From NCBI GenBank assembly GCA_043767805.1, contig JAYUGC010000066.1, positions 5,597-69,596 on the forward strand: 64,000 bases of DNA, written 5' to 3'. Shown here piece by piece: positions 1-64,000 of the stretch. The notes under the pieces were generated by a model. The model was not told the origin of the DNA and ran no database searches. It saw nothing but the letters and a program-made list of their open reading frames with translations. Source of the stretch: Pseudomonadota bacterium (lineage in GTDB: Bacteria > Bdellovibrionota > FAC87 > UBA2466). The stretch's first letter is position 1. Every line of letters begins with the position of its first letter. Both the position numbers and the translations under genes were made by a program.

Positions 1-1305
1 TCGATTAGCCAGGCGGAAAGCCTCTCGGGATCGGGCGGCAACTTCTATACGTACGTGGGAGCACCGGTCATCAATACCCAGACGAACACGTCTCCGGGTC
101 TCACGCCCACCACGGGCTTGAGAGACACCTCGACCCGCGTCACCATCACCGGAACGAATCTTTCGCCTCCGGGGCAAGAGCCGGCGGTGACGATGAGCAA
201 CCAGCCTTGCGCGATCGTGTCCTACGCGAAGGCGCAAATCGTCTGCAATACGTCGATTAACCTGCCGACGGGGCCGCACCCGGTCGTCATCAGCCACGTC
301 GGCGGATCGACTCCCGCGGCGGGACCGCCGATCTTCACGGTTACCGACATTTCGTTTAGCCCCACCGAGCCCCTCAATCCCAGACGCGGATTAGTGCAAG
401 GCGGAACGGTCATCACCATCAAAGGCACGGGCCTCACCGACGCTCAAGGGCGCACGGAAGTACGTCTCGATGGGATTCTGTGCCCGCTCGTTTCCGCGGT
501 GGCAACTCAAGTGGTTTGCACGACGCCGCCTCACGCACTGGGCCCGGTGAACGTGGTGGTGTCGCAAGGCGGATTGTCCGCGACGGTGCCCGTGCCCTTC
601 ACTTACGTGGATTGCACCAGCGCCGTGGCCGTCGTCGATGCGGCGGCGAGGGCAAATTTCCTCGGTGCGGACGGCGCTCGCCAGAACGGGCTCTGGTCCC
701 AAGGAGCCAACGTTCCCAAATTCTGGAACCCGTACTACGGCAATGGCACCGGTATCAACTACTTCAATAACGACGCGAGCCGCTTGAACGCTTGCCGCAT
801 GCGCGGTTACTCGCGCGTGGAAAGCTACACGGTGAACTCTTGGAGCTCGCCGCACAACAACTCCGAGATGATGTGGAACGACGCTTTGACCACGTACGAA
901 ATCGTGCGCGGCTCCTGGCCGGGTATGAATACGTTCACCAACACCTACGTCTGCGCGGGCAAGCTCAATGCCGTTTGCGACAATCCGAAATGGATTTTCC
1001 CGCGGGCGCCGGCAGGCAAATGGCATAACGTGGATCAGCTCCACTGTCCCACCTTCTGCTCGCAGATTGGTTTTACGAACAACCCGAGCCCGGAAGGCAT
1101 GCGTTGCGTGGCTGGCGAGCAGCAGGCGGCTTCCGCCTATCCTTATATCAACTATCGCTACGGTTACTGGCGCAGCCGGGAAATCCCGGGGCGCAGCTCG
1201 AGTGACGCCTCGAGCGGTAACTTCAACGAGGAGTGCTACGCTAGCGGGCAAAAGCATGACCACGACTCGACGGACAAGACGGTCGGTTGCTGGTGCTCGC
1301 GGTAA
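1..1305 (+). CDS. IPT/TIG-repeat secreted protein, 5' partial (frame open to window start), with Cys/Trp/Asn-rich C-terminal domain
   Basis: Frame 1 has no stop between nt 1 and the ATG at 55, so the CDS continues upstream. It carries repeated Ig-like segments ('PVVISHVGGST..IFTVTD', 'VNVVVSQGGLSATVPVPFTYVD') typical of IPT/TIG domains. The last ~230 aa are rich in C/W/N/Y and of unknown type. Third-position GC bias is coding-like. Confidence 0.55.
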   Translation, partial: SISQAESLSGSGGNFYTYVGAPVINTQTNTSPGLTPTTGLRDTSTRVTITGTNLSPPGQEPAVTMSNQPCAIVSYAKAQIVCNTSINLPTGPHPVVISHVGGSTPAAGPPIFTVTDISFSPTEPLNPRRGLVQGGTVITIKGTGLTDAQGRTEVRLDGILCPLVSAVATQVVCTTPPHALGPVNVVVSQGGLSATVPVPFTYVDCTSAVAVVDAAARANFLGADGARQNGLWSQGANVPKFWNPYYGNGTGINYFNNDASRLNACRMRGYSRVESYTVNSWSSPHNNSEMMWNDALTTYEIVRGSWPGMNTFTNTYVCAGKLNAVCDNPKWIFPRAPAGKWHNVDQLHCPTFCSQIGFTNNPSPEGMRCVAGEQQAASAYPYINYRYGYWRSREIPGRSSSDASSGNFNEECYASGQKHDHDSTDKTVGCWCSR

Positions 1306-1317
1306 CGGCTGGCTAGT

Positions 1318-1336
1318 TAGGCCCGACAGGGCCTAG
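1318..1336. terminator. putative bidirectional hairpin between convergent genes
   Basis: 'taggccc-gaca-gggccta' forms a 7-bp stem with a 4-nt loop between the + gene ending at 1305 and the - gene ending at 1333. There is no clear T-tract. Confidence 0.3.
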
Positions 1337-2424
1337 TTAACTTTGGGACGCTTCTTACCGGCCCGCGGCTTCTTGACGGGAGCTTTGGCGGGAGCAGCTT
1401 TCTCTTTGGCCTTTACCTTGGCGGCTTCGGTGCCCTCGGATGAGTCTTCGTCCGAGGACGCCTCGTCGCCCTCTTCCTTCTCGTCCTTGGCCTTCTCGTC
1501 AGAGGGCTTTGCCTTCGTTTCAGGCGCCGCCGCGGCCGGAGTCTCCTTCGGAGTCTCATTGGCGGCTTTCTCTTTCGCGGGCACTCTTTCGGTCAGGGGG
1601 GGCGGTGGCTGCGGCGCGCTGACCGCGGTCAAGCCAGGGGACACCCCGGCCAGCGCCGCGAAGGACGGCACGGTCGAGCAGAGACGGGCCCAGTTGGCGA
1701 AGTTGTATCCGAACGATTCTCCGAGCATCCAGGGCGCGCCGTCCTTTCGAGCGAAAGGGGTTCGGTAAATCGTTTGCGAGAGCTGATCCAGCCAGCCTCT
1801 CGCTTCTTGCAGCATCGGATTATCCTGCGATGCCGTAGCCGATTCGGCCATCGGTTGCGTAGGCAGCATCTGGTCGAGCGCATTCTGGCATTGAGTGGCT
1901 TTCGACACCATCTCGTCGTTACTCTTTGCTCCCAGGGCATGGCGCAGGGCCACGCAGTTCGTGGGGTTGATCAGAATGACGTCGACTTTTCCGATTTTTG
2001 GATGAAGGAAGGCCACGTACTCGATGCTGCCACTCACGGAGAGGCTCGCATAAAATTTGGTTCCGGGCGCGACGGCCGAAACGTAGCCGATGCCGCGCGG
2101 GTTTCTACCTACGTCGCGAAAGTTGATAATGAGACTGTGCTGAGGCGAAACGAGGTTGGGAAGCACTTGGGCGCGCGAGGTGTAGATGACCTGGTGGCCG
2201 TCAGTGCCGGCGTCGCTCACCTTCCATTCGGCCCCCGCCATGATCGGATCGCCGGCTTTGCTGAACGAGAATCCGCCCATGCCCGGGTCGAACAAAGCGT
2301 TCAAGTACGCCGCCTCGTTGTCGGCGCGGGCGACCGAAACGAAAGCAGAAAACAAGACGAAGGCGTGTCCTGCTTTCCGAGCGATCGAAGCTAAATTTTC
2401 ATTCCGTTTTCGCACTTTTAGCAT
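1333..2424 (-). CDS. secreted hypothetical protein with Lys/Ala/Glu-rich (histone-H1-like) C-terminal tail
   Basis: 363-aa ORF with an N-terminal hydrophobic signal-like segment (HAFVLFSAFVSVARA). The C-terminal ~100 aa is low complexity ('KAKDEKEEGDEASSDEDSSEGTEAAKVKAKEKAAPAKAPVKKPRAGKKRPKVN'). No family recognised. Confidence 0.5.
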   Translation of the reverse strand: MLKVRKRNENLASIARKAGHAFVLFSAFVSVARADNEAAYLNALFDPGMGGFSFSKAGDPIMAGAEWKVSDAGTDGHQVIYTSRAQVLPNLVSPQHSLIINFRDVGRNPRGIGYVSAVAPGTKFYASLSVSGSIEYVAFLHPKIGKVDVILINPTNCVALRHALGAKSNDEMVSKATQCQNALDQMLPTQPMAESATASQDNPMLQEARGWLDQLSQTIYRTPFARKDGAPWMLGESFGYNFANWARLCSTVPSFAALAGVSPGLTAVSAPQPPPPLTERVPAKEKAANETPKETPAAAAPETKAKPSDEKAKDEKEEGDEASSDEDSSEGTEAAKVKAKEKAAPAKAPVKKPRAGKKRPKVN

Positions 2425-2629
2425 TCGTAAACGTTACTCTTTCTTTCTTTTCGGATCTTCCGGCGATTTTCTGTACCACCGCGCAGGCAGGGGCCAGACC
2501 TTCACCGCGCTCAGCTTCAAACAGTGCGTCGTGCGGCCGAGTCTAGACGTTGGGAGCGGCACGAACACCGCGTTATAGCGGCGACACCCTTTCTGAAGCA
2601 GTCCGGCAAAATGCGGAAAATTTCACAAT

Positions 2630-3415
2630 TTGAGACCAGGCGAAAACCGAAACTTGCCACGGGCGCCGTCTCCCTCCACCATCAGGGCGGTGGGCCGAAC
2701 GCTCAAATTTTCTTTCGAACGAAAGCACCGCGCCCAACCTTGGGCGCTTGAGTGTGCGCTTGGCGAACAGATTTTCGAAGAAGTGAAAGCGGGGCTGTCT
2801 TTGAACGATCGCCGCTTCGATCGTCTCTTCTCGCCGCGAGCCCGGGATGCTTCGGCTCAGCATTGGACGCCGCTATCGGTGGCGAAAAGAGCGGCGGAGC
2901 TATTAACCGAGGGACAGGGTCGGTTCATTCTCGACGTCGGCTCGGGAGTCGGAAAATTCTGTTTCATCGGAGCCCTCACCACGCCCGGGCATTTTGTCGG
3001 TGTGGAAACACGTGAGTGGCTGGTGCGCGAGTCCCAGGAGCTCACGCGAAGATTTGGTATAGAGCGTGTCGAGCTCGTTCGAGGAGGCATGCGAGAGGTG
3101 GATTGGGACCTCTTCGACGGACTCTATTTCTACAATCCCTTCTACGAGCATCTCGAGGCTGCCTCCCGTATCGATGAGTCCTTGGAGCTGAACCGGCAGA
3201 CCTTCCGCGAGGAGATGGCTTGGGTGATGAAACGGCTCGAGACCTTAAAGCCCGGCGTGAGAGTCGTGACGTTCCACGGCTTGGGCGGAGCTCTTCCCGC
3301 CTCGTTCGAGCTCCAGGGCAAAGAGCCGGCCGGAGAAGATTTTCTGGAGCTCTGGGTGAAGCGCTCCGAAGTCGTGCGCCGCATTGATGACGAAAAGTAT
3401 CCAGGGGCGCGCTAG
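2630..3415 (+). CDS. class I SAM-dependent methyltransferase-like protein (start uncertain)
   Basis: Glycine-rich motif I 'ILDVGSGVGKF', followed by acidic motif II 'VGVETRE' and 'LFDGLYFYNPF'. The true start is probably downstream of 2630. The 3' end overlaps the convergent SulP gene by 4 nt. Confidence 0.45.
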   Translation: MRPGENRNLPRAPSPSTIRAVGRTLKFSFERKHRAQPWALECALGEQIFEEVKAGLSLNDRRFDRLFSPRARDASAQHWTPLSVAKRAAELLTEGQGRFILDVGSGVGKFCFIGALTTPGHFVGVETREWLVRESQELTRRFGIERVELVRGGMREVDWDLFDGLYFYNPFYEHLEAASRIDESLELNRQTFREEMAWVMKRLETLKPGVRVVTFHGLGGALPASFELQGKEPAGEDFLELWVKRSEVVRRIDDEKYPGAR

Positions 3416-5076
3416 GTCGTGGCTTCGCCTCGCACTAACCGGCGCAACGCGAGAGGATGAGTCGAAATCGGCTTATGCTCGTCCAATCCAACCACCGTTA
3501 GGTTAAGCCCTTGTCGCGCAAACTCCGTCCCCAGATCCTCGAGCTTGGCCATGACGCTATGGTCGACGACGCGCGCATTAGACAAGTCGACTTCGATGTT
3601 CTTACGGCCGGCGATTCCCAAGGTATGAATCTTTCGGCGCACGACGATCCAGGTACTGAACACCGCCGCTTGCTGAGGCGCGATCTGGAGCGTGTCCCCG
3701 GTCTTCTCTTTGACTTCGAAAGTCGGCGAAAAGAGGGCCTTCAAAGGCGCGCCGTGGAGAAGGTGAAACGCGAGCTCGACCGCGATACCGATGCCAATGC
3801 CCACCAACAGATCCGTCGAAAGAACGCCGACGATGGTCGAGAGGTAGACCACAAACTGTTCCCAGCCGATCTTGTAGACATGAAAGAACTCTTTCGGAGC
3901 CGCGAGTCTCAGTCCCGTATAGACCAGCATCGCGGCGAGCGCCGCGAGCGGAATGCGGTGAATGAGCACGGGCGCGAGAACCACGAAAGCGAGCAGGAAA
4001 ACGCCGTGGAAGAAGTTCGAGTCGCGGGTTCGCGCTCCGTTATCCACGTTGGCGCGGCTCCGCACGATTTCCGAAATCATCGGCAATCCGCCGATGAGCG
4101 CGGCCAGGGTATTTCCCACGCCCACCGCGAGCAGATCCCGATCGAGATTGGTCTTGCGCTTCCAAGGGTCGAGAAGATCGATGGCCTTGGCGCTCAGAAT
4201 CGATTCCATGCTGCCAATGAGCGTGAACATGATTACCCACTTCCACGCCTTGGGAAGTAAGAGCGCGCTGAAATCCGGGAACGTCATGGCGTTGAACAGA
4301 TTCGACGGCACGGCCACCAGCTGCGACTGACCGACGAGATAGGCATGCCCATGCCAGAGATAGCCGTGGTCGTGGGCAAAATCGAAGAGAAAACCGAGCG
4401 GAATGCTGACGGCGACCACCAGCATCGGGGCCGGAACCATACGGAAATACTTATTCCGCACGAAGGGCGCCAGCACGAGAATCAAGAAACTGATGCCGCC
4501 GATGAGCGCGACTTCCGGATTGAGACGGCTGATCTCTTCGGGGATTTTCATGAGCAAAGTAAACGGGCTTCCGGAAGCGCTAACCCCCAGCAAAATCGGC
4601 ACCTGCTTCACGATGATGATGACGCCGATGGCGGCCAGCATGCCGTGGACCGCCGCCGCGGGAAAAAACTCGCCCAAAATGCCGGCGCGAAAGAGCGCGA
4701 GCACTATTTGCAGCAGGCCCGCCGCCACGCCCACCGCGAGCGCGAGCTTATAAGCGTTCATATCGGCCGGGAGCGATTTGCCGCCCGTGTATCCGAGGTC
4801 GGTGATGCAACCGATAGCGATGACGATGAGTCCCGCCGCGGGTCCTTTAATGGCCAAAGGAGAATCGCTGATGAACTTACCGACGATGCCGCCGATGACG
4901 GCCGTGAAAATTCCGGCGATGGCCGGGTAACCGCAGGCTAGCGAAATGCCCAGCGACAGGGGCAGCGCAATCAGGAAAACCAAAAAACCCGCGCTGATAT
5001 CGAAGCGTAACGATTCACGAAGGGAAGTGGGAACGGGCCCGACCGGCGCGGAAGGGCCAGTTTTTTTCTCAGTCAT
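3412..5076 (-). CDS. SulP family inorganic anion (sulfate/bicarbonate) transporter with C-terminal STAS domain
   Basis: 554 aa with multiple TM helices. It has the SulP-like N-terminus 'FRFDISAGFLVFLIALPLSLGISLACGYPAIAGIFTAVIGGIV'. The C-terminal soluble part ('IEVDLSNARVVDHSVMAKLEDLGTEFARQGLNLTVVGL') is a STAS / anti-sigma-antagonist-like domain. Confidence 0.85.
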   Translation of the reverse strand: MTEKKTGPSAPVGPVPTSLRESLRFDISAGFLVFLIALPLSLGISLACGYPAIAGIFTAVIGGIVGKFISDSPLAIKGPAAGLIVIAIGCITDLGYTGGKSLPADMNAYKLALAVGVAAGLLQIVLALFRAGILGEFFPAAAVHGMLAAIGVIIIVKQVPILLGVSASGSPFTLLMKIPEEISRLNPEVALIGGISFLILVLAPFVRNKYFRMVPAPMLVVAVSIPLGFLFDFAHDHGYLWHGHAYLVGQSQLVAVPSNLFNAMTFPDFSALLLPKAWKWVIMFTLIGSMESILSAKAIDLLDPWKRKTNLDRDLLAVGVGNTLAALIGGLPMISEIVRSRANVDNGARTRDSNFFHGVFLLAFVVLAPVLIHRIPLAALAAMLVYTGLRLAAPKEFFHVYKIGWEQFVVYLSTIVGVLSTDLLVGIGIGIAVELAFHLLHGAPLKALFSPTFEVKEKTGDTLQIAPQQAAVFSTWIVVRRKIHTLGIAGRKNIEVDLSNARVVDHSVMAKLEDLGTEFARQGLNLTVVGLDEHKPISTHPLALRRLVRGEATT

Positions 5077-5134
5077 ATGAAGATCCTCTGAAACCGAATT
5101 GAATTAGGCAATTGACTCGAGACGAGGGACGGCA

Positions 5135-5470
5135 TCAGGCAAGGCGTGGGGGAGCGCGCGGAGATCTCAGAGTGAGGCGAAGTCGGCTGAAAGAGAGGAA
5201 AGCGGAAATCGACGGCGCTTTCGTGACGACTTCACAAAAGGGGCCATGCACGAAAGCGGAAGACAGTAGCCCCTTTGCGGACTCTTCGGTGTCTTCCAAA
5301 TCTTGCGCCAGCGCCTTGAGGGGGGCCAATTCGGAAGCCCGCTTCTGACGGATCGGCAGGCTCGAGGCGGTTTGAACGCGCTGAGAGAGCCCTTGCCCCT
5401 TGAGCTGAGGCGCCGCCAAGTCGGCACCACCGCCCAGGAGCAGCGTGAAAATTAATACCCAAGACTTCAT
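5135..5470 (-). CDS. small hypothetical protein with signal peptide (weak)
   Basis: N-terminus 'MKSWVLIFTLLLGGGADLAAP' looks like a signal peptide. The C-terminal half is Arg/Leu/Pro-rich and may be out of frame or non-coding. Confidence 0.3.
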   Translation of the reverse strand: MKSWVLIFTLLLGGGADLAAPQLKGQGLSQRVQTASSLPIRQKRASELAPLKALAQDLEDTEESAKGLLSSAFVHGPFCEVVTKAPSISAFLSFSRLRLTLRSPRAPPRLA

Positions 5471-5588
5471 ACGTTTCTGATTGAGCGCCTAACCTACAAC
5501 GCGCGTCGATCCTAAATCAAAGGTTAGTTACGTAAATTCCGGTTCAAAGAGTCTACTATCGAACCTTCAATATCATAGAAAGATTTCA

Positions 5589-7325
5589 CTAAGCCGCAAG
5601 CGACTCGTAAAGCTCTCGGGCCTCAAATCTTTGCGAAGGCACTATGCGCAGACGATAGGCTCCGCTCAGGGGCTCGAGCTCCTGAACCGATCCTGCCTCA
5701 AAACCCAGAGGGAGCACTTCAGGCAGGGTTTGCTCGACGGCCGCTTTCAGCTCGGGGCTCACCTTGCCGGTAAGCCAAAGCTTCACGCGCACACTCGTTT
5801 CCGAAGGACGGAGGTCGAGCGCGATGCCCATTTCTTTCAGCTGAAGGTACGAAATCCCTTTCCCCTCGAGACGCCGCCGGAGGGCCTTCTCCGCGCTCTC
5901 GGCTTTCGAGATGAAATCCGCCCGCCGCTCCACGGGAATGCCATGGTTCGTGCCGAGGTAGGACGCGGGCAGGAAGGTCACCCGAAAATCGTTGGACTCC
6001 AGGGCGCTTTGTCTGAGCCCGAGCAAAAAGCGCTCACGTTCCGGCTCGCTCATCGCCTTCGCGGGATAAAACACGCCGTCGTCGCCTGAGAAAATGAGAG
6101 CCTTGCCGACGATGCCCGCCGCTTTCAAAGCCATTTCGAACTTCGCCCGGCGCGCTTCGAAGGCGGCGGAGGCCGCGGTCTGCGCCACGCGCGTTTGTTC
6201 GACGGCACGGACCGCCGCTCCGTCCCTCGGTCCGTCGGCCGCTTTGGCGAGAGCCGCCATGACCGCGTGCAGGTTGCGCACGTTCTGTCCGGCCAAATCG
6301 GCGGCGACCAAGCCCTCGGTCGCCTTCTCCAGGCCCATGCTCAAGGTTTCCTGGGCTTCATAAATACTGGGCGCGAACGTTTCGACGAGATCGAAGTACG
6401 TACGGAGGTCGGAAAGCGTTTCCTCATTTACCCTCAGGCCGAAACGCCGCAAAAACGCCGTTTGCACGAAGTCAGGTTCCTCCCCGGAAGCTTTCTTGAG
6501 AATTTCTATGGCCGCGGGAGAGAGAACGTACTTACCGTCCTCTCCACGCGTGAATGCTCGTGATTCTCCGCCGGTGTAGAGATTTTTGTAGAGCTTCTTT
6601 CGATACCGCTCTGCCGCCAGCGCTCTCGTATTCAAGTGCGCCCGGGTCGCCGCGTCTCCAAAATCCTGCCAGCTATTAGAAACGGTGTACCGGGCAAAGC
6701 GCGCGGCCGTTCCCGCCTGATCGGCGGTGGCGCCAAAGCCCGCGAGATGCCAACGGCTGGAATTGCGAATGGTGCTTCCCGGAAAATCATAGAGCGGCTC
6801 TAAAGCGGTATAGCGCTTCAGAGCCAAGTTGAACTCAGCCGACGCGGACTCCAAAGCTTTCGTCAGATGCTCGCGCAAAGCGGGAGAGTCCGTGTGGAAA
6901 GCAAAGCGAAGCGTCTTATAGTCGGAGTAAACCCGGTCCGGGCGGAGCGCGGGATCCGCCATGAGATGCTTTATGAAAATTTGCTCGTAGAGCGCGACGA
7001 CGGAGGCCGACACTTCCTTGTCTTTGAAGTATTTGTCGTTCATCGCCTTCAAAACGGCATTCTCCACATGGAAAAAGAGGCCATACTTTTCCGGCGTCAA
7101 AGCCGCGGCGAGGAAGCCTGCATTGTCGGCCTCTTGCACCCGGTAGCTCAGATGCGCCTTGAAGGAGTGAAGCGACGAGCGCGCTACCGCATCGTAAGCC
7201 CCTTCGCAGGCGACGTCCCGCAAGGGATCCAGAACCCGTGGGAGGGCCGCGGCCAACGCCAATGCGAAAAGGAGGCGCCCCACGCGCCGAAAGGAAACCA
7301 GACCCACCGGTAGCCGACTGTGCAC
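5589..7325 (-). CDS. large secreted hypothetical protein (578 aa)
   Basis: N-terminal signal-like 'LLFALALAAALP', no recognisable catalytic motif, consistent codon bias. A divergent promoter region with the nuclease gene lies at 7326-7500. Confidence 0.55.
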   Translation of the reverse strand: MHSRLPVGLVSFRRVGRLLFALALAAALPRVLDPLRDVACEGAYDAVARSSLHSFKAHLSYRVQEADNAGFLAAALTPEKYGLFFHVENAVLKAMNDKYFKDKEVSASVVALYEQIFIKHLMADPALRPDRVYSDYKTLRFAFHTDSPALREHLTKALESASAEFNLALKRYTALEPLYDFPGSTIRNSSRWHLAGFGATADQAGTAARFARYTVSNSWQDFGDAATRAHLNTRALAAERYRKKLYKNLYTGGESRAFTRGEDGKYVLSPAAIEILKKASGEEPDFVQTAFLRRFGLRVNEETLSDLRTYFDLVETFAPSIYEAQETLSMGLEKATEGLVAADLAGQNVRNLHAVMAALAKAADGPRDGAAVRAVEQTRVAQTAASAAFEARRAKFEMALKAAGIVGKALIFSGDDGVFYPAKAMSEPERERFLLGLRQSALESNDFRVTFLPASYLGTNHGIPVERRADFISKAESAEKALRRRLEGKGISYLQLKEMGIALDLRPSETSVRVKLWLTGKVSPELKAAVEQTLPEVLPLGFEAGSVQELEPLSGAYRLRIVPSQRFEARELYESLAA

Positions 7326-7500
7326 AACCAGTGCCCGGTTAATCCGTGCCTGTAGGGGTTAGATTTTCCTGACGGGCGGTAGCCACTGGCGACGCGGAAC
7401 GCTCCGTAGACTCAAAGAATACGGGCCTTTCCTGGCCGTCTTGACTCGCCTCGGCCGATCATGGTCCTCTGCCGAACGGGTACCGGCCCTCGGAGGTTCC

Positions 7501-8514
7501 ATGAAAATCCACTCCCTTCTCTTCCTTCTCAGTCTCACCCTGTCCCATGCTCTCTACGGCTGGGGCGAGCGCGGGCACCACGTGCTTTGCGAAGTCGCGA
7601 CCCGGCTCGTGGCAAACCCGGAGCTTTCCGAGTTCCTGCAGGGGCGCGGCCATCAAGCGGGCCACGTCTGCAACATCCCGGACATCTTGTGGCGTAACTT
7701 GCCCGCGCAAGACAAAGCGGGAGAGAACAGTCACTTTCTCGATCCTGAGCCGTTCGGTTACACCCTCGATACCCTTCCCCTGGTGTTCGCCGACATCGCG
7801 ACGGCGAAAGGCGTAACGAGGGCTAAACTGGCCGTCGATCTCGGTTCGCTCTGGTGGAGAGCGGATCAGTTTTTTCGCCGGGCAAAAGCGAACGCGACTG
7901 CCATTGGACTTGCGACGCTTCCCACTTCCGCGCAGCTTCAAGACAACTCGCATCCTTACAACCAAGCGGTGTATCAGTTTTTTACCGACCTCTATCTCAT
8001 GGGGCACTTCGCGGGAGACGCCTCGATGCCGTATCACAACACGTCTGACTACGACGGCTGGCAGAAAGGCCGCGGCGGCATTCATTCTTACTTCGAAAGC
8101 GCCGCGGTGACGGCGCAACCTCTGCAGCTCGCCGAGTGGGTGTACCAGGCGGCCGTTCTCCTGCGCGCGCAAAGCGGAGTCTGGACGAGCGCTACCCAGA
8201 AGATCCGCGCGGTAAGCATTCAAGCCATGCGGGAGATGCCGGAGCTCGATGCGCTCGACGTGCTCGTTAAGCCTTCGGTCGCGGCGACGAAAACCGCCGC
8301 CAAGCGGCCGCCCGTCAAAGAAAGCGCGAAACGCTTCAAGTCTCTCCTCGTCAAAGAGCTCGCCCGCTCGGCTGCTTTACTCGCCGAAATGTGGGACGCC
8401 GCTTACGAGGCCGGAGGAAAACCGAACTTGAAAGTGTACCGCAGCTATCGGTACCCGCTTATGCCCGATTACGTGCCCCTGGATTACACCGCTTCGCGGA
8501 TGGGAGAAGAATGA
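7501..8514 (+). CDS. S1/P1 family zinc-dependent nuclease, secreted
   Basis: Start at 'MKIHSLLFLLSLTL' with a GGAGG RBS ('ggaggttccATG'). The mature N-terminus 'YGWGERGHHVLCEVA' matches the S1/P1 'WG..GH' zinc-ligand signature. Later His/Asp-rich segments ('HFAGDASMPYHNTSDYDGW') fit the family. Confidence 0.75.
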   Translation: MKIHSLLFLLSLTLSHALYGWGERGHHVLCEVATRLVANPELSEFLQGRGHQAGHVCNIPDILWRNLPAQDKAGENSHFLDPEPFGYTLDTLPLVFADIATAKGVTRAKLAVDLGSLWWRADQFFRRAKANATAIGLATLPTSAQLQDNSHPYNQAVYQFFTDLYLMGHFAGDASMPYHNTSDYDGWQKGRGGIHSYFESAAVTAQPLQLAEWVYQAAVLLRAQSGVWTSATQKIRAVSIQAMREMPELDALDVLVKPSVAATKTAAKRPPVKESAKRFKSLLVKELARSAALLAEMWDAAYEAGGKPNLKVYRSYRYPLMPDYVPLDYTASRMGEE

Positions 8515-9512
8515 GCGCCCCCACGCTGCAACCGTTTATCTTGGGCAGAGGCAACGCCGGTCAGGCCATGGCAAAGGCTCTCAGTCTCGTGAACTTCCTC
8601 GATACAGAACTCACGGTACTTCCCCCGGTTTGGGTGGAAAGGGGGCGGCCGCTCGCGGAACTTCCGAAAAGCGGCGCCTCCCGCCTACTCGCCGTCGCCA
8701 ACCCACATGGCTTGCACGCGCGCGCCCTCGTGGAGGCATCCAAAGCCGATTTCGAGGCCGTCGTTTGCGACAAACCCGCGGCGGTGAGCCACGAGGAAGT
8801 CGCGACGCTCAGAAAGATCGCCGGAGCGGTTTCCGTTTGTCACGGCTACCGGCAGACCTGGGGCCCGCGCTGGCTGAAGACGTGGGTCGACTCGGGAGAG
8901 CTTGGGCAGCTGATTGCCGTCGAAGGAAGGTACTGGCAAGCCTCGGCCGCGGCCAAAGCGCTCGCCGGCACGAAATCGGCGAACGCTTGGAAAAACGATC
9001 CGAGTCTGAGCGGTCAGTTCGATACGTTTCTCGATCTCGGCGCGCATTGGGTCGACCTGGTTCAGCACTTACTCGGCGAAAAGGCCGCGTCGGCGCGCGC
9101 TTGGCTTCATCATGCGAACGGCGAAGCGGCCCATCGGGACACGCACGTGCAACTCGAGATGAGTTTTTCGAACCGGCGCCGAGCGTGGGCGTCCCTTTCC
9201 AAGACGTTTCACGGCCAAGGCAATAACTTGGAGATCCACGTGCTGGGCGCGAAAAGCGCCGCGAGCTGGAGCTTCGAGCGGCCGGACGAGATCGTGGTGG
9301 CAAAGGGCGCCGAGCGGCACGTCCACGTTCGTAAGGATACGGCGCTCGGCCTCAAGCAGGCGCCTTTCCACGGAGCGGGTTGGCTCGACGGCTATACGGA
9401 AATTTTGCACCAAGCAGCGCGCCGTGCCGTCGGTCTTTCTGCTTTCTCGGTTCCTACCCTGAGCGAGCACCTCGACGCGGTCGACACTTTGCTCACGGCG
9501 GAAAGGGTTTGA
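8511..9512 (+). CDS. Gfo/Idh/MocA family NAD(P)-dependent oxidoreductase
   Basis: ATG at 8511 overlaps the nuclease stop (ATGA). N-terminal Rossmann segment 'FILGRGNAGQAMAKAL', then 'VVCDKPAAVSHEE' and the conserved 'E-K-P' region of the family. Confidence 0.7.
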   Translation: MSAPTLQPFILGRGNAGQAMAKALSLVNFLDTELTVLPPVWVERGRPLAELPKSGASRLLAVANPHGLHARALVEASKADFEAVVCDKPAAVSHEEVATLRKIAGAVSVCHGYRQTWGPRWLKTWVDSGELGQLIAVEGRYWQASAAAKALAGTKSANAWKNDPSLSGQFDTFLDLGAHWVDLVQHLLGEKAASARAWLHHANGEAAHRDTHVQLEMSFSNRRRAWASLSKTFHGQGNNLEIHVLGAKSAASWSFERPDEIVVAKGAERHVHVRKDTALGLKQAPFHGAGWLDGYTEILHQAARRAVGLSAFSVPTLSEHLDAVDTLLTAERV

Positions 9513-9545
9513 TCGCTTCCGTACGGTGGCCTAGACTCATGGGGC

Positions 9546-10178
9546 ATGGCATTGCGCCTTCTCCTCTGGCTCAGTTTGGCTTCGATTACCGCGCGGGGGG
9601 CGACCCACGTTGAGGCCGCCCTGTTGCGTCTAGACGGCTCTTACCCTTGGCGCCGGGTAGCGGAAGGCGTGCCCACGCTCGCTTATGGCGCGGTCACCGG
9701 TCTCGGCGGACTTTGGATCATGCTGGACTCTCGGCACCACAACGATACCGAGCGCACCGTCGGGGCGGTGGCTGGGGTTACCGGCGCCGTGATGCTGCTC
9801 GATAGTCTCGCGATGAGTTTCGGAAAGAGCTCTGGCGAGCATTTTATCGAGCACTACCGCGAAATGGGTCCGAACGGAGATGGGCTTTTCTCGACGAAAG
9901 ACGCTTACGCCGATGCCGCCCTCGCCCGTTTCGCAGAGACGAGCCGCTCCAGCCGGTACGTACGCGGGGCGTTGGCGCTCGTCAATGCGGCTCCTTACTT
10001 CTATTTTTATTTTTCCAATTCCCTCCGCTACCACAATGCCGTGTTTCTCGGCGGAGGCTTGGTCGCGATCGCGCTCTACCGCTTTCTCGTCCCGAGTCCA
10101 GAAGAAGGCGCGGCCTGTATTTTGATTGGCTCGAGTCCCGCGACGCCCACGAGCCTTGCCCTTCGGTGGAGCTTTTAG
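9546..10178 (+). CDS. hypothetical integral membrane protein
   Basis: 210 aa with several hydrophobic helices and a signal-like N-terminus. It lies immediately upstream of, and is contiguous with, the CDF transporter gene (stop at 10178, ATG at 10179). Confidence 0.45.
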   Translation: MALRLLLWLSLASITARGATHVEAALLRLDGSYPWRRVAEGVPTLAYGAVTGLGGLWIMLDSRHHNDTERTVGAVAGVTGAVMLLDSLAMSFGKSSGEHFIEHYREMGPNGDGLFSTKDAYADAALARFAETSRSSRYVRGALALVNAAPYFYFYFSNSLRYHNAVFLGGGLVAIALYRFLVPSPEEGAACILIGSSPATPTSLALRWSF

Positions 10179-11087
10179 ATGAGACACGGGCACGATCACC
10201 ATCACCACGACAGCGGCCCGTGCGCCCCGAAAAACACGCGCACTCTTTGGCTCGTTTTCTTTTTGTCCGGCGGCTACATGGTAGCCGAAGTGGTGGGCGG
10301 CCTTTGGACCGGCTCACTGGCCTTGCTCGCCGACGCGGCTCACATGGCGATCGACACGGGCGCCATCGCTCTCGGGCTTTTCGCCACTTGGATTGCGCAG
10401 CGCCCACCGACGGACGCAAAAACTTACGGTTACTACCGGGCGGAGATTCTGGCGGCTCTCCTTAACGGCTGCGTTCTCATCGGTGCGGCCGCCTGGATCA
10501 TCGCCGAGGCCCTTCCTCGTTTCAGCACTCCTCCGGAGATTAAAGGATCCGCGATGGCGATCATCGCCTCGGGCGGGCTCATCGTGAACGTCGTCTCGCT
10601 TTGGCTGATGCATGGAAGTGACAAGGATCATCTGAACATGCGTGGGGTTTGGCTTCACCTTGTCGGCGATACCTTGGGCTCGGTGGGCGCCATCACCGCG
10701 GCGGTGCTCATTTGGAAGTACGGCTGGAACCTCGCCGATCCGATCCTCTCCGTCGTCCTCACGTTACTCATCGTTTTCGGCGCCGGCCATTTACTCGTCG
10801 ACTGCGTGAACGTGCTTTTGGAAGGAGTTCCGAAGCACATCGATTTACCGGCGGTGAAACGCGACTTGGAAGCGGCGGGCGGTGTAAAAAATGTGCACGA
10901 CCTGCACGTTTGGCTTGTGACCAGCGGCCTCACCGCGCTCTCCGCGCACGTCACCGTAAACGAAGGCCGCGATCACTCCGAAGTCTTGCGCGTGCTCACC
11001 ACGCTCCTCCACGACCGTCACGGCATCGAGCACGTAACTTTACAACTCGAAGCCCCCACCTTCGCCCACCGCGACCTCCACGTCTAA
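10179..11087 (+). CDS. czcD: cation diffusion facilitator (CDF) family metal efflux transporter (CzcD/ZitB-like)
   Basis: His-rich N-terminus 'MRHGHDHHHHDS'. TM helices carry the metal-site motifs 'ALLADAAHMAIDTGA' and 'HLVGDTLGSVGAI'. The C-terminal cytoplasmic domain contains 'HDLHVW'. Confidence 0.85.
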   Translation: MRHGHDHHHHDSGPCAPKNTRTLWLVFFLSGGYMVAEVVGGLWTGSLALLADAAHMAIDTGAIALGLFATWIAQRPPTDAKTYGYYRAEILAALLNGCVLIGAAAWIIAEALPRFSTPPEIKGSAMAIIASGGLIVNVVSLWLMHGSDKDHLNMRGVWLHLVGDTLGSVGAITAAVLIWKYGWNLADPILSVVLTLLIVFGAGHLLVDCVNVLLEGVPKHIDLPAVKRDLEAAGGVKNVHDLHVWLVTSGLTALSAHVTVNEGRDHSEVLRVLTTLLHDRHGIEHVTLQLEAPTFAHRDLHV

Positions 11088-11118
11088 AAGGCCCCCCTCG
11101 CCGCGGCTACGCCGGCTC

Positions 11119-11147
11119 GCCAAAAGGTGTGTGGATACTTTTAGCCA
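11119..11147. repeat. left 29-bp inverted repeat of RAYT element
   Basis: Exact reverse complement of 11831-11859. Confidence 0.8.
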
Positions 11148-11182
11148 ACGACGGCACGATTCCTGCTTTCGAACGCCTCGCT

Positions 11183-11872
11183 ATGCCAAGAATGAAGCTT
11201 GTTCGAACCGCACGCGGCGTTTATCACATCACCAACAGAGTTAATCATAAACATGATTTTCCACTCCCACTCGAAGAGTGCTGGCCGATTTTCATGAATA
11301 TTTTAGAGAGGGTAACTGAGAACCTATCGGCGGAAATTCACGCTTTTGTCCTAATGTCTAACCACTATCATCTATTCCTAACGACCCCACTCTTCAACGT
11401 TGACGTAATAATGAAATATGTGAATCGGGAAGTAACCCGGGCGATCAGTCGGAAAACCGGTCTGATAAATCATATTTTCGGTGCGAGGTATCACCCCAGC
11501 CTTGTCTACAACCCACGAGACTTTGCTCACGTCCTGAAATACATATATAGAAATCCCGTGAAAGCAGGATTGGTAAAGAGCGTCGAACAATATCCTTTCT
11601 CCACCGTATCTAGCTTAGTTCACGCAAGTCGATTCGAATTTCTGAGAGCGAGCAAATTTTTCCCCGATGCCCTGTCCGGACTTCGCCCTGCGGAGAGATT
11701 ATTTTGGCTCAATGAGCCTCTGGCTAAAGAACAGGAAGAGCTGATTCGAAAGGCAAATAGGAGGCGAGAGTTTCAGTTCTCGAATCGCGTCGCCGAGCAG
11801 AAAGTGGCTGCCCAATTATCTCCGGCACCCTGGCTAAAAGTATCCACACACCTTTTGGCTAAGGGCTGCTGA
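11183..11872 (+). CDS. REP-associated tyrosine transposase (RAYT) / IS200-like Y1 HuH transposase
   Basis: 'ARGVYHITNRVNHKHDF' N-terminus, HuH motif 'VLMSNHYHLFL', and catalytic Tyr motif 'YIYRNPVKAGLV'. The ORF-track extension upstream (10649-11182) is Arg-rich and overlaps czcD, so it is not coding. The last 14 nt overlap the stop region of the convergent membrane-protein gene. Confidence 0.75.
   Translation: MPRMKLVRTARGVYHITNRVNHKHDFPLPLEECWPIFMNILERVTENLSAEIHAFVLMSNHYHLFLTTPLFNVDVIMKYVNREVTRAISRKTGLINHIFGARYHPSLVYNPRDFAHVLKYIYRNPVKAGLVKSVEQYPFSTVSSLVHASRFEFLRASKFFPDALSGLRPAERLFWLNEPLAKEQEELIRKANRRREFQFSNRVAEQKVAAQLSPAPWLKVSTHLLAKGC
11831..11859. repeat. right 29-bp inverted repeat of RAYT element
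   Basis: Exact reverse complement of 11119-11147. It ends precisely at the TAG stop of the minus-strand membrane-protein gene. Confidence 0.8.
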
Positions 11873-14585
11873 GGGTCCGGTCGGGGGTGGCGTTGGTGGT
11901 GGCGCCGATGAGGCGGATGGCGCGGATTTCTTGAGGGTGTAGGTAGGCGAGATAGAGGGTGTCGCCGGTGAATGCCTTCCACTGTAGGCAAGAACTCACT
12001 GGTACGCGGTAGGCGACCCTGCCCGCAGTCAGCGTTCTGAAATTAATGGCGCCCTTGTCGCTCGAAACGTTCAGGTGCCCGTCGGAGAGCGTGAACGCAT
12101 CCGGCACCACGCGCTCGAACTCGATTTCCAAAGCTTCCGCTTTGGAAGCCTTGTCGCGCGGAAGCTGAATCTCGGTCATCTGACCGTTGGCCGAGCTCGA
12201 TGTGCTGAATAAGACCGTATCGGCCCGTCCCGTTCGCCAGGCCAAACCATGAGCGAGCGCGAAACCCCAGTCGCAGCCTTCGAAAAAATTCGCCTGCCCG
12301 TTGTCGACTAGCCCGCGGACCGCCACCTTCTCGCGCCGCAGATCATCACGAATGAGAATCACGTGGTGCGAAAAGACCGCGAAAACGCGGTAGCTCTTCA
12401 AAACTTGCCGAGACAATTCGTAGTACCGCGTCTGCGCGGGCACTCCGTCAAAGCGAGCAAAGGGCGCGCTGCTCAAGTAAACGATCCACTCCGGCTTTTC
12501 CCGATCGAGCTCCTCGCCAATACGCCGCTGCTCTCTCGCGTTCGCGTACGGGTACTGATGCCGAAGCGGAACGGGCAGTTCCAAAAGATAATGAAATAGC
12601 GCGGGCTCGTTGGTGAAGTCGAAAACCTTCTCGCCCGCGAGCTTATGCGTGACAAAGAAATCCCGAAGCTCTCGTACGATTCTCAGAGAATCCTTACCGA
12701 GCTCTCCGTAACCCCACCTCGACAAGGACGAGCGAACCGCAGCGGGTTTAGCGTACCGCGCGGGCAGCGATTCGAAGTGCCACCACACGGATCGGGAAAG
12801 CGGAATGAGCAATACCGCCATGAGCGCGAGCCCCATGGGCTGCAAACCCCGGCCGCGGTACTCGGCCGGAAGCCGATGCTCCCACTGCCGATCGACCCAA
12901 GCCACGCCTTCCGCCATCATCCAGTAAACCAGAGGCAAGGCGAGCGAGACGTGGGCGAGGATGTGCTCGTCCGCGCGCGCTAAGAACTTCCGGTAGTAGA
13001 GAATAGCGAAAACGTTCCAGCCGAACATCACCGCGTCGAGCGGCAAAAGTTTCCCTGCGCGCACCCGGAAAGCGAGAAACAGCAGAGACGAGAAATACAC
13101 TATCCACGGAAAAAGCACCGCGAGGGTGAACCAGTTCGTGATTTTCCAAGGGATCGGAATGCCGACCGCGTAGATGTGTCCCGCCGCCAAATTCACGTAG
13201 CAGCTGATGTAAGCGCCCAGCGCGCCGAACACGGCGAGAAACGCCAGCCAGCCGACGAGAAACAAAGTTCCCCCGGCGAGTCCCGCTTTGGTGATCCGTA
13301 ACGCTTTGAACCAACGCTCGGACGGAATGCGATTGAAGGCTTCAAACCCGAAGAATCCACAGAAGAGGCCGAACGGCACGAAGAGGGCTTCGGGTGTCGC
13401 CACTACGAGCGCGATCGCACCGGCGCCCGTAAACGCCGCGAGCCTCGCCGAGCGGCGAGCTAGAGCAAGCGTCGCCAGGAAAAAAAGCGGGTAGAGAAAG
13501 AGGAACCGAAAGTTGAACCCGTCAAAAACAATGGGCCAAACCCAAGGCAAGAGCACCGCGGTCAGGGTCAGAAGCCAAGGGCGGCGGCGGAAGAAGAGGC
13601 AAAGCAAAACGTACTGCGAAAGAAAAAAGAGCGGCTTGGCGATGAGCGACACGCCCGCGTCCGCGCCCCAAACCGTATCTTCAAAGAAGCGATGCCCAAC
13701 CCAGGCAAAGATCGGATCTTGCAGAAGCCCGTGCTGGAACAGAAAGTCCCGCCAGGGGAACCCGCCCTGACGAAGCAAGAGGCTCGTAACCAGGGACTCG
13801 CCGTCATGATGAAGATGCAGCCAGGTGCGCGCCACCGGAGTTTCCGCCGTCAGCACGAAAATGAAGACCGGAAAAACCAGACCGAAGAAAACTTTGCGCT
13901 CGAGGGCCGCCGCGCTGGCCGCGTCCCTGACGCGGCCCAATCGGCGCGAAATCCATACGGCAAGACCCACGGTAGCCGCCGCCGCGAGCCAGAAGGGAAA
14001 CCAGGGATGCCCGTCCGTGCCCACGCGAGTGGCCTGCGAAGCTCCATAGAGCACGAAGGGGATGGCCGCCGAGAAAAGCGCATTCACCCAAGACGCGCCG
14101 ATTTCGTTGCCGTCGGGCACTCTCCGACGAATCCAGAGCGCCGCCCCATAGACGAGTCCCCCGTACAGCACGGCGACGAGTAAAGTCTGCGCGAAAAAAT
14201 TGCCGTGGCCGTAACAGACGGTGCCCAACCCAAAGACGAAGCCGGTGAACCAAAGCCGCATCATTCTGCCGACGCGAGACGCCCAGGTGGTCGGTGAGAC
14301 CTTGGGCTCGGGAACATCCTTCAGCCAGGACTCAAACCAGACCGGCGTGAACTGCTCCCAGGAAAAGCGGTGGCGCCTGAGCCGCAAGAAAATCCAGGCG
14401 GCAAACAGCGGCATGCCGATCGCTTCCAATAGGTACGCTTTGAAATAGAGATCGATGTTGAAATTGGCAAAAAGCGGATATCCCATCAGGTCCGTGCTGG
14501 GATTAAACCCACGCGGCGTGACGAGCCAGACCAAGGCCATCGTCACTTGGGCCATGACTAAGGAGAGCACCAGGCGAAGCGTCAC
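11859..14585 (-). CDS. large polytopic membrane protein (908 aa) with C-terminal soluble domain; GT-C-like architecture (unassigned)
   Basis: About 550 aa of repeated hydrophobic helices are followed by a ~350-aa hydrophilic C-terminal region. It is the last gene of an overlapping 5-gene minus-strand operon (its start overlaps the stop of the FAD oxidoreductase gene). No catalytic motif recognised. Confidence 0.55.
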   Translation of the reverse strand: MTLRLVLSLVMAQVTMALVWLVTPRGFNPSTDLMGYPLFANFNIDLYFKAYLLEAIGMPLFAAWIFLRLRRHRFSWEQFTPVWFESWLKDVPEPKVSPTTWASRVGRMMRLWFTGFVFGLGTVCYGHGNFFAQTLLVAVLYGGLVYGAALWIRRRVPDGNEIGASWVNALFSAAIPFVLYGASQATRVGTDGHPWFPFWLAAAATVGLAVWISRRLGRVRDAASAAALERKVFFGLVFPVFIFVLTAETPVARTWLHLHHDGESLVTSLLLRQGGFPWRDFLFQHGLLQDPIFAWVGHRFFEDTVWGADAGVSLIAKPLFFLSQYVLLCLFFRRRPWLLTLTAVLLPWVWPIVFDGFNFRFLFLYPLFFLATLALARRSARLAAFTGAGAIALVVATPEALFVPFGLFCGFFGFEAFNRIPSERWFKALRITKAGLAGGTLFLVGWLAFLAVFGALGAYISCYVNLAAGHIYAVGIPIPWKITNWFTLAVLFPWIVYFSSLLFLAFRVRAGKLLPLDAVMFGWNVFAILYYRKFLARADEHILAHVSLALPLVYWMMAEGVAWVDRQWEHRLPAEYRGRGLQPMGLALMAVLLIPLSRSVWWHFESLPARYAKPAAVRSSLSRWGYGELGKDSLRIVRELRDFFVTHKLAGEKVFDFTNEPALFHYLLELPVPLRHQYPYANAREQRRIGEELDREKPEWIVYLSSAPFARFDGVPAQTRYYELSRQVLKSYRVFAVFSHHVILIRDDLRREKVAVRGLVDNGQANFFEGCDWGFALAHGLAWRTGRADTVLFSTSSSANGQMTEIQLPRDKASKAEALEIEFERVVPDAFTLSDGHLNVSSDKGAINFRTLTAGRVAYRVPVSSCLQWKAFTGDTLYLAYLHPQEIRAIRLIGATTNATPDRTLSSP

Positions 14586-15943
14586 GCGTTACCCTCCGCG
14601 GAATGTCCGAGGTAAAAGTTGACCCGCGTTTCCAGATCCGCTTCCCGATCGAGAAGCAGCGACTCGGCTTTGAAGACTCCTTGGATCACATCGTCGATAT
14701 TACTATGAGTGAAGAGCCCTTGGCGCCCCAAAGACAAGAGCCGAGGCAGATAAGCCATGCGCCGGGCCGCCTCCCCCCACTGATCCGCGTGCCCTTTGAG
14801 GTAAACCGGGTAAACCACACTCTGATTGACGTCGAGCCGCTCGTGAATCTTCAAAGGATCGAGCCAGCCCAAAGCCACGAGGGACGCGACGGCCTTATCG
14901 CCTTTAAGAGCAAGCTGCGCCGGATGCGGCACGTTGTACTCGAGACAAAGCACGTTCTTGCCTTCGGCCAGACAATCGCGGCTGCAATACGAAAAATCCG
15001 TCACGCGATTAAACGCCACTTCCGGGTCGGCGGTAAATGTAAACGGGCCCGAAAGGCGCACGTCCTCCGGCACGCTTAGAAACGTAAAGCCCAGGCCGCG
15101 GTATTTCAGCCGGCCCGTCTCGAGACCCGCGAGATCGCCGTGTAGGCGAGACAGCGTCGACACCGGGATGGTGCTGGCCAAAGTGTGCGCCCGTAACCGC
15201 CGCCCATCCACGTCAACGACGACCTCTCCCGGCGTCTCGCGGATGGCGGTCACCTGCGCGCTCAAGCGCAAAGTCACGCCCCGTGAGCGCAGCCGCTCCA
15301 GAATCTTCTCCGCGATCTGATAAACGCCGAGCCGCGGATAGTAGTGGGCGGTAGCCAAAGGATCTTCCGCGTGGCGAGCTTTGCGGCCGAGGCCAAAAAG
15401 GCGCGAAAGCTTGAGAGGAGGCAAGCGATCCTTTGCGAGACGCCCGTCGAGCTCCTTGGACGGAACGGCCCAAATCTTTTCGGTCAGCGGGCCAAAGAAA
15501 CTCTCAAAGAGAGGACCGCCGTATTGCGAGCGCGCCCAGTCCTCGAAGGTTTTCACTTCTCCGGCGGGAAGCAGCCGTGCCAGGCCGAAACCGATTCCCG
15601 ATTTGAGCACTTCTCCCGGAGGGAGCCGTTTCAAAATCTCCAAGGGGTTGACCGGGTAGGACAGGACCTGCCCGCGAAAGAGCACCTTCATCCGAAACGT
15701 GCGATCCAAAAGATCGTCGCCCAAGAGATCGCGGTAGTAAGCCAGCACCTCGGGCCACTTTGCCCGTACGTTATGAGGCCCGAGATCGACACGCGAGCCA
15801 TCCAGATGCACGCCGCGCGCGAGACCGCCCACTTCGGACTCCTTCTCCAGCACGGTCACTTGCACGCCCCGGGAAGACAGGCGATCGGCCAGAGTCAGTC
15901 CCGCGATGCCGGCGCCCAGCACGATGCAGGAGTCCATCTTCAA
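14582..15943 (-). CDS. FAD/NAD(P)-binding oxidoreductase (amine-oxidase / UDP-galactopyranose-mutase-like fold)
   Basis: N-terminal dinucleotide-binding motif 'IVLGAGIAGLTLADRLSSRGVQVTVLEKESEVGG', then 'GPHNV'. 453 aa. Its stop overlaps the start of the membrane-protein gene. Confidence 0.65.
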   Translation of the reverse strand: MKMDSCIVLGAGIAGLTLADRLSSRGVQVTVLEKESEVGGLARGVHLDGSRVDLGPHNVRAKWPEVLAYYRDLLGDDLLDRTFRMKVLFRGQVLSYPVNPLEILKRLPPGEVLKSGIGFGLARLLPAGEVKTFEDWARSQYGGPLFESFFGPLTEKIWAVPSKELDGRLAKDRLPPLKLSRLFGLGRKARHAEDPLATAHYYPRLGVYQIAEKILERLRSRGVTLRLSAQVTAIRETPGEVVVDVDGRRLRAHTLASTIPVSTLSRLHGDLAGLETGRLKYRGLGFTFLSVPEDVRLSGPFTFTADPEVAFNRVTDFSYCSRDCLAEGKNVLCLEYNVPHPAQLALKGDKAVASLVALGWLDPLKIHERLDVNQSVVYPVYLKGHADQWGEAARRMAYLPRLLSLGRQGLFTHSNIDDVIQGVFKAESLLLDREADLETRVNFYLGHSAEGNA

Positions 15944-16905
15944 GAACGCGTCTCCGGAGCCTGATAGACGGGAAAATAGTTCCGGTCTCGAATCCCGCGC
16001 CGGCTACAAGCGGCGCCGTACGCTTTATCGTCGAAAACTCGCGTCCAGCGGCCAGCGGTTAGCCGCTCACCGCCAAAACGGCTCTTGAATTTCTCGAGGC
16101 CGTCTCCTTCGACGGAGCCGCCGCCCAGATTCACCCAAGGCAAACCGAGCGCCTTTAGGCGGAGCATCCCTTCCCATAAGAGCGCGCCCGTCGCGCGGCG
16201 GCCCTCGGTCGTCGAAGCTTGAAAGAAGTACTCGGCTCCCCAGGCGCTGGCTCCAAATCCGGCGATGGAGACGACGCGACCCGCGGTGTCCCGGGCTCCC
16301 AGCCACAAAAATCCCTCCATTTTGGAATAAAGGGAAAGCGTCTCGTCGGAAAAGCGATAGACGGGCGCCGCGCCTACGCGCTCGCAGGTGGAGCGGTAGA
16401 GCGCCGGGAAATCCGAGGCGAGTGCGGCGCGATCGTCTTCCAAAGTCCAGCCGGCGGCGAGCGCCGTATCGGAGCGGACGGATTTACCCTCCAGCCGATG
16501 CCATAGCTCCGATTCGCTCTTGGCCAGATCGACGACAAAAACCGTTCGGGCGGGAGAGGCGAAGGGAAAGCGTTCCCAAGAGCAAAATTGCGGATGCAGA
16601 GCTAGATATCCCGCCACCCATTTCTTCTTGCTCGCGTAGCGAAGGAGCCCTTCGAGAAACTCACCTTCGGCGACGACTCCCGCGGGACCGGCAAATCCAT
16701 AAGGAGTGGTGACATCAATCCAAGCCTCGTACCGCCGCTCGAGTAAAACGACGGCGGACGAGCCATCGGTAAGGAGAAAAGGCGCGGCGCCGCTTCGGGC
16801 GAGCGCCTGGGCATGATCCCAGCGGTGACAGAAGCCATGAGGAATCGTGGCGAGCGAGCTCTCCCACAAGTCCCGGCGACTCAAATCGACGCGCTTCAAC
16901 ACCAC
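15940..16905 (-). CDS. FemAB-family / GNAT-fold (Acetyltransf_6-like) acyl- or aminoacyl-transferase
   Basis: 321 aa. The C-terminal 'GDGLEKFKSRFGGERL' resembles the FemAB / BioF2-like GNAT C-terminal signature. Overall spacing fits a duplicated GNAT fold. The ORF overlaps both neighbouring genes. Confidence 0.5.
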   Translation of the reverse strand: MVLKRVDLSRRDLWESSLATIPHGFCHRWDHAQALARSGAAPFLLTDGSSAVVLLERRYEAWIDVTTPYGFAGPAGVVAEGEFLEGLLRYASKKKWVAGYLALHPQFCSWERFPFASPARTVFVVDLAKSESELWHRLEGKSVRSDTALAAGWTLEDDRAALASDFPALYRSTCERVGAAPVYRFSDETLSLYSKMEGFLWLGARDTAGRVVSIAGFGASAWGAEYFFQASTTEGRRATGALLWEGMLRLKALGLPWVNLGGGSVEGDGLEKFKSRFGGERLTAGRWTRVFDDKAYGAACSRRGIRDRNYFPVYQAPETRS

Positions 16906-17702
16906 TCTCCCTCGAGCCGGACGATCCCATCCGCGGTGGCGAACGCAAAGCCCTGGTCCTGTCCCAAAATCGTGCCGGGCGTCGCCTTGGGGGCCTCGCC
17001 TTCGCGAAGTATCTCACACCGGCTCGCCTTGAAGCGGCCCTTCTCGGTGTCGGCGAAGGCCGAAGGCATCGGAGGAGGCAAAGCCCGGATGAGATCCCGG
17101 ATTTTGCGCGCCGGCCACTTAAAGGAAAAGGCGCCGTCTTCGGGAAGCCGGCGAGGCGCGTAAGTGCTCGTCCCCGTTTGCGGCACGCCTTCGGGCAGTC
17201 CGCCGTCCAGACCACGAAAGAAGCTCACCGCCATTTCGGCGGAAAGCGCGTCCAGCCGGCGAGTGAGCGACCAGAGGTCATCGCCCGCCTCGATGCCGAT
17301 GGCCTTTTGCGCGAGAATGTTGCCGGTATCCACGCCGCTATCGATCCGGTGGATCGTCACGCCGGTTTCCGTCTCGCCCGCGATGAGCGCCCAGGAGACC
17401 GGGTGCACGCCTCGGTAAGCCGGCAGAAGGCTCGAGTGTAGATTCACGGCCCCCCACCTCGCCTTTTCAAACACGGCGGATTTCAGCAGCTCGTACCGGC
17501 AAGTCAGAATGAGATCCAGATCGTCCCATTGTCCGGAGTCCGCCACCAGAGCCGAAGGACAAAGTGCTTTTAACACCGCCAGCTCGTCGGGAACCGATGC
17601 CGACACCACCGACGGCACGAAACCCGCCTCCACTAGTGCTGCGAGCACCGCAATCCCTTGAGGCTTTCCACCGGCAAACGCCCATTTGAAGTCATTCTTC
17701 AT
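16896..17702 (-). CDS. formyltransferase, Fmt/ArnA-N-like (N10-formyl-THF dependent) with C-terminal domain
   Basis: Formyltransferase signature 'VNLHSSLLPAYRGVHPVSWALIAGETETGVTIHRIDSGVDTGNI' carries the catalytic His and Asp. The N-terminus 'MKNDFKWAFAGGKPQGIAVLAAL' resembles the Fmt start. I chose the start at 17702; an alternative is 17747. About 100 aa follow the core, as in Fmt. Confidence 0.7.
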   Translation of the reverse strand: MKNDFKWAFAGGKPQGIAVLAALVEAGFVPSVVSASVPDELAVLKALCPSALVADSGQWDDLDLILTCRYELLKSAVFEKARWGAVNLHSSLLPAYRGVHPVSWALIAGETETGVTIHRIDSGVDTGNILAQKAIGIEAGDDLWSLTRRLDALSAEMAVSFFRGLDGGLPEGVPQTGTSTYAPRRLPEDGAFSFKWPARKIRDLIRALPPPMPSAFADTEKGRFKASRCEILREGEAPKATPGTILGQDQGFAFATADGIVRLEGEWC

Positions 17703-19173
17703 TTTCAAACACTCCGAAGCGAGAGCGCACGAGAGGCGCGTCGACACCGTAAAGCAACGGCTCGAGCATCACTTGAGGCACCTTGTTGTTCAGATCCACG
17801 TGGTACTCGAGCCAAAACCAGAAGCGCCCCATGTCGAGGCGGTAGGGAACGTGCTGTTCGGCGATGGCCGACCACTGCAGGATGTTCCACATGAGTTTGC
17901 CTTCGAGAACCGCGGCCCAGACGCCCTCTTCCACATGCAGCGTCTGATCGACGGGGCCCTCGTCGTCCCAAAGGATGCGAAAGCCCTGCTCCAGGTCGGC
18001 CGCTAGCACGAAAGCAAAACCGCTGTGGGGCCCTTCGACCGCGATCCGAAAGCGCGCCTCGAAGAACAGGTAATCCCGGGTAATCCACTTTTCGACCAGC
18101 GCCGTACGTTCCCACGTGCGCTCGCGGAGCGCGAGCCGGGAGCTGCCGTCGATCCAGCGGCGCAGACGCTCCACTTTGGGCCGAAAACGGAGCTGGAGAC
18201 CGGCTATTTCGTCCAAATAGTTGTCCCAATCCACTTCGGGATGGCGGCGGACATGCCCACGCTCGGCGCTCCAAGTGTCTCCCGGCAAGAACTCGATGAT
18301 TTCGGGTTCCCGCCCGTGGTAATCGCGGGCCACCATTTCGGAAAAAATCTTCGGCGTCGCCCGATTCGCCCAGTTGTTGTGGAAGAACTTCGGGTCGAGC
18401 CAGCAAAAATCGCCCGCGATGGGGGCAATGCGTTTCGGGCGAAGACCGTCCAGGACCCGGCGCTGCTCCGCGAACCCGTGCACGCGTTTCCGAGCTTCTC
18501 GCGTCATTTCTTCCGGCGTGAACTTAAAGCAGCCGGGGTACATCGTCACGCCGGCCGTCTGCACCAGCGCCAAATCGATGTGGGGAAACCTGCCCCTTAT
18601 TTTCTGACACAGATCGAGGTCAGTGAGGTTGTCGTTCAAGTTGATTAGAGTGCAACCGGGCGCCTCCACCACGAACGCGCAGTTCTCCCAGTCGTGATCG
18701 CGGCTGACCGCGGCCGGAAGGAACGTCAAAGGCGTCTTACCGCCCAAAAAGTAACGCTCCCACGGGCGAAATTTGCGGATTTTCGAAAAGCCCATGAGCC
18801 GGAGCGTCCGCTCGATGGTCTGCGCCCTCAAGGAAGGGTGATCGGAGTACTCGGGCAACAAGACTTGCACGTCCCGGCTGAAACGATCGAGCGATGGGAC
18901 GTGAAAATGGTCCTCGTGGGAGTGAGTCAGCAAAAGATAATCGACGTCGCGCGTGACTTCCTCGGCGTCCAAAACCGCCGCCGGGAATTTCCAGGTCGTG
19001 AAATTATAGACGGGCTCGTTCAAAATCCATGGATCGCAAACCAAGGTTCCAAACTCGCCTTCGAGGCGCAAACAGGCGTGTGAGACGAACGTGACTTCGA
19101 GCGATCCGATGGCTTTTTTCCCCCTGCCCGAGACTAGCAGAATGTTTTCGGAAGAAATGGAGGGGTGCGGCAT
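17692..19173 (-). CDS. MBL-fold metallo-hydrolase (493 aa)
   Basis: Canonical 'LLLTHSHEDHF' (HxHxDH) metal-binding motif, plus a long C-terminal extension. It is the first gene of the 5-gene minus-strand operon. Confidence 0.7.
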   Translation of the reverse strand: MPHPSISSENILLVSGRGKKAIGSLEVTFVSHACLRLEGEFGTLVCDPWILNEPVYNFTTWKFPAAVLDAEEVTRDVDYLLLTHSHEDHFHVPSLDRFSRDVQVLLPEYSDHPSLRAQTIERTLRLMGFSKIRKFRPWERYFLGGKTPLTFLPAAVSRDHDWENCAFVVEAPGCTLINLNDNLTDLDLCQKIRGRFPHIDLALVQTAGVTMYPGCFKFTPEEMTREARKRVHGFAEQRRVLDGLRPKRIAPIAGDFCWLDPKFFHNNWANRATPKIFSEMVARDYHGREPEIIEFLPGDTWSAERGHVRRHPEVDWDNYLDEIAGLQLRFRPKVERLRRWIDGSSRLALRERTWERTALVEKWITRDYLFFEARFRIAVEGPHSGFAFVLAADLEQGFRILWDDEGPVDQTLHVEEGVWAAVLEGKLMWNILQWSAIAEQHVPYRLDMGRFWFWLEYHVDLNNKVPQVMLEPLLYGVDAPLVRSRFGVFENEE

Positions 19174-19267
19174 CCGACGAGAGAAGAAAATTCGGCGCCG
19201 AAAACGAAGAAACCCCTTGTAATCGCTAGGTGGATTTAATATTTAACGCGAGAAAAGGAAAACCTAA

Positions 19268-19726
19268 ATGGCTCATGTAGACGATTACCGCGGTTGGCCC
19301 CATTTGATGGCTTCTGGTTTTGATTGCGACCGGCATGCTCTCATGTCGTACGACAAAATCTATACCTTCTTGAAGGAATTGCCGGACGCCATCGGCATGC
19401 AGAGGATGGGCCTTCCCATCGTCTACAAGGTGAACGCCACCGATCATCCCGACATCGGGATCACCGGCACGACGATCATCGCGACGAGCCACATCAGCAT
19501 CCACACCTTCCCTAAGGGACAGAAGGATGGACGCCGTAAGCCCCGTGGCATCGAGCGCCGGGTCTTCAAGCCCTTCTTCACCTTCGACTGTTATAGCTGC
19601 CGCGATTTCGATCCGGACAAAGTCTATGACATGTTGAAGAAGGCCTTCCGTCCTCGGACCCTCGAGACGGCGCTCGTCTACCGCTTGCGCGAAGACGAAC
19701 AGCTCATCGAAGTCGAAGATTACTGA
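19268..19726 (+). CDS. speH: S-adenosylmethionine decarboxylase-like proenzyme (SpeH-type, pyruvoyl-dependent)
   Basis: 'TIIATSHISIHTFPK' matches the AdoMetDC self-cleavage/pyruvoyl site pattern (E/T-S-H-I-S-I-H-T-[WF]-P-E). 152 aa is the typical small-type size. Confidence 0.65.
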   Translation: MAHVDDYRGWPHLMASGFDCDRHALMSYDKIYTFLKELPDAIGMQRMGLPIVYKVNATDHPDIGITGTTIIATSHISIHTFPKGQKDGRRKPRGIERRVFKPFFTFDCYSCRDFDPDKVYDMLKKAFRPRTLETALVYRLREDEQLIEVEDY

Positions 19727-19730
19727 TTCT

Positions 19731-19763
19731 AGAGTGGGCCTGGGGCCCACTCCCCGGAACCGG
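19731..19763. terminator. bidirectional intrinsic terminator (tandem hairpins) between convergent genes
   Basis: 'agtgggcc-tgg-ggcccact' is a perfect 8-bp stem, followed by 'cccgg-aa-ccggg'. It lies between the + gene ending at 19726 and the - gene ending at 19802. Confidence 0.55.
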
Positions 19764-19801
19764 GGCATCTCCGGATTCCGAGGAGCGGGGGATAAAGACG
19801 C

Positions 19802-20272
19802 TTAGTACTCTTTCTTCAGCCAGGCTTTCATTTCGTCGGCGAGGCTCGCCGTTTCCCAGCCGTAGTACACCAAAACCGTTTTCGCCCTCTTTTCAGCCTG
19901 AAACCTGAGGGCGTCCTTGCGGTACACGCACCGCACGCTATCGATCTGCCGGGTCAGGGGAGCCTTGGGCTCCCTTTCCTCGCACCACTCTTTTAAGCCG
20001 TCCATGACGGTCTCACAAAGGCCGGCCGCCGCCCCGAAAGGCGACCCTTCCTTCTTCTGGCCCCGAAACGAGGCCCAATCGACTTCCACTTTCAGCTTGG
20101 GAGACGCGCAGACTCGGCGCACAACGGAAGCTGGCTCCCTCAGACCAAGCTCGGCCTGCCGGAACTCCGGAGCTTCCTTACGAACGTGCCGGATTTTTCC
20201 CTTTCGGGATGGGCCCGCCGTCGCCCCTGCCGCCGCCACGAGAAGTAGCGTCAGTATGGCCACTGACTTCAT
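19802..20272 (-). CDS. secreted hypothetical protein (156 aa)
   Basis: Start 'MKSVAILTLLLVAAAGATAG' (signal peptide) is preceded by GGGAG. It has four Cys and basic patches. The longer ORF-track N-terminus is unlikely. Confidence 0.45.
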   Translation of the reverse strand: MKSVAILTLLLVAAAGATAGPSRKGKIRHVRKEAPEFRQAELGLREPASVVRRVCASPKLKVEVDWASFRGQKKEGSPFGAAAGLCETVMDGLKEWCEEREPKAPLTRQIDSVRCVYRKDALRFQAEKRAKTVLVYYGWETASLADEMKAWLKKEY

Positions 20273-20440
20273 TGAGACTCCCAAGTTGTCGTTGAAGACC
20301 CGGGAATTATTGTGCCCCGAAAAAAGGGGTCGGGTCACGCAACGGAGCGAAATTCAAAAAAAGAGAGTCTTGCAAGCCTAACTTGGCGCGTCAGCCGAGT
20401 CATGTTAGGTAAGAAACCTCAACTCTCTGGAGGTTTCGGT

Positions 20441-21484
20441 ATGAAGACGGCTTTGGCGCTCCTCGCTTTACTCTGTTTCGCGGTTCCTTCTTGGGCTCAA
20501 CACGGCGGAGTCGCCGCTCAGGCCTTGGATCTCACGGCAGTCGATCAAGAGTTGCAGACGAACGGCCTCCGCGGCTGGGTCCACGGCGCGGCCCCTGAGT
20601 TCAACCAGTACGTTTTCACCTGGCGCGACCCGAACGATTTCTTTCTCCACTTCGAGTTCCCGATGATTACGTCGAACCCCGCGATAAAGGCGGAGCTCGC
20701 GAAGCTCGCCCGGCATGACGAAATCCTCATCAAGGGAAAGTTCGCGGGTCTCCAAGCGCCTGTCCGCCACATCCGGCTTTCTTCCGTCCAAGTGGTGACA
20801 AAGTTTAAGTCCGGCGTGACGGCCCCTCACTTCGTGCGCGAAGCGAAAATGCCGGCCGATCTCGAAGGCAAGACGGAGCTCATCGGCAAAGTCCACGCGG
20901 TGGTGGACGACGGCAAGATTCTCGTCATCGAGTACAAGGACGCGGTCATCCCGGTCTTCGTCTCGAACAACACTTACTCCAAAGATTTGTACCGTAATGA
21001 CAAGATCAAGCTCCACTACGTGATCCGCAAGCACCCAAACTCTCCCTCTCACGTGGAGCTCGACCCGGCGGCGGCTAATCCCATCGAAGTCATGGCCCAC
21101 ATGACTGACCTTCACGGCAAACAGGCCGGCGGTATCGACAAAGCCACCGGCAAGCCCATCGGCACCGAAGGCGTGCTGGTGATGTTCCCGAAAAGCCCGC
21201 AGATCATTTTCAACGTGTTTGCCATCCAGGAAGTGGATGCCGACGGCGTGAAAGTCGAGCACACCCTCATCAACTTCGATGACCCGGCCGTGTTCAAAGC
21301 GCTTCGCGAGAAGCTGCAGAAGATGTGGGACGCGGAAGCTTCCACCGTCGTCAATGCCCGTAATAAGTTCATCAACCCGAAAATCCGACTCCGCGTCTTC
21401 GGAGAAGGCAATATGATCGACCCCGGTCAGGCCAATCCGCAGATTTTGATTAAGAGCGAAGCGGACGTCGTTCGGCTTCCCTAG
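20441..21484 (+). CDS. secreted hypothetical protein (347 aa)
   Basis: GGAGG RBS 8 nt upstream of the ATG. Signal peptide 'MKTALALLALLCFAVPSWA'. No family recognised. It is divergent from the gene at 19802-20272. Confidence 0.5.
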   Translation: MKTALALLALLCFAVPSWAQHGGVAAQALDLTAVDQELQTNGLRGWVHGAAPEFNQYVFTWRDPNDFFLHFEFPMITSNPAIKAELAKLARHDEILIKGKFAGLQAPVRHIRLSSVQVVTKFKSGVTAPHFVREAKMPADLEGKTELIGKVHAVVDDGKILVIEYKDAVIPVFVSNNTYSKDLYRNDKIKLHYVIRKHPNSPSHVELDPAAANPIEVMAHMTDLHGKQAGGIDKATGKPIGTEGVLVMFPKSPQIIFNVFAIQEVDADGVKVEHTLINFDDPAVFKALREKLQKMWDAEASTVVNARNKFINPKIRLRVFGEGNMIDPGQANPQILIKSEADVVRLP

Positions 21485-23514
21485 TTCGCGGCGACTTCAT
21501 CGTACGGGCAAGGCATCGCCCCGCGGAAAGGCTTGGTGAGAGGCCGTCCCGCTCTGAGTAGGATGCCTCCGTCAGGCCTCCGGAGCGCTATGAACTGCGC
21601 CGGATGGGCACCCTCGCGGGCGGGGACCTCAAACTCGACGTGTCCCTCTTTCACCACGGCCTTAGTCTGGCGAATCTTTTCTCCCGGGGCCATCCGGTAG
21701 GAGAGCGATGTCTCTTTCAGCTGCTCTAGGGAAATCCGAGTGCCAAAAACTGAAGCATGCCCGTCCTGAATGGGCACGCGTAATATTTCCGACTCGGTGT
21801 TTTGCCGTGCATCGAAAACCCGGCGGCGGCTCACTCCCGTCACGGGATCCTGTTGATGCTCGAGCACAACCCGGAAAGGCACATCGTCTTTGATGTCTCT
21901 CAAGGTGTGGGCAATAACGCCGTCGATATAGTTTTGAATGATATGCGGTTTCTCTTTTTTAACCGACTTGTCGATAATGGCGTTGATGTGCTCCCAGCGC
22001 TTATTGCCGATATAGAGATCCGGCTGATTGCGGTTCCGGTTCACCGCGGCGGCCTTCATGAAAACTTGCAACCCATCTAGACTGACTCCGGCGGGTAGCG
22101 CCTCGGCGCGCAAGACTTTAAGGAACGCCTCGTAATGGACCAAAGGAATTTCGGAAGGCTTACCCGCGGCAAGCGTGGTCAGAATAGCGCCGAGATCGTA
22201 CTTTCCGCGACGAACCAGCGTTTCCCCCTTGGGCTCGATGACCTCGGGCTGTCCTTCGCTGGCCACTTTGAGCATTTCGGCGATGAGCGCTTTTCCGGCT
22301 AGCGTCTTTTGCACCACCTTCAACAGCTCCTCCGGAGCGCCCGTCAAGCGGAGCATTTCGAAGCCCAAATGATTACCGTAAGCCTCGTCGAAAAGTTCAG
22401 AGACCCGTTCCCGCGACGGAACGGCGCCGCGCAAGCTAACTGGAAGCTTCTGCGCGAAATCATCCACGATCTCGTTCAAGAGATCTCGTTTGGGGATGCT
22501 GCTGTCTCCGTTCGGCCCGTCATCCTTCAAGAGGAGAAGCCGCTGAAAATCCGGCAAGGCGGTTTGCGTGCCGTAGTCGATGAAGCCACCGTTCATCATG
22601 AAGTTCGAAGGACTCGTCGCCCCGTGATAAAAACGGCGCGCGTAGGCGGTGGCGTACGACTCGGCAGTGCGGCGAGTGAGCGTCTCCAAGCCATGCTTAA
22701 TCCGTTCTTTCTCCGAAGCCTGCTTCCCGGGCAATCCCGGCAAGGCTTTGGTGAGATTTGCGAGCGCCCCTTCGACCCGAGCTTGATCTAGAGCCAGGGC
22801 TTGCTCACCCTCCATCGAGTGATTCGATAAGAAATGAGCGGGGCGCAAAGGATCCACCCGGACGATGAGCGAGCGCTTCTCGTCCCAGCCTTCGTGCTCG
22901 GTCACGGTGCCGGTCGATAAAATCGCGACCACGCGGTTCGCTCCATGAGGCATTTCACGATGAAGCACCTCGCCCCATATTGCCTCTTGAACGCCTTCGG
23001 TGGTGCTCGCCCCTCCGTGAGCGTGCCCGCGATCTTCGACTTTGGGACCGACGTTCGGCGTAACGCCGTAACCTTTGTGCTGCACGCCTCCGCGCGAAGC
23101 CGCGCGGCCGCTGCCGAGGTTTCCGTTCAAGGCATTGCCACCGTAGCGATCGGAGAAAAATTCCATGAACTTCGCTTCGAACGTGCCCGGCGGGTCGCTC
23201 TCCCGGGGAACGGCATAAGCGAGGGCATCTAAGATTTCTTGTTCGAACTCCGGAGTCATACCGCCCGGAGGCACGTCGATGCCCATTTCTCTAAGCAGAG
23301 CATAGTTAATCCAAAGCACCCGGGCTTTGGCGAGCTTCTGGCCAGTCACTTTCACGTAGCTCTCTTCCGGCAAAATGGAGCCGAGGAGCTCGGGTGGACC
23401 TTCAGTGAGCTTGCTGATGGAATTTTCGCCAAACGCCGGCGTGTAGCCGACGGACAAAAGGCAAGCGACCAGAAAAAGGCGAATCGAACGGCCCATCAAA
23501 CGCTCCTCGAGCAA
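21481..23514 (-). CDS. SelO/YdiU (UPF0061)-like pseudokinase-fold protein with N-terminal signal peptide
   Basis: 'LFLVACLLSVGYTPAFG' is signal-like. 'NGNLGSGRAASRGGVQHKGYGVTPN' resembles the SelO Gly-rich loop plus Lys ('LGDGRA..LQLKGSGPTPY'). 'GHAHGGASTTEGVQEAIWGEVLHREMPHGANRVVAILSTG' resembles '[34 protein letters not shown]'. 'FYHGATSPSNFMMNGGFIDYG' resembles '[21 protein letters not shown]'. Confidence 0.55.
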   Translation of the reverse strand: MLEERLMGRSIRLFLVACLLSVGYTPAFGENSISKLTEGPPELLGSILPEESYVKVTGQKLAKARVLWINYALLREMGIDVPPGGMTPEFEQEILDALAYAVPRESDPPGTFEAKFMEFFSDRYGGNALNGNLGSGRAASRGGVQHKGYGVTPNVGPKVEDRGHAHGGASTTEGVQEAIWGEVLHREMPHGANRVVAILSTGTVTEHEGWDEKRSLIVRVDPLRPAHFLSNHSMEGEQALALDQARVEGALANLTKALPGLPGKQASEKERIKHGLETLTRRTAESYATAYARRFYHGATSPSNFMMNGGFIDYGTQTALPDFQRLLLLKDDGPNGDSSIPKRDLLNEIVDDFAQKLPVSLRGAVPSRERVSELFDEAYGNHLGFEMLRLTGAPEELLKVVQKTLAGKALIAEMLKVASEGQPEVIEPKGETLVRRGKYDLGAILTTLAAGKPSEIPLVHYEAFLKVLRAEALPAGVSLDGLQVFMKAAAVNRNRNQPDLYIGNKRWEHINAIIDKSVKKEKPHIIQNYIDGVIAHTLRDIKDDVPFRVVLEHQQDPVTGVSRRRVFDARQNTESEILRVPIQDGHASVFGTRISLEQLKETSLSYRMAPGEKIRQTKAVVKEGHVEFEVPAREGAHPAQFIALRRPDGGILLRAGRPLTKPFRGAMPCPYDEVAAN

Positions 23515-23668
23515 ATACGTACAGAAGTGACAAATTAGGCTGCAACTAAGCTGCCAACGCGAGTAGGGGCGAATCCCATCCGAGTACGGACCAACTCGTG
23601 CGTGAGAATGCCGGGCGAGGAAATTCCGTCTGAAGGAAAAATTAAACGCCGATCAAAAACTCGACACT

Positions 23669-24745
23669 CTATTCGGCCGATCGGGCGTACTGGTCGGGAA
23701 ACTTCACGGCGTCCCTTTGCCCGAGAGCGCGGGCCGCATGGACGGGCCAATAGGCATCGCGCAGTTGCTGCCGGCCAAGGAGCACGAGATCGGCCTTGCC
23801 ACTCGCAATGATTTCCTCGGCTTGGGCGGGCTCGGTGATGACTCCGACCGCCGCCGTCGCGATGCCGGCGCCTTGGCGTATTCCCTCGGAGAGCGGCACT
23901 TGAAAACCAGGGCCGAACGGAATTTTGGTGATGTCGTTGCTATTGAATCCCGAGCTGCAGTCAATGAGATCGACGCCTTCCGCTTTGAGGCGCTTCGCTA
24001 GCTCGATGGAATCTTCGAGGGCCCAACCGCCAGGCGTCCAATCCGTGCAGGAAAGCCGCACGGTAAAAGGAAACTTGTCGGGCCAAACCGCCCGCATCTC
24101 GCGCGCGGTTTCCAAAACGAAACGAACGCGGTGGTCGAAACTGCCGCCGTAATTATCCGTGCGCTTATTGGAAAGAGGAGAATAGAAACTGTGCGCGAGA
24201 TAACCATGGGCGGCGTGGAGCTCTAGCCACTCATAGCCGGCTTCGAGGGAACGGACGGTCGCCTCGCGAAAGGCTTTTTTCACGTTCGCGATGTCGGCCA
24301 AAGTCATCGCGACGGGTGCGCGATCGATTCTCCCGCCGAAAACCTCCCCGGAAGGAGCGAGGGTCGACCAGCCACCTTCGGCATCTTTGAGCGATCGGCC
24401 GCCTTCCCAAGGCCGCGCCGTACTCGCTTTGCGCCCGGCATGAGCGAGCTGAATGCCGGGGACTGAGCCGTGGGCTTTGAGAAATCGTGTGATGCGAGCG
24501 AGCGGCTCGATTTGAGAGTCTTGCCAAAGGCCCGCGTCTTCGGGAGAGATCCGCCCTTCGGGCGTCACGCCCGTCGCTTCGGCGATGATAAGCGCCGCGC
24601 CGCCCACCGCGCGCGAGCCGAGGTGCACCAAGTGCCAATCGGTCGCGTGTCCGTTTTCGGAACTGTACTGACACATGGGCGAAACGCCTATGCGGTTCTT
24701 TAAGGTGACGGACTTCAATTTGAACGGATCGAATAGATGCGGCAT
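23669..24745 (-). CDS. namA: NADH:flavin oxidoreductase, Old Yellow Enzyme family (NamA/YqjM-like ene-reductase)
   Basis: 'LKNRIGVSPMCQYSSENGHATDWHLVHLGSRAVGGAALIIAEATGV' and 'GIQLAHAGRKAS' are classic OYE TIM-barrel motifs. Confidence 0.8.
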   Translation of the reverse strand: MPHLFDPFKLKSVTLKNRIGVSPMCQYSSENGHATDWHLVHLGSRAVGGAALIIAEATGVTPEGRISPEDAGLWQDSQIEPLARITRFLKAHGSVPGIQLAHAGRKASTARPWEGGRSLKDAEGGWSTLAPSGEVFGGRIDRAPVAMTLADIANVKKAFREATVRSLEAGYEWLELHAAHGYLAHSFYSPLSNKRTDNYGGSFDHRVRFVLETAREMRAVWPDKFPFTVRLSCTDWTPGGWALEDSIELAKRLKAEGVDLIDCSSGFNSNDITKIPFGPGFQVPLSEGIRQGAGIATAAVGVITEPAQAEEIIASGKADLVLLGRQQLRDAYWPVHAARALGQRDAVKFPDQYARSAE

Positions 24746-24763
24746 GGGGAAAACCTACTCCAT

Positions 24764-26050
24764 TTACTTCGGTCCGGCGAGAGACGGGCGGTGCAATTTT
24801 CCGGAGCCGGTGCGCGGAATGGATTCCTCTTTCGAGAACCCATGGGGGATGTGGTCGGGCGGTAACTCTCCCCTGAGCTTGCCGAGAGTTTCCCCCACGC
24901 TCCAATTCGCCTGGATGGGAACGACATACGCGTGAGGCACATGTCCGAGAGTGGGATGCTCTTTCGCAACGACCGCGAGGTCGGAGAAATCCCCCGTGCG
25001 CCAAAGCGCATCGGCAATGACCAGAAGGCTCACCTTGTTTCCCGCGCATTTGAAAATATCATCGAGGCGCCCACTGAGCCGCAGCCGGCCGAGCTCGTCC
25101 ATGACGCCCGTGTCGCCGCTTCGCAACCAGCCGTCCGCCGTGAAGCCTTCCCGCCCTCTTCCGTCGTAGCCCAGCATCACGGTCTTTCCCGAGAACTGGA
25201 CTTCGCTGGTCTCGGGATCGAGGCGCGCGTCGAGTCCTTCGATGGGCAGGCCGACAGAGTCCTCTATGCCACTCACCCTATCCCCGCCATTGATGAAGCC
25301 GCGGCCCGAGAGCTCGGTCATGCCGTACACGATATTGATTCTGGCTGCGGGGTGGCGGTAGCGGATCGCGCGGGCCGTCTCGGGATTCAAACGATCGCCC
25401 GAGGACAAGAGCCACCGCCACGGCCGGCTGGACTCGAGCGCCCAACGTAAGGGAAGCGGCGAAGCGCCTAGCGCGTCCACGCCGAGCCGTTCCACTTCGC
25501 GCAGGAAGGCGCCCGGAAAATAACTCCGCTCGTGCCCCAGGTAAGACGCCCCGGATTTCAGCGCGACGAGAAAATGAGAAAAGCTGCTTACGAAAGTGTA
25601 CGGAATCGGAACGAAGAGGCGGCTTCCCTCTTCCAGACCGAGGCGCGCCGCGGACGCGGTGGCATTCGAGAGAATGCCTTCGGCGGAAAGCAGCGCCCCT
25701 TTTGGCGTTCCCGTGGAGCCGGAGGTAAACCAAACGGCCGCTTCTCCTTCACTTGGGCGGCGAATGACTTTATCCACCGCCGCGCGCAAAGCGTCCGAGG
25801 GCGTAGGCGGGCAGGGGACCGGGATGGAGCCGTTCAGCCAAAGAGCTACGGTATCGATCCAGTAAGCGAGACCACGACCCGAAGAGTTCAGAACGCGCTC
25901 GCCAGGCCGGTGCTCGCGCAGCTCTCCCTTGCGCTTCAACACGGCGGACTTGAAGGCGTCTGCCGTCAGCGTTTCGTTCTCGCTCTCTAATGTGAGTTGC
26001 GGGGCCCGGTCGAGCCAGTGAAGCACGGCCTCCCCGAGAGATTTGGCCAT
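24764..26050 (-). CDS. AMP-dependent synthetase/ligase (short fatty-acyl-AMP/CoA ligase-like adenylating enzyme)
   Basis: A3 motif 'FTSGSTGTPKGA', A5 'IVYGMTE', A7 'GWLRSGDTG', and A10 Lys 'PRTGSGKLHR'. At 428 aa it is shorter than typical FAALs. Confidence 0.75.
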   Translation of the reverse strand: MAKSLGEAVLHWLDRAPQLTLESENETLTADAFKSAVLKRKGELREHRPGERVLNSSGRGLAYWIDTVALWLNGSIPVPCPPTPSDALRAAVDKVIRRPSEGEAAVWFTSGSTGTPKGALLSAEGILSNATASAARLGLEEGSRLFVPIPYTFVSSFSHFLVALKSGASYLGHERSYFPGAFLREVERLGVDALGASPLPLRWALESSRPWRWLLSSGDRLNPETARAIRYRHPAARINIVYGMTELSGRGFINGGDRVSGIEDSVGLPIEGLDARLDPETSEVQFSGKTVMLGYDGRGREGFTADGWLRSGDTGVMDELGRLRLSGRLDDIFKCAGNKVSLLVIADALWRTGDFSDLAVVAKEHPTLGHVPHAYVVPIQANWSVGETLGKLRGELPPDHIPHGFSKEESIPRTGSGKLHRPSLAGPK

Positions 26051-26117
26051 GGCAAAGATTATACACGGACTTAAGTCAGAGACACGTCCGAGCGATCCAA
26101 GTGTTAACTTGGAAAGT

Positions 26118-29100
26118 TCAGCCCGTGGACGGGAGTTTGCCGGAACGCGCGCCCGCGCCGCGCGCCACCTTCATCTCGATGCCCCGGAGCCAGAGAAAAC
26201 AGCGCCCGTTCTCGTCAAAGAGCGCAACCTCGCTCTTGACCGACGTGCCATCGGACTCGAACTGCTCGAGCCGCAGGCTCACCTTCTCGCTGGGCCGATG
26301 GGTGAAGTAGGTCAGCACGTGGGCGACCCGCACGGGCAGGCAATAATTCCCATTCCGCTCGATCTCGATGACGGCCGTCATCTGGAAGGCGGTATCGATC
26401 CACTGGATGAGCCGGCCCCAGAACGAAGCCGAGTAATCATTGGGAAAGAGATCGGCCAGGCCAAAGGTATTCAGCCGTGCGACCGCATCGCCCCGGCCAT
26501 CGATGAGAACATTCGACAAGGTTTGAAACGCGGGCCCGTGAAAGAGGCCTTGCGGCGCATAGATTTGCCGCTCTCCCACGGTCTGAGCGTTAGCAGCCTC
26601 GCGCCAAAGGGGCGGCAAGGCGGCCGTGCCTTCGGCTTCGCACGCGCGAAAGGACCCGTGATCGGAGGAAATCGTGATTTCGAGGACGCCCTGCCCTGCG
26701 CGCGCCTCCATCGAAAGATCGGCGCCCTTGTCGCCCACCACGATGGGACTTTGCGCGACGAAGTCCGCAAGCCCCACCCAGCGTTTGTGATGCAGGTAAA
26801 GCCCAGCCAAGGACATCGCAACCCCCGCCGCCGCCGGAAGGTAGGCGAGCCCTTCGATCCGGTGATCGGAGAGCATGGTATCGAACGCTGGATCAAGCCG
26901 CCGTACGTAGCGATAAACGCCACGCCCGGCGACCGAGGTCCCCAACAACTCCGGGAAGCCCGTCGCGAGCGATTGGCCATAGGCGAGCCAATCGGTGTCA
27001 TCGAAATAGAGCACCGGCCCTTCGCTTTGAAAAAGATCCTGGCGGAAAAGCTCCGCGGCTTTTTCCGGAGTGAGAAGCGAAAGCCCCTTCTGCACGAGCC
27101 CTTGGCGGATGGCGCGGTTCGCGGTCATACCCACGCCGTCCCAAGGCGGCCAGAGGAGAGAGGCCGCCGAGCCCGCGCCCCAAGCGGAGTTGAGCTCTCG
27201 GCAGAATCGATCGAGCACGGCGTTGGCCGCCGCATAGATGGTCTGACCCGGATTGCCGAACCAGGACACCACGGAAGAGAAAAAGAGAATCCGCTTTGGC
27301 GGATTGGCGGCCACCGCGCGCACCACGTGCGCCGCCGACAAAGCCTTCGCCCAAAGCTCCGAGCGGATTTCCTCGGCGGTCTTGGCTCCCAGCGCCCGGC
27401 TGACCTCGACGCCTGAAGCGTGGATCAGCAAGTCGATGCGCCCGTGTTTGTCCAAGATACGCTCGAGATAGGGCGCGACCTCTTCTTGCCTGGTCGCGTC
27501 CACGGTCTCGTAGCTCAACTCCGGATGTTTGGCCCGAAGGGTATCCAGGTGCGGCGTGATCTCGGTTTCCGACGATCGGCCGCAGAGATGCAGATGACCC
27601 ACGTGATCAAGACCGAGGAGCAAGCTTTGGGTGATGCCCTTCGCGCCGCCGATGGCCACTACCACGGCATTTGGAGGAAGACTCTGCAAGGCATCCGGAT
27701 CGGGCATGGCCTCGAGGCGAGCCACATAGCGAACGCCCTCGCGGTAGCGTACTTCCCATTCGAGGGGATCTCTCATCTCTTCGCGAATCCAACGTAACGC
27801 CTCGATCTTCGGATCGGCGTCGTCCAGACGGATGTGTTTGAAACGAATCTCGGGCGATTCCTTGCGTAAGGCTTTGAAGAAAGCGGCGATCGCTTCCGTA
27901 ATGACGCTGCCTTGGCCCATGGTCACGAACCCGATGGTCAGCTCGGCCAGCTTGGGCTCGATCCGCACAACTTCCTGCACGGCCTCGGCCGCTCTGGGAA
28001 GCCCGGTCTCAAGCCATTGATTGAGGGACCCATCCGCGGTGAGCGACAAATCGCTCACGAAGCCGGTCGCGACAAAGATCACTTGCCGCGTGCGGCAGGA
28101 AGCGAGCTGCTGACGAAACTCAGCCGCGAGCGCTTTTGGATCGAAATCGGTCAGGAAATCCGCTGGGGTCAGCGGGATCATGAGCGGGGTCGCTTCGACG
28201 GAAACTTCCCAGATGGGATCAAGCGCCTGAGGGAACCAAGCCACCCGTTTACGCTCGAAATGACCGACCTTTTCGGGCATCGCCTCGGCGCCCTTCGCGG
28301 CCGGCGCTTCGGTCTCCATGTAACCCACGAGATCTTCGACCTTCGTGAAGCGAGCGTAGTTGACCTCGCCCTCGGGCTTGAAGTTCAGGCGATCCATGAC
28401 CGAGAATAGGATTTCGGTCTTCTTGATGGAATCGATCCCCAAGTCTTCCTGGAAACGATCTTCGAGAGAGATTTCCTCGATCTGGTAGCCGGTAATCTTT
28501 CCGATGACGTCGTTGACGATGGAAAGTACGCGGCCCGCGGGCTTCTTTGCTTTGGCGGCGGCCGCTTTCTTGCGGGGGGTCTTACGGAGCAAGTCGCCCA
28601 CCCAAAGCGTTTCCTTCGCTCCGCATTCGCGCGCCAAAGCCGAGAGCAGCGAGGTGGGGCCAATCTCCATGAACTTGGTGGTGCCGCCCTCGGACATCAC
28701 GCCCATCTGCCGGATGAAATCGACGGGCTCGACCAGCTGATTTTCGAGAATGAAGAAGATGTCATCGGCTTTGAAGTTCGTGGCGTCGACTTGGCGGTGG
28801 AGCACGGAGGAAACGAAAGGAATCGCGGGAGGCGAGAAATTCCAGCTGCGGGACCGCAGGAACTTACGCATCACCGGCTTCAAGGAAAGCAGAAACGGGG
28901 AGTGATACGGCTGCGGCGTGAGAAGGCGCTTCGCCTTGACCCCTTTGTCCTTGATGAGCCGCTCGATCTCGTCCACTTCGCCCGGCGCCACGGCGATGAC
29001 CGTCTGGGTGGGGCTGTTGAAATTGGAAAGATGCACGTTGCGGCCGCGAAGGAGGACCGCCGTGCGCTCGCGGTCCGCGCCCACCGCCACTAGATAACCG

Positions 29101-29600
29101 CGCTCGTTGGCGGGCGGCGAAATCTGTTCTCGGTAGGTCACGAGAGCGAGCATTTCTTCGAATGGCACGACGCCCGCGGCGACCAGCATCGCGTACTCGC
29201 CGAAAGAATGGCTGGTCAGCACCTTCGGAAAGATCCCGCGGCACAAGAGCGAGTCGAAGAGCGCCACTTCGAGTACGAAGAGACTCAAATTCTGGATCGG
29301 TAAGAGGGAAGCCGGGTCCGCGCCTTCTTCGGCCAAAATATGAGAGGAGATCTTGGGAAGGCCGGCACTTACCACGAGCTTATCGGCCTTCTCGAAGACG
29401 CCGCGAATCTCGGGACGGTGGTACTGATCGCGGAGCATGCCCGGGTGCGCGGCGCCTTGGCCGGCAAAGAGAAATCCCCAGCTCGCCTGAGCCGTGGCGG
29501 GCTTCACTTGCAGCTGGTAGCCGCCGCCAAAGATAGACTCCGAGCGCACTTCGGCTTTCTGGTACCAGTTGAGGCCATGCAGGAAGGAAGTGCGGTTCAT
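26118..29600 (-). CDS. type I PKS / PfaA-like protein: acyltransferase - ACP - ketoreductase - PS-type dehydratase (no KS)
   Basis: True start is 'MNRTSF' at 29600, overlapping the KS gene stop (ATGA). AT domain: 'GQGAAHPGM', 'LTSHSFGEYAML' (GHSxG). ACP: 'LGIDSIKKTEIL'. KR: 'VVVAIGGAKGITQ' ... 'YAAANAVLD'. DH: 'HRIEGLAYLPAAAGVAM' (HxxxGxxxxP). The ORF-track N-terminal 28 aa are an extension. Confidence 0.85.
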   Translation of the reverse strand: MNRTSFLHGLNWYQKAEVRSESIFGGGYQLQVKPATAQASWGFLFAGQGAAHPGMLRDQYHRPEIRGVFEKADKLVVSAGLPKISSHILAEEGADPASLLPIQNLSLFVLEVALFDSLLCRGIFPKVLTSHSFGEYAMLVAAGVVPFEEMLALVTYREQISPPANERGYLVAVGADRERTAVLLRGRNVHLSNFNSPTQTVIAVAPGEVDEIERLIKDKGVKAKRLLTPQPYHSPFLLSLKPVMRKFLRSRSWNFSPPAIPFVSSVLHRQVDATNFKADDIFFILENQLVEPVDFIRQMGVMSEGGTTKFMEIGPTSLLSALARECGAKETLWVGDLLRKTPRKKAAAAKAKKPAGRVLSIVNDVIGKITGYQIEEISLEDRFQEDLGIDSIKKTEILFSVMDRLNFKPEGEVNYARFTKVEDLVGYMETEAPAAKGAEAMPEKVGHFERKRVAWFPQALDPIWEVSVEATPLMIPLTPADFLTDFDPKALAAEFRQQLASCRTRQVIFVATGFVSDLSLTADGSLNQWLETGLPRAAEAVQEVVRIEPKLAELTIGFVTMGQGSVITEAIAAFFKALRKESPEIRFKHIRLDDADPKIEALRWIREEMRDPLEWEVRYREGVRYVARLEAMPDPDALQSLPPNAVVVAIGGAKGITQSLLLGLDHVGHLHLCGRSSETEITPHLDTLRAKHPELSYETVDATRQEEVAPYLERILDKHGRIDLLIHASGVEVSRALGAKTAEEIRSELWAKALSAAHVVRAVAANPPKRILFFSSVVSWFGNPGQTIYAAANAVLDRFCRELNSAWGAGSAASLLWPPWDGVGMTANRAIRQGLVQKGLSLLTPEKAAELFRQDLFQSEGPVLYFDDTDWLAYGQSLATGFPELLGTSVAGRGVYRYVRRLDPAFDTMLSDHRIEGLAYLPAAAGVAMSLAGLYLHHKRWVGLADFVAQSPIVVGDKGADLSMEARAGQGVLEITISSDHGSFRACEAEGTAALPPLWREAANAQTVGERQIYAPQGLFHGPAFQTLSNVLIDGRGDAVARLNTFGLADLFPNDYSASFWGRLIQWIDTAFQMTAVIEIERNGNYCLPVRVAHVLTYFTHRPSEKVSLRLEQFESDGTSVKSEVALFDENGRCFLWLRGIEMKVARGAGARSGKLPSTG

Positions 29601-31648
29601 GGCTGAAAGTCGATTCCTTCCAGAGTGAACAGCGGTCCCTTGCCCACGTCCGGCACTTCTCCGGGCCGAGCGAGGAGCAGGCAATGGACTCCCGCCTTAC
29701 GAACGTCCGGCAAAGCTTCGTCGATGATGTCCTCGACTCCGATCGCCACTACGTAATCGCTCGTCTTCTGCCAGAGCTCGAGACGCGCGGCGCTCAGCGC
29801 GCAGGCAAACGAGTTCAAGTCGGCATCGACGTGGTAATTGGGGCCGTGAAAATCAAATTGATTGGCGACTCTACCGGCGATGACGTTGTCGAGCGTGCCC
29901 GGCCCGGCGTCCTCGCCGATTTTGGGATACCGTTCCCGGTGCGAGATGAGTCCTTTGAGGCCCGGCTCATCGCCTTTTCTGCCGCGCGCGAACTCCCAAT
30001 GACGAACCCGGCAATTGAGCCAGGCGTCCAGACCGAGCGAACAGGAGGAGATGACCGCCACGCGGTCGCGGGGAATCTGATCCCAATCGAGCCCCGAGCG
30101 ATCGAGCGCTTCGGACACCGCCATGAGGGTTAGTAGCTGGCTCACGTCGATCTGATTCAAGTTATTGGGCGGGATCTTAAAACCGTAGCTCGGAAAAAAA
30201 TCGAGGAAGTTCTCTCTCGGCACAAAGCTCTGCGCGAGCACCGAGACGGGCCCGACCTCGAGCTTCGGCCGCTCGGCAAGCGCGGTCGTCTGAGAAAACG
30301 TTTCCAAAAAGAGATGGTAGTTCGTCCCGCCAAAACCCGCGGAGCTTACGCCCGCTCTCAACGTACCTTCCTTCGCCATGAGAACCGGCTTCGGATTCAC
30401 GAAGACCGCGGTGGGGGCTCGTTCCTCGATGTAACTTTCGAAGTACGGGGATGGGGGTGCCGTGCGATGGGTAAGCGCAAGAATGCATTTGAGCATTCCC
30501 GCGGCGCCGGCCGCTCCCTTGGTGTGCCCGATTAAGGACTTCACGGAACCGATGGGAATCGGCGTGGGCGCGCCCTTGAAAAAAGCATCGAGGGTGTCGA
30601 TCTCGGTTGCGTCGCCGAGACGCGTGCCGGTCGCGTGGCATTCCAGAAAGTCGAGACGCGCGGGCTTGTTGTCGCCGTACGCTCGCTCCAAAGCGAGGCG
30701 CTGTCCATCGGAAGTTGGGGAAAAGAGACTGGCGCCGCGTCCATTCGAGGAACCGCCACAGCCCCGCAGGATCGCCTTTACCGGAAGCCCCGCCTTCATA
30801 GCGTCGTCTAAACGCACGAGAGCGAAGACCGCGGCGCCTTCTCCTTGATTCACGCCGTCCGTTTTATCGTCGAGCGGAAGGCAGCGGCCGTGGGACATGA
30901 GCCCCAGGCGGCTGAACAAAACGAAGTACTCGGGCGCAAGCTGTGTCTCGACACCGCCCGTGAGAGCGATGTCGCATTCCCGCGCGCGCAGTTTCTTCAT
31001 GGCGACGTCTGCCGCGGCAAGAGACGAGGCGCAAGCGGCCCCCACCAGACACCGTTCGCCGGGCATTTTGAAATGCCTTTGCAGGCGGTCGACCGCCGCC
31101 GTGTTGACGACGAGAGGAAGCGGCGTGGAGCGCTCCGCTTCTAGACGCCTAAGGGTGCTATCCAGGATGGCTCTCGCGGGAGCGCGCTCGGCGGCGGGTA
31201 ATGTCTCGATGTGCTCGAGAAGGCGCGGTCGTTCTAGGATGAGCTTGTGCTCGGAGACCTGATCGTCGGGGCCAAGGGCCCCTAGAAACCAGCCGGCTTT
31301 CCATCCCGCGCGCTTTGCCTCGGGGACCGTGGCTAGCGCCTGATGAGTCGCTTCGAGCAAAAAGACCTGAAAGCGATTCGTGTCTTTGAAATCCAGCCCA
31401 TGCGCTAAAGCGAGCCGCCGCACTTCGGTTTCGGCGACATAGGCGCCGAAAGTGGAATAAGTTTTGTCGGGATCTTCGCCGGTCTCGTCCAAATAAAGAT
31501 CTTCGGGCCAGCGATCGGCCGGAGCGCGGCGGATGGAGGGCTCGCCCGCGAGCACTCGCTTCCAAAAAGTGTCGGGGTTCGGTGAGTCCGGAAAGACGCA
31601 CCCAATTCCCACGACAGCAATATCGTCCTTATAAAGTGTATCGGGCAT
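29597..31648 (-). CDS. type I PKS ketosynthase (KS + KS-AT linker), stand-alone polypeptide
   Basis: 'DIAVVGIGCVFPDSPN', active-site Cys 'VGAACASSLAA', His motifs 'ECHATGTRLGD' and 'SLIGHTKGAAG'. About 250 aa of linker follow the KS. The gene is translationally coupled to the downstream AT-ACP-KR-DH gene. Confidence 0.85.
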   Translation of the reverse strand: MPDTLYKDDIAVVGIGCVFPDSPNPDTFWKRVLAGEPSIRRAPADRWPEDLYLDETGEDPDKTYSTFGAYVAETEVRRLALAHGLDFKDTNRFQVFLLEATHQALATVPEAKRAGWKAGWFLGALGPDDQVSEHKLILERPRLLEHIETLPAAERAPARAILDSTLRRLEAERSTPLPLVVNTAAVDRLQRHFKMPGERCLVGAACASSLAAADVAMKKLRARECDIALTGGVETQLAPEYFVLFSRLGLMSHGRCLPLDDKTDGVNQGEGAAVFALVRLDDAMKAGLPVKAILRGCGGSSNGRGASLFSPTSDGQRLALERAYGDNKPARLDFLECHATGTRLGDATEIDTLDAFFKGAPTPIPIGSVKSLIGHTKGAAGAAGMLKCILALTHRTAPPSPYFESYIEERAPTAVFVNPKPVLMAKEGTLRAGVSSAGFGGTNYHLFLETFSQTTALAERPKLEVGPVSVLAQSFVPRENFLDFFPSYGFKIPPNNLNQIDVSQLLTLMAVSEALDRSGLDWDQIPRDRVAVISSCSLGLDAWLNCRVRHWEFARGRKGDEPGLKGLISHRERYPKIGEDAGPGTLDNVIAGRVANQFDFHGPNYHVDADLNSFACALSAARLELWQKTSDYVVAIGVEDIIDEALPDVRKAGVHCLLLARPGEVPDVGKGPLFTLEGIDFQP

Positions 31649-31700
31649 TTACGAGCTGGGAGAGCGTAGAGGAAGGCTCTTAAAAGGTACGGCGTACCTA

Positions 31701-32522
31701 TTAAGATGATTTCTCTATTTTAACGCCTAGCCGCTCGAAGGCATAGCCCGGCGATCCCATGAAGTGATAGCCGCCATCGACGTGGAGCACTTCGCCTGTG
31801 GTAGACGCGGAAAGGTCGGAGAGGAGAAAACCCATGGCGCGCGCCACGTCATCGCCGGTGATATTACGGCCTTGCGGGGACATGGCCTTGAATTTCTCGA
31901 GCACGTCGCCGAAGACACCGAAGCTTTGGGTTTTAACCGGGCCCGCGCTCACCGCGTTGACCCGAATGCGCTTGGGCGCCAAATCGTAAGCGAGATAGCG
32001 GAGCGCCATGTCGAGAGCCGCCTTACACACCCCCATGAGGTTGTAGCCACTCACTACGCGCTCCCCGCCGAAGTAGGTGAGCGTGCCGATGGCGCCACCC
32101 GAGGGCATGAGAGCCGCCGCCTCCCGCGCACAGGCGATGAGGCTATAGCAGCTGACGTCCATGGCGACGCGAAAGCCTTCCCGGCTCGCCTCCAAAGTCG
32201 TGTGCTTCAAATCTTCGACGGGCGCGAAGGCGATGGAGTGCACCAGAAAATCGATGGCCCCCATTTCCCCGCCCGCCTCATTGAAGAAATGTTTGAGCGA
32301 TGCGTCGTCAGCGACGTCGCAAGGGAGAACGAACAGCGGACTCAAAGCGTCCGTCGCCGTTTTTACTTTCTGCAGGTTCCAATCGCGGCCGGGCTTATCC
32401 GTCTGGTACGAGAGCCCTATCTCCGCTCCTTCCTTTTTCAGGAAAGTTGCGATGGCCGTCGCAAGAGACGCCTCATTCGCAATGCCCATGACGATGCCGC
32501 GTTTACCGGTGAAAAGTCCCAT
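31701..32522 (-). CDS. fabI: enoyl-[ACP] reductase, FabI-like SDR
   Basis: Start 'MGLFTGKRGIVMGIANEASLATAIA' is a FabI-type NAD-binding N-terminus. 'Y..MGVCKAAL' is the Tyr/Lys catalytic pair. 273 aa. The ORF-track N-terminal extension (to 33044) is rejected. Confidence 0.75.
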   Translation of the reverse strand: MGLFTGKRGIVMGIANEASLATAIATFLKKEGAEIGLSYQTDKPGRDWNLQKVKTATDALSPLFVLPCDVADDASLKHFFNEAGGEMGAIDFLVHSIAFAPVEDLKHTTLEASREGFRVAMDVSCYSLIACAREAAALMPSGGAIGTLTYFGGERVVSGYNLMGVCKAALDMALRYLAYDLAPKRIRVNAVSAGPVKTQSFGVFGDVLEKFKAMSPQGRNITGDDVARAMGFLLSDLSASTTGEVLHVDGGYHFMGSPGYAFERLGVKIEKSS

Positions 32523-32675
32523 GGGGAAATTGTACCAGTCGGCCCCTTTTGGGGTGCAAAGTGCCCAAACGCGGCACCCCTCCGAGGGGAGAAGCACCTC
32601 CCCTCGAAGGAGGAAACCGGAACACCTCTTGCACAAGAGAACCTCAGGGCTGCATTGGCCCTGGAGGCGGTAGGC

Positions 32676-32978
32676 ATGGACCCACACTGGCTTAAATACA
32701 AGAACGACGACGAGATCGGACCCTTGCTCGCCAGCTACTCGCACACCGACGAGCAGCTCGACTTTCTCAAAAACGATCTCCGCGACAACGGCAATATCGA
32801 GGGCATCCTCGCCGTCTCTCGCCGCCAAGTGGCCATAAAGTACAAAATCTCGAAGCTGGTGGGGGCCGAGGAAGACCGCCACTTCCAAAGGCGCATGAGC
32901 CTTTTGTGGATGCTCGGGGTTTTCGCGCTCGTTCTGGTCGGCGCGGCGAATCTTGCGCTGCGTCTCGGAATCTTTTAA
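32676..32978 (+). CDS. small tail-anchored membrane protein (100 aa), not called separately in ORF track
   Basis: ATG at 32676 has GGAGG 8 nt upstream. Strong GC3 coding bias. C-terminal TM helix 'LLWMLGVFALVLVGAANLALRL'. The sequence is 'MDPHWLKYKNDDEIGPLLASYSHTDEQLDFLKNDL...'. It sits 57 nt upstream of the SPFH gene on the same strand. Confidence 0.45.
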   Translation: MDPHWLKYKNDDEIGPLLASYSHTDEQLDFLKNDLRDNGNIEGILAVSRRQVAIKYKISKLVGAEEDRHFQRRMSLLWMLGVFALVLVGAANLALRLGIF

Positions 32979-33034
32979 CCAGTTTTCCCTTAAACAATAG
33001 GCAGGTAGCGACCGATAGAGCATTCGGTAGCAAA

Positions 33035-34000
33035 ATGCCCGCACCCAAACAACAAAACGGACTTTTCCAAGGCATCTACGAGTTCCAAGATCCGTCGGGC
33101 ACTTTGCTCGCGGCTCGTATCCCGGCCTCCGGCTCCGTGGATCTCTACGACGGCACGACTCTCGTAGTGCGGCCCAATCAGTGCGCGATGTTCGTGCACA
33201 AAGGCCAAGTCGCCGACATTCTCACCCAAGGCACGCATACGCTTCGCACCGAGAACGTTCCGGTGCTCACCCGACTCGCGAACTGGCGCAAAGGGTTTCA
33301 GAGCCCGGTGCGCGCGGAAATCTGGTTCTTCTCTGGAATGGTTTTCACGGCTCGCCGCTGGGGAACCGCTCAACCGGTACTCACCAATCTCGACGCCGCC
33401 CCGATGCCTCTGCGCGGGTACGGCAACTACAATATTTTCATCCGCGATCCCCGCAAGCTTTTCAAAAAGCTCGTCGGCACGCGCAGCTTTCTGGACATCA
33501 CCGAGATCGAGGAGTTCGTCCAGAGCGAGATCCTCGCGGCTCTTCCCACTGCTCTCGAAGTCTTGAAATCGGTTTCCGATCTGGGCGCCTCGCACCGTCA
33601 GGTGGCAGCCAGGTTAGAAAACGATCTCGTGGCCCGGCTCGCCGAGTACGGCTTGTCGGTGACCAATCTCCAAGTGCTTGCTCTCATCCCGCCTCAGGAA
33701 GTGCTCGAGGCGCTGGACGCGAAGCTCGCCATGAAAGTGATCGGCAATCCGAAAGAGTACCTGCTTTACAAGGCGGCCAACTCCCTCGATGCCCTGCACG
33801 AGTCCGGCGGCAATGACTCGCTCCAGATGATGCTCGGGATGATGCTCGGCAAAGGACTCATCGGCGCCGATTATCACGAGAAAGAAAAATCTCTCGCGTC
33901 GGACAAGAGCGCGTCCCAGCAGCGCTGCGCTTCGTGCAACAACATCACCGATGCCGTGAACCGTTTTTGCCCTCATTGTGGCCGGGAGCTTGCTAAATGA
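33035..34000 (+). CDS. SPFH/band-7 domain protein with C-terminal zinc ribbon
   Basis: The SPFH-like core is followed by 'CASCNNITDAVNRFCPHCGREL' (CxxC...CxxC). Start is 'MPAPKQQNGLFQG'. Confidence 0.55.
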   Translation: MPAPKQQNGLFQGIYEFQDPSGTLLAARIPASGSVDLYDGTTLVVRPNQCAMFVHKGQVADILTQGTHTLRTENVPVLTRLANWRKGFQSPVRAEIWFFSGMVFTARRWGTAQPVLTNLDAAPMPLRGYGNYNIFIRDPRKLFKKLVGTRSFLDITEIEEFVQSEILAALPTALEVLKSVSDLGASHRQVAARLENDLVARLAEYGLSVTNLQVLALIPPQEVLEALDAKLAMKVIGNPKEYLLYKAANSLDALHESGGNDSLQMMLGMMLGKGLIGADYHEKEKSLASDKSASQQRCASCNNITDAVNRFCPHCGRELAK

Positions 34001-34692
34001 GTTTTTCGCTTCTGTGCACGGCGTGCGGAGCGCCGAGCGGTCCGGCCGTCGGAGTTTGTCCCTTCTGTAAAGCGGTTCAGTCTTCTCAAAAAGGGGAAGA
34101 GAATCCGACTCTCAAGCGCATCCGCCAGCTCTTCGAAGACGGTTATCTCGAGGACGCGCTCATCAACGCGGCCTCCGCGGAAAAAGAAAACGCGAAGCTC
34201 GCCTCCGATCTCGGTTTTCTTCTGACCTACGCGAAAATTCTCCTCGAGGCCGAAGGGCCGTCGAGCAAGATCCGATCGCTATTGACCAAAGCGAGTTTGC
34301 TGAAGCCCGACATGCCGGAAATCAGCGAGTATCTGGAGCTCATCGAGGCCAAAAGCCGGCTGAACCGCGAGCCAAATGATTTTGGCGAGCAGAATTTACG
34401 CCGCATCCTCGGGCACGCCCCGAAGAATGCTCATGTACTCTTTACTCTGGCGAGTCACCTCTTTTGGGTCGAGAGCAAGCCGGACGAAGCCGTGCCGCTC
34501 CTCCAAAAATGCGTCGACTATCGCCCCACTTTCTTACGCGCCTGGGCCTGTCTCGCCGCGATTCACGCGAAGCGCGGCGATGTGGCTCCTGCTCAGCAAG
34601 CGCTCCATAAGTGTCTCGCGCTGGAGAAAAATCCGGCGATGTATGCCTACTTCGAAAAGCTTCTAACCCAGACCATCGCCCGCGCCGCCTAA
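33997..34692 (+). CDS. zinc-ribbon + TPR-like helical repeat protein
   Basis: N-terminal 'CTACGAPSGPAVGVCPFCKAV' is a zinc ribbon, and the rest is helical-repeat-like. ATGA overlap with the SPFH gene indicates an operon. Confidence 0.5.
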   Translation: MSFSLLCTACGAPSGPAVGVCPFCKAVQSSQKGEENPTLKRIRQLFEDGYLEDALINAASAEKENAKLASDLGFLLTYAKILLEAEGPSSKIRSLLTKASLLKPDMPEISEYLELIEAKSRLNREPNDFGEQNLRRILGHAPKNAHVLFTLASHLFWVESKPDEAVPLLQKCVDYRPTFLRAWACLAAIHAKRGDVAPAQQALHKCLALEKNPAMYAYFEKLLTQTIARAA

Positions 34693-34710
34693 AGCCATTC
34701 GATCCGGGGC

Positions 34711-34848
34711 GGTTGCTGGTTGCTGGACCGAGGTAATCCATTAGTTCTCTCCCTTGCGGACTGCTCGTTAGCGGCAGTCCAATCTCAATAAGGAGTCCGT
34801 GAGGCTAAGATCAAAATAGTCTACCTCGGTCCAGCTTCCAGCAACCAG
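34711..34848. repeat. long imperfect inverted repeat / structured element in convergent intergenic region (possible bidirectional terminator, MITE-like element or sRNA)
   Basis: Left arm 'ggttgctggttgctggaccgaggta' (34711-34735) and right arm 'tacctcggtccagcttccagcaaccag' (34822-34848) share a perfect 14-bp core, 'gctggaccgaggta'/'tacctcggtccagc'. The ~86-nt spacer contains its own hairpin, 'ggactgc-tcgttagc-gcagtcc'. Confidence 0.35.
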
Positions 34849-34890
34849 TGACCGGGCCGGATCGGACGCGCGAAGCGCGGGTTCCCTGCC

Positions 34891-35745
34891 TTATCCCTTC
34901 CGAAGGCCTTTGTCGGCGTATTGATACTCGAGGAAGCGGCGCAAGATTCCTTGTTCCACTTTTCCTTTTTGGCGGGCGGGGACGCAGACGCGGGCGATGA
35001 GCTCGATTTGTCCCGGCTTCGGAATCGTGATCGTCACGCGGGCTTCGGTCGACGGCGTATCGAGCCCTCTTTTGCGGCCTAGCAGCTCGAAGTGCTCGCG
35101 CGCCTTTTGGGCGAACGGCTGGCAAATTTCCACGCAAGAGCTCATCAGCCAGGTCTCGGCCGTCCGCCAGTCGTAACTCGTCTCGAGTGGAACGGTGAAG
35201 ACATGGAGCACATAATGGTCCGTGTAGCTTTCATTTACTAGCGGCTTGAGCAGGAAGAGCGAGTTAGGAACCGAGATGGCTCGTCCCGTATATCCATGGG
35301 TCATATGCCCCGGCCCGATCTCCAAAACGGTGGTGGTAAAGGCGTTCTGATCGATGACGTCCCCCCGAATGCCTTCGATTTCGATCCGGTCTCCGATGGA
35401 GAAGGACTGCGACAAAGTCTTTACGAACGTTCCGCCGAGACAGGCCAGCGGATCGCGCACCGCCAAGACCACGGCGGCGGCGATGGCGACGATGGAGAGC
35501 GCCATCGATCTCAGCTGGGTCGCCCAGATAATGGTCACCCCGAAGAGAAAGAGCACGGCCCAGACGTTCCTCAAGGTGACCATGAGCCAGCGCTGGGTGT
35601 CGCGGTTGGCAAACTTCAAATTGCGCACCAGGCGATTGCCGATAAATCTCAAGGCGAAGACCAAAATGACGAAGGCGATGGAGGCGAACAGCTTTTGAAA
35701 CACGTCCGCCCGGTGGATAAGCGCAATGAGAGTTTGCGAGGTCAT
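34891..35745 (-). CDS. mscS: small-conductance mechanosensitive channel (MscS family)
   Basis: N-terminal TM helices, then the MscS beta-domain motif 'FSIGDRIEIEGIRGDVIDQNAFTTTVLE'. Confidence 0.8.
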   Translation of the reverse strand: MTSQTLIALIHRADVFQKLFASIAFVILVFALRFIGNRLVRNLKFANRDTQRWLMVTLRNVWAVLFLFGVTIIWATQLRSMALSIVAIAAAVVLAVRDPLACLGGTFVKTLSQSFSIGDRIEIEGIRGDVIDQNAFTTTVLEIGPGHMTHGYTGRAISVPNSLFLLKPLVNESYTDHYVLHVFTVPLETSYDWRTAETWLMSSCVEICQPFAQKAREHFELLGRKRGLDTPSTEARVTITIPKPGQIELIARVCVPARQKGKVEQGILRRFLEYQYADKGLRKG

Positions 35746-35883
35746 GGCTCATTCTACCTAAAAAAAAGGGCCCTCGCCTGCCGCGGATATTGCCAAGCCG
35801 TCCCCCGCCCCTTATTCAGACATAGTACGTGAGCTTCGAGCGTCCCATTATTCCCCCAAATTTCCGCCACCAAAGGTCGAGAT

Positions 35884-37941
35884 ATGCGCATAGCTTTCGT
35901 CTTTAACAAGCAAAGGACCAAGTCCGTCGCCGAAGCCGAGTTCGACACGGCGGAGACCATCGAGGCGATTCATAACGCCTTGGGCTCCACCGGGCACGAA
36001 GTGGTCGACGTGGAAATGACCACGGACGCCACCTGGGTGGAACGGCTGCTCCGAGTCAAACCGGATCTCATCTTCAATACCGCGGAAGGCTATCGCGGCG
36101 TCGGCCGAGAGAGTTTGGGGCCGGTCCTCTTCGAGCAATCCGGCCTGACGTACGTCGGATCGGGCCCCTACGCCTGTTTTCTGACCCTGGATAAATTTTT
36201 GACTAAGCAAATGGTCTCCCAGCGCGGGGTTCCCGTCTCCGAAGGCCACTTCGTCACGAGCGAGGACGAGCTCAAGACGGTAGCCATGGAAATGGTCTAT
36301 CCCGCGTTCGTTAAGCCCAACTACGAAGGTTCCTCGAAGGGCATCACCAAGCAGAGCATCTGCCGCACGCCCAAGGATCTTCTCGCCTACGGCAAGAAAT
36401 GCCTTTCCGAGTTCCCCGAAGGCCTCCTCATCGAGCGCTTCATTCCGGGTAAGGACGTCACCGTGTCCTATATCGCGGGCCTGGGCGATGAAGGCGTGCT
36501 GGAGCCCGTCGAGTACACCCAGATGGAAAAGCAGGACGGCGACTGGGTTTACGACTACGAGCTAAAAAACATCTCGGACGAGAAAGTCGGCATCCGCTGC
36601 CCGGCGCAGCTTCACCCCTTCACCCGCATTCAGATTATCGAAAAGATGAAACGTTGCGTTAGCGCGCTCGGCGTCGTCGACATGGGCCGCGCCGATTTCC
36701 GGGTCACGCCGGAAGGCGACGTCTACTTCATCGAGTTCAACGCCCTGCCCTCGCTCCAACCCGGCGCCGGAGTGTTCGAAGCGACGAAACTCTTGGGACT
36801 CAGCTACAACCAAACGTTATCGCGCATCCTGGAAACCTCTCTCTCCCGGCAAAAGTTGCAGGGCCCGGTGAACCGGCCTTCCCGCAAAATGACGGTGAAG
36901 TCGCCGCTGGTCGCGGTGGTCTACAACTTGCGCCGCAAGAACAAGGAAGAGGACGGCTACGAAGACGAGGCGGAGTTTGATTCCCAAACGACGGTGGACG
37001 CCATCTGCACGAGCATCCGCACGCTCAACTATAAAGCCATTCCCATCGAAGCGACACGCCAGCTCGCCGAACAGCTCAAAGAAGCCCACGTCGACATCGT
37101 TTTCAACATCGCGGAAGGCCGCGCGAAGAAAGCGCGCGAAGCGCAAGTACCAGCCATCTGCGATCTCTTGGGAATCGAGCACACCGGAAGCGACGTGCCT
37201 TGTCTCGCGCTGACTCTCGACAAAGCGATGACGAAAAAGATCGTCATGTCGGAAGGCATCCTCACCCCCCGGTACGCCATCTTGAACCGGCCTCCCAAAC
37301 GCATCGAGCTGGGTCTCAAATTTCCGATCATCGTGAAGCCGAACCAGGAAGGCACGTCGAAGGGCATTTACGAAAAGTCGGTCGTCTCCACCTCCGAAGA
37401 GCTCCTCGCTTCCATTCAGGCGCTCTGGACCAAGTTCCAAACACCGGTGCTCTGTGAGGAGTACATCGAAGGCCGCGAGTTCACCATCGGGGTTCTGGGG
37501 AGAAATGCGCTAAAGACCGTTGGCCCCATGGAAATCGCCTTCAAGCCCCGTCCGACGACCGCCTATCCGGTGTACTCCTTCGAAGCGAAGATGAGCGAGA
37601 ATCCCATCGACAATGAGTTCTGCCAGCTGATTTGCCCTCCGGAGCTCGATCCGACGCTCCTTCGCCGTATCAACGCCTTCGCGAGAAAGACGTTCAAGAT
37701 TCTCGGCTGCCGGGACATCGCACGCATCGATTTCCGCGTCGATAAAACGGGACAAATCTACTTCATCGAGGTCAACCCGCTACCGGGTCTTTCGCCCGGT
37801 TTCAGCGACCTGGTCATCATGGCTGACAAATCCGGATGGAAGTACGATGATCTCATCAAAGGAATTTTGAATCCGGCGGTACTCAGGTGGCGCAGCACCT
37901 ACACGCACAGGAATCCCGATAGGGAGAACACGGGTGGCTAG
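35884..37941 (+). CDS. fused tandem D-alanine--D-alanine ligase-like ATP-grasp protein (two Ddl-type modules, 685 aa)
   Basis: Two consecutive Ddl-like units share the same motif order. The first runs 'RIAFVFNKQ..' through 'YPAFVKPNYEGSSKGIT' to 'ADFRVTPEGDVYFIEFNALPSL'. The second runs 'VAVVYNLRRKN..' through 'FPIIVKPNQEGTSKGI' to 'ARIDFRVDKTGQIYFIEVNPLPGL'. Confidence 0.7.
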   Translation: MRIAFVFNKQRTKSVAEAEFDTAETIEAIHNALGSTGHEVVDVEMTTDATWVERLLRVKPDLIFNTAEGYRGVGRESLGPVLFEQSGLTYVGSGPYACFLTLDKFLTKQMVSQRGVPVSEGHFVTSEDELKTVAMEMVYPAFVKPNYEGSSKGITKQSICRTPKDLLAYGKKCLSEFPEGLLIERFIPGKDVTVSYIAGLGDEGVLEPVEYTQMEKQDGDWVYDYELKNISDEKVGIRCPAQLHPFTRIQIIEKMKRCVSALGVVDMGRADFRVTPEGDVYFIEFNALPSLQPGAGVFEATKLLGLSYNQTLSRILETSLSRQKLQGPVNRPSRKMTVKSPLVAVVYNLRRKNKEEDGYEDEAEFDSQTTVDAICTSIRTLNYKAIPIEATRQLAEQLKEAHVDIVFNIAEGRAKKAREAQVPAICDLLGIEHTGSDVPCLALTLDKAMTKKIVMSEGILTPRYAILNRPPKRIELGLKFPIIVKPNQEGTSKGIYEKSVVSTSEELLASIQALWTKFQTPVLCEEYIEGREFTIGVLGRNALKTVGPMEIAFKPRPTTAYPVYSFEAKMSENPIDNEFCQLICPPELDPTLLRRINAFARKTFKILGCRDIARIDFRVDKTGQIYFIEVNPLPGLSPGFSDLVIMADKSGWKYDDLIKGILNPAVLRWRSTYTHRNPDRENTGG

Positions 37942-39148
37942 TCTTTTCCAAAAATACTCGGAAGCCGCTCAGCAGAGAAAGCGACTGAGACAGCTGGGCA
38001 TTACGCTCGGCCACTACGAGACCGGGCCGTTCAACGCCATCACGGACGTCGCCGGAGTCAAAGTGGGCCACGCCACCCTCATCGAAGGATCCGGCCGCCG
38101 CAAGCCCGGCAAAGGCCCCATCCGCACCGGCGTCACCATGATCATGCCGAGCGACGATATTTTTGAAAGAAAGCTCGTGGCGAGCGGTTTCATTTTAAAT
38201 GGCGCGGGAGAAGTCGCTGGCCTCACCCAGCTGATGGAATGGGGGCTCATCGAAACCCCCATCGCGCTCACCAACACGCTTTCGGTCGGCCGTGTCGGCG
38301 ACAGCATCGTAAAATGGATGGCCCAGCGCTACGGCCAGAGCCGCATTCAGGCGGAAGTGGTTATCCCCGTGGTCGGCGAGTGCGACGATAGTTTCTTGAA
38401 CGATGCCGTCGGACTCCACATCCGTCCGCAGGACGTGTTCGCGGCCATCGAGAGCGCGACGAGCGGTCCGGTGAGCGAGGGCTGCGTCGGTGCGGGCACC
38501 GGCATGATTTGCTGCGATTTCAAAGGGGGGATCGGAACCGCGAGCCGGGTCATCCCCATGGGGCTTCAGAAAGAGAAGCACACCATCGGCGTGCTGGTCC
38601 TCTCCAACTTCGGTCGCATGGAAGATTTGCGAGTGGACGGCTATCCGGTGGGCCGCGTGCTCTCTCGCGTGCAAGGCGAATACTCCCGCCGGCGGTTCAA
38701 TTACGGGTCCATCATCGTGGTCATCGCGACTGACCTGCCCGTAACGCCGCTGCAACTGGGACGTATTTGCAAGCGCTCGGCCTTAGGGATCGGCCGCGTG
38801 GGAACCTATGCCGCTCACGGGAGCGGAGAGATCATTCTGGGCTTCTCGACGGCGAACACCATTCCGAGCATTTCGACGCCGAAATTCTCCATGACGGTCA
38901 TCAACGATCCGTTTCTCGATCCCGCGTACGAGGCGGTCATCGAAGCGACGGAAGAAGCGATTCTCAATTCGCTTTGCGCCGCGGTCGATACCGACGGCGT
39001 CGGTGGCCACCGTGTGCCGGCCATCGACATCGAGATGCTGAAAAATCTTTTCTCCCATTACAACGCGACGAACGATTACTCGACGCTTCCCGGTAACTTC
39101 GCGCCTCGCTCGCCCGCGCCTCCCGAGCCCGATCCCATCGACAACTAA
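37934..39148 (+). CDS. P1/S58 family peptidase (DmpA-like L-aminopeptidase/D-Ala-esterase-amidase)
   Basis: GTG start with GGGAG RBS, overlapping the Ddl-like stop. 'ITDVAGVKVGHAT', 'GTGMICCDFKGGIGTASR' and 'GVLVLSNFG' fit the DmpA/S58 Ntn-hydrolase family. Confidence 0.65.
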   Translation: MASLFQKYSEAAQQRKRLRQLGITLGHYETGPFNAITDVAGVKVGHATLIEGSGRRKPGKGPIRTGVTMIMPSDDIFERKLVASGFILNGAGEVAGLTQLMEWGLIETPIALTNTLSVGRVGDSIVKWMAQRYGQSRIQAEVVIPVVGECDDSFLNDAVGLHIRPQDVFAAIESATSGPVSEGCVGAGTGMICCDFKGGIGTASRVIPMGLQKEKHTIGVLVLSNFGRMEDLRVDGYPVGRVLSRVQGEYSRRRFNYGSIIVVIATDLPVTPLQLGRICKRSALGIGRVGTYAAHGSGEIILGFSTANTIPSISTPKFSMTVINDPFLDPAYEAVIEATEEAILNSLCAAVDTDGVGGHRVPAIDIEMLKNLFSHYNATNDYSTLPGNFAPRSPAPPEPDPIDN

Positions 39149-39182
39149 TATTGCGGGGCGTTACGGTAAACTACCGAAATTC

Positions 39183-39215
39183 TTGATAGACCGCCCCATT
39201 GCCTCCCCCTATAAT
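39183..39215 (+). promoter_or_regulatory. candidate promoter (TTGATA ... TATAAT) for small secreted basic protein gene
   Basis: Perfect -10 'tataat' at 39210-39215, about 47 nt upstream of the ATG at 39263. 'ttgata' at 39183-39188 sits at a non-canonical 21-nt spacing. Confidence 0.35.
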
Positions 39216-39262
39216 CGGAAACTAATTCAGTACAGCCTGTACTAGCTTAGAAAGGACCCGAC

Positions 39263-39559
39263 ATGAAATTCTGGATGCTCATGCTCTGTGCGATCACCCT
39301 CTTCACGGCGAGCCTCGCGAAAGCGGAAGACGAAGCCGCGGGAACCGACACGGTCACTACGACCGATACGACGACGACCGATTCCTCCACGACGGAATCG
39401 AAGGGCGGCCACAAGAAGCACGCTCGTAAGCACAAGTCCAAGATGACGAAGAAATCCAAGAAGGCGAAGAGAGCCCACAAAGCGGCGGAGCCCGTTGCGG
39501 CCCCCGAAGCGGCGACTCCCCCGGCTGAAGGCGAAATGCCGGCCGAAGGCGCGAACTAA
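39263..39559 (+). CDS. small secreted Thr-rich / Lys-His-rich basic protein (98 aa)
   Basis: Signal peptide 'MKFWMLMLCAITLFTASLAKA'. Mature part is 'TDTVTTTDTTTTDSSTTE' followed by 'GGHKKHARKHKSKMTKKSKKAKRAHKAA' and a Pro/Ala/Glu tail. Its own -10 box lies upstream and a strong terminator downstream. Confidence 0.5.
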   Translation: MKFWMLMLCAITLFTASLAKAEDEAAGTDTVTTTDTTTTDSSTTESKGGHKKHARKHKSKMTKKSKKAKRAHKAAEPVAAPEAATPPAEGEMPAEGAN

Positions 39560-39570
39560 AAGTTCGGTGA

Positions 39571-39608
39571 GGGTACCCGGCTCCGCGCCGGGTACCCTAC
39601 CTCTTTTA
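39571..39608. terminator. rho-independent terminator (11-bp GC stem + T tract), bidirectional position
   Basis: 'gggtacccggc-tccgc-gccgggtaccc' followed by 'tacctcttttacc'. It lies between the + gene ending at 39559 and the - gene ending at 39606. Confidence 0.7.
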
Positions 39609-40136
39609 CCGAATCAGAAACGTTTCCTCGTAGCGCACGCGCGACTCGCGCACGAGCTGCATCGCCTCTTCCTTGCCGCCGGTTCCCGTCACTTCCCCTT
39701 CCCAGCCCGATTGCTTCATTTCCTCTTCGAGAAACGAGCGAACCTGAGCCAGGCGGTACTGCGGGTATTGCGCGAGAGTTTCGTACTCGGCGACATCTCT
39801 ATCGTCGCAATGAACGCACACGAGTCTCGTGTCGACCACGCCGCGCCACAGACATTTGAACAGGCCGATGGGACGCACCCGCGCGAGCGTGAGGCTCGGC
39901 AACGAGCGCTCGCCCAAGATGAGCGCTTCGAGCGGAGTTTTCTCGGGCGTCGCGGTTTTCGGCAGAATGCCGCAGTTGCCGGGATACGTCGTATCCTCGG
40001 AGAGCAGCGCCGCGACTTTCAACAAGCCCGACTCTTTGTCGAGCACGTACCGGATCGACGAGTCCTTCGGCATCGTGATGACGGCCGGAAAGAAGGACGC
40101 ATCAGCGGGCCAATCGACTGAGTGCCACGGATTCAT
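39606..40136 (-). CDS. inorganic pyrophosphatase (family I) fold protein with substituted catalytic residues (degenerate PPase homolog)
   Basis: Start 'MNPWHSV' at 40136 has AAGGAGG 7 nt upstream. 'IRYVLDKESGLLKV' resembles PPase 'IKYEIDKESGALFV', and 'YPGNCGILPKT' resembles 'YPCNYGYINHT'. The conserved 'DGDPVDVLV' is 'EKTPLEALIL' here, and 'KMTDEAGEDAKL' is 'KCLWRGVVDTRL'. The ORF-track N-terminal extension is rejected. Confidence 0.6.
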   Translation of the reverse strand: MNPWHSVDWPADASFFPAVITMPKDSSIRYVLDKESGLLKVAALLSEDTTYPGNCGILPKTATPEKTPLEALILGERSLPSLTLARVRPIGLFKCLWRGVVDTRLVCVHCDDRDVAEYETLAQYPQYRLAQVRSFLEEEMKQSGWEGEVTGTGGKEEAMQLVRESRVRYEETFLIR

Positions 40137-40170
40137 AACGCCTCCTTTTAGGTTGAGGAACGTAACTAAA

Positions 40171-40398
40171 TCAATCTTCCACCGGCGGGGGCTGGTCCAC
40201 CTGCTGCTGCTGAGTTTCGTCATCGCGAATATCGCCGTCCATGGCCGGCGGCGGGGGAAACTCGCCACCCGTGTCGGCTTCGTACTCCTCGTCTTCGGCG
40301 ACACGCATCGGAGGCTCACTCAAAATGTCGGCGCGCGCGGAACGAACCACCGCGAAGAAGGCGAGCCAGATCGCCAGGCCTAAAGACAACTTTTTCAT
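40171..40398 (-). CDS. small secreted acidic Pro-rich peptide (75 aa), co-transcribed upstream of the PPase-like gene
   Basis: Start 'MKKLSLGLAIWLAFFAVVRSARA' (signal peptide, GAGG RBS). Mature part is 'DILSEPPMRVAEDEEYEADTGGEFPPPPAMDGDIRDDETQQQQVDQPPPVED'. There is a 34-nt gap to the downstream PPase-like gene. Confidence 0.4.
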   Translation of the reverse strand: MKKLSLGLAIWLAFFAVVRSARADILSEPPMRVAEDEEYEADTGGEFPPPPAMDGDIRDDETQQQQVDQPPPVED

Positions 40399-40582
40399 AA
40401 GTGACCTCGAATTGGACGGAGACTTCAGTAGCTGGGAAGACAGCTTCATTATGCCACTAACCGGCGAGACGGGGAAGTCACCCTGGCCGCGTAGTGGTGC
40501 CTTCTCGGCCCCAAAAAAGCCGTTTAAGCCGGCCCTTTTCCTCAATGCCTACACAATTGCGGCACGCCGATCGGGTCAAATA

Positions 40583-40623
40583 GTGAGACTGAGGATCCAA
40601 GACGGGATCCTCTCGAAGTCTCA
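40583..40623 (+). promoter_or_regulatory. 5'-UTR hairpin immediately upstream of the RBS of the beta-barrel OMP gene
   Basis: Nested inverted repeat 'gtgagact-gaggatcc-aagacg-ggatcctc-tcga-agtctcac' has 8+8 bp stems with a 4-nt bulge. It ends 3 nt before the 'ggagggg' RBS and the GTG start at 40635. Confidence 0.3.
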
Positions 40624-40634
40624 CGGAGGGGAAC

Positions 40635-41279
40635 GTGCCGCTACTTAGCTGCCTCGCTTTGCTTTTTATTTCCACGCTGGCTTTTGCCGAAGCGCCCCAA
40701 CGCCTCGCGAAAATCCGTCCACCGCTCTGGGACGTGTCGCCCCGTTTGATGCTCGGCTTCAATTTTTCCTACGGCGCCGCCGATCCCGGCTCTCCGGGCT
40801 CGACTCGCAATGCGCCGTCGTTTCTGGCGTCGGTCGATCTTCCACTCGGAAACGGCTGGTACTTTTCTCCGGGCATGGGCCTACTCGCTCGCGGGGTGCA
40901 GACCACGGTGTACACCTTGGGCACCTTGGATTTAAAGGGTAGCGTGCAGCTCGATTACGTCGAGCTTCCGCTTCTGCTGAAAAAATCCTTCGCAAGTCAC
41001 GTGCGCGGCATGCGCTATACGTTTTTCGGCGGCCCCGCCATGGCGCTCGCCATCCAGCGTGAGGTCGAGCTGCTAGGCGCCGTGAACCTCGACATCTCCG
41101 ATCGCTTTTTCGCGAGCGATACGCTTTTCTACATGGGCGCGGGGATTGAGTATAAAGGACCGAAGGGACCTGGGATCGTGGCGGAGCTCAGGTACGCGCT
41201 GGGGCTCGGCGACATCGATCGGACGGCGAATCAGTACCGCACGCGCGGGATTTTGTTTTTGCTGGGACTCAGCTTTTAG
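40635..41279 (+). CDS. outer-membrane beta-barrel protein (OmpA-N/porin-like small barrel)
   Basis: GTG start with GGAGGGG RBS. Signal peptide 'PLLSCLALLFISTLAFA'. Alternating hydrophobic beta-strand pattern. C-terminal 'GILFLLGLSF' ends in Phe, as in barrel-assembly signals. Confidence 0.6.
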   Translation: MPLLSCLALLFISTLAFAEAPQRLAKIRPPLWDVSPRLMLGFNFSYGAADPGSPGSTRNAPSFLASVDLPLGNGWYFSPGMGLLARGVQTTVYTLGTLDLKGSVQLDYVELPLLLKKSFASHVRGMRYTFFGGPAMALAIQREVELLGAVNLDISDRFFASDTLFYMGAGIEYKGPKGPGIVAELRYALGLGDIDRTANQYRTRGILFLLGLSF

Positions 41280-42094
41280 TCAGCGAGGGAGAGATCGCAA
41301 AAGAGACCTTCGGCAACCCAAGCCTGAAACCAAAGGCTTAGTTTCCCGGGATCGTCCACGAGTCCTTCAATGGCAGCGCAAGCCGACCCGAGAGTCTCGC
41401 CGCGGGAAAGATTTTCCAAGAGACGGAACGCGCCGAGCTCCAGACTCTCGACTCGCATGCCGCCGGAGAGCAGCCGGCGAGCGCAAAGCCACTGCTTGCG
41501 CGGCTTTTTCGGAAACGTAAGGCGTTGCGATCCTAAACGATGGCGCCACAGCCCCAAGATGGGCCAGGCCGATTCCACGAGCCGCACTGAAGGCGCGAGC
41601 TCCAAGCGAACTTGAGTGCCCTCTTCTCCCGCGAGTAACTGCAACCGCTCCGGCGCGAGAGCGCGGGACTGCCCCGCGAAAAAAGCCTCGAGATACCAGC
41701 GCTCGAAACGGGCGAGCTCTCCGAGCCAAGGGTTATCCCGGCAAAGCTCCAGGGATTGCACGAACTCGGGGAACGCCCTACCCGCGACCATAATGTCGGG
41801 AGACTGCGAAGGATGCCTTTCGAAATACAGGCGCACTAGATCGGAAAACGTCTCGTAGTCCTCAAGCCAAGTGACGGACTTCCCCGTGGCCTCATAGTCA
41901 TCGGAGACGCTTTCCAAAAGACGCCAGAAGTAGCCGTTCGCGTAGATCGCCACTCGATCCGCGCGCGCGATGGGCGGCTGATCCACGATGTGCGGATGCG
42001 CGGCCCAAACCGCCGGATCCGTACCGGTGAAAGCTTCACGGAGCGATTGCTGAAGCTCGGCTAGACTGGGCACCCGCCCTCGGGTCGCATCCAA
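41276..42094 (-). CDS. DUF2063-family protein (MbnC/BufC-like partner of MNIO enzymes)
   Basis: 272 aa. It lies immediately downstream of, and overlaps, the DUF692 gene, which is the canonical DUF692-DUF2063 pairing. The start is uncertain (59-nt overlap if taken at 42094). Confidence 0.6.
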   Translation of the reverse strand: MDATRGRVPSLAELQQSLREAFTGTDPAVWAAHPHIVDQPPIARADRVAIYANGYFWRLLESVSDDYEATGKSVTWLEDYETFSDLVRLYFERHPSQSPDIMVAGRAFPEFVQSLELCRDNPWLGELARFERWYLEAFFAGQSRALAPERLQLLAGEEGTQVRLELAPSVRLVESAWPILGLWRHRLGSQRLTFPKKPRKQWLCARRLLSGGMRVESLELGAFRLLENLSRGETLGSACAAIEGLVDDPGKLSLWFQAWVAEGLFCDLSLAD

Positions 42095-42947
42095 GAAATT
42101 CCTCCCGGAAAAACTCTGCCCGGGCCGCCTCTTCGGCTAGCCGGGGAAATTCAGGTAACTGATCGTCCCACTCGATCAGGGTCGGCACGTCCCCAAAAAG
42201 CCTGAGCGCCTGGCGGTACAGCTCCCAAACGGGATCCGATACCGGATGGTCGTGGGTATCAATGAGATGGGTACCCTTGTCCGAGTACCCCGCCAGATGA
42301 AACTGCCCCACGCGATCGGCCGGCACCGCGTTCAAGTAGGTCATCGGATCGAAACCATGGTTGCGGCTACTGACGTAAATATTATTCACGTCGAGCAGCA
42401 ACCCGCAATCGGCCTCCTCGGCGACACGAGAGAGGAACTCCCACTCCTCCATTTCGGAATGAGTGAAGGTGAGATAGCTCGAGACATTTTCAACCAGGAT
42501 GCGGCGGCCGAGAAAATCCTGGACCTGGCCGATGCGGCTCACCACGTGCTTAAGCGCTTCTTCCGTATAAGGAAGCGGAAGTAAATCGTGCAGGTTCTGC
42601 CCTCCGACCCCCGTCCAGCAAAGGTGATCGGAAACCCACGCCGGCTCTACGCGGGCGATGAGCTCTTTCCAGCGCTTTAGATAATCGTCTCGAAACGGAT
42701 CGACCGATCCCAAGGAAAGCGAAACGCCATGAAGAACGATGGGGTAATGCTCGCGCACGGACTCCAGAATTTCGACGGGTCTTCCGAACTCCCGCGCGCC
42801 CAGCCCTAGAAAATTTTCGGTGATGACTTCGAACCAGCCCAGGTTGGGCCGGTTCTCGAGGACGAAGGGATAGTGAGGCGGACGGAGCCCCACGCCCACT
42901 CCGAAGGAGCGTGCCTGGTACCCGTCCGCCTCACCAAATCGATACAT
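42036..42947 (-). CDS. DUF692 / MNIO (multinuclear non-heme iron oxidative enzyme; MbnB/BufB-like)
   Basis: N-terminal 'SFGVGVGLRPPHYPFV' matches the DUF692 'GIGLR..H' hallmark. Later 'HGVSLSLGS', 'ENVSSYL' and 'LLLDVNNIYVSS' are TIM-barrel (xylose-isomerase-like) iron-ligand regions. Confidence 0.8.
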   Translation of the reverse strand: MYRFGEADGYQARSFGVGVGLRPPHYPFVLENRPNLGWFEVITENFLGLGAREFGRPVEILESVREHYPIVLHGVSLSLGSVDPFRDDYLKRWKELIARVEPAWVSDHLCWTGVGGQNLHDLLPLPYTEEALKHVVSRIGQVQDFLGRRILVENVSSYLTFTHSEMEEWEFLSRVAEEADCGLLLDVNNIYVSSRNHGFDPMTYLNAVPADRVGQFHLAGYSDKGTHLIDTHDHPVSDPVWELYRQALRLFGDVPTLIEWDDQLPEFPRLAEEAARAEFFREEFLGCDPRAGAQSSRASAIAP

Positions 42948-42968
42948 CAGAATCCTAGGGAGCGAGGC

Positions 42969-43256
42969 TTAGGCCTTTTCCCACTGGATCTTCACATTTT
43001 TGTCCTTGTTGTCGGCTTTGGCCTTCGTGCACTCGGCTTCCGTCATCTTCTTCCAGCCTTTGCCCTTGCAGCCGTTCTTGCCCGCGCAGTCGTGCGACTT
43101 GTCTTTCGCGCCACAGTCGCCCGTGGTTTTGCAGGAGTTCGCGCCCAAGCATTTGCCCTTGGCCGCGTCGTCCGCTTTCGCCGTGGAGGGGACGAGGATC
43201 GCCGCTCCGAGAATGCCCGTCATTGCTGCCGCCACGATGAGATTATTTTTCTTCAT
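42969..43256 (-). CDS. DUF2282-like Cys-rich secreted precursor peptide (bufferin/BufA-like RiPP precursor), 95 aa
   Basis: Start 'MKKNNLIVAAAMTGILGAAILVPSTAKA' (signal peptide, GGAGA RBS). Core is 'GKCLGANSCKTTGDCGAKDKSHDCAGKNGCKGKGWKKMTEAEC'. It has six Cys and fits the DUF2282 pattern GKCxG...GxDC...HxC.G......W......C. It lies 21 nt upstream of the MNIO gene on the same strand. Confidence 0.7.
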   Translation of the reverse strand: MKKNNLIVAAAMTGILGAAILVPSTAKADDAAKGKCLGANSCKTTGDCGAKDKSHDCAGKNGCKGKGWKKMTEAECTKAKADNKDKNVKIQWEKA

Positions 43257-43473
43257 TTGATTGCTGTCTCCGTTGGTTAAGGGTTCGAAAGAACCCAAAG
43301 ATACTAACAAACCGGATCCCGTTCGTAACGAAGCATTCGACGACGCATCGCTCCCGCGATCACCGCAACACCGATACAAATTGCCACACCGGATCGGCCC
43401 GCTTCCTCACGCCCGAGATTGGTATCGCCATTGCATTGAGATCTCCCCAAGCACCCCAAAAGGAGACTTCCCC

Positions 43474-44190
43474 ATGCAACGCTTGATGGCATTAGCTCTT
43501 TCGTTTTTGACGACGGCTGCCGTCGCCTCCTCTACCGCGGCGGTCCAAGTCCGCTTCGAGAAAGCTTTCATACCTCTGACTTTCGACACCAACGACCGCA
43601 GCCAAGTGGTACTCACAGGGGTTTATCCCGATACCTGCTACCAAGGTGGTGGTGTGCAGTACCAAGTCGACAAAGCCGCCCGTGTCATTCGCGCGACTCA
43701 GTGGGCGTTCTATCAACCCGGAAACTGCCTGCCGGCCACCGTGCCTTTTTCCTCGGTGCTCACTTTCGATCGCTTGGAGGCCGGGATTTACGAAATCGAA
43801 GATGCGGCTAGCGGAACAAAGCTCGGCGAGCTCGCCATCACTTTAGCCAAGGGTCCTCTCGTTCCGGGCGCGAGCTACGCCAACTTCGCTCCGGTCTCCG
43901 ACGCCTACATCGAGCAGAACGCGACTACCCGGCAAACGGAGCTCGTCCTGACCGGTACCTGGACCGATCGCTGCACGCACTTCAAAGAAGTGAAGCTGTT
44001 CTATCAAAGCGACGTGCTCGTGGTTCAGCCGATCGTAGAGCCCTTGAACGAAGAGGACAGCCGCGACTGCGCCTTGCAGATCGATCGCTTCCAAAAACGC
44101 GTCCCCATTCAAACCATGGGGGAGAGAACTTTCTTGTTGCACGTCCAAACCCCTGGCGGCTTTGCTATCAACAAGATCTACAACGACTAA
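43474..44190 (+). CDS. secreted hypothetical protein with internal duplication (238 aa)
   Basis: AAAGGAGA RBS. Signal peptide 'MQRLMALALSFLTTAAVASSTAA'. Two related halves ('VVLTGVYPDTCYQGG..' and 'LVLTGTWTDRCTHFK..'). It is divergent from the RiPP precursor gene. Confidence 0.5.
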   Translation: MQRLMALALSFLTTAAVASSTAAVQVRFEKAFIPLTFDTNDRSQVVLTGVYPDTCYQGGGVQYQVDKAARVIRATQWAFYQPGNCLPATVPFSSVLTFDRLEAGIYEIEDAASGTKLGELAITLAKGPLVPGASYANFAPVSDAYIEQNATTRQTELVLTGTWTDRCTHFKEVKLFYQSDVLVVQPIVEPLNEEDSRDCALQIDRFQKRVPIQTMGERTFLLHVQTPGGFAINKIYND

Positions 44191-44197
44191 CCTTCAA

Positions 44198-44229
44198 GGG
44201 GGGCGGGAGACGACTCCCGCCCCTTTCTC
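44198..44229. terminator. rho-independent terminator (10-bp GC stem + T tract)
   Basis: 'ggggcgggag-acga-ctcccgcccc' then 'tttctc'. It lies between the + gene ending at 44190 and the - gene ending at 44228. Confidence 0.7.
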
Positions 44230-44875
44230 ACCTCTCCCACAGCGCCCACACCTGGGCGGCGAGCTCCGCGTAACACCTCACTCTCTCATTTTCCGGAGCC
44301 ACCCCCGCGGCATGGCTCCAATAGCCAAGATCCCAATCGCGATCGCCCATACCCGCGAACTCCCAATCGATCAAATAGAGCCCATCTGGACTCATCAGAA
44401 AATTTTCGGGATGAGGATCGCCGTGCATCGGAGATAACGGCGTCCCCTTCGCGAGAGCTCGGGCCAAATCGATCCACCGATCCAGATCGGCGGGAATGAC
44501 TTCCTGACGAGCGGCCGAGATCCGCAAGGCGTTTTCCGCCCCGCAAGTTTCCGGAAACACCACACCACTCGCGTGCACGCGATCCAGTAGCGAGCGCGCG
44601 GCACTTTTTTCTTTCGCGGCGAGAGGTGCCCGGGCTTGCGAAATCCACCCCACCACATAACCTTCCTCGTTTCCGGTTATGAAAGGAGGCGCCCAACCCG
44701 CGGCGGAGGCAAGTCGCGCGTTTTTTGGGGCGGCGGAACCTTTGTCGCAAAGCCGGAGGAAGTAATCGCTCCCCTCCGAGTGAAAACGAAGGCCGTTGCC
44801 GTGACGCGCGATCGTGGAAATCGTTTTTCCCTCGGGGAACTCGGGGGTCGCTCGCAACCAGCGCATGGCGTCCAT
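44228..44875 (-). CDS. aminoglycoside/choline-kinase-type phosphotransferase (APH family) protein
   Basis: Brenner motif 'MHGDPHPENFLM' and 'LIDWEFAGMGDRDWDLGY'. 215 aa. The start is uncertain. Confidence 0.6.
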   Translation of the reverse strand: MDAMRWLRATPEFPEGKTISTIARHGNGLRFHSEGSDYFLRLCDKGSAAPKNARLASAAGWAPPFITGNEEGYVVGWISQARAPLAAKEKSAARSLLDRVHASGVVFPETCGAENALRISAARQEVIPADLDRWIDLARALAKGTPLSPMHGDPHPENFLMSPDGLYLIDWEFAGMGDRDWDLGYWSHAAGVAPENERVRCYAELAAQVWALWER

Positions 44876-45077
44876 AATTGCAGGGTGGCACGCATCTCAA
44901 TGTGAAGCAAAAGCCACAATCAAGCCCATAACGCTGGGCATGATATCCTGATAACGAGAGGCTAATCACCGGCGCCGGGAAAACCGATAAGTCGGGTGAG
45001 GGTCTCTCGGGGACCTGGAGCCTGTGGCTGGTCTGCAGCGCCCTTAGTTTTGCCCTGCCTATATTTGCGTAAAACCC

Positions 45078-46079
45078 ATGAAGCCATCGAACGCACAATT
45101 AAAAGAGGAAGCGGGAATCGCGCCCGGCGCTGAGCCGAAGGTGGTTCACGCGTCTTCCTCCATGCTTTCGATTCCGCTCGATTGCCTGCCCGTGGATTTT
45201 CCGCTTCCCTGTCCCATCTACGTCATGGTGGGAGACCGCTACGTCATGCTCCGTTCGCGCAAAGACACACTTACCGCCACCCGGGTTCAGTCCCTGAGCC
45301 AGGCCGGCGCGGACACGGTCCACGTTTTACGCCAGCATTGGCCCGACTTCATCGACGGGGTCGAGGATTACCACATGCCGGGCGAGATGGACGCCGACGA
45401 GCGCATGCGCCACATGCGAGCGCTCCTCATGGCTTACGAAGAGGACCTCCTCGAGCGCAAACAGCCACCGCGCCGCCAAGTTTTCCTGAAGATCGAAGCT
45501 TTGGTCGGTCATCTCGTCGAAGAGATCTACCGCGATCCCGCGCGCGGCGTGCGCCATTTGCGGCGTAATCACGATCCGCGTCTCTACTCGGCGAACCACA
45601 TGGTCAATAGCGCCATCTATGCGACTTTAATCGGCATGTCCTTGAAGTACCCGCTGAACGAAGGCAAGCGGCTGGGTTATGCCTGCCTCGTGCACGATAT
45701 CGGCAACCTTTTCATTCCAAAGACCGTCCTTCAGAAGAAGGGTCCCCTCACGCCCGAAGAGTTCGATCTTATGCGCACGCATACGATGCAAGGAGCCGAG
45801 CTGCTCCAGCAGGTCGCCGCGCCCACCGAAGTCATTCAGACGGCCTACCAGCACCACGAGCGCGTGGACGGTAAAGGCTATCCTCAAGGTCTCTCGGGAA
45901 AGAACATTCATCCCTTCGCGAAAATCTGCGCCATCGCCGATGTGTACGACGCCATCACCAGCACCCGCGCTCACCAAAAGGGCTTGAGCGCCGCCGAGGC
46001 CATGCACCGCATGCGCAGCCAAGAAGGACTCTTCGACATGGAGTTCCTCGCGAAGCTCTCTTTCGACAAGATCCGCTAA
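45078..46079 (+). CDS. HD-GYP domain phosphodiesterase (c-di-GMP signalling) with N-terminal unassigned domain
   Basis: HD motif 'LVHDIGNLFIP' and 'HHERVDGKGYPQGL' (GYP motif). Confidence 0.75.
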   Translation: MKPSNAQLKEEAGIAPGAEPKVVHASSSMLSIPLDCLPVDFPLPCPIYVMVGDRYVMLRSRKDTLTATRVQSLSQAGADTVHVLRQHWPDFIDGVEDYHMPGEMDADERMRHMRALLMAYEEDLLERKQPPRRQVFLKIEALVGHLVEEIYRDPARGVRHLRRNHDPRLYSANHMVNSAIYATLIGMSLKYPLNEGKRLGYACLVHDIGNLFIPKTVLQKKGPLTPEEFDLMRTHTMQGAELLQQVAAPTEVIQTAYQHHERVDGKGYPQGLSGKNIHPFAKICAIADVYDAITSTRAHQKGLSAAEAMHRMRSQEGLFDMEFLAKLSFDKIR

Positions 46080-46264
46080 AACGGCCCCACCCCGTCGATC
46101 TTTTTTTCCCGTTCCAAGATTTCGGAACACGGTGTTCGCACGCCCGCGCCTGGCACGAGACTCGCATTAGGGAATGCTTGGCCACCGCCGGCAGCTCGTC
46201 GGTCCGATGCCTCCCAGCCAAGGATCGATGAGCGCCGTCGCGGCCGGCCGGGAATACTCAAGAA

Positions 46265-47194
46265 TCAGGTGGAGCAGGAATCGCCGCGGATTTGATCCGC
46301 GATGGCCTGGACTTCGAAGTTATTGCCCAAGCCGCGGCGAGCGCGCTCGAGAGCTTCCTTCGCTTCTTCGCAACGGCCTTCCTTGATGAGAAGGTGAGCA
46401 ATGTCGAGCTGCGAGCGAGCGAGATCGGCGGAAAGAAGTTCCGTCGATTGGCCGTCGTTTTTTTTCTTTTCGAGCTCGGCCGCCTGGTGCGTGATGGCCT
46501 TGCGATAATAGTCGATGGCCTTATCGCTCTCGCCCATTTGCTCGTAAACGGAGCCAAGACGAGTGTAGGCGAACTCGGCGTACTTCGTGTCCTGCGCGGA
46601 CTTCTCCAGAAATTGTACGGCGTCGCCGAAACGGCCTTGGCTCAGGTACAGCTCGCCCAAGCCATCGGCGAGAACCGGAGAGCTCGGGTTCGTCTCGTAC
46701 AGTCCCCGCAAGTAGTCCGCCATGGACGCGGCTTTTTCGGGAGAAAGCGAAATACCCACGAGCTCCATGACGGCGAACTCGTTATTGGGGTTCGTGGTGA
46801 GCGCTTTCTTGAAGTAGCCAGCCGCTTTATCGGGATCTTGAAACTCCGTGAGATGCAGCATGCCCATCTCTTCCAAAGCCCGCTCGTGCTTCGGATCCTT
46901 TTGCAAAATGCTCTCCAGCAAGTGAAGGGCTTCTTGCGCTTGGCCGGCACGGACCAAGGCATCGACCTGCGCGAGTTCCGCTTTGAACGAACCTTCGTAG
47001 GTGCGGTCATTGCGACCGGGACGGCGGGCCTGAGGCAAGCTGACCGTGCCGCTTTCGGGCTCGGCTTCTTTGGTGGCCTCCCCCTTCAGAGCGGTTTGCG
47101 CGACGAGGCCTGGCGAGGTAGCGCGCGTGAGGTAAAAGAGCCCTCCCACGAAGACCGAGAGAAAGACCAAAATTCCGATAGCCTTAAGGCTCAA
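46265..47194 (-). CDS. tetratricopeptide-repeat protein with N-terminal membrane anchor
   Basis: 'MSLKAIGILVFLSVFVGGLFYL' is a TM segment. It is followed by several TPR-like helical repeats (e.g. 'YFKKALTTNPNNEFAVMELVG', 'IDYYRKAITHQ'). Confidence 0.6.
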   Translation of the reverse strand: MSLKAIGILVFLSVFVGGLFYLTRATSPGLVAQTALKGEATKEAEPESGTVSLPQARRPGRNDRTYEGSFKAELAQVDALVRAGQAQEALHLLESILQKDPKHERALEEMGMLHLTEFQDPDKAAGYFKKALTTNPNNEFAVMELVGISLSPEKAASMADYLRGLYETNPSSPVLADGLGELYLSQGRFGDAVQFLEKSAQDTKYAEFAYTRLGSVYEQMGESDKAIDYYRKAITHQAAELEKKKNDGQSTELLSADLARSQLDIAHLLIKEGRCEEAKEALERARRGLGNNFEVQAIADQIRGDSCST

Positions 47195-47277
47195 GCGCTG
47201 ACCTCCAGAGGTGCCCCAAAATACAAGAGCCCGAGGAGTGGGGCCAGAGGAAAGTCGACGTGGTAAGCTAAATAGCG

Positions 47278-48891
47278 ATGTTAAAAAGGTTTTCTCCTTG
47301 GGCCTGGGCCCTGCCAGGCCTGCTCGGAGCGCTACTTCTCGCGGTGGGATGGCCGCTAGCCTCCGATCACGATCTCTACCTCCATCTAAAGACGGGTGAG
47401 CTGACCATTGAGCGAGGCCTTCCAGGCCTAAACGACCGCTTCAGTTACACGGACCCGAGCGCCCCCGAAGAGACTCATTCCTGGCTATCCCAGGTCGTTC
47501 TCTATGAGACCTATCACTGGGGCGGAGAAACAGGCCTCCGCGCTTTGAACACGCTCTTACTCTTTTTCTTAGTGGGACTTTGCTTTCGCTTCGTTTGGCG
47601 GAGAGGAAACTCCGCGGCGGCCGCGGGCCTGACGGCGGCGTTCGTCGTGCTGGCCCAAGCGCAGGTGCAAACGTTTCGCCCCGTGGTCATCAGCCAGGCC
47701 CTTGGCGCGGTACTACTGTTCGCGATTCTCGCGCCAGAGACTCCATGGACGAAAAAAAGAGGCCTGGCCGCCGTCCTGCTCACCGCGCTTTGGGCGAATT
47801 TGCACGGCAGTAGCCTACTCGCACCGCTCTTCGTTTTTTTGAGAACGCGCCGATTCGGATGGACCATGGCCTGCGCGGCGGCTCTCCTCGTGAACCCTCG
47901 CGGCCCTGAGCTCTGGATAGATTCACTCGCCATCGTGGATCTGGGCCGCTCGCTCGCCATTGGGGAATGGGTGAGTAACGTCTATCCGCCGATTTTGTGG
48001 ATTGCTGCCGCGGGCGCTCTCTGGACTCTGCTCAAGCGAGGCAGAAACGATTGGACGGCGGTGACCGGCGCGATCCTGGTCTGCCTCGCCTTCAGCGCGC
48101 ACCGCCATTTGGCGTGGCTTTTCTTTCCGCTCTGCGCGGCCGGTGCCGCCCTCGCTTCCGGCGTCACCTTGAGAGCGAGCCCCGCGCTGCTCGGCATCGC
48201 CATCGCGCTTTGGGGAGGCCGCTTTTGGGTGAGCGGTTTGACGACGATGCCCGTCGAGCGCGCGGTAAACTTCCTTCAAGCCGCGGGACTGGAGGGCAAC
48301 GTTTTCAATCACCCGAGCTGGGGCGCCTACCTCGCCTTCCGCCTCTATCCCAAAATTAAGGTCGCTCACACCATGCGCCTACTCACTCACAAAAACATTT
48401 TTCTCTGGGAGAAAGAGCGGTGGTTCTCCCAAGGCGGCATGACGCTCGATGAGGTGACCCAGCAGTGGCCCGAGACCCAAATCGCCTTCTTACCGTCGAG
48501 CTGGCCCATTCCCCATCTGGCGGATCCCACCCAATGGGCGCCGATTTACGTGAACAACCAGGCGGTGATTCTGCTGAGGCGGACCCCCGCCAACACGGAG
48601 AACTGGAAGAAAGCCCAAAGTTACTACGCGAACCGCAAGCTTCCCTTCGAGGAAGGGCCCGGGCTGTTACCGAGACTTGTCGACGAGATCGACCCGGCCT
48701 GGATGAGAGCCCAGGAAGAAAAAGGCGGTTGGGGCAGGTGGCCCGACCCGGAGAAGCTCTCGCGCGCCTACAATGACAGCATCAACACCTGGAAGCGCTG
48801 GCTCTCGTGGAAAGGAGAGTCTTCTCCTGGAGCTCCCGAGCGCTTCTATTGGAAGCCCTCGCCTCCGCCTCAAGGAACCGCGCAGCCGTAG
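47278..48891 (+). CDS. hypothetical polytopic membrane protein (537 aa)
   Basis: Nine or more hydrophobic helices, then a hydrophilic Trp-rich C-terminus. No catalytic motif recognised. Confidence 0.5.
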   Translation: MLKRFSPWAWALPGLLGALLLAVGWPLASDHDLYLHLKTGELTIERGLPGLNDRFSYTDPSAPEETHSWLSQVVLYETYHWGGETGLRALNTLLLFFLVGLCFRFVWRRGNSAAAAGLTAAFVVLAQAQVQTFRPVVISQALGAVLLFAILAPETPWTKKRGLAAVLLTALWANLHGSSLLAPLFVFLRTRRFGWTMACAAALLVNPRGPELWIDSLAIVDLGRSLAIGEWVSNVYPPILWIAAAGALWTLLKRGRNDWTAVTGAILVCLAFSAHRHLAWLFFPLCAAGAALASGVTLRASPALLGIAIALWGGRFWVSGLTTMPVERAVNFLQAAGLEGNVFNHPSWGAYLAFRLYPKIKVAHTMRLLTHKNIFLWEKERWFSQGGMTLDEVTQQWPETQIAFLPSSWPIPHLADPTQWAPIYVNNQAVILLRRTPANTENWKKAQSYYANRKLPFEEGPGLLPRLVDEIDPAWMRAQEEKGGWGRWPDPEKLSRAYNDSINTWKRWLSWKGESSPGAPERFYWKPSPPPQGTAQP

Positions 48892-50201
48892 TTGTACATT
48901 TTCTGCGTGGCTTTATAGAGGTTGAGGCGGCCTCCGCTCACTGTGGCCGCCGCCAGATCCGAAAGCGGATCGACGGTGGAGAGAATCATCTGCTTAACGA
49001 GAAGCGCCGCTTGCGCTGGTGAGTTGACGTAGAGATCGTAGAAGCGCTCACACGCCGCCGCATGCATGAGGGCAACCGCCCCCGCGACATGAGGGGACGC
49101 CATCGACGTTCCGGTGAGTACGCCCGTGCCGCGAGAGAGCGTGGATAAAATATTGGTGCCCGGCGCCCCCAGCTGAATGTGCCTCTTTCCGAAAGCAGCG
49201 TCGGCGTAGCGGTGATCGGTCTCGTCGGTATTGGTGACACCGATCAAGAAATCGCTCTTGCAACCAGTCGGCACGTCTCCCAAGGCATCGACGTCGATGT
49301 TCAAGTTGGCGGTGGCCGCCACCGAGAGGATGCCGTACTTGCCCATCTCGTCGTAAAGATCGTTCCAGATCTGGTACTCGGCCGAGTTGCAGTCGCCCAT
49401 GTCGACACCGAAGCTAGAGTTGGTGACGACGACGTTGGCTCCTTTGGCCCCTTTGCTCGAAAGATAGAGTTTCTTCTGCGCGATGACGTATCCATAAGCT
49501 TTCGCGACTTCCGCCGTGGACTCCGAAGCGCCCGCCACGATCATCAGATGGCTATTCCAATTGATGCCGGTGACTCCGGCATTATCGTTGCCCCTCGCCC
49601 CGACGATGCCCGCGACATGGCTGCCGTGATCGTCCGCGGGAATGACCCCGGAGTTGTCGTAGACATTCCACCCGTGGATATCGTCGATATAGCCATTGCC
49701 GTCATCATCAATGCCGTTACCCGGGATCTCGCCTGCATTCGTCCAAAGGTTCGGCTCGAGGTCCGGATGCGTGAGCTCCGCGCCTCCGTCAATGACGGCG
49801 ACCACGATCTTCGTTCCTTTGAGATCGGCGCCGCCCGTCGTCACGTCCCACGCGGACTCCGCCTGGATGTCTTTGCCCGTCGCGCTCTTTAAGCTCCACT
49901 GCTGTGAGAGAAGCGCGTCGTTCGGCAAATTGCGACGAGTCACGCGGTGATTCGGAGCGACCGAAAGCACGCCCGCGTCGCCGCGAAGCGCGTGGTACGT
50001 CTTCTTAAGGGAAGAGAAGCGGTACAGATTGAGATCGGGCACCAAGAGCTCGGCCGTTCCGAAGAGGGCGAGCGAGCTTGGGGTCACGCCGGGCTTCAAA
50101 CGCACGAGATACTCGCCGGGAATGGGTTCCGCCGCCGCGGATAGGGAAAAGAGTCCCATTGCCACCGTGAACCAAGCCCGAAGCAAACTTCGAAACGTCA
50201 T
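48870..50201 (-). CDS. secreted subtilisin-like serine protease (peptidase S8)
   Basis: Catalytic triad contexts 'VAVIDGGAELTHPDL' (Asp), 'HGSHVAGIVGA' (His) and 'GTSMASPHVAGAVAL' (Ser). Start 'MTFRSLLRAWFTVAMGLFSLSAAA' has a GGGGGA RBS. The alternative start is 50225. Confidence 0.8.
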   Translation of the reverse strand: MTFRSLLRAWFTVAMGLFSLSAAAEPIPGEYLVRLKPGVTPSSLALFGTAELLVPDLNLYRFSSLKKTYHALRGDAGVLSVAPNHRVTRRNLPNDALLSQQWSLKSATGKDIQAESAWDVTTGGADLKGTKIVVAVIDGGAELTHPDLEPNLWTNAGEIPGNGIDDDGNGYIDDIHGWNVYDNSGVIPADDHGSHVAGIVGARGNDNAGVTGINWNSHLMIVAGASESTAEVAKAYGYVIAQKKLYLSSKGAKGANVVVTNSSFGVDMGDCNSAEYQIWNDLYDEMGKYGILSVAATANLNIDVDALGDVPTGCKSDFLIGVTNTDETDHRYADAAFGKRHIQLGAPGTNILSTLSRGTGVLTGTSMASPHVAGAVALMHAAACERFYDLYVNSPAQAALLVKQMILSTVDPLSDLAAATVSGGRLNLYKATQKMYNYGCAVP

Positions 50202-50277
50202 GGTGAATCCCCCAGCTCTAACCATAGCACGAGGGAAAAGTTTGCCCCGAGGGCGCTCGTTTTGCCGTTAATGGCGG

Positions 50278-51459
50278 TTAACGGCCGGGCTCGGCTTCGG
50301 GGGAATCCGCCGGGGGAAACGTCTGCGTGGGAGGGCTCTCGATAAACTCGAAGAGCTGAGTCATGAGGGGATCGCGAATCTCGTCGCGCTCGCTCAAGAT
50401 GTCGTGCTTAGCGTCGTCAAAGCGCTTGATAATGCAGTTTTTAAGACCGCCGCAAAATTTATCCATGGCGGAGTTGAGCACGACTTTATCGTTACCCGCT
50501 TTGAACACCAGCACGGGCACGTCAATCTCGGGCCCCGCGCAGCGGCCGCGCGAGCATGCGCCGATGGTTTCCGCCAGCCAGCCGTAGGTCGCGCCGTTGT
50601 TTCTGTGGTCTTCGGGCTCGTGATTGAAAATTTTCCACTTGCTGGAGAAACGGTTCCGGCTGCTCGTCAGGAGATTGCCCTCGAAGCCTAAAGCCATGGT
50701 CGGCTTCGGTCCCTGGCCCGGCGCATACCAGCTACCCATGCCGAGAGTGCGCATGACCTGCGCGACGCCGGAAGCAAGGATATGAGGCAAGCCGTGAAGA
50801 TTCGGCTTAAAGAGCGGCGCCGAGAGAATGAGCTTGTCGACGGCGCCTTTATTGTCTTTCAGATAGAGCGTCGAAACGAGCCCGCCCATGGAATGGCCCA
50901 GTAAAACAGTTTTTTCGTGAGGCTTCGCCTTCACGCGATCGTCCATGAAAGTCTTCAGATCCAGCGCGTAGTTCTGAAATTTGTCGACATAGACCGGCAT
51001 CGTCCGACCCGTCATGCGGCCGGAGCTCCCGTGTCCGCGGTGGTCCAGGAAATAGACGGAGTAGCCCCGCTCATAGAGATTGAAAATGAGCTCGGGATAA
51101 TAAGAAATGTTCTCGGAAAACCCGTGGGAGATGACAATGGCGCCCTTTTCGTGCGGATGCTCGAACTTCCAAAAGTTGATGTCGACTCCGCCCTGCCCTT
51201 TGAACGTTCCACCGACGCCGACTCTTTCGATGAAGGGAAGAATGCGCTGGAACATGTCCGTTCCGATGTTTTTCTCGCTCGTCGAAACTGGGCGCGCGCC
51301 CGGACCGTATTGCGCCTTCCGGAACTCGTCGCGTTTTGCCTTTTTCCACGCGCGGCTAGGAAGCTCAGCGAACTCGTTGCAACGGCGAGCCGCTCGGCTG
51401 CCCGAAGGCATGAGCAGTATAAGAGAACACACGAACAACCATTTGCTGAAACGAACCAC
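50278..51459 (-). CDS. secreted alpha/beta-hydrolase (lysophospholipase/esterase-like)
   Basis: Signal peptide 'MVRFSKWLFVCSLILLMPSGSRA'. 'HGFSEN' and nucleophile elbow 'LLGHSMGG'. 'DHRGHGSS' is the lysophospholipase-like acid/His region. Confidence 0.7.
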   Translation of the reverse strand: MVRFSKWLFVCSLILLMPSGSRAARRCNEFAELPSRAWKKAKRDEFRKAQYGPGARPVSTSEKNIGTDMFQRILPFIERVGVGGTFKGQGGVDINFWKFEHPHEKGAIVISHGFSENISYYPELIFNLYERGYSVYFLDHRGHGSSGRMTGRTMPVYVDKFQNYALDLKTFMDDRVKAKPHEKTVLLGHSMGGLVSTLYLKDNKGAVDKLILSAPLFKPNLHGLPHILASGVAQVMRTLGMGSWYAPGQGPKPTMALGFEGNLLTSSRNRFSSKWKIFNHEPEDHRNNGATYGWLAETIGACSRGRCAGPEIDVPVLVFKAGNDKVVLNSAMDKFCGGLKNCIIKRFDDAKHDILSERDEIRDPLMTQLFEFIESPPTQTFPPADSPEAEPGR

Positions 51460-51644
51460 GGGGCCGTATTAGTGCAAGCTTTCTGCCACGACTGCTTTGG
51501 GCACGAGACGAATACGCGAGGGCAAGCGCCGCGAAATCCAGGCCTTACCCTTCCCTTGGTTCTTCGGTTTATTAAACTAAGTGTGGGGTGTTCAAAGGTC
51601 AGCCAGCTGCTTGGCGCGAAACGGGCGTGTGGTAAGTTGTTTCG

Positions 51645-52250
51645 ATGCGAGACACCGAGTTCTGGTCCGGATATTGGAAGGCGCAGAATACACCTTGGGA
51701 CATGGGCGGTCCTCATCCGTCGTTGGAAAAACTTTGGGAACTGGCGGAGCCGTGGCTCCCTAAAACGGGCCGCGTTTACATTCCCGCCTGTGGGCGTGCT
51801 CACGAAGGGGCTTGGTTTGCCGCTCGCGGTTATGACGTGTTGGGGGAAGACATCGTGCCCGAGGCGATTGAAGCCGCCCGCGTTGCATACGGCCATCTCC
51901 CTAACTTAACTTTCCGAGTGGGCGATCTCTATCGGGTGAGCGAGGAAGATCGAGGCGCTTTCGATCTCGTCTTCGACCGCGCGGCCTGTTGCGCGTTCGC
52001 ACCGACTCGCTGGGAAGAGTACTTGGCCGCGTGCTCCGAACGGCTTCGATCGGGCGGCCTACTGCTTTCGCTACCTTTCAAAGAGAGCCTTCAAGAAGCG
52101 CCAAAGGGCCCGCCGTTTTTCATTCCCAAAGCAGACTGGCAAAAGCTCGCCGGGAAAGACTTCGACGTTAGAGTGCTCGTGGACAACCCCGTCGATCGCC
52201 CGGCTATTTCGCTCAAAACGGAATTACTCGCGGTTGCGCAAAAAAGGTAA
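51645..52250 (+). CDS. thiopurine-S-methyltransferase (TPMT)-like SAM methyltransferase
   Basis: 'FWSGYWKAQNTPWDMGGPHPSL' resembles the TPMT N-terminus 'W..RW......W'. 'VYIPACGRAHEGAWFAARGYDVLGEDI' is SAM-binding motif I of the TPMT family. Confidence 0.55.
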   Translation: MRDTEFWSGYWKAQNTPWDMGGPHPSLEKLWELAEPWLPKTGRVYIPACGRAHEGAWFAARGYDVLGEDIVPEAIEAARVAYGHLPNLTFRVGDLYRVSEEDRGAFDLVFDRAACCAFAPTRWEEYLAACSERLRSGGLLLSLPFKESLQEAPKGPPFFIPKADWQKLAGKDFDVRVLVDNPVDRPAISLKTELLAVAQKR

Positions 52251-52368
52251 CGTGCTTTAGCCTAGAAAAAGCCCTCTGGACGCCCCGTCCCAAACTCAAA
52301 CAACTCCGTGTTAATATGAGCCCCGCTTCGTCCTTTAGCTCGACGCACTAAAGTCCGAAAAAGAGAGG

Positions 52369-54180
52369 GTGAGACACTGGAAAACTCTGGCTGCCCTTCT
52401 GCTGCTTTTGGGAACTCACGCCCTCCCCGTTTACGTCCTAGCTGAGCCAGCCGTCCCCGCTACCCTAGCCTTTTATCAACCCACGGCCGAGTGGGTTGTG
52501 AAACTCGTCCTTCCCTCGCCCACCGAACGTAGGCCAGACGGCGGAGTCTTCGCGGAAGTCGTCCACGCGCCGGCCTCGGAGGCCGCCCTTCAAGGTCAGC
52601 GAATGTGGCTTCAGTACGGGATCGATAAAAAATCTAGGGATTGGTTTAAACGCCAAAACCAAGACGTTCGCTTTGGAGAGGAAGCTGCCAAGAGCCGAAA
52701 AGAAGGAGCCGTACTGCCCGACGCGCTTGATGGCTGGAAAAAAGTCAGCCCGCTCGAAAGTTTAGCCGCGGCTCGCCCTGGGGGCGAGCTTTTGGTGCGC
52801 CTCGACGACCCCGCGCTGACGGGTACTACTTTGAAAGTCGCCAGCGAGCCCATACAGATCTCCGCTCCCGAGATGGCCCTCGTTCAATTTCAGAAAAAAA
52901 CGGACACTAATCTCTACGAAGTTCGCCATTACAATCCGGCGGCAAAAGATTTCAGCGGGCCGCTCGAAACCATCCACATTGACCAAGCGACGGGCGTCCC
53001 CGATCCCTATCTGCAGCCCGGTAACGTCGAAGGCATCGAGAAACAAGCGCTCAATGCGAAAGGCTGGATGATCTACGGCGCCCGAAATGGCGAGGGAGTC
53101 TTTTCCACCAAATCCCTGGAGCCGCGGGCATTGAGTCTGGTTGATAGCAACCCAACGCATATTGAAAACGGGCTATCCAATTGCCTCAAATGGCGTAACG
53201 AACTGGAGTGGGCGGATCTCGACGCCCGCAAAGGAACCGTCGAGCAAAGTTACCTCAACCCCGGCCCTCCGGAAAATTCCAATCTCGCCGCCGCCGCGAA
53301 ACCGGGAAAGAAATACCTCCTTCTCCACGTCTTCGGCGCCAATGAGCAAACTCCAAAGACCATGGGTCTGGTTACAGGGCACTTCAGCTACGGCGTGGCG
53401 ACGGTTAAGCCAAATCCGTTCACCGGAGAGGCGATGTATGAAGTGATTTACAATCAGATCTACGTTCAAACCAGCAAAGGAATCGTCTCGGGCAAACTCG
53501 CCTGGCACGAGTACATGGGGCATTTCAATCGAGGATGGATGTATGGCCGCCCGGTATCCGATGTCTTAGTCGACGTGCCGGAGCTCTTCGAGCCATTCAC
53601 CTTGGCCGGCAAAAAATACGATGCTTCCGTGTATCTAAGCCGCGCCCTCGAAGCGACGGCGGCCAAATACCGTCACGGCAAAGGCGGCGGGGCCTCGCTC
53701 GTGACACTCACGGAATCCTGCATGCAGGATTCCAATCAAAGCGTGCTTAACGCGATCGAGGCCTTTCGGGCCGATCTTTGGGCGGACAAGAAGGCACAGA
53801 CGTTCATCAAGAACCATCCCAATGACCCTGAGGTGATCCGCCTGACTGAGCTCAACAAGATCGCCTCGGATTATAAAGGCCGCCTGGGTAAAGAAGGACT
53901 GCTTTCGCAGCTAGGCCCTTTCAAGATTCCCCGTTTCTTCAACAAGCTCACCGGACGATGGCGCACGGCCGTCCCGCGAAGAGGGCACGACGAAGTGACG
54001 GGAATTTTCCTGAAAAATGGAAAGCCCGCCGTCGTTCTGGAATCCTTTCAAATCGGCGGTGACATGGCTCACATCCGCCCGCTCGAGCCCACGAGTTTTC
54101 TGCGCAACCAGGGCATGCTCGGCGCGGACGGGCCTGTCTGTGGCTGGTTCTGGCGCTTGCTGGGCCGAATCGGATTGTGA
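52369..54180 (+). CDS. large secreted hypothetical protein (603 aa)
   Basis: GTG start. Signal peptide 'WKTLAALLLLLGTHALPVYVLA'. No family recognised. Confidence 0.5.
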   Translation: MRHWKTLAALLLLLGTHALPVYVLAEPAVPATLAFYQPTAEWVVKLVLPSPTERRPDGGVFAEVVHAPASEAALQGQRMWLQYGIDKKSRDWFKRQNQDVRFGEEAAKSRKEGAVLPDALDGWKKVSPLESLAAARPGGELLVRLDDPALTGTTLKVASEPIQISAPEMALVQFQKKTDTNLYEVRHYNPAAKDFSGPLETIHIDQATGVPDPYLQPGNVEGIEKQALNAKGWMIYGARNGEGVFSTKSLEPRALSLVDSNPTHIENGLSNCLKWRNELEWADLDARKGTVEQSYLNPGPPENSNLAAAAKPGKKYLLLHVFGANEQTPKTMGLVTGHFSYGVATVKPNPFTGEAMYEVIYNQIYVQTSKGIVSGKLAWHEYMGHFNRGWMYGRPVSDVLVDVPELFEPFTLAGKKYDASVYLSRALEATAAKYRHGKGGGASLVTLTESCMQDSNQSVLNAIEAFRADLWADKKAQTFIKNHPNDPEVIRLTELNKIASDYKGRLGKEGLLSQLGPFKIPRFFNKLTGRWRTAVPRRGHDEVTGIFLKNGKPAVVLESFQIGGDMAHIRPLEPTSFLRNQGMLGADGPVCGWFWRLLGRIGL

Positions 54181-54187
54181 AACGGGC

Positions 54188-54739
54188 TTACATCAACCCG
54201 AGCTGAAGCTTCGCCGCTTCCGACATCATCTCGCGGTCCCAGGCCGGATCGAAGACCACTTCGACGTTGGCTTTGTTCACGCCGGGAAGACTCTTCACCT
54301 TCGTCTCGACATCATTTTGCAAGACGGGACCCATGCCGCAGCCGGGAGCGGTGAGCGTCATGGTGATCTGAATGTCGTTCACGCCTTCGCTGACCGAAGT
54401 GACCTGGCACTTATAGACGAGCCCGAGCTCCACGATATTGATCGGAATCTCGGGATCGTAACAGGTCTTCAAAACTTCCCAGATGGCCTTCTCCAAAGAC
54501 TCCGGATCGGTACCCTTATTCTCCAGAACGAGGGTCTGCACTTCCTTGCCGAGCGCATCGGCGTCGCTCCCTGAAATACGGACGAGATAACCAAGCTCGG
54601 TGCCGACCGTATAAGAGCCGCCCAGTTCTTGATGCAAGGTCACGGGCGTGCCTTCGGGCAAATTCACTTTGTTGCCGTCCGGGATTTGCACTCCCACTAC
54701 GTCCCGGGAGAGCTTCACGAGGGAATTATCGAACTTCAT
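54188..54739 (-). CDS. sufT: SUF-system Fe-S assembly protein, DUF59/MIP18 (SufT-like) with N-terminal extension
   Basis: C-terminal 'AIWEVLKTCYDPEIPINIVELGLVY' is the DUF59/MIP18 signature. It is the last gene of the suf operon. GGAG RBS. Confidence 0.6.
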   Translation of the reverse strand: MKFDNSLVKLSRDVVGVQIPDGNKVNLPEGTPVTLHQELGGSYTVGTELGYLVRISGSDADALGKEVQTLVLENKGTDPESLEKAIWEVLKTCYDPEIPINIVELGLVYKCQVTSVSEGVNDIQITMTLTAPGCGMGPVLQNDVETKVKSLPGVNKANVEVVFDPAWDREMMSEAAKLQLGLM

Positions 54740-54743
54740 CGCA

Positions 54744-55196
54744 TCACTCCAAGGTCACCAGTTCATGATTGCCGGTCAAAGCATTCTTGAGCGTGTGCCA
54801 GCAAAGGCTCGCGCACTTCACCCGCGCCGGGAACTCGCAAACGCCCGAAAAGACGGCGAGCTTGCCGAGCCCTTCGGAATCAGCGTCCTCATCCGGCGGG
54901 CTCGTCACCATTTCATGGAACTTGGTGAAAATCTTTTCGGCTTCCGCCGTGGTCTTGCCCTTTAAAAACTCGGTCATCATCGACGCGGAGGCCGTCGAAA
55001 TGGCGCAACCCGCTCCCTGAAAAGCGACGTCCAAAACTACGCCCTTATCGAGCGTCAGATAGACGACGACTTTATCGCCGCACAGCGGATTGAAGCCTTC
55101 CGCCCGGTGCGTCGCGCCTTCCAGCTTCTTGAAGTTACGGGGACGCCGGGAATGGTCCACGATCACTTCCTGATAGAGCTCTCTCAAGTCCGACAT
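54744..55196 (-). CDS. sufU: SufU (zinc-dependent sulfur-transfer scaffold, IscU/NifU-like)
   Basis: 'LYQEVIVDHSRRPRNF', 'NPLCGDKVVVYL', 'GCAISTASASMMTE' and the C-terminal Cys region. The start codon overlaps the sufS stop. The ORF-track N-terminal extension is rejected. Confidence 0.8.
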   Translation of the reverse strand: MSDLRELYQEVIVDHSRRPRNFKKLEGATHRAEGFNPLCGDKVVVYLTLDKGVVLDVAFQGAGCAISTASASMMTEFLKGKTTAEAEKIFTKFHEMVTSPPDEDADSEGLGKLAVFSGVCEFPARVKCASLCWHTLKNALTGNHELVTLE

Positions 55197-56470
55197 TACG
55201 CAAACACCTTGATGACCTTGTGAAGGCCCTCGACCAAAGCGTCGATTTCCTTCGTCGTGTTGTAGAGCGCGAAAGACGCCCGCGCCGTGGCCGGCACGCC
55301 GAAACGATCCATGACGGGTTGCGCGCAATGGTGGCCCGTGCGGATGGCGATGCCCGAATGATCCAAAATGGTCCCGATGTCATGCGGGTGGATGTTCTCC
55401 AGCACGAAGGAAAGCACGCCGGCTTTCGCCTTCGCCGTGCCGATGAGCCGCACGCCCGGCACTTCCTGCAAAGCCTTGGTGCCGTAAGCGAGGAGCGAGG
55501 CTTCGTGCGCCGCGATATTGTCGACGCCGACCTTTTCCATGTAATCGATGGCCGCGCCGAGCGCGATGCCGCCGCTGATGTTCGGCGTACCCGCTTCGAA
55601 TTTATAAGGAAGCGCGTTGTAGATGGTGCGCCCAAAGGTCACGTGACGAATCATGTCGCCGCCGCCCTGATAAGGCGGCATATGCTCGAGCAGCTCCTTC
55701 TTGCCCCAAAGCACGCCAACTCCCGTTGGGCCGTACATCTTGTGGCTGGAGAAAACGTAAAAATCGCAACCCAACTCCTGAACGTCGACCGTCATGTGGG
55801 GCACGGCCTGAGCGCCGTCCAAAAGCACCACGGCGCCCAATTCGTGTGCCATGCGGGTCATCTCTTTCGCCGGGTTGATGGTTCCCAGCGCGTTCGAGAC
55901 GTGCACGAGTGCCAAAATTTTCGTACGCGGCGTGAGGAGTTTTTTGAACTCTTCCATCATCAGCTCGCCGTGGTCGTCCATGGGAACGACCCGGATCTTC
56001 GCGCCAGTGTGCTCGGCAATCATTTGCCAGGGCACGATGTTGGAATGATGCTCCATCGCCGAAAGCAGAATCTCATCGCCCGCTTTCAGGTTTTTCATCC
56101 CGTAGCTGTACGCAACGAGATTGATACCCTCGGTGGTTCCCCGGGTGAAAATGACTTCTTCGAGGGACCGGGCGTTGATGAACTCCTTCACCTTGGTTCG
56201 GACGGCTTCGTACTCTTTTGTCGCGCGCTCGGAAAGCGTGTGCACGCCCCGGTGAATATTCGAATTGTCGTGCCGGTAATAATGCTCGATGGCTTCAATT
56301 ACGGCTTCCGGCTTTTGCGACGTGGCTGCGTTATCCAAGTAGACGATCGTGTTGCCGTTCACCTGCTCGTTCAAGATCGGAAAATCCCGGCGGTAGCGGT
56401 TCACGTCGAAAGCCGCCTCGGGCGTGAACGAGCGAGAAGGCGTTTTGGTGGTGTCGGTACCCATGATCAT
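55196..56470 (-). CDS. sufS: SufS cysteine desulfurase (class V aminotransferase, group II)
   Basis: 'RDFPILNEQVNGNTIVYLDNAATSQKP' resembles E. coli SufS 'RADFPVLSREVNG...LDSAASAQKP'. PLP-Lys region 'FYVFSSHKMYGPTGVGVLWG'. Active-site Cys loop 'RTGHHCAQP'. ATGA overlap with sufD. Confidence 0.85.
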   Translation of the reverse strand: MIMGTDTTKTPSRSFTPEAAFDVNRYRRDFPILNEQVNGNTIVYLDNAATSQKPEAVIEAIEHYYRHDNSNIHRGVHTLSERATKEYEAVRTKVKEFINARSLEEVIFTRGTTEGINLVAYSYGMKNLKAGDEILLSAMEHHSNIVPWQMIAEHTGAKIRVVPMDDHGELMMEEFKKLLTPRTKILALVHVSNALGTINPAKEMTRMAHELGAVVLLDGAQAVPHMTVDVQELGCDFYVFSSHKMYGPTGVGVLWGKKELLEHMPPYQGGGDMIRHVTFGRTIYNALPYKFEAGTPNISGGIALGAAIDYMEKVGVDNIAAHEASLLAYGTKALQEVPGVRLIGTAKAKAGVLSFVLENIHPHDIGTILDHSGIAIRTGHHCAQPVMDRFGVPATARASFALYNTTKEIDALVEGLHKVIKVFA

Positions 56471-57759
56471 TTGTTCCCCGCCAGCCGGTTCTGTAGCCAA
56501 TGCTTGTCCAAATGTGCCGCGAGTCCCTCGACTGGAACGGCATCGAGCACTTCATGCGCGAATGCGGCGGTGAGAAGCTCCTCGGCGCGCTGCTTGTCGA
56601 CCCCGCGCGCCCGCAAGTAAAAGAGCGCGTTGGCATCGAGCTGACCGGTCGTCGCGCCGTGGGCGCATTTGACGTCGTCGGCGTAAATTTCCAGAGACGG
56701 TTTCGTATTGATCTCGGCCTCGCGGCTGAGCAGTAAGTTCTTGTTGGTTTGAGACGAGTCCGTTTTTTGAGCTTCGCGGCGCACGAGCACTTTGCCGTCG
56801 AACACGCCGGTGGCCGCGCCGCCCAAAATACCCTTATAGAGCTCGACGCTGCGGCAATGCGGGACCGCGTGATCGAAAAGCGTGCGGTTATCGAGATGCT
56901 GCTTGCCGTGCCCGACGAAAAGTCCGTTCAAAATGCTTTCTCCGCCCTCACCCTGGAAACGCACTTCGATCTCGTCCCGGCCGACCGCGCCGCCAAAGGC
57001 AAGCACGTGCGACTCGTAACGAGCCGAGCGCCCAAGATCCGCGCGAAGCTGACGGAAATGCTGAGCCTCCGGCCCTTCCGTCTGACAGGTGACGTGACGG
57101 ACTTTGGCGTTCTCGCCAATGCGGATTTCTGCAAGCGCATTACGCCAGTAGCTTCCGCCATTCTCGCCCTCGAAACGCTCGACGAGAGTCAGCTCGCTAT
57201 TACGGCCCAAGTCGACCCAGAGCCGCTCGCTAATCAGCGTATTGTCCGCTTTGTCGCCGAGCCAAACCACTTCGATGGGCTCTTTGAGCTGGCAGTCGTC
57301 ATCGACTTGCACCATGAGGCCGTCTTGAAGAAAGGCGCCGTTCAACGCGGAAAAAGCCCTTGTCTCATCGGTCTGCCGCAACCAGGCCCGCGCGCTTTCG
57401 GGGTCTTTCTGAATCACTTCCGCGAGCGAGCGGATGGATACGCCCTCGGGAAGAGAGCCGAGTTTCGAAAGCGAGGGCTGATGGCGGCCATTTACGAAAA
57501 CGATGAGGTGGGCGTCGGGAACTCTCGCTTCGACCTTAGCGGGTTTCGAGTCCCGATAAGCCGCCGTCATCGGCTGAGCCGCCAGCGCTCTCACGTTCGT
57601 GTATTTCCACGCCTCGTCCTTCACGGAGGGAAAGCCCAGCGAAACGAAACGCTGCAACGCGACCGCGCGCCAATCGGCAATCCACGCAACCTCGTGGCCA
57701 GGAAGGCTCGCTGCCGTCTTTTGAAACTCGGCGGAATAATGTTTTGCGTCGCCGATCAC
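56467..57759 (-). CDS. sufD: SufD Fe-S cluster assembly protein
   Basis: GTG start overlapping the sufC stop (GTGA). Beta-helix repeats. It sits between sufC and sufS. 430 aa. Confidence 0.8.
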   Translation of the reverse strand: MIGDAKHYSAEFQKTAASLPGHEVAWIADWRAVALQRFVSLGFPSVKDEAWKYTNVRALAAQPMTAAYRDSKPAKVEARVPDAHLIVFVNGRHQPSLSKLGSLPEGVSIRSLAEVIQKDPESARAWLRQTDETRAFSALNGAFLQDGLMVQVDDDCQLKEPIEVVWLGDKADNTLISERLWVDLGRNSELTLVERFEGENGGSYWRNALAEIRIGENAKVRHVTCQTEGPEAQHFRQLRADLGRSARYESHVLAFGGAVGRDEIEVRFQGEGGESILNGLFVGHGKQHLDNRTLFDHAVPHCRSVELYKGILGGAATGVFDGKVLVRREAQKTDSSQTNKNLLLSREAEINTKPSLEIYADDVKCAHGATTGQLDANALFYLRARGVDKQRAEELLTAAFAHEVLDAVPVEGLAAHLDKHWLQNRLAGNK

Positions 57760-58514
57760 GTCTGCGCTCCCGCAAAAGCCGCGTAACCCGTTTTTTCGAG
57801 CTCGAGTGCGAGCTCTTTCGTGCCGGATTTCACGATCCGGCCGCCGAGGAGCACGTGCACGAAATCGGGAACGATGTAATCGAGCAAACGCTGATAGTGG
57901 GTGATGACCAAGAAGGACCGGTCGGACCGGCGAAGCGCGTTCACGCCGCCCGAGACGACTTTAAGCGCGTCGATGTCCAAGCCCGAGTCGGTCTCGTCGA
58001 GTACCGCAAACGTGGGCTCCAGCATCGCCATCTGGAAAATCTCGTTGCGCTTCTTTTCGCCGCCCGAGAAACCCTCGTTCACCGCGCGGTCCAAGAGCTT
58101 CTTGTCGATTTCGACAAGCTTCGCTTTGGACTTCGCCATGGCGAGGAAATCCATGGCGTCGAGCTCGGGCTCGCCGCGCTCCTTGCGAGCGGCGTTCAAG
58201 GCCGCTTTCAGGAAGTACATATTGTTCACGCCGGGAATTTCCACCGGGTACTGAAAGGCGAGAAAGACGCCGGCCCAGGCGCGCGCTTCGGGCTCGAGCT
58301 CGAGCAGGTCCTTGCCCTTATAGAGCACGCGGCCGCTAGTCACTTCGTAGCCTTCGCGGCCGGCCAGCACATTCGCCAAAGTGCTCTTTCCCGTGCCGTT
58401 GGGTCCCATGATGGCGTGCACTTCACCGGGGTTGATGGAAAGGGTGAGGCCCTTGAGAATTTCTTTTCCGCCGACCTTCACATGAAGGTTTTCAATGGAG
58501 AGTAACGCAGTCAT
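57756..58514 (-). CDS. sufC: SufC Fe-S cluster assembly ATPase
   Basis: Walker A '[10 protein letters not shown]', ABC signature '[12 protein letters not shown]', Walker B '[12 protein letters not shown]', H-loop '[10 protein letters not shown]'. Confidence 0.9.
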
Positions 58515-59962
58515 CCGACACTTCCTTCCAAACTGACTTCGAGTAACTTTTGGGCTTCCACGGCGAACTCCATGGGTAGCTTTCTGAAAACTTCCTTACA
58601 AAATCCGTTCACGATGAGGCTCACCGCGTCCTCGGGCTTTAATCCCCGCTGCTGGCAGTAGAAGACCTGGTCTTCGCTGATTTTCGACGTGGACGCTTCG
58701 TGCTCGACTTGCGCCGTGGGGTTCTTCGACTCGATGTACGGGAAAGTGTGCGCGCCACATTTCGACCCGATGAGAAGCGAATCGCACTGGGTGTAGTTAC
58801 GCGCGCCTTCCGCGTTCTTCTGCACTTTCACCAGACCGCGGTAGGTGTTTTGTCCCTGCCCCGCCGAGATGCCTTTCGAGATGATGGTGCTCGATGTGTT
58901 CTTGCCGAGGTGGATCATCTTCGTGCCGGTATCGGCCTGCTGGTAATGGTTCGTGAGAGCGACGGAATAGAACTCGCCCACGGAATCATCACCCTGAAGA
59001 ATAACGGACGGGTATTTCCAGGTGATGGCGGAGCCGGTCTCGACTTGCGTCCAAGAGATTTTCGACTTTACGCCTTTGCACTTACCCCGCTTGGTCACGA
59101 AGTTGTAAATGCCGCCCTTCCCCTCTTTGTCACCGGGGTACCAGTTTTGGACGGTGGAGTACTTAATCTCCGCGTTATCCATTGCCACGAGCTCCACCAC
59201 CGCGGCGTGAAGCTGGTTCTTGTCGCGCATGGGAGCCGTGCAGCCTTCGAGATAGCTCACGTGAGAGCTTTCTTCGGCGACGATGAGCGTGCGCTCGAAC
59301 TGGCCGGTCTCGGCCGCGTTGATACGGAAATACGTCGAGAGCTCCATGGGGCAGCGAACGCCCTTGGGGATGAAGCAGAAAGAGCCATCGCTGAACACGG
59401 CGGAGTTGAGGGTCGCGTAGAAATTGTCGGTATAGGGAACGACGGTGCCCAGGTACTTACGGACCAATTCGCCGTGGTTCTTTACCGCTTCCGAGAAGCT
59501 GCAGAAAATGACGCCCATCTCGCCGAGCTTCGCTTTGAATGTGGTCGCGACGGAAACGCTATCGACTACCGCGTCGACCGCGACGCCGGACAAGCGCTTT
59601 TGCTCGTCCAAGGAAATGCCAAGCTTATTGAACATGGTGCGAAGCTCAGGATCCACTTCGTCCAGCGACTTAGGACCCGCTTCTTGGCTTTTCGGCGCCG
59701 AATAATAAATGACGTCCTGAAAATCGATTTTCGGATAATAGACGTGCTGCCACTTGGGCTCGGTCATCTTCTGCCAGGCGCGGAAGGCTTTCAGACGAAA
59801 CTCGAGAAGCCACTCGGGCTCTTCTTTTTTGGAAGAGATGAGGCGCACTACGTCCTCGCTCAATCCGCGCGCGATGCTTTCGTTCGCAATGTCCGTCGTG
59901 AAGCCGTACTGGTAATCCCGCTTCAGATGCTCGTCGACTTCGCTGTGCCCTTGGATTTTCAT
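58511..59962 (-). CDS. sufB: SufB Fe-S cluster assembly scaffold
   Basis: 483 aa, highly typical SufB ('[12 protein letters not shown]', '[13 protein letters not shown]', '[20 protein letters not shown]'). Confidence 0.9.
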
Positions 59963-60426
59963 TGCCGGTATCCTTCCGCCGCGCGGGCGGTAACGCCCGG
60001 GTTGCCAACCCCAAAGGGTAAGACCATGTCTTTAAGGGTGAGCTGCTCGAGGGAGCGGCGCACCGTCAGGGAAATCTTTTGCCAGTTGTTCATGACCGGG
60101 CAATGGGACTCGAGACCGCAGTTGTCGGAACCGGTCCGGTGGCCGCTGCACTCCGTGAGGGCGATGGGCCCTTCCAAAACTTCGATGATGCGGGCGATCG
60201 AAATCTGATCCGCGGGCTGGCCCAGGCGGTAGCCGCCATTGACTCCCCGGTGCGAGAATAGTAATTCTCCCCGGCACAACGTCTTCAAGATCTTGCTTAC
60301 CGTCGGAAGAGGCAGCTTGGCCTCCAGCGCTAAATCCCGGGCCGTGAAGGCCTTCGCTTCGGGATTCGAGGCGAAATAAGACAGCAGGACGATCCCGTAA
60401 TCAGTCATTTTTCCAATTCTAATCAT
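59959..60426 (-). CDS. Rrf2-family transcriptional regulator (IscR/SufR-like, Fe-S cluster sensing)
   Basis: N-terminal wHTH '[50 protein letters not shown]'. Three-Cys cluster-binding segment '[17 protein letters not shown]'. It is the first gene of the suf operon. Confidence 0.75.
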
Positions 60427-60554
60427 ACTTTTAGCCTCGGGGGTGAAATTAGAACCAATCTGGTACTATTTCAAGGCATTTCTTTGCCCGATTTTAGGCT
60501 AATTGTACTTATGAAATTAGATAGTTAGATGAGTAAGGCGCGGTGCGCGTCCGC
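60427..60554 (-). promoter_or_regulatory. AT-rich promoter/operator region upstream of Rrf2-suf operon
   Basis: Markedly AT-rich relative to the genome. It contains partial inverted repeats around 'ttttagcc' / 'ttttaggctaa' that could be Rrf2 operator half-sites. No consensus boxes identified with confidence. Confidence 0.3.
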
Positions 60555-61448
60555 TTACAGGCCCACGCGGAGGTAGAACTGGTAGAAGCCGGCCTTCTGG
60601 CCGTCCGTCCAAACTAGCCCCGCCTCGGTCTTATCCGCGACGCTGGCGGTCTCGTAATAGAAGCCAAGGGCGATGGGATCGGTTACCTGCCACTCGATCC
60701 AGGGAGAGAAGGTGAGCGAAGGAACCCATTCGTCGTTATTGGTGGCTTTAGCGCTATGATCGCGGAATTTCACCAAAGTGAAATTGAGCGGCACGCCGAG
60801 AGTCACTTTCGGAAACACTTTGAAGGAAGGCTCGAGGATGACCCGGTTCTCGAAAATCGGGTGGGCGACGTCCTTGCCCTTCCCGTCCGTATAGCCCGAG
60901 CGATCGTAGACGTGCACGATGGGGACTTCGTAAAAAGTGAAGCTCAGGGAGCTCGTGATGGTGCGATCGAAAACGAAGTAGTCCCGCACCGTCGTCAGCA
61001 TGCCGGCGTCCCGCTTGTCCGAGTTAGTCGGAAAGTAAACGCGGAGCTGGTTGCTGTAAGAGAAAAGTTTATCGTCCGACACGGAGACCTTGGAAAAGTT
61101 CGCGCGGATGAAGCCGTCGAACAGTATCGGCGCGAGCTCGGCTTGAGAGTAATTTCCGGTCTTCGTGGTGTTCGTATTGAAATCTTGCGAGTAGCTCAAA
61201 GCGAACTTGTCGCTGAACTTGATCCCGAGCTCCACGGTATTTTGCATCTCGAACGTGGGGTCGCCCTGGTACCAAGTCGGGCGGACCGTAAAGATGGCGA
61301 TGGCCTTCGCGGAATCTTCCTTGGGGCGTTCCTTACCTTCCCCTTTGAGGACGGGACCCGTGGGAAGGCCGGGAGCCTTCTGCGCGCGCGCCCACACGGC
61401 AGAACCCGCGAACATCGAAGCCAACAAAATGTATTTCACCCACGTCAT
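60555..61448 (-). CDS. outer-membrane beta-barrel protein (porin-like), secreted
   Basis: Start 'MTWVKYILLASMFAGSAVWARAQ' (signal peptide). Amphipathic beta-strand pattern, with aromatic girdle residues and the C-terminal 'FYQFYLRVGL'. The ORF-track N-terminal extension is rejected. Confidence 0.5.
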   Translation of the reverse strand: MTWVKYILLASMFAGSAVWARAQKAPGLPTGPVLKGEGKERPKEDSAKAIAIFTVRPTWYQGDPTFEMQNTVELGIKFSDKFALSYSQDFNTNTTKTGNYSQAELAPILFDGFIRANFSKVSVSDDKLFSYSNQLRVYFPTNSDKRDAGMLTTVRDYFVFDRTITSSLSFTFYEVPIVHVYDRSGYTDGKGKDVAHPIFENRVILEPSFKVFPKVTLGVPLNFTLVKFRDHSAKATNNDEWVPSLTFSPWIEWQVTDPIALGFYYETASVADKTEAGLVWTDGQKAGFYQFYLRVGL

Positions 61449-61713
61449 GCCAAGCGGAGCAAATCTGCAAGGGGAGGACCAGCGGTCTACGCCCCTTCCC
61501 GAGCCTAGCCGCCCACTAGGAGTGTTCGCGGTGACGTAATTCGTCACCTACGTCGTATAATCGGCGAGCGAAACGGGCTCGAGTGTTTCAAATTCATCAA
61601 GTTTGTTGAGCTTGCGATTCAATTCTCGCAAAAGAAACCAGACTCATGGGACAAAAACCCCGCCTTCTCATGGCCTTCGGTTTGCACAGGCAAAACAGCA
61701 AGGAGGCAAAACA

Positions 61714-62013
61714 ATGTTTCATCTCATCGGTTTTCTCATCATCGGTCTTGTAGCGGGTTTACTCGCTCGCGCGCTCATGCCGGGACGGCAGGATCTCACC
61801 ATTCCGAAAACGATTCTCGTCGGCGTGGTGGGCGCGATGTTAGTTGGCTGGCTCGGCAGAGCGTTCGGTTGGTATGGACCCGACGACAGCGCGGGCTTCA
61901 TTGCTTCGACCATCGGGGCGTTCGTGGTGCTTGCCGCTTACATAGCCGTGGCGAAACCCAAATCGGTCTCGAGCAGCCACTCGGATATCAATTATCCGCG
62001 TAAGGCCGCTTAG
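61714..62013 (+). CDS. GlsB/YeaQ/YmgE family (transglycosylase-associated) small membrane protein
   Basis: AGGAGG RBS 8 nt upstream. 'MFHLIGFLIIGLVAGLLARALMPGRQDLTIPKTILVGVVGAMLVGWLG' is the typical GlsB/YmgE two-helix pattern. Confidence 0.6.
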   Translation: MFHLIGFLIIGLVAGLLARALMPGRQDLTIPKTILVGVVGAMLVGWLGRAFGWYGPDDSAGFIASTIGAFVVLAAYIAVAKPKSVSSSHSDINYPRKAA

Positions 62014-62016
62014 GCT

Positions 62017-62436
62017 TTATTCGCGGTTGACGAGCATACCGTCTTTGGAAGGCGTTTGTGTGACTTCCCAGCGATTGCCGTCGGGATCGACGAAGAGAAA
62101 ACTCTTCTCGCCCCACGGATGCTCCTTGGGAGCCCCGCTTACTTCGATCTTGCCCACCTCCTCCGTGGGCAAATCGAGGAGACGCACATAAAACGCGTCC
62201 ACGTCGGACACGGTGATACCGAAGCCAGCCGCGCCACGCGCGCCTTCGGAACGGAAGTACTTCGCGCTCTTTCCGGTGGGCTTGAAGAAAGCTACGCGGA
62301 AGCGGCTCGGTAGGACGAACTCCGCGAACTCGGCCTGGCTGAAATGCGGCTTCACGTCGAAGACTCGCTCGAAAAATTCCGCCATTTTTGGCACGTCGGA
62401 AGAGGCCACGACCAGATGCGAACAAGCTAGGATCAT
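62017..62436 (-). CDS. VOC family protein (glyoxalase/bleomycin-resistance/dioxygenase fold)
   Basis: 139 aa. 'HLVVASSDVPKMAEFFERVFDV' and 'EVSGAPKEHPWGEKSFLFVDPDGNRWEV' match the paired beta-alpha-beta-beta-beta modules of the VOC fold. Confidence 0.55.
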   Translation of the reverse strand: MILACSHLVVASSDVPKMAEFFERVFDVKPHFSQAEFAEFVLPSRFRVAFFKPTGKSAKYFRSEGARGAAGFGITVSDVDAFYVRLLDLPTEEVGKIEVSGAPKEHPWGEKSFLFVDPDGNRWEVTQTPSKDGMLVNRE

Positions 62437-62465
62437 GGCGGAACTCTATCCCAGCTGGACCCGAA

Positions 62466-63341
62466 ATGGAAAACCAGCTAGAAGGCGCCGTGACCTTGAT
62501 TCCCAAAGAGGAGCGCACCCGCCATCTGATTGCCGAATGTCCCATTCGGATGTCCGAGCTCGTCGTGAGCCAAGTGGGGATTAGCGCTGAAAGGTTCGCG
62601 TCTCTCCTCTATTGGGGCGGTGTTTACTTAAATAAGGATCGCATCACGGAGGATCGAGAGCTCGTCCCCGGTGACTATGTCCGCGTGCATCTGCAGCCTC
62701 GCCGTTTCCCGGCGGCGGCGGCGCACGACTGGAAGACCCGCGTTTTTGCAGACACCGCCGACTTCGTACTGGTGAATAAACCTCCCGAAGTCCCGGTGCC
62801 CCCCACTCTCGACAATCTCCACGAGAATGTTTTGGCGTGTGTCTCCCGCGCGCTCGGCACCCGCCTCTGGATCACGCACCGCTTGGATCTGCCGACCCAA
62901 GGGTTCCTGATGCTGGCCCGTTCGGCGCGCTATCAATCGCTTTTCAATAAGTGGCTTAACGAAGGCCGCATCGAAAAAGAGTACCGCGCTCTCGTTGCGA
63001 GCGAAGTTTCCCCGGGCACTTTCATTCACTGGCAGCAGCCATCCAAGGCCGCTCCCAAGATTGTCTCGGCCGAGCCCCAGAAAGGGTGGCAACGCTGTGA
63101 GCTGCGTGTGCTTTCCTGCCAGCCGCACCGCGAAGGCTTTGAAGTCCGCTTGAGACTCGTTACGGGAAGAACTCATCAGATACGTTGTCAGCTCGGCGCG
63201 GTAGGAGCGCCACTGCTGGGCGATACCCTCTACGGCGGCCCGCGCCGAGACGAGGGCGTTGCCTTGCAAGCCTGCTCGCTCCGCCTACCCGATCGCCATT
63301 CCCAAACCACCCTCGAGTTCACCTTGCCCGCTCCTTGGTGA
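62466..63341 (+). CDS. RluA-family pseudouridine synthase
   Basis: Catalytic motif 'THRLDLPTQGFLMLARS' (HRLD...G) and 'VTGRTHQIRCQL' (RTHQIR motif). Start 'MENQLEG'. Confidence 0.75.
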   Translation: MENQLEGAVTLIPKEERTRHLIAECPIRMSELVVSQVGISAERFASLLYWGGVYLNKDRITEDRELVPGDYVRVHLQPRRFPAAAAHDWKTRVFADTADFVLVNKPPEVPVPPTLDNLHENVLACVSRALGTRLWITHRLDLPTQGFLMLARSARYQSLFNKWLNEGRIEKEYRALVASEVSPGTFIHWQQPSKAAPKIVSAEPQKGWQRCELRVLSCQPHREGFEVRLRLVTGRTHQIRCQLGAVGAPLLGDTLYGGPRRDEGVALQACSLRLPDRHSQTTLEFTLPAPW

Positions 63342-63387
63342 CAAGGACCGGAGGCCGGGCTAATTTAGCAAGTCAAAGGAGTCCCGC

Positions 63388-63645
63388 GTGAAAAAGGTTA
63401 CCGTCTACACCACGGAATATTGTCCCTATTGCGTTCGCGCCAAGAGCTTTCTCAAAGGCGAAGGCATTGCCTACACCGAGGTGAATCTCGAAGGGAAGCC
63501 CGACGAGATGAAAGCGCTGAAAGATCGCACTGGCCTTAGAACCGTGCCCCAGATCTTCTTCGGCGAAGAGCTCATCGGCGGCTGCGACGCGCTCTTGGCT
63601 CTGGGCGCGAGCGGCAAGCTCAAGGAAAAGCTCGGCCTTACATGA
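63388..63645 (+). CDS. grxC: glutaredoxin (Grx3/GrxC-type)
   Basis: GTG start with AAAGGAG RBS. 'VTVYTTEYCPYCVRAKSFL' contains the CPYC active site, and 'TVPQIFFGEELIGGCDAL' is the GSH-binding region. Confidence 0.8.
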   Translation: MKKVTVYTTEYCPYCVRAKSFLKGEGIAYTEVNLEGKPDEMKALKDRTGLRTVPQIFFGEELIGGCDALLALGASGKLKEKLGLT

Positions 63646-64000
63646 AACCGAGCTTTGAGATCCTGACCGGAAGGACGGCCTCTCATGTGGGGCTCGCTCC
63701 GGATGGGAAATCCCGTCTTCACAAGGACGCCATCGCGGACTTCACGCGCCTCGCCCAGGACGCCAAGCACGAGGGCTTCGATCTGCGGATCGTGAGCTCC
63801 TACCGCGATTATCCGGCGCAACTCAGAATTTGGAACGAGAAAGCAGAGGGCAAACGGGCGCTACTCGATAAAGACGGCAAGCCCCTCGACCACGCGAAGC
63901 TCTCCCCCGACGAGATCGTGACCGCCATTTTGCGCTGGTCGGCGCTCCCGGGCGCGAGCCGCCATCATTGGGGCACGGATTTCGATATCGCGCCGGCAAA
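63642..64000 (+). CDS. D-alanyl-D-alanine carboxypeptidase family (peptidase M15/VanY-like), 3' partial (runs off window end)
   Basis: ATGA overlap with grx. 'LRIVSSYRDYPAQ' and 'SRHHWGTDFDI' are M15 zinc-ligand motifs (SxHxxGxAxD). Confidence 0.6.
   Translation, partial: MKPSFEILTGRTASHVGLAPDGKSRLHKDAIADFTRLAQDAKHEGFDLRIVSSYRDYPAQLRIWNEKAEGKRALLDKDGKPLDHAKLSPDEIVTAILRWSALPGASRHHWGTDFDIAPA

What the first reader, a model, noticed from the sequence alone, without database searches (positions are those of the whole stretch)
23669..32522. PfaA-like secondary-lipid synthase split into a stand-alone KS and an AT-ACP-KR-DH protein, flanked by FabI-like and OYE ene-reductases and a short acyl-AMP ligase
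**What the sequence shows.** A 683-aa KS (Cys-His-His intact) ends in an ATGA overlap with a 1160-aa protein. That protein carries domains in the order AT (GHSxG 'SHSFGE'), one ACP ('GIDSI'), KR (Rossmann + YxxxN) and a PS-type DH ('HxxxGxxxxP').

**What is established.** KS-AT-ACP(n)-KR-DH is the PfaA/HglE order of iterative PUFA and heterocyst-glycolipid synthases, not that of modular PKS.

**What differs here.** The KS is physically separate, there is a single ACP, and there are no PfaB/C/D (CLF, FabA-DH, PfaD-ER) genes. Enoyl reduction would instead have to come from a FabI-type SDR upstream, and perhaps the OYE-type ene-reductase downstream. A 428-aa adenylating enzyme probably loads a fatty-acyl starter.

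**What is inferred.** This compact set looks like a non-canonical iterative system for a hydroxylated or unsaturated long-chain lipid. A PfaA-like module that is both split and missing the PfaB/C/D partners is not an arrangement I recognise.
Basis: partly seen in the sequence, partly recalled or inferred. Interest (0 to 1): 0.6.

Follow-up and report, generated by a model that had tools for sequence, protein, structure and literature searches.

The report
Two-protein fatty-acid-like synthase with half-CLF
The genes are real and belong to a widespread, apparently undescribed two-protein lipid/polyketide synthase family of predatory Bdellovibrionota and ultra-small Patescibacteria. Its condensing enzyme carries half of a "chain-length factor", and in this lineage it has picked up its own FabI reductase.

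Summary
On the minus strand lie FabI (31701-32522), a 683-aa KS (29597-31648), a 1160-aa AT-ACP-KR-DH protein (26118-29600, ATGA overlap), an ANL ligase and an OYE. All catalytic residues are intact.

The interpretation needs three corrections.
1. The split is not a local oddity. KS + AT-ACP-KR-DH is a conserved, usually overlapping gene pair in about 35 loci from Bdellovibrionota and Patescibacteria.
3. The partners differ in how well they are supported.
 - FabI is synthase-linked wherever context is visible among relatives at 63-91% identity. FabIs at 61% or below are not.
 - Another clade carries an MDR-type reductase instead.
 - The ligase and the ordinary YqjM-class OYE occur only here and in one close relative.
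 - The family's usual partners, an Acyl_transf_3-clan membrane protein and a PPTase, are absent from the window.

Best reading: an iterative type I FAS-like synthase with a trans enoyl reductase. The product is unknown. I rate it a new variant of a known kind, interest about 0.6.

The parts
31701..32522 (-). FabI-type enoyl-ACP reductase (273 aa), first gene of the same-strand block and a candidate trans-acting ER
   Evidence: Pfam adh_short_C2 1.5e-71. Best NCBIfam hits are all FabI, 258 bits, below the equivalog cut-offs. The Y-x6-K motif YNLMGVCK was read, and the start codon. Relatives at 63-91% identity are synthase-linked.
30284..31648 (-). KS domain (aa 1-455) with Cys206/His338/His375
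   Evidence: Pfam ketoacyl-synt plus Ketoacyl-synt_C. C206, H338 and H375 are invariant in 38 sequences. AF2 pLDDT 93.
29597..30283 (-). Half-CLF (aa 456-683 plus stop): the N-terminal half of a second KS-like fold, with Leu in place of the catalytic Cys
28611..29483 (-). AT domain (aa ~40-330) of the 1160-aa protein, malonyl-type (Q48, S132, R157, H233)
   Evidence: Pfam Acyl_transf_1. TIGR00128 fabD 108 bits. Invariant residues. The model superposes on FabD 3H0P with TMt 0.83.
28305..28532 (-). Single ACP (aa ~357-432), phosphopantetheine Ser391 in LGIDSI
   Evidence: Pfam PP-binding 3.3e-4. S391 is invariant in 28/28. Flanked by low-pLDDT linkers at 340-355 and 432-440.
27021..28256 (-). 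Structural (pseudo-KR) subdomain plus catalytic KR (aa ~449-860), with K752/S776/Y789/N793
   Evidence: Pfam KR 5.6e-22. Invariant catalytic residues. The model matches the PKS KR 4J1Q over 439 columns, TMt 0.77.
26160..26948 (-). PKS-type double-hotdog DH (aa ~885-1147), with His913 and Asp1069xxxGln1073
   Evidence: Pfam PKS_DH_N and PS-DH. H913 and Q1073 are 28/28, and the acid is D/E in 28/28.
24764..26050 (-). ANL-superfamily adenylating ligase (428 aa). Link to the synthase is uncertain.
   Evidence: Pfam AMP-binding plus AMP-binding_C. Motifs SGSTGTPKG, YGMTE, SGDTG, GRLDDIFK and PRTGSGK were read. The best PDB relative scores only 71 bits. It sits next to the synthase only in the window and L002/L008.
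23669..24745 (-). YqjM/XenA-class Old Yellow Enzyme (358 aa), 18 bp after the ligase. Link to the synthase is weak.
   Evidence: Pfam Oxidored_FMN 1.6e-65. 419 bits to 7O0T and 368 to the TOYE-type 3HF3. It sits next to the synthase only in the window and L002/L008.

Best explanation
The block encodes an iterative, type I FAS-like acyl-chain synthase built from two tightly coupled proteins plus a trans-acting enoyl reductase. It is a member of a conserved family of Bdellovibrionota and Patescibacteria.

Proposed cycle:
1. The AT (Q48/S132/R157/H233) loads malonyl onto the single in-cis ACP (Ser391).
2. The KS (Cys206/His338/His375) condenses. Its usual dimer face is occupied in cis by a cysteine-less half-KS. 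This half sits where the chain-length factor sits in the PfaC KS-CLF didomain, and it probably helps shape the acyl pocket.
3. KR and the double-hotdog DH give trans-2-enoyl-ACP.
4. The upstream FabI reduces that intermediate in trans, and the cycle repeats to give a largely saturated chain.

What is shown: the gene arrangement, the domain order, conservation of every catalytic residue, family-wide coupling of the two genes, the half-CLF fold (model only), and recurrent FabI linkage in this sub-clade.

What is inferred: malonyl specificity, iteration, FabI acting on this ACP, chain length and product.

What is unknown: priming and release in this lineage. There is no TE, no PPTase and no Acyl_transf_3-type membrane protein anywhere in the 64 kb. 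The adjacent ANL ligase may load a carboxylic-acid starter. The OYE may be unrelated.
For: - Domains and motifs. Invariant catalytic residues across 28 and 38 family members.
- The KS gene lies directly upstream of the AT-ACP-KR-DH gene in almost every family locus where both are visible, out of about 35 genome loci. The pair overlaps by 4-19 bp where gene calls were available. Fused single-chain versions exist.
- FabI linkage, with the FabI gene immediately upstream and on the same strand:
  - L002: 89% FabI identity, next to the KS.
  - P0243 contig: 82%.
  - L081: 76%, order FabI-AT3-KS, with the KS 57% identical to the window KS.
  - L084: 63%, order FabI-AT3.

- FabIs at 61% identity or below show no family genes nearby. 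This covers two genome contexts and 32 metagenome loci, and several of these sit beside DUF423 and flagellar genes.
- Non-orthologous ER candidate in another clade: an MDR/PIG3-like reductase that hits the ER domain of Pks2, next to AT3-KS-AAKD in 7 loci.
- Short same-strand gaps in the window, read from the coordinates: 52 bp, a 4-bp overlap, 67 bp and 18 bp.
Against: - Only 64 kb of this genome is visible, so the FabI could be the cell's only (housekeeping) fabI that happens to lie beside the synthase.
- Most family loci, including all Patescibacteria ones, show no ER within 10 kb. The core may therefore normally make an unsaturated or hydroxylated product.
- No PPTase, thioesterase or acyltransferase for release was found in the window.
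- The half-CLF packing rests on a predicted structure.
- No experimental datum exists for any member. Seven full-text literature searches found no description.
Confidence: 0.5

Rival explanations
1. The core pair is an ER-independent synthase. KS, KR and DH act in every round and give a conjugated polyene or a short enoyl/3-hydroxy chain. This is chemically like enediyne PKSE, whose order KS-AT-ACP-KR-DH-PPTase is colinear with the Patescibacteria operons KS | AT-ACP-KR-DH | PPTase. The Acyl_transf_3-clan membrane protein then passes the product to an envelope acceptor. Under this reading the window's FabI is just the housekeeping gene.
For: - Most loci have no ER nearby. An AT3-clan membrane protein is present in ~26 of 41 loci and a PPTase directly downstream in ~14.
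- The PPTase gene overlaps the end of the AT-ACP-KR-DH gene in Portnoybacteria and Moraniibacteria.
Against: - FabI or an MDR reductase recurs next to the module in two separate Bdellovibrionota clades.
- No enediyne PKS structure appears among the 60 best PDB sequence matches of the KS, and generic modular KSs score higher.
- No PKSE-type thioesterase or cassette genes were seen.
- The window has neither the AT3 protein nor the PPTase.
Confidence: 0.2
2. The system is a remodelling or elongation device for scavenged fatty acids. The ANL ligase activates a fatty acid taken from prey or host and loads it on the ACP. The synthase then adds one or a few C2 units, with FabI completing each round. 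The result would be longer or 3-hydroxy/2-enoyl chains for the predator's own envelope.
For: - An ANL ligase with all core motifs lies 67 bp downstream.
- A long-chain fatty-acid-CoA-ligase-like gene lies near the module in a Moraniibacteria locus, and an AMP-binding gene lies near it in a 'Woesearchaeota'-labelled locus.
- The family is concentrated in predatory and episymbiotic lineages.
- Patescibacteria are reported to lack fatty-acid synthesis and to recycle host lipids (PMC7242380; PMC12455944).
Against: - The window-type ligase is found beside the synthase only in the window and one close relative.
- Its substrate cannot be read from sequence, since the best PDB match is 71 bits.
- The AT is malonyl-type and the KS is a normal decarboxylating KS. 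These fit de novo synthesis equally well.
Confidence: 0.15
3. This is the first reader's version: a PUFA/heterocyst-glycolipid-type secondary-lipid synthase that makes an unsaturated or hydroxylated long-chain lipid, with both FabI and OYE acting as dedicated ene-reductases.
For: - The KS-AT-ACP-KR-DH order.
- TIGR02813 (PfaA) is the best NCBIfam hit of the KS.
- The nearest single-chain relatives pass the PfaA cut-off.
- The KS-CLF-like architecture.
Against: - No FabA-type DH/isomerase, no tandem ACPs and no PfaD-type ER.
- Both proteins score far below the PfaA cut-off.
- The OYE is a generic YqjM/XenA-class enzyme and is not co-conserved beyond one close relative.
Confidence: 0.07

Closest known systems
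PfaC / ORF10 KS-CLF didomain of bacterial PUFA synthases (PDB 6RIW, Moritella marina)
   Same: - An active KS is followed in the same chain by a cysteine-less KS-like domain that packs on the KS dimer face.
- In a rough NJ tree, KS-CLF and tandem-KS proteins are the nearest outgroups.
   Different: - Only the N-terminal half of the second domain is present (~228 aa; hhalign matches KS residues 89-298 only).
- No FabA-like DH domains follow.
- Sequence identity to 6RIW is ~22-24%.
PfaA (TIGR02813) and PfaA-like single-chain KS-AT-ACP-KR-DH proteins
   Same: - Colinear AT, ACP, KR and DH at 25-29% identity.
- PS-type DH placed after the KR.
- Malonyl-type AT.
   Different: - The KS is on a separate polypeptide, with the half-CLF where a KS-AT linker would be.
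- One ACP instead of tandem ACPs.
- Scores of 274.6 and 181.2 bits against a cut-off of 1010. True PfaA-like relatives score ~1245.
- No PfaB/C/D partners.
Enediyne polyketide synthase PKSE (KS-AT-ACP-KR-DH-PPTase). The domain order is from my own knowledge.
   Same: - Same domain order.
- In Patescibacteria loci a PPTase gene follows directly, so three genes reproduce the PKSE order.
- Iterative logic without a cis ER.
   Different: - No particular sequence closeness.
- No PKSE cassette or hotdog thioesterase seen.
- The window lacks the PPTase and has a linked FabI.
Type II FAS enoyl-ACP reductase FabI acting on a type I carrier (trans-ER logic, as with LovC-type trans ERs, which are of a different fold)
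   Same: A discrete reductase gene placed next to an ER-less type I synthase. The FabI has the Y-x6-K catalytic motif.
   Different: - Known trans ERs of PKSs are MDR- or FabK/PfaD-type, from my own knowledge. A FabI-type SDR dedicated to a type I synthase would be unusual.
- Another clade of this same family does use an MDR-type candidate.
Reduced Pfa-like clusters of Shulse and Allen 2011 (PMC3098273): Type H (split pfaA) and Type J (pfaD + KS-MAT-ACP3-KR only)
   Same: Precedent that Pfa-like synthases occur split and without the full PfaB/C/D set.
   Different: None of the described types has KS-half-CLF | AT-ACP-KR-DH with an AT3-clan membrane protein, a PPTase or FabI. Bdellovibrio and Patescibacteria are not mentioned in that survey.

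Membership tests
PfaA, polyketide-type PUFA synthase subunit (NCBIfam TIGR02813) | Score at or above the curated cut-off (1010.1 bits) | tested here: not met
   KS 274.6 bits and AT-ACP-KR-DH 181.2 bits. The fused family member P0046 scores 359.6. The outgroup proteins P0102 and P0085 score ~1245.
PfaA, polyketide-type PUFA synthase subunit | Domain order KS-AT-ACP(n)-KR-DH | tested here: met
   The order is met across the two proteins, but with a half-CLF inserted after the KS.
PfaA, polyketide-type PUFA synthase subunit | Tandem ACP domains | tested here: not met
   One PP-binding match and one DSI serine.
Pfa/Hgl secondary-lipid synthase system | Companion genes: PfaB-type AT, PfaC with FabA-like DH domains, PfaD/FabK-type ER | tested here: not met
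   Pfam scans of 47 of the window's larger ORFs (8 + 10 + 10 + 10 proteins) found none. Not every ORF in the window was scanned. None appears in the relatives' flanks either.
KS-CLF didomain (PfaC/HglC type) | Active KS followed in cis by a KS-like domain that lacks the catalytic Cys and packs as a pseudo-dimer | tested here: inconclusive
   The Cys-less second domain and PfaC-like packing are supported. However, only the N-terminal half of the fold is present, and the packing comes from a predicted model.
Enediyne PKSE | Single chain ending in a PPTase domain, with an associated hotdog thioesterase and enediyne cassette | tested here: not met
   Two chains, and no PPTase by tblastn anywhere in the window. 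No cassette genes in the flanks.
FabI enoyl-ACP reductase (type II FAS) | Y-x6-K catalytic motif and FabI-family profile match | tested here: met
   YNLMGVCK. The top twelve NCBIfam hits are all FabI models.
FabI enoyl-ACP reductase (type II FAS) | Score above an NCBIfam FabI equivalog cut-off | tested here: not met
   Best is 258.5 bits against a cut-off of 337.
FabI enoyl-ACP reductase (type II FAS) | Is the sole or housekeeping fabI of the genome | not testable with these tools
   Only 64 kb of the genome is available.
Unnamed family: KS-half-CLF | AT-ACP-KR-DH gene pair of Bdellovibrionota and Patescibacteria | ~680-aa KS with a C-terminal half-KS, immediately followed (usually overlapping) by a ~1150-aa AT-ACP-KR-DH gene | tested here: met
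Unnamed family: KS-half-CLF | AT-ACP-KR-DH gene pair | Usual partners: an Acyl_transf_3/HGSNAT-clan membrane protein upstream and an Sfp-type PPTase downstream | tested here: not met
   No tblastn match in the whole window. They are present in ~26 and ~14 of 41 loci respectively.
Old Yellow Enzyme, YqjM/XenA ('thermophilic-like') class | Full-length Oxidored_FMN domain with close similarity to solved class members | tested here: met
   Pfam 1.6e-65. 419 bits to 7O0T and 354-368 bits to XenA/TOYE-type entries.

The most novel reading that the evidence does not exclude
The KS-half-CLF | AT-ACP-KR-DH pair may be a minimal type I fatty-acid synthase with a monomeric KS. It would be the previously overlooked de novo acyl-chain machinery of many Patescibacteria (CPR), shared by horizontal transfer with predatory Bdellovibrionota. 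Different lineages would complete it with non-orthologous trans enoyl reductases (FabI here, MDR elsewhere). If true, part of the CPR is not strictly dependent on host fatty acids, and a thiolase-fold condensing enzyme can work with only half a partner subunit.
Probability: 0.15. Interest if true: 0.85.

Novelty: new variant of a known kind. Interest (0 to 1): 0.6.

Why it matters
- **Architecture.** A KS whose dimer face is filled by half a thiolase fold, coupled non-covalently to an AT-ACP-KR-DH chain, is a stripped-down layout. I could not find it described. It bears on how chain-length factors work and on how small an iterative synthase can be.
- **Distribution.** The family is concentrated in two groups that live on other bacteria. 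One of them, Patescibacteria, is widely stated to lack fatty-acid synthesis (PMC7242380, PMC12455944). Loci in genomes of about 0.8 Mb keep this 5.5-kb module with its own PPTase and a membrane acyltransferase-like protein. That makes 'where do CPR acyl chains or envelope lipids come from' directly testable.
- **Evolution.** Different clades appear to have recruited different reductase folds.
- **For this window.** The practical result is more modest. The gene pair is a normal member of that family, with a lineage-specific FabI and two neighbours of doubtful relevance.

Tried and rejected
- **Metagenome scan with the 1160-aa protein alone.** 46 pattern matches, none confirmed.
- **Second metagenome scan with the FabI sub-clade alignment.** It returned only FabIs at 65% identity or below, with no family genes nearby. 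This was useful as a negative control but added no new synthase-linked cases.
- **afdb50 fold library.** Not available.
- **Seven full-text literature searches.** Terms covered Patescibacteria/CPR/Parcubacteria/Bdellovibrio combined with PKS, FAS, hglE-KS, ACP, and 'KS-AT-ACP-KR-DH'. None found a description of the family. The lipidomics paper on CPR does not mention it.
- **Enediyne-PKSE idea.** Considered because of colinearity with the CPR operons, then rejected as a membership claim. There is no sequence closeness, no cassette and two chains.
- **Truncated, inactive ligase.** Rejected. All ANL core motifs are present and the length is comparable with MenE-type enzymes.
- **Hidden ER between ACP and KR.** Rejected. 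That region (~449-640) folds as the KR structural subdomain and is too short for an ER.
- **Link to type IV pilin-like genes.** Seen beside some loci in both phyla but not pursued.
- **PDB sequence ranking of the KS.** The top hit, 7ZMA, is inflated by two KS domains in one chain and is not a sign of special closeness.


Full report
**1. What is in the sequence**

Five same-strand (minus) ORFs fill 23669-32522:
- a FabI-like SDR at 31701-32522 (273 aa; the ATG at 32522 was read);
- a 683-aa KS at 29597-31648;
- a 1160-aa protein at 26118-29600, whose ATG overlaps the KS stop (ATGA);
- a 428-aa ANL ligase at 24764-26050;
- a 358-aa OYE at 23669-24745.

The gaps between them are 52 bp, a 4-bp overlap, 67 bp and 18 bp. 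A simple consensus scan found no sigma-70-like promoter inside the block, and terminator-like hairpins were at background frequency. This is uninformative.

Pfam gives ketoacyl-synt/Ketoacyl-synt_C for the KS. For the large protein it gives Acyl_transf_1, PP-binding, KR, PKS_DH_N and PS-DH, in that order.

In alignments of 28 and 38 family members, the following residues are invariant:
- KS Cys206/His338/His375;
- AT Ser132/Arg157/His233, with Gln48 nearly invariant (27 of 28, the remaining row being a gap);
- ACP Ser391;
- KR Lys752/Ser776/Tyr789/Asn793;
- DH His913/Gln1073. The DH acid is Asp or Glu in all 28.

**2. The split is the family norm**

A search with the 1160-aa protein found dozens of proteins of 1100-1170 aa with the same domains at 25-38% identity, plus one at 73%. 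Source names, where given, were Patescibacteria (Portnoybacteria, Moraniibacteriota, Paceibacterota), Bdellovibrionota and a few others.

A scan of one genome per species returned about 35 family loci. The closest is a Pseudobdellovibrionaceae MAG, so the window most likely comes from that family.

In almost every locus where both genes are visible, a ~680-aa KS gene lies directly upstream of the AT-ACP-KR-DH gene. The two genes overlap by a few bases where gene calls were available. A few fused single-chain versions of 1800-1960 aa exist, with the order KS, extra KS-like stretch, AT, ACP, KR, DH.

Neither window protein reaches the NCBIfam PfaA cut-off: 274.6 and 181.2 bits against 1010. The nearest single-chain KS-AT-ACP-KR-DH relatives outside the family score ~1245. 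The pair is thus related to PfaA-type synthases but is not a PfaA that happened to split here.

**3. The KS carries half a chain-length factor**

Residues ~456-683 of the KS protein match the N-terminal half of KS domains. They are colinear with the second KS of a tandem KS-KS protein.

A profile of this tail aligns to the family's own KS residues 89-298 with 97.6% probability (E 3.6e-12). It does not align to the C-terminal half. The column equivalent to the catalytic Cys is Leu/Phe/Met and is never Cys in 38 sequences. Flanking residues are strongly conserved.

The AlphaFold model built from 38 homologues is confident throughout (pLDDT 93, pTM 0.94).
- Foldseek puts the PfaC KS-CLF didomain of a PUFA synthase (6RIW) far ahead of everything else: TMq 0.78 over 777 columns, against 0.51-0.57 for KS-only hits.

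A rough NJ tree also places KS-CLF and tandem-KS proteins, not PfaA-like KSs, as nearest outgroups (no support values).

The condensing subunit is a KS with a truncated, cis-packed CLF-like half-domain. I infer that the KS works as an intramolecular pseudo-dimer and that the half-domain contributes to the acyl pocket.

A library-wide search with the tail alone found about 50 clusters (at 50% identity) of ~640-720-aa proteins matched at their C-terminus among the best 150 hits. It also found fused forms, and then ordinary KS N-halves.

**4. Which neighbours belong to the system**

Clustering of flanking ORFs over window-type and related loci gave the following.
- **Most frequent partner.** A ~365-aa membrane protein of the Acyl_transf_3/HGSNAT clan, in about 26 of 41 loci and usually directly upstream of the KS.
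- **Second partner.** An Sfp-type PPTase, in about 14 loci and usually directly downstream.

Neither is detectable anywhere in the 64-kb window.

**FabI.** Within the first set of loci it was adjacent only in the window and its 73% relative, where synteny extends to unrelated genes and so says little. I then searched FabI itself.

| FabI relative | Identity to window FabI | Context |
|---|---|---|
| L002 | 89% | FabI-KS |
| P0243 contig | 82% | FabI, then a cut gene of more than 335 aa 49 bp downstream (no DNA available) |
| L081 | 76% | FabI-AT3-KS, with the KS 57% identical to the window KS |
| L084 | 63% | FabI-AT3, where the AT3 is a family member |

FabIs at 59-61% identity sit beside DUF423 and flagellar genes. 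Thirty-two metagenome loci at 65% or below carry no family genes. The link therefore survives a change in gene order and a drop to 57% KS identity.

Independently, a different Bdellovibrionales clade has an MDR/PIG3-like reductase beside AT3-KS-AAKD in seven loci. That reductase matches the ER domain of Pks2. Two unrelated reductase folds recruited next to the same ER-less module is the main argument for a trans-ER mechanism.

The caveat is that I cannot see whether this genome has another fabI.

**Ligase and OYE.** They accompany the synthase only in the window and L002/L008.
- The OYE is a standard YqjM/XenA-class enzyme (419 bits to 7O0T).
- The ligase is divergent (71 bits to the best PDB entry) but has every ANL core motif.
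- Unrelated AMP-binding genes occur near the module in two other loci, and one of them is long-chain-FACS-like.

I treat the ligase as a possible primer-loading enzyme and the OYE as probably incidental.

**5. Mechanism and alternatives**

The best-supported reading is an iterative type I FAS-like cycle.
1. A malonyl-type AT loads the single ACP.
2. The KS-half-CLF condenses.
3. KR and DH process the beta-carbon.
4. FabI reduces in trans.

The AAKD model supports the parts list:
- the AT superposes on FabD (TMt 0.83);
- the pseudo-KR plus KR superposes on a PKS KR (TMt 0.77);
- there are flexible linkers around the ACP;
- the N-terminal 38 residues are disordered and might dock on the KS protein.

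Release and activation are unexplained in this lineage.

The main rival is that the core normally works without an ER. Patescibacteria operons read KS | AT-ACP-KR-DH | PPTase with an AT3 membrane protein, which is colinear with enediyne PKSE. Under this rival the core makes an unsaturated chain handed to the envelope. A second rival is elongation of scavenged fatty acids. A canonical PUFA-type product is unlikely without FabA-like DH/isomerase domains.

**6. Comparison, novelty, verdict**

Closest known systems are:
- the PfaC KS-CLF didomain (architecture of the condensing subunit);
- PfaA-type KS-AT-ACP-KR-DH proteins (processing subunit, 25-29% identity);
- enediyne PKSE (domain order only);
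- the reduced Pfa-like cluster types of Shulse and Allen, which include a split pfaA and a two-gene type but not this arrangement.

I found no paper describing the family. Work on CPR lipids states that these bacteria lack fatty-acid synthesis and does not mention it.

I rate it a new variant of a known kind.

For the window itself, the finding is a correctly read gene set whose 'odd' features are family traits, plus a lineage-specific FabI. The wider interest lies in the half-CLF architecture and in the family's presence in Patescibacteria.

Noticed in passing
window 41276-43379 (minus strand): Bufferin-like RiPP cluster. It has an MbnB/TglH/ChrH (DUF692) enzyme at 42036-42947, Pfam 3.2e-110, and a DUF2063 protein at 41276-42094. 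Upstream, an ORF (42969-43379) ends in a signal-peptide-like segment followed by a Lys- and Cys-rich peptide (…CLGANSCKTTGDCGAKDKSHDCAGKNGCKGKGW…), a plausible precursor.
   Followed up: partly
window 35884-39148 (plus strand): A 685-aa protein with two ATP-grasp (D-Ala-D-Ala-ligase-like) modules is followed, with overlap, by a Peptidase_S58 (DmpA/BapA-type aminopeptidase) gene. Single-module ATP-grasp genes lie downstream of the synthase in L009 (directly adjacent) and L017.
   Followed up: no
L003 721-5864 and 17437-19105; L021 14458-16316 and the equivalent positions in L024, L027, L035, L036, L037: Type IV pilus and pseudopilin genes (N_methyl proteins, T2SSE/F, prepilin peptidase) flank the synthase module. 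This is seen in a Portnoybacteria genome and in six Bdellovibrionales-type loci. It may be chance, since both groups are rich in such genes.
   Followed up: no
KS tree over L008-L043, L119, L120: In a rough NJ tree the Patescibacteria KSs form one clade. That clade is sister to the Bdellovibrionota group containing the window, and both sit inside a wider Bdellovibrionota radiation. This would fit horizontal transfer between two lineages that live on other bacteria (no support values).
   Followed up: partly
L013, L041; proteins P0005, P0127: Family members sit on contigs binned or named as archaea (Methanosarcinales, Woesearchaeota, Nanoarchaeota). This could be mis-binning of Patescibacteria contigs or real presence in DPANN archaea.
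   Followed up: no
window 21481-23514 (minus), 11859-14585 (minus), 5589-7325 (minus): Large ORFs of 677, 908 and 578 aa have no Pfam match. The 677-aa gene lies right after the OYE in the window. It gives no tblastn match in the 73%-identical relative's locus, so it looks like an insertion.
   Followed up: partly
window 32523-33050 versus L002 2704-7090: Between the Band_7/SPFH gene and FabI, the relative carries four extra genes (100 aa, a beta-propeller protein of 553 aa, 485 aa and 239 aa) that the window lacks. Both flanks of the FabI-to-OYE block have therefore been rearranged while the block stayed intact.
   Followed up: partly
protein P0154 (Cystobacter sp., partial): A tandem KS-KS protein in which the first KS-like domain has DAGYSS instead of the Cys motif and the second is intact. 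This is the reverse order of KS-CLF. It is the best full-length match to the window's KS plus tail.
   Followed up: no
window 55196-59962 (minus strand): An ordinary Suf iron-sulfur cluster assembly operon (SufS-like aminotransferase and two SufB/D genes).
   Followed up: no

Follow-up and report, generated by a model that had tools for sequence, protein, structure and literature searches.

Among described enzymes, the closest to the larger protein of the locus considered here are the Ddl/Van ligases (DdlA/DdlB and VanA/B/C/G, EC 6.3.2.4): the three-domain ATP-grasp fold and the ATP, Mg and transition-state residues are the same, whereas the identity is only ~25–30% and the present enzyme has two non-identical modules per chain and is linked to an S58 peptidase. 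Plant DDL, a fusion of two DDL genes reported for plastid peptidoglycan synthesis (PMC9954125), likewise has two Ddl-fold modules per polypeptide. By its description, plant DDL is set apart from the present enzyme, which combines divergent paralogue types, non-Ddl pockets and a peptidase partner. The smaller protein has full-length homology with the S58/P1 (MEROPS) enzymes DmpA (O. anthropi), BapA/BapF and PH0078 and, like DmpA, is predicted to be cytoplasmic, but its gene, unlike theirs, sits directly 3′ of an ATP-grasp ligase gene. The S58/P1 β-aminopeptidases serve as biocatalysts, and we know of no assigned physiological substrate or agreed natural function for the family (DmpA/BapA/PH0078). 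DmpA, BapA and BapF cleave β-alanyl peptides such as carnosine, which in animals is the product of an ATP-grasp ligase (PMC9235088). An ATP-dependent amide-forming enzyme is also coupled to a hydrolase, there of the same bond, in cyanophycin synthetase–cyanophycinase, glutathionylspermidine synthetase/amidase and carnosine synthase (ATPGD1)/carnosinase, although these pairs draw on other ligase and hydrolase families (S51, CHAP and M20). Successive ATP-grasp ligations yield a small non-ribosomal product with the bifunctional glutathione synthetase GshF, whose C-terminal ATP-grasp is Ddl-like, and with MysC/MysD, which act in the synthesis of mycosporine-like amino acids; in contrast to these, the present system has neither a GshA-type domain nor 4-deoxygadusol genes, both of its units are Ddl-like and fused, and only some Myxococcota operons include an additional, third ATP-grasp gene, which is glutathione-synthetase-like (GshB-like).

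The locus lies within a 64-kb window, by which we mean the whole stretch of DNA that was analysed (64,000 nucleotides), and has the following features, numbered from the first position of the window:

35884..37941, + strand: fused double ATP-grasp (Ddl-like) ligase gene, 685 aa, stop included (ORF list, translation, Pfam, AlphaFold2, relatives)
35884..36861, + strand: N-type ATP-grasp module, aa 1–326, catalytic set intact (DdlB alignment, NCBIfam, conservation, stand-alone relatives)
36862..36891, + strand: inter-module linker, aa 327–336, GPVNRPSRKM, predicted disordered (pLDDT below 50, translation)
36892..37938, + strand: C-type ATP-grasp module, aa 337–685, catalytic set intact (DdlB alignment, conservation, NCBIfam, aminomutase-fused relatives)
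37922..37926, + strand: Shine-Dalgarno-like GGGAG within the ligase coding region, 7 nt 5′ of the S58 GTG (sequence)
37934..37941, + strand: 8-nt overlap GTGGCTAG, comprising the S58 GTG at 37934–37936 and the ligase TAG at 37939–37941 (sequence, ORF coordinates)
37934..39148, + strand: gene for a predicted self-processing aminopeptidase of the S58/P1 (DmpA/BapA) family, 404 aa (Pfam, PDB sequence matches)
38705..38710, + strand: codons of G258-S259, predicted to be where autoproteolysis occurs and to supply the nucleophilic Ser; counterpart of G249-S250 in DmpA (DmpA alignment, translation NYGSIIVVIAT)

The ligase ORF extends from an ATG at 35884 to the TAG at 37939–37941 (ORF list, translation). 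The earlier note had read two Ddl-fold modules into its 685 residues, and the ORFs, Pfam and AlphaFold2 confirm this: PF07478 is matched twice (212 bits summed), the halves are mutually 30% identical over a full-length alignment (E = 5e-43), and the AlphaFold2 model (mean pLDDT 92.5) contains two Ddl folds separated by the disordered linker. The top PDB match of the model in Foldseek is P. aeruginosa DdlB (8evz; TM-score (target) 0.85). With a pTM of 0.54, the inter-module geometry is uncertain, and any channelling between the sites would be hypothetical. Full-length relatives of the ligase are 45–92% identical to it. Neither the ligase nor the S58 protein has a signal peptide, and a search of both against the PADLOC anti-phage defence models gave zero matches.

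At the junction, the GTG at 37934 is the first in-frame start following a stop, and a later start would lose the conserved N-terminus, as solved S58 structures align from residues 12–18. The overlap of stop and start, noted earlier as a sign of translational coupling, is present here but is otherwise seen in only a few genomes; most relatives have the two genes side by side, separated by ~0–290 nt.

Residues of the modules were assigned by sequence alignment to E. coli DdlB (~27% identity). Those equivalent to K97, K144, EGS(S/T), E180, K215, R255, D257, E270 and N272 (DdlB numbering) vary little or not at all in either module across 99–118 relatives, and E148-G-S-S of DdlB is also retained in both. 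In the numbering of the present protein (N-/C-module), K104/K447, K144/K485, E148/E489 and K228/K569, together with R269/R614, D271/D616, E284/E629 and N286/N631, are present in 95–99 of 99 sequences. Judged from the alignment and the model, both modules are ATP-grasp units, with the ATP lysines, the Mg D/E/N triad, the catalytic Arg and the three-domain fold, and both are apparently active ligases; the possibility that one is a degenerate duplicate is not borne out. Given the shared ATP, Mg and transition-state residues, the acyl-phosphate chemistry is presumably as in Ddl.

The substrate pockets have diverged from Ddl. The motif GGxSxE has given way to AEFD and HGxxGEDG to AEG...RE, such that H63 of DdlB becomes Glu and E68-D69 becomes R-E, with S150 retained. 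In the N-type pocket, Y216 is replaced by N/S/T/H, G276 by S290, and S281-L282 by A295-G/S296; the pocket is roomier and lined by small residues. The C-type pocket is acidic: it comprises E362/E364/D366, E411, R418-E419, an aromatic residue at 640 and S641-D642, and has an invariant Asp at the position with which Ddl contacts the D-Ala2 carboxylate, whereas the position of Y216 is Q/L/H/F/M across relatives (Met in this protein). These replacements are invariant or nearly so among the 99–118 relatives, and neither module possesses the D-Ala binding set (the E15-S150-Y216 triad, H63 and GEDG, and S281-L282). Moreover, when each module is scored singly against the curated NCBIfam models (NF002378, TIGR01205 or equivalogs; cut-off 243 bits), the best values are 137.4 bits for the N-module and 179.2 bits for the C-module, and all the Ddl/Van equivalog and exception models fall far under cut-off for each; the 312 bits obtained with the whole ligase are those of the two modules added. 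Almost certainly, as judged from these scores and pockets, neither module is a true D-Ala-D-Ala ligase, and the idea of a housekeeping Ddl fused to an unrelated domain, which the earlier note had named as a refutation, falls with it.

The S58 protein matches PF03576 (Peptidase_S58) with E = 2.5e-113 and 379 bits, against a gathering score of 23.9, over positions 1–306 of the 307 in the profile, and its matches in the PDB are PH0078 from P. horikoshii (2drh; 4.8e-90), DmpA (1b65; 9e-71) and BapA (3n2w; 5.5e-67, 229 bits). It lies nearest to the uncharacterised PH0078 branch, with the motif ECxDS[FY]LND. The C-terminal ~25 residues form a low-complexity tail that is private to this protein (relatives cover 93–94% of the query). 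Across 90 cassette S58 proteins, E149, N225, G258, S259, S297 and G298 never vary; N225 corresponds to N218 of DmpA, S297-G298 to S288-G289 of DmpA, and E149 to E133 of BapA. By sequence, therefore, this is an S58/P1 enzyme with the predicted Gly-Ser cleavage site and its oxyanion and assisting residues.

The fusion of the two modules is real rather than an assembly artefact, since all the related loci examined have it: it is seen in 70 of 70 metagenome loci that have both modules, in ~30 Bdellovibrionota genome loci, and also in Myxococcota (Polyangia) and Desulfoluna. The linkage to S58 is strongly conserved across phyla: the peptidase gene lies directly downstream in all 30 Bdellovibrionota genome loci, downstream in 47 of the 57 informative metagenome loci, and next downstream in Desulfoluna limicola, Halobacteriovorax and a 45%-identical metagenome locus. 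It is not nearby in the remaining 10 of the 57, so the ligase is evidently able to work without a cis-encoded peptidase. When related loci were compared, there were no conserved neighbours other than S58. The architecture, although it had not been recognised in the earlier note as a described pathway, is not rare, being common in Bdellovibrionota and Myxococcota, where the copies carry no annotation beyond ‘D-alanine-D-alanine ligase’ or ‘ATP-grasp domain-containing protein’; we found no publication on the ligase–S58 pairing. The locus is, in short, a real, widely conserved and uncharacterised two-gene operon of predatory “delta” bacteria.

The N-type and C-type modules belong to separate old paralogue clades, each also existing as a stand-alone gene. 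Thus, the two complete Ddl-fold modules in series that had been described do stand, but they arose by fusion of two old paralogues and not by duplication in place, and the fusion joins two specificities. The N-type occurs without the C-type, translationally coupled to S58, at three loci (L039, L123 and L124), and one relative of the N-type carries a fused SET domain. C-type domains are fused or adjacent to lysine-2,3-aminomutase in five cases (P0296, P0308, P0343, P0359 and L122). In P0296 and P0308, the ligase pocket equals the cassette consensus over a 24-position signature that includes S641-D642, except that P0308 differs at 566; residue 640, which is F/W/Y in the cassette, is Tyr in both. 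Their aminomutase domains retain D293 and D330, which bind the lysine ε-ammonium in 2a5h, and are bona fide lysine-2,3-aminomutases. In the aminomutase-linked ligases (P0296/L036, P0308/L125 and L122), the ligase domain is ~40% identical to the C-module and carries or adjoins a KamA-type aminomutase; unlike the cassette, they have no N-type module, and two of the three loci (L036 and L122) adjoin GNAT or HDAC-type genes rather than S58.

Our preferred reading, to which we give about even weight, is that this two-gene cytoplasmic operon serves an ATP-dependent non-ribosomal small-peptide pathway composed of a two-specificity ligase and an S58 hydrolase. The two proteins probably make and break a small peptide other than D-Ala-D-Ala, and this product is probably short and either cationic or β-amino-acid-containing. 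At each ligase site, a carboxylate would be phosphorylated and the resulting acyl-phosphate attacked by an amine, as is standard for ATP-grasp enzymes. Given two active sites that differ in specificity, the ligase would most likely join three building blocks in two successive steps to yield a tripeptide-like product or short oligomer, although the sites could instead yield two separate dipeptides. The C-type site, with its acidic pocket, its invariant Asp and a signature shared with the aminomutase-fused relatives, probably takes a dibasic or β-amino acid of the lysine/β-lysine type, whereas the N-type is the module that co-occurs with S58. After self-cleavage, the co-translated S58 enzyme would most likely use Ser259 as nucleophile to remove the N-terminal residue (β-, D- or otherwise unusual) of the ligase product, in turnover, recycling or maturation, by analogy with cyanophycinase, carnosinase and glutathionylspermidine amidase acting for their synthetases. 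The suggestion of a β-amino acid, already made in the earlier note, thus gains indirect support from the aminomutase fusions and from the cleavage of β-alanyl peptides by S58 enzymes (PMC9235088). Against it, there are no aminomutase, racemase or decarboxylase genes in the 64-kb window or the Bdellovibrionota loci, and the β-lysine link accordingly rests on relatives that are ~40% identical. Tentatively, and with less confidence, the product may be an undescribed cytoplasmic tripeptide-like metabolite that includes lysine, β-lysine or some other β-amino acid and serves, for example, as a buffer or compatible solute; it would then characterise Bdellovibrionota and Myxococcota lineage-wide, and S58 would be its dedicated hydrolase.

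Alternatively, the two enzymes may share no molecule that one makes and the other breaks: S58 could be an aminoacyl or peptidyl transferase in the style of ArgJ, ThnT or GGT that hands part of the ligase product on to a different acceptor, could free an unusual N-terminal residue from imported or prey peptides for re-use by the ligase, or could act on an unrelated substrate. The pair is carried chiefly by Bdellovibrionota and Myxococcota, which as predators digest the peptides of their prey; the DmpA fold is common to the acyl-transferring or amide-cleaving ArgJ and ThnT, and S58 gives a weak match to ThnT. Additionally, DmpA and BapA catalyse aminolysis, with peptide formation from activated donors (PMC9235088). 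We nevertheless consider this unlikely, as there is no conserved acceptor-related or transport gene nearby, the non-predator Desulfoluna has the pair, and the S58 catalytic set is that of the DmpA/BapA hydrolases.

Somewhat less likely again is a polymer synthetase, in which a polyamide for storage or capsule (cyanophycin-like or another poly-amino acid) would be lengthened by the two sites in turn, with S58 as exo-depolymerase. Two different ligase sites per chain beside a hydrolase do resemble the logic of cphA–cphB, both sites look active, and a basic residue like that of Asp-Arg polymers would fit the acidic pocket. However, Pfam finds only ATP-grasp and Ddl-C domains, without the Mur_ligase domain of cyanophycin synthetase (CphA1), and there is no primer-binding N-domain or membrane/export component; known S58 enzymes are short-peptide aminopeptidases and not depolymerases, and the single-module relatives and the aminomutase, GNAT and HDAC contexts resemble small-molecule chemistry. 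Nothing specific points to the cyanophycin-like polymer proposed in the earlier note.

A tandem cell-wall D-Ala-D-Ala (or VanA-like) ligase supplying peptidoglycan precursors, with S58 trimming or recycling D-Ala termini as a D-aminopeptidase in a Van-type or recycling capacity, is very improbable. Ddl is the nearest family in sequence and fold, the whole-protein score exceeds the subfamily cut-off (312 versus 243 bits), no canonical ddl was found within the 64-kb window, and DmpA acts on D-Ala amides and esters; fused double DDL genes are, moreover, known throughout plants (PMC9954125). Yet the modules taken singly (137 and 179 bits) fall far short of all Ddl/Van cut-offs, both have other residues in place of GGxSxE, HGxxGEDG, Y216 and S281-L282 throughout the family, and Pfam Dala_Dala_lig_N has no match in the ligase. 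Neither a dcw/mur nor a Van-type operon adjoins the pair, which has neither cell-wall nor racemase genes, nor VanH, VanX or VanY, linked to it, and close paralogues are found with aminomutase, GNAT, SET and HDAC domains and not with mur genes. The remodelling of peptidoglycan termini envisaged earlier is disfavoured on the same grounds.

Least likely of all, the ligase could modify a protein or carrier peptide, as RimK, LysX, TTL and other ATP-grasp families do, and the SET domain (typically protein lysine methyltransferase) of an N-type relative would accord with this, but no conserved small carrier or precursor ORF adjoins the pair, the fold and nearest relatives are of the small-substrate Ddl type, and S58 enzymes act on the free N-termini of short peptides.

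In soil and predatory bacteria, thousands of genes carry the label ‘D-alanine-D-alanine ligase’, almost certainly wrongly, and this affects what is deduced from metagenomes about cell walls and antibiotic resistance. A family of small-peptide pathways that do not depend on the ribosome takes shape from the two ligase clades and from their relatives linked to aminomutase, GNAT, HDAC and SET. The conserved operon points to a source of natural S58 substrates and makes that question directly testable; if the more tentative reading of a dedicated metabolite is true, it would provide what is, as far as we know, the first physiological substrate for the DmpA/BapA/PH0078 family and would connect that family with a new clade of Ddl-fold ligases.

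The ligase ORF (35884-37941, + strand) encodes 685 aa and the ORF of the S58 peptidase (37934-39148, + strand) 404 aa. The GTG of the latter, at 37934, lies 5 nt ahead of the ligase TAG (37939-37941), and is preceded, 7 nt upstream, by GGGAG (junction sequence: GTGGCTAG). Other in-frame starts would deprive the peptidase of its conserved N-terminus, as the region that aligns with solved S58 structures starts at residues 12-18; given the stop/start overlap, the GGGAG and the lack of an alternative start, translational coupling of the two genes is a reasonable reading of the junction. The ORF coordinates, Pfam and the junction sequence thus bear out what the earlier note had observed, namely a two-module ligase with an overlapping S58 gene; its interpretation is supported in part. 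The genes that flank the pair are unrelated to it, and beyond the small ORF downstream lies a convergent pyrophosphatase gene. The immediate surroundings comprise:

34891-35745, - strand: gene for an MscS-like mechanosensitive channel, divergent, upstream of the ligase gene
39187-39215, + strand: promoter-like site of the small ORF (TAGACC-17-TATAAT)
39263-39559, + strand: small ORF of 98 aa downstream of the S58 gene, with a signal-peptide-like N-terminus (secreted) and a Thr/Lys/Ala/Pro-rich low-complexity body
39570-39598, + strand: strong terminator hairpin of the small ORF

The small ORF has no Pfam match, shows no conservation across related loci and possesses a promoter-like site and a terminator of its own; it was dropped as a component of the system. 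In Halobacteriovorax (L035, 12966-13838), too, an MscS-type channel gene lies near the pair, at a distance of 3 kb, and none was seen at the other loci; its proximity may point to an osmotic function or may be a coincidence. Further afield, the window holds two other gene sets, the first of them polyketide/fatty-acid-synthase-like (23669-33044) and not conserved beside the ligase-S58 pair in other genomes:

23669-24745, - strand: OYE flavin oxidoreductase
24764-26050, - strand: AMP-binding enzyme
26118-29684, - strand: AT-KR-DH multidomain protein
29597-31648, - strand: ketosynthase
31701-33044, - strand: SDR/enoyl-reductase-like protein
41276-42094, - strand: DUF2063 gene, overlapped by the DUF692 gene
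42036-42947, - strand: MbnB/TglH/ChrH-family (DUF692) RiPP-modification enzyme gene (E = 3e-110)

The DUF692 and DUF2063 genes (41276-42947, - strand) form a pairing typical of peptide-modifying systems.

The ligase belongs to the ATP-grasp superfamily and contains two Dala_Dala_lig_C stretches (Pfam), its N and C halves sharing 30% identity over their full length. An AlphaFold2 model (45-sequence alignment; mean pLDDT 92.5) shows two complete three-domain ATP-grasp folds separated by a disordered linker (aa 327-336), with a pTM of 0.54, such that the placement of the modules relative to each other is not fixed by the model. Its best structural matches are DdlB, DdlA and the Van ligases, with TM-scores (target) of up to 0.85, and none is closer. 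Both halves were aligned to E. coli DdlB using 118 relatives, and then 99 more diverse ones: K97, K144, E148-G-S-S, E180, K215, R255, D257, E270 and N272 (DdlB numbering), which serve ATP binding, Mg binding and transition-state stabilization, are invariant or near-invariant in both modules. The possibility, allowed for in the earlier note, that one module is a degenerate duplicate is thereby excluded. The substrate-binding elements have a different fate: the N-terminal GGxSxE loop of Ddl becomes an invariant AEFD motif and HGxxGEDG becomes (A)EG....RE, Y216 is replaced by Asn, Ser or Thr in the N-module and by Gln, Leu, His or Met in the C-module, and S281-L282 by Ala-Gly/Ser in the former and an invariant Ser-Asp in the latter. 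From these alignments, the D-Ala site appears to be lost in both modules. Indeed, when tested as a Ddl (EC 6.3.2.4), the protein falls outside the family: the modules alone score 137 and 179 bits with the best NCBIfam Ddl model (cut-off 243) and lie far below every equivalog and Van model, whereas the 312 bits of the whole protein are the sum of two modules, so that this pass is only apparent. We conclude, on the evidence of sequence, that the ligase is Ddl-like in its chemical working, yet is not a Ddl.

HMMER, run exhaustively over 1.84 billion cluster representatives, retrieved 991 proteins at E <= 1e-30, whose domains, parsed with module-specific HMMs, separate into two clades. N-C fusions begin with an N-type module and end with a C-type one. 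Outside these fusions, N-type members are single proteins of ~330 aa, and C-type members are either single proteins or the leading half of another tandem, 'C-X'. The pocket signature of each clade is common to its members, which argues that the 685-aa protein arose when two old paralogues, differing in their pockets, were fused, rather than by recent internal duplication.

The 404-aa partner is a full-length member of peptidase family S58/P1 (PF03576, 379 bits), matching PH0078 (2drh; 4.8e-90), DmpA (9e-71) and BapA (5.5e-67). It retains the predicted Gly|Ser self-cleavage site (G258|S259), along with counterparts of N218 and S288-G289 in DmpA and of E133 in BapA; each of these residues is invariant in 90 partner S58 proteins of related operons. 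Neither the ligase nor the peptidase sequence carries a signal peptide, so the system is expected to be cytoplasmic. The peptidase of the window ends in a Pro-rich tail of ~25 aa (39076-39145; …FAPRSPAPPEPDPIDN), which is common only to its closest (>90% identical) relatives; other orthologues stop ~20-25 residues earlier.

The window belongs to a genome of the Bdellovibrionota. A scan of the genome collection found 31 full-length relatives of the ligase, all from Bdellovibrionota or unclassified 'delta' MAGs, the nearest locus being that of a Pseudobdellovibrionaceae MAG (92% protein identity). In every genome locus with downstream sequence (30/30), an S58 gene lies directly next on the same strand, and it also follows the ligase gene in Desulfoluna limicola (Desulfobacterota), Halobacteriovorax and a metagenome contig (45% identical). 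The remaining ORFs around the pair in the window do not recur in these related loci, and among the Bdellovibrionota neighbourhoods no conserved racemase, aminomutase, decarboxylase, transporter or carrier peptide was found. Stand-alone N-type proteins, used as seeds for a scan of metagenomes, gave 80 further loci, with GC contents from ~0.41 to 0.71 among those sampled. The N- and C-modules share one reading frame in all 70 metagenome loci that have both; as every genome and metagenome locus with both modules has them fused, an assembly or frameshift artefact is rejected as the source of the fusion. The S58 gene is downstream in 47 of the 57 metagenome loci with enough flank, usually after a gap of 0-290 nt. 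The concern that the pairing might be peculiar to this genome is thus removed by the genome and metagenome loci, which extend to other phyla; what is not general among the relatives is the stop/start overlap seen in the window. A protein search with one high-GC locus identified that group as Myxococcota (Polyangia, 'Myxococcales'), whose ligases are very abundant in soil metagenomes and carry no annotation beyond 'D-alanine-D-alanine ligase' or 'ATP-grasp domain-containing protein'. The S58-less loci constitute a sub-clade in which the S58 gene gives way to genes for a histidine kinase and for a response regulator of σ54 type: a HAMP histidine kinase gene comes after the ligase gene in the Myxococcota loci L050, L064, L069 and L070, and in the first two the kinase gene is itself followed by one for a σ54-dependent (NtrC-type) response regulator. 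PADLOC gave no match for either protein, and a role in anti-phage defence was dropped.

Relatives in other arrangements provide clues to substrate (P- and L-numbers denote proteins and loci of relatives, respectively):

L036 (protein P0296), 154-3999: aminomutase-C-type fusion, second Ddl-like ligase and GNAT
L122, 3-3929: aminomutase, C-X tandem and GNAT-HDAC fusion
L125, 73-2307: KamA-type aminomutase joined to a C-type ligase (P0308), standing alone
L121, 7171-9258: KamA-type lysine-2,3-aminomutase joined to a C-type Ddl-like ligase
L120, 407-1789: N-type Ddl-like ligase with a fused C-terminal SET (methyltransferase) domain (P0334)
L041, 10529-11629: GshB-like third ligase gene (also in L043, L059, L060, L068 and others)
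L123, 7041-8258: PLP-dependent group II amino-acid decarboxylase (PF00282), two genes upstream of an N-type + S58 pair

The strongest hint about the ligase substrate is the aminomutase linkage. In P0296, P0308, P0343 and P0359, a C-type domain is joined in one protein to a radical-SAM lysine-2,3-aminomutase domain, and such KamA-C-type fusions and operons look like pathways for small peptides containing β-lysine. Against Clostridium subterminale KamA (2a5h), the P0296 aminomutase domain reaches 381 bits; it keeps D293 and D330, the Asp pair responsible for binding the ε-ammonium group of lysine. The ligase domains of P0296 and P0308 show the C-module consensus of the N-C ligases at the 24 pocket positions compared, including S641-D642 (P0308 departs from it at 566). 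An Asp where Ddl binds the carboxylate of the second D-Ala would fit a cationic group, and the C-type pocket is probably one for β-lysine or for a comparable dibasic or β-amino acid. No aminomutase gene is present in the window or the Bdellovibrionota loci, so for this operon β-lysine is suggested by homology only. L039, L123 and L124 each pair one N-type gene, by translational coupling, with an S58 gene, and have no C-type gene nearby; the peptidase thus seems tied to the N-type activity. The glutathione-synthetase-like ATP-grasp gene (PF02955 + PF02951), which comes after that for S58 and brings an apparent operon to three ligase units, was set aside as a general clue because it is restricted to a single Myxococcota sub-clade, where local synteny may account for it. 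The decarboxylase, which might supply an amine or β-alanine-type substrate, was set aside as occurring in one species only. Both, like the SET fusion, are compatible with small-molecule peptide chemistry, each being narrowly distributed.

From the fold, and from the conservation of the catalytic residues, we infer that each module would convert a carboxylate to an acyl-phosphate and couple it to an amine. The two differing sites would most likely act in turn, to yield a tripeptide-like compound or short oligomer: the C-type site would handle a lysine- or β-lysine-like unit, whereas the roomier N-type pocket (S290, G294, A295, G/S296) could take a dipeptide. The peptidase, self-cleaved at G258|S259, would probably strip an unusual N-terminal residue from the product, in turnover or maturation. 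This general scheme, a two-step ligase with an S58 enzyme acting on its product, has in our estimation an even chance of being correct; lysine or β-lysine specifically as the substrate is a tentative and rather doubtful assignment. Two-step ATP-grasp assembly has functional analogues in GshF and MysC/MysD, and the synthetase-hydrolase pairs of the cyanophycin, glutathionylspermidine and carnosine systems are analogous to the ligase with its peptidase. β-Alanyl peptides, carnosine among them, are hydrolysed by DmpA, BapA and BapF, which can also make such peptides from activated donors; carnosine itself is the product of an ATP-grasp ligase in animals (PMC9235088). That the S58 enzyme here is a transferase, or a supplier of ligase substrates, is nonetheless unlikely. 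Synthesis of a cyanophycin-like polymer, which the earlier note had raised, is less probable again, as no supporting domain or gene was found. A housekeeping or Van-type Ddl was rejected in view of the per-module HMM scores, set against their cut-offs, and of the pocket residues, and true Ddl or Van-type function, contradicted also by genomic context, is highly improbable. Least credible of all is modification of a protein or carrier peptide by the ligase.

Fused double DDL genes are found throughout plants, where the published account connects them with plastid peptidoglycan synthesis (PMC9954125); their products resemble the bacterial ligase in having two Ddl-fold modules on a single chain, but differ in setting. 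In the full-text literature, outside of which lie many subscription-journal papers, we found nothing on the pairing of a Ddl-like ligase with an S58 enzyme, or on aminomutase-ligase fusions. Overall, the operon is real, widespread and uncharacterized, and brings known kinds of enzyme into a new combination. Its analysis corrects a common mis-annotation, and gives a concrete means of reaching both an unknown metabolite of predatory bacteria and the substrates on which S58 aminopeptidases act in nature.

Follow-up and report, generated by a model that had tools for sequence, protein, structure and literature searches.

Family I soluble inorganic pyrophosphatases (PPases; PF00719) are a textbook case of an invariant active site. 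The proteins are about 175 aa long and lack a signal peptide, and the housekeeping enzyme forms a hexamer arranged as a trimer of dimers. In the E. coli and yeast enzymes, single substitutions at catalytic sites cost much of the activity. The main catalytic residues have been described as unchanged across the family, with the yeast residue Asp117 activating the nucleophilic water and Asp115, Asp120 and Asp152 among the active-site residues (reviewed in PMC11210485). Enzyme homologues that have lost their catalytic motifs and yet remain under selection are exemplified by pseudokinases, pseudophosphatases and prozymes, and a review of pseudoenzymes names allosteric partners, scaffolds and ligand traps as their modes of action (PMC10211241). 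Our literature search found no family I pseudo-pyrophosphatase, and no description of a free-standing, selected and catalytically disabled family I PPase.

We investigated a 176-aa PPase-like protein (MNPWHSVDW to ETFLIR) encoded at positions 39606..40136 on the minus strand of the window, the 64-kb stretch of DNA analyzed here. Like family I PPases, it has no signal peptide. It matches the Pfam PF00719 profile over model positions 1-152 of 153 (E=2.2e-25, 89.7 bits for a cut-off of 23.5) and the Arabidopsis PPA1 structure 4lug in a PDB search (E=1.8e-24). The AlphaFold (AF2) model has a pLDDT of 90.4 and shows the PPase fold, an OB-like beta-barrel with two helices. Foldseek aligned this model with 4lug at a TM score of 0.92 and an rmsd of 1.8 Å, and the best 50 listed matches were all PPases, with the D42N, D65N and D97N mutant structures among the PDB and Foldseek matches. 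The full-length fold is thus the same as that of PPA1 (4lug/5ls0), the Thermococcus thioreducens enzyme (3i98) and E. coli Ppa (1i40). The structural motifs of the family are also kept, including YPxNxG, the Y30/D33/G37 region and F135, and the nearest canonical bacterial PPases likewise begin with MNPWH. Identity to these canonical enzymes is only 29-34%, and the NCBIfam PPase equivalog models score the protein below all of their cut-offs (60.8, 60.3 and 48.8 bits for 246, 200 and 247). Neither PADLOC nor PHROG returned a match for this protein or for the small ORF upstream of it, and we rejected an origin in a defense system or a phage.

While the fold is retained, the active site is dismantled. 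Profile alignment gives the catalytic signature of the window protein as TRVAAYCETEWDREM, in which Y51 and D102 are the only residues of 15 identical to E. coli and the other 13 are replaced; most canonical matches from the same searches keep 13-15. The replacements are E20T, K29R, E31V, D42A, R43A, Y55C, D65E, D67T, D70E, D97W, K104R, Y141E and K142M, of which four are conservative (K29R, D65E, D70E and K104R). Within the set formed by E20, K29, E31, D42, R43, Y51, Y55, Y141 and K142, Y51 alone is preserved. We used the D-x-D-x-x-D core as the signature test because a PROSITE-style pattern was too strict for a fair test: 47 of 169 sequences failed it, and many of these 47 were canonical. The D65-x-D67-x-x-D70 core of family I PPases is replaced by E-K-T-P-L-E in the window protein and by E-x-[T/L/S]-x-x-E across its clade, and the D97/D102/K104 cluster reads W, D and R, with W, S or A at position 97 across the clade. 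We take D67 to be the equivalent of yeast Asp117, and D65, D70 and D102 to be those of Asp115, Asp120 and Asp152. In both the HMMER and MAFFT alignments, DGDPVDVLV becomes EKTPLEALI and DEAGEDAK becomes WRGVVDTR. An earlier note had aligned the protein to family I PPases by eye along its full length, and had read the DGDPxDVLV and DEAGEDAK motifs as replaced and the equivalents of E20 and Y55 as T and C. Every part of that alignment was reproduced by HMMER and MAFFT, the profile alignment confirmed the replacements, and it places no intact Asp triad elsewhere in the protein. The statement that nearly all catalytic acidic residues had been replaced was a slight overstatement, as most are changed but 3 of the 8 acidic positions are still carboxylates (E65, E70 and D102). 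The former active-site pocket keeps E65/E70/D102, the carboxylate triad of the M1 site, together with the basic residues R29 and R104, and gains the small or hydrophobic residues T21, V31, A42, A43 and M140.

The protein belongs to a clade of five intact sequences sharing 70-80% identity, carried by uncultured predatory-type bacteria of the Pseudobdellovibrionaceae. All five share the substituted catalytic signature, with 13 of the 15 positions changed, and the substituted ORF is found uninterrupted in at least eight independent assemblies, whose sequences amount to five variants. In an exhaustive search of 1.84 billion representatives, all clade members fell into a single cluster at 50% identity. 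A scan of genome collections for further members yielded only the contig of the relative L001, and two metagenome scans, one with protein patterns and one with the back-translated motif WEGE[VI]TGxGG, yielded none. In a PPase tree the clade is monophyletic and sits on the longest branch (0.76, for a median of 0.11). Between the window and L001, the PPase-like gene has a dN/dS of 0.15 at a dS of about 1.2, and neighboring genes range from 0.05 to 0.26. Two features expected of a pseudoenzyme, loss of catalytic motifs and purifying selection, are present. As the earlier note had proposed, a pseudo-PPase or a repurposed PPase fold is favored, since the five clade members share the substituted signature and selection on the gene is purifying. 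The former catalytic positions are moreover enriched in invariant residues within the clade (12/15 versus 83/161 elsewhere; Fisher one-sided p=0.03), although, with five sequences at 70-80% identity, this enrichment is weak and structural constraint could also account for it. The three positions that vary are 67 (T/L/S), 55 (C/G/S/L) and 97 (W/S/A). We rejected recent horizontal transfer, as GC content, skew and GC3 are indistinguishable from those of neighboring genes (GC3 of 0.77 for the PPase-like gene). We also rejected an origin in situ from a canonical ppa gene, since in relatives whose S58 peptidase is 68-70% identical the ATP-grasp/S58 operon is followed by BacA instead of a PPase.

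Degenerate PPases also occur outside this clade. The tandem two- or three-domain metagenomic PPases P0023, P0024, P0032 and P0117 contain degenerate domains that keep 4-7 of the 15 catalytic residues, with counts per domain of 15/15/6 in P0023, 15/4/10 in P0024 and 14/6 in P0032; we found no publication on tandem PPases with degenerate domains. In these proteins the degenerate domain is fused to intact ones, whereas the window protein is free-standing, more extreme (2/15) and has an unrelated signature. Closer in architecture are P0027/P0033/P0050 (signature EQ[AE][KR]RYYD[ET]D[QE]DKYR), P0138 and P0094, which are free-standing proteins of about 175-185 aa, partially degenerate and among the top matches of the clade profile. 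They are substituted at K29, E31, D42, D67 and D97 but keep 7-10 of the 15 residues, including D65, D70, D102 and K104, and share only about 30% identity with the window protein. Their apparent proximity to the clade in the tree, where P0094 is its sister, may reflect long-branch attraction.

Unlike a stand-alone housekeeping PPase gene, the PPase-like gene is encoded together with a small protein predicted to be exported. The small CDS (75 aa, 40171..40398, minus strand) lies upstream and is separated from the PPase-like CDS by 34 nt in the window, as the earlier note had stated. That note had also credited the 176-aa gene with a strong ribosome-binding site, and we found the AAGGAGG Shine-Dalgarno sequence at 40141..40147 on the minus strand, 4 nt 5′ of the ATG. 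The small ORF has a GAGG Shine-Dalgarno sequence 6 nt 5′ of its own ATG (40405..40408, minus strand). Both are read directly from the sequence and both have counterparts in L001, which keeps GAGG and carries AAGGAGGAG at the position matching AAGGAGG. Upstream of the small ORF lies a conserved TTCCCC-N14-TGGCATAAT element (40448..40476, minus strand), in which TGGCATAAT consists of TGG and the hexamer CATAAT, an extended -10 type, with 17 nt from TTCCCC to CATAAT. The block is conserved in the three alignable upstream regions (window, L001 and L004) and probably acts as a promoter, although a scan for strict consensus promoters did not pick it up. At the other end of the locus, a GC-rich 12-bp palindromic hairpin (39570..39598, no strand assigned) found by a terminator scan sits between the PPase-like gene and a convergent gene of 98 aa; it is likely a bidirectional terminator, with a weak T-run on the minus-strand side. 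An Rfam search of the locus flanks revealed no riboswitch or sRNA, with only two chance-level matches (E=0.13 and 0.42).

The small ORF is found 17-34 nt upstream of the PPase-like gene wherever the contig reaches far enough, so that the pairing, whose co-occurrence the earlier note had wanted to see checked, is present in every homologue with upstream sequence. We read it in the sequence of the window, L001, L003/L002 and L004, and the JGI contig contributes an 81-aa gene call only. The entire segment is absent from relatives that are a little more distant. In a close relative, L023, the S58 peptidase is 93% identical and another gene occupies the syntenic position, and the module may thus be dispensable. 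The co-occurrence is seen only within one narrow syntenic lineage; it establishes a conserved operon but does not by itself make the two products functional partners. Nothing in the neighborhood is linked to PPi metabolism; its genes encode an ATP-grasp ligase, an S58 peptidase, an outer-membrane barrel and a bufferin-type RiPP cluster.

The small protein starts with an MKK n-region followed by a 15-residue hydrophobic core and an ARA|D site, making up a signal peptide of residues 1-23 (nt 40330-40398), and continues with a disordered, acidic and proline-rich tail of 52 aa (33% D+E, 17% P). AF2 predicts a helix at residues 6-23 only and coil for the remainder. Both this model and the composition bear out the earlier description of a signal peptide preceding an acidic Pro-rich peptide, and the protein is probably exported through Sec, judging from these sequence features. 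The ORF has a GC3 of 0.72 and a GC2 of 0.41. Searches of Pfam, NCBIfam, PADLOC and PHROG assigned it to no family, and because a sequence search returned no homologue except itself, the orthologues were located by synteny. Those of L001, L003/L002 and L004 have in common the motif VAE[DE][DE] and, at the C-terminus, PPPx(E)D, while the middle region tolerates changes of both length and sequence. With the peptide predicted to be exported and the PPase-like protein cytoplasmic, their locations speak against the two being direct physical partners.

We then weighed what the PPase-like protein might do. It is hardly credible that the gene is a decaying pseudogene or an artefact of assembly or annotation; the loss of catalytic residues speaks for this when taken alone, but the same substituted ORF is intact in at least eight independent assemblies, its dN/dS is 0.15, its ribosome-binding site is strong and its codon-position GC resembles that of the host. 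Continued PPi hydrolysis, sustained by Glu-for-Asp and Arg-for-Lys exchanges and by compensating residues, is very improbable. The intact fold and the residues E65, E70, D102, R29, R104 and Y51 would keep part of the chemistry. Against this, the general base D67 is an unconserved T, L or S, residues without the required function occupy the positions of E20, E31, D42, R43, Y55, D97, Y141 and K142, and the scores fall far under the NCBIfam equivalog cut-offs; the large losses caused by single substitutions at these sites in mutagenesis point the same way. The pocket could instead have acquired another chemistry, with E65/E70/D102 and R29/R104 acting on a bulkier or more hydrophobic substrate that is phosphorylated or carboxylated. 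Such a substrate would fit a pocket enlarged by A42, A43, V31 and T21, the M1-site carboxylates and the two basic residues are invariant, the smaller or hydrophobic replacements are fixed across the clade, and migration of catalytic residues is a documented phenomenon among pseudoenzymes generally (PMC10211241). This proposal is nonetheless distinctly unlikely, since the positions expected to hold a base or nucleophile (67, 55 and 97) are precisely the variable ones and no neighboring gene points to a pathway. Our literature search found no non-PPase chemistry for this fold, and we know of none reported.

A further possibility is that a dead paralogue joins the housekeeping PPase oligomer and tunes its activity or stability, the classical way for a pseudoenzyme to act, exemplified by prozymes. 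The existence of tandem PPases with a degenerate domain (P0023, P0024 and P0032) makes the pairing of dead modules with live ones viable, the full fold is kept at high confidence in the AF2 model and Foldseek comparison, and hetero-oligomer allostery is given as the commonest pseudoenzyme mechanism in PMC10211241. However, no canonical PPase gene turned up either in the window (64 kb) or in the scanned 19.6 kb of the 46-kb contig of L001, and we assumed that the protein is a paralogue standing beside a canonical PPase. The nearest canonical PPases, at 29-34% identity, are also far apart for sustained co-assembly, and the invariance of the remodeled pocket would be left unexplained; on balance we find this role doubtful, while granting it a real chance. 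Regulation might also lie in the small ORF, which, instead of a functional secreted protein, could encode a nascent chain with a signal peptide that stalls the ribosome through its polyproline and acidic C-terminus, in the manner of SecM, MifM and VemP or in an EF-P-dependent way, and so controls translation of the PPase-like gene. Those arrest peptides are likewise encoded by small upstream ORFs; they start with an export signal and carry a conserved motif at the C-terminus, near the next start. The small ORF shares these features, its signal peptide being predicted from the sequence and the AF2 helix. What is conserved in it is exactly the N-terminal hydrophobic segment, VAE[DE][DE] and the PPPx(E)D before the stop, around a variable middle, and 17-34 nt separate its stop from the start of the PPase-like gene. 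Yet the motif is polyproline and acidic, unlike known arrest sequences, and this composition spans the whole tail and not just its end. The downstream gene is PPase-like rather than a Sec, YidC or other export or insertion factor, and has a strong ribosome-binding site of its own. No ribosome-binding-site-masking hairpin is shared across the junction in the four loci (fold z-scores of +0.67, +1.69, -0.27 and -1.70). A stalling leader is accordingly improbable.

The reading we prefer, held with about as much belief as doubt, is that the 176-aa protein descends from a family I PPase but is now non-catalytic and specific to its lineage, that its remodeled pocket binds a metal ion and/or an anion, and that it is the operon mate of a small peptide predicted to be exported. 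The whole PPase fold would have been retained while catalysis was abandoned. With the general base D67, the metal ligands of M2-M4 (E20, E31 and D97) and most PPi-binding residues (R43, Y55, Y141 and K142) gone, PPi hydrolysis by the mechanism of the family would no longer be possible, and the substitutions suggest that PPase activity has been lost. The three carboxylates and two arginines of the pocket might conceivably support some residual or altered catalysis. The former active site would first have been remodeled and then frozen, giving a cytoplasmic binding or regulatory module, possibly working within an oligomer, whose pocket would take a metal ion, an anionic ligand or both. The module would be encoded by the downstream gene of a two-gene operon driven by its own promoter. 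The gene ahead of it would give an intrinsically disordered mini-protein, acidic and rich in proline, that is exported through Sec, and the two products may be functionally linked. Going further, and with a small chance of being right, the fold could have become a non-enzymatic receptor that senses a metal or a phosphate-type anion through its Glu/Glu/Asp and two-Arg pocket, as a dedicated module with the exported peptide. Such a receptor could control or chaperone the peptide before export, or couple the cytoplasmic status of PPi or metal to a function of the envelope in these predatory-type bacteria.

The clade is tiny, with five sequences from uncultured organisms, which bounds the significance of the finding. 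It nevertheless carries an annotation hazard, as JGI names P0002 an "inorganic pyrophosphatase" and a metagenome-assembled genome could be wrongly credited with a PPase. The 13 co-occurring active-site substitutions form a compact natural set for studying the scaffold without catalysis. If the receptor reading is true, it would give the family I PPase fold its first described non-catalytic role. Altogether, if biochemically confirmed, the PPase fold would join the enzyme scaffolds that have been recycled for binding or regulation.

The 176-aa PPase-like protein (window 39606-40136, minus strand; N-terminus MNPWHSVDW) is a full-length homologue of family I inorganic pyrophosphatases (PPases). 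It matches PF00719 (Pfam) at E=2.2e-25 over model positions 1-152 of 153. Among PDB sequences, 38 distinct pyrophosphatases match at E<1e-4, led by Arabidopsis PPA1 (4lug, 1.8e-24) and proteins from Medicago, Pyrococcus and Thermococcus. An AlphaFold2 model, computed from an input alignment of 20 sequences, reached a mean pLDDT of 90.4 and superposed on 4lug with a TM score of 0.92 and an rmsd of 1.8 Å. The best 50 PDB structural matches shown for this model were all pyrophosphatases. Three NCBIfam 'inorganic diphosphatase' equivalogs scored the protein at 49-61 bits, against cut-offs of 200-247.

The main catalytic residues are constant throughout family I: in yeast PPase, Asp115, Asp120, Asp152, Tyr93 and Lys56 are named active-site residues, and Asp117 forms a low-barrier hydrogen bond to the nucleophilic water (PMC11210485). 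We read the 15 classical catalytic positions from a profile alignment including E. coli Ppa, whose numbering is used here. Yeast Asp117 presumably corresponds to D67, and Asp115, Asp120 and Asp152 to D65, D70 and D102. At E20, K29, E31, D42, R43, Y51, Y55, D65, D67, D70, D97, D102, K104, Y141 and K142, the PPase-like protein carries T, R, V, A, A, Y, C, E, T, E, W, D, R, E and M, respectively. Only Y51 and D102 are identical (2/15), and four swaps are conservative (K29R, D65E, D70E and K104R). Residues unfit for the role replace all the others, including the general base D67, the metal ligands E20, E31 and D97, and the PPi-binding R43, Y55, Y141 and K142. Of the 184 PPase domains aligned in this analysis, 95 kept all 15 residues and most of the others 13 or 14. 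The earlier note had recognized a dismantled active site by eye; MAFFT and phmmer reproduced the profile register with one or two single-residue gaps at most, so this was not a misalignment. The protein thus has the ancestry and fold of a family I PPase but falls outside the family by every catalytic-residue criterion, which makes an inorganic diphosphatase annotation inappropriate. It probably works unlike a family I PPase, yet descends from that family.

Among 5.8 billion clusters, a word-indexed search returned the protein itself and four relatives at 71-80% identity, below which identity fell to ≤34% (canonical PPases). All five members of this clade share the substituted catalytic signature. 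When a clade profile was run exhaustively with HMMER against 1.84 billion representatives (50% identity), the clade appeared as one cluster (P0003, 357 bits), followed by single-domain matches at ≤118 bits, and scans of further genome and metagenome collections yielded no additional members. The clade was monophyletic in a neighbour-joining tree built from 74 single-domain sequences, and its branch (0.76 vs a median of 0.11) was the longest of the 146.

Compared with its orthologue on L001, a contig from a MAG labelled uncultured Pseudobdellovibrionaceae, the PPase-like gene has a dN/dS of 0.15 at dS ∼1.2. Six flanking genes gave 0.05-0.38 in the same comparison: the five that have Pfam domains fell at 0.05-0.26, and a 98-aa ORF gave 0.38. 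Judged from these sequences, it is a gene under selection and not a degraded remnant. Of the 15 former catalytic positions, 12 do not vary within the clade, compared with 83 of the remaining 161 (one-sided Fisher p=0.03; five sequences). The three variable catalytic positions are 55 (C/G/S/L), 67 (T/L/S) and 97 (W/S/A), and the pattern suggests a pocket that was rebuilt and then maintained. This pocket retains two arginines and, at the M1 metal site, a Glu/Glu/Asp triad; elsewhere its side chains have become smaller and more hydrophobic. A C107-V-H109-C110 motif and GWEGE (144-148) are further clade-invariant novelties.

The PPase-like gene is the distal member of a pair, behind a 75-aa small ORF (40171-40398, minus strand; N-terminus MKKLSLGLAIW). 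The ribosome-binding site of the PPase-like gene lies four bases 5' of its ATG; its AAGGAGG sequence and the 34-nt intergenic gap are as the earlier note had read them. A GAGG precedes the start of the small ORF. In the window and L001, a block TTCCC-N15-TGGCATAAT, which looks like an extended -10 promoter, is conserved ∼50-85 nt 5' of the small ORF; in the related locus L004 it immediately precedes that ORF. Downstream, a 12-bp GC-rich hairpin (39570-39598) lies between the PPase-like gene and the convergent 98-aa gene. The promoter-like block and terminator hairpin together delimit what we read as a two-gene operon. GC3 (0.77 for the PPase-like gene, 0.72 for the small ORF) and GC2 (0.44 and 0.41) match the surrounding genes, with no regional GC anomaly around the pair. 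An in-frame upstream ATG (MKLSSQLLKSPSNSRSL...; 40449-40399, minus strand) could add 17 codons to the small ORF. We preferred the RBS-proximal ATG at 40398, as the upstream one shares sequence with the conserved -10-like CATAAT and loses the frame in L001.

Every contig reaching that far has the small gene 17-34 nt 5' of the PPase-like gene and in the same orientation: the window and its Logan twins L011 and L012, L001, L002/L003, L004 and the JGI contig of P0002, where it is known from the gene call alone. With the fold and the replaced residues, this confirms the earlier observation of a catalytically altered PPase fold paired with a small gene. The small proteins are ∼40% identical, with in-frame indels between them. 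The four readable sequences share an N-terminal hydrophobic segment (missing at the contig end in L002/L003), a VAE[DE][DE] motif, an acidic, proline-rich body (18-33% D+E, 17-31% P) and a PPPx(E)D ending. The n/h/c-region layout, with ARA|D in the window and AAA|S in L001, fits a Sec signal peptide, and AlphaFold2 predicted a helix at 6-23 and otherwise coil. The small protein matched no Pfam, NCBIfam, PADLOC or PHROG family, and a sequence search returned no homologue besides itself.

The product of the convergent 98-aa gene (39263-39559, plus strand) combines a signal peptide with a Thr-rich stretch (TVTTTDTTTTDSSTT) and a basic block rich in Lys and His (HKKHARKHKSKMTKKSKKAKRAHK). All loci of sufficient length have this gene in synteny beside the PPase-like gene, and over aligned positions it is 62% identical to its L001 counterpart. 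With the small ORF, it leaves the putative pseudo-PPase flanked by one basic and one acidic mini-protein, both predicted to be exported. At 35884-39148 (plus strand), a 685-aa ATP-grasp protein (tandem D-Ala-D-Ala-ligase-like, with two Dala_Dala_lig_C modules) is encoded by a gene that shares 8 nt with a Peptidase_S58/DmpA-like gene. This pair is widely conserved in related MAGs, often with an arginase-family gene and an ABC transporter before it and BacA after it. Orthologues of the S58 peptidase occur at 90-93% identity, then by the hundreds at ≤70%; in three loci of the latter kind, BacA follows the ATP-grasp/S58 operon and the 98-aa gene, PPase-like gene and small ORF are all absent. At locus L023 (S58 93% identical; 1.7 kb covered), S58 is followed by a gene for an unrelated 327-aa secreted protein (2915-3898, plus strand). 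In L001, genes for an HNH endonuclease and an Lcl_C-domain protein (6903-8589) are inserted between an outer-membrane barrel gene and the small ORF. This absence, replacement and insertion indicate that the PPase-like/small-ORF module is a young, lineage-specific addition to a variable stretch of the chromosome.

A bufferin-type RiPP cluster, syntenic in L001, adjoins the pair of PPase-like gene and small ORF (41276-43250, minus strand, with 40635-41279, plus strand). It encodes a Cys-rich secreted RiPP precursor (42969-43250, minus; MKKNNLIV...), whose L001 orthologue gives a faint BufA1 match, an MbnB/TglH/ChrH-family enzyme (42036-42947, minus; E=3e-110) and a DUF2063/HvfC_N protein (41276-42094, minus), with an OMP_b-brl_2 outer-membrane barrel beside it. 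The interval 26118-31648 (minus strand) contains two large genes resembling polyketide/PUFA synthases, one KS (683 aa) and one AT-KR-DH (1188 aa). Five long ORFs (537-908 aa) match no Pfam family at E≤1e-5: 11859-14585, 21481-23514 and 5589-7325 (minus), and 52369-54180 and 47278-48891 (plus).

Structure-function relationships in family I are well established and provide the basis for judging the substitutions: PPi hydrolysis has very probably been lost in the 176-aa protein. The remodelled pocket would bind a metal and/or an anionic ligand, a role we favour because the pocket is invariant; for lost hydrolysis and such binding combined, we put the chances at about even. This supports the earlier reading of a pseudo-PPase or repurposed fold. 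The main rival is that the protein would regulate the housekeeping PPase as a hetero-oligomer. Tandem PPase proteins with one degenerate domain exist, and a pseudoenzyme review offers general precedent (PMC10211241), but we consider this unlikely.

The other readings are less likely still. A new catalytic activity in the rebuilt pocket is rather doubtful, and that the small ORF acts as a leader peptide is improbable. Residual PPase activity is a slimmer prospect, and a pseudogene or artefact, for a gene with this dN/dS, is very improbable. Returning to the favoured pocket-binding pseudo-PPase, this protein is predicted to stay in the cytoplasm and the peptide to be exported, so the operon link may reflect co-regulation rather than contact.

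Several metagenomic proteins of 400-650 aa (P0021-P0024, P0032 and P0117) consist of family I PPase domains repeated two or three times in tandem, possibly forming a covalent 'trimer'. In several, one domain lacks most catalytic residues (for example, 6/15 kept in P0023 domain 3 and in P0032 domain 2). Free-standing PPase-like proteins with 7-10/15 catalytic residues were also found (P0027, P0033, P0050, P0026, P0138, P0094, P0095 and P0046; example signature EQ[AE][KR]RYYD[ET]D[QE]DKYR). Partial remodelling of the PPase active site thus seems to have arisen several times.

A literature search across 8 million full texts, which may miss publications, found no description of a family I pseudo-pyrophosphatase, and the pseudoenzyme review makes no mention of one (PMC10211241). 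What would be new here is a descendant of a very conserved enzyme family that no longer catalyses, placed in a conserved mini-operon. Within the limits set by five sequences from uncultured bacteria, the PPase-like protein is both an annotation trap and a clean, testable pseudoenzyme case.
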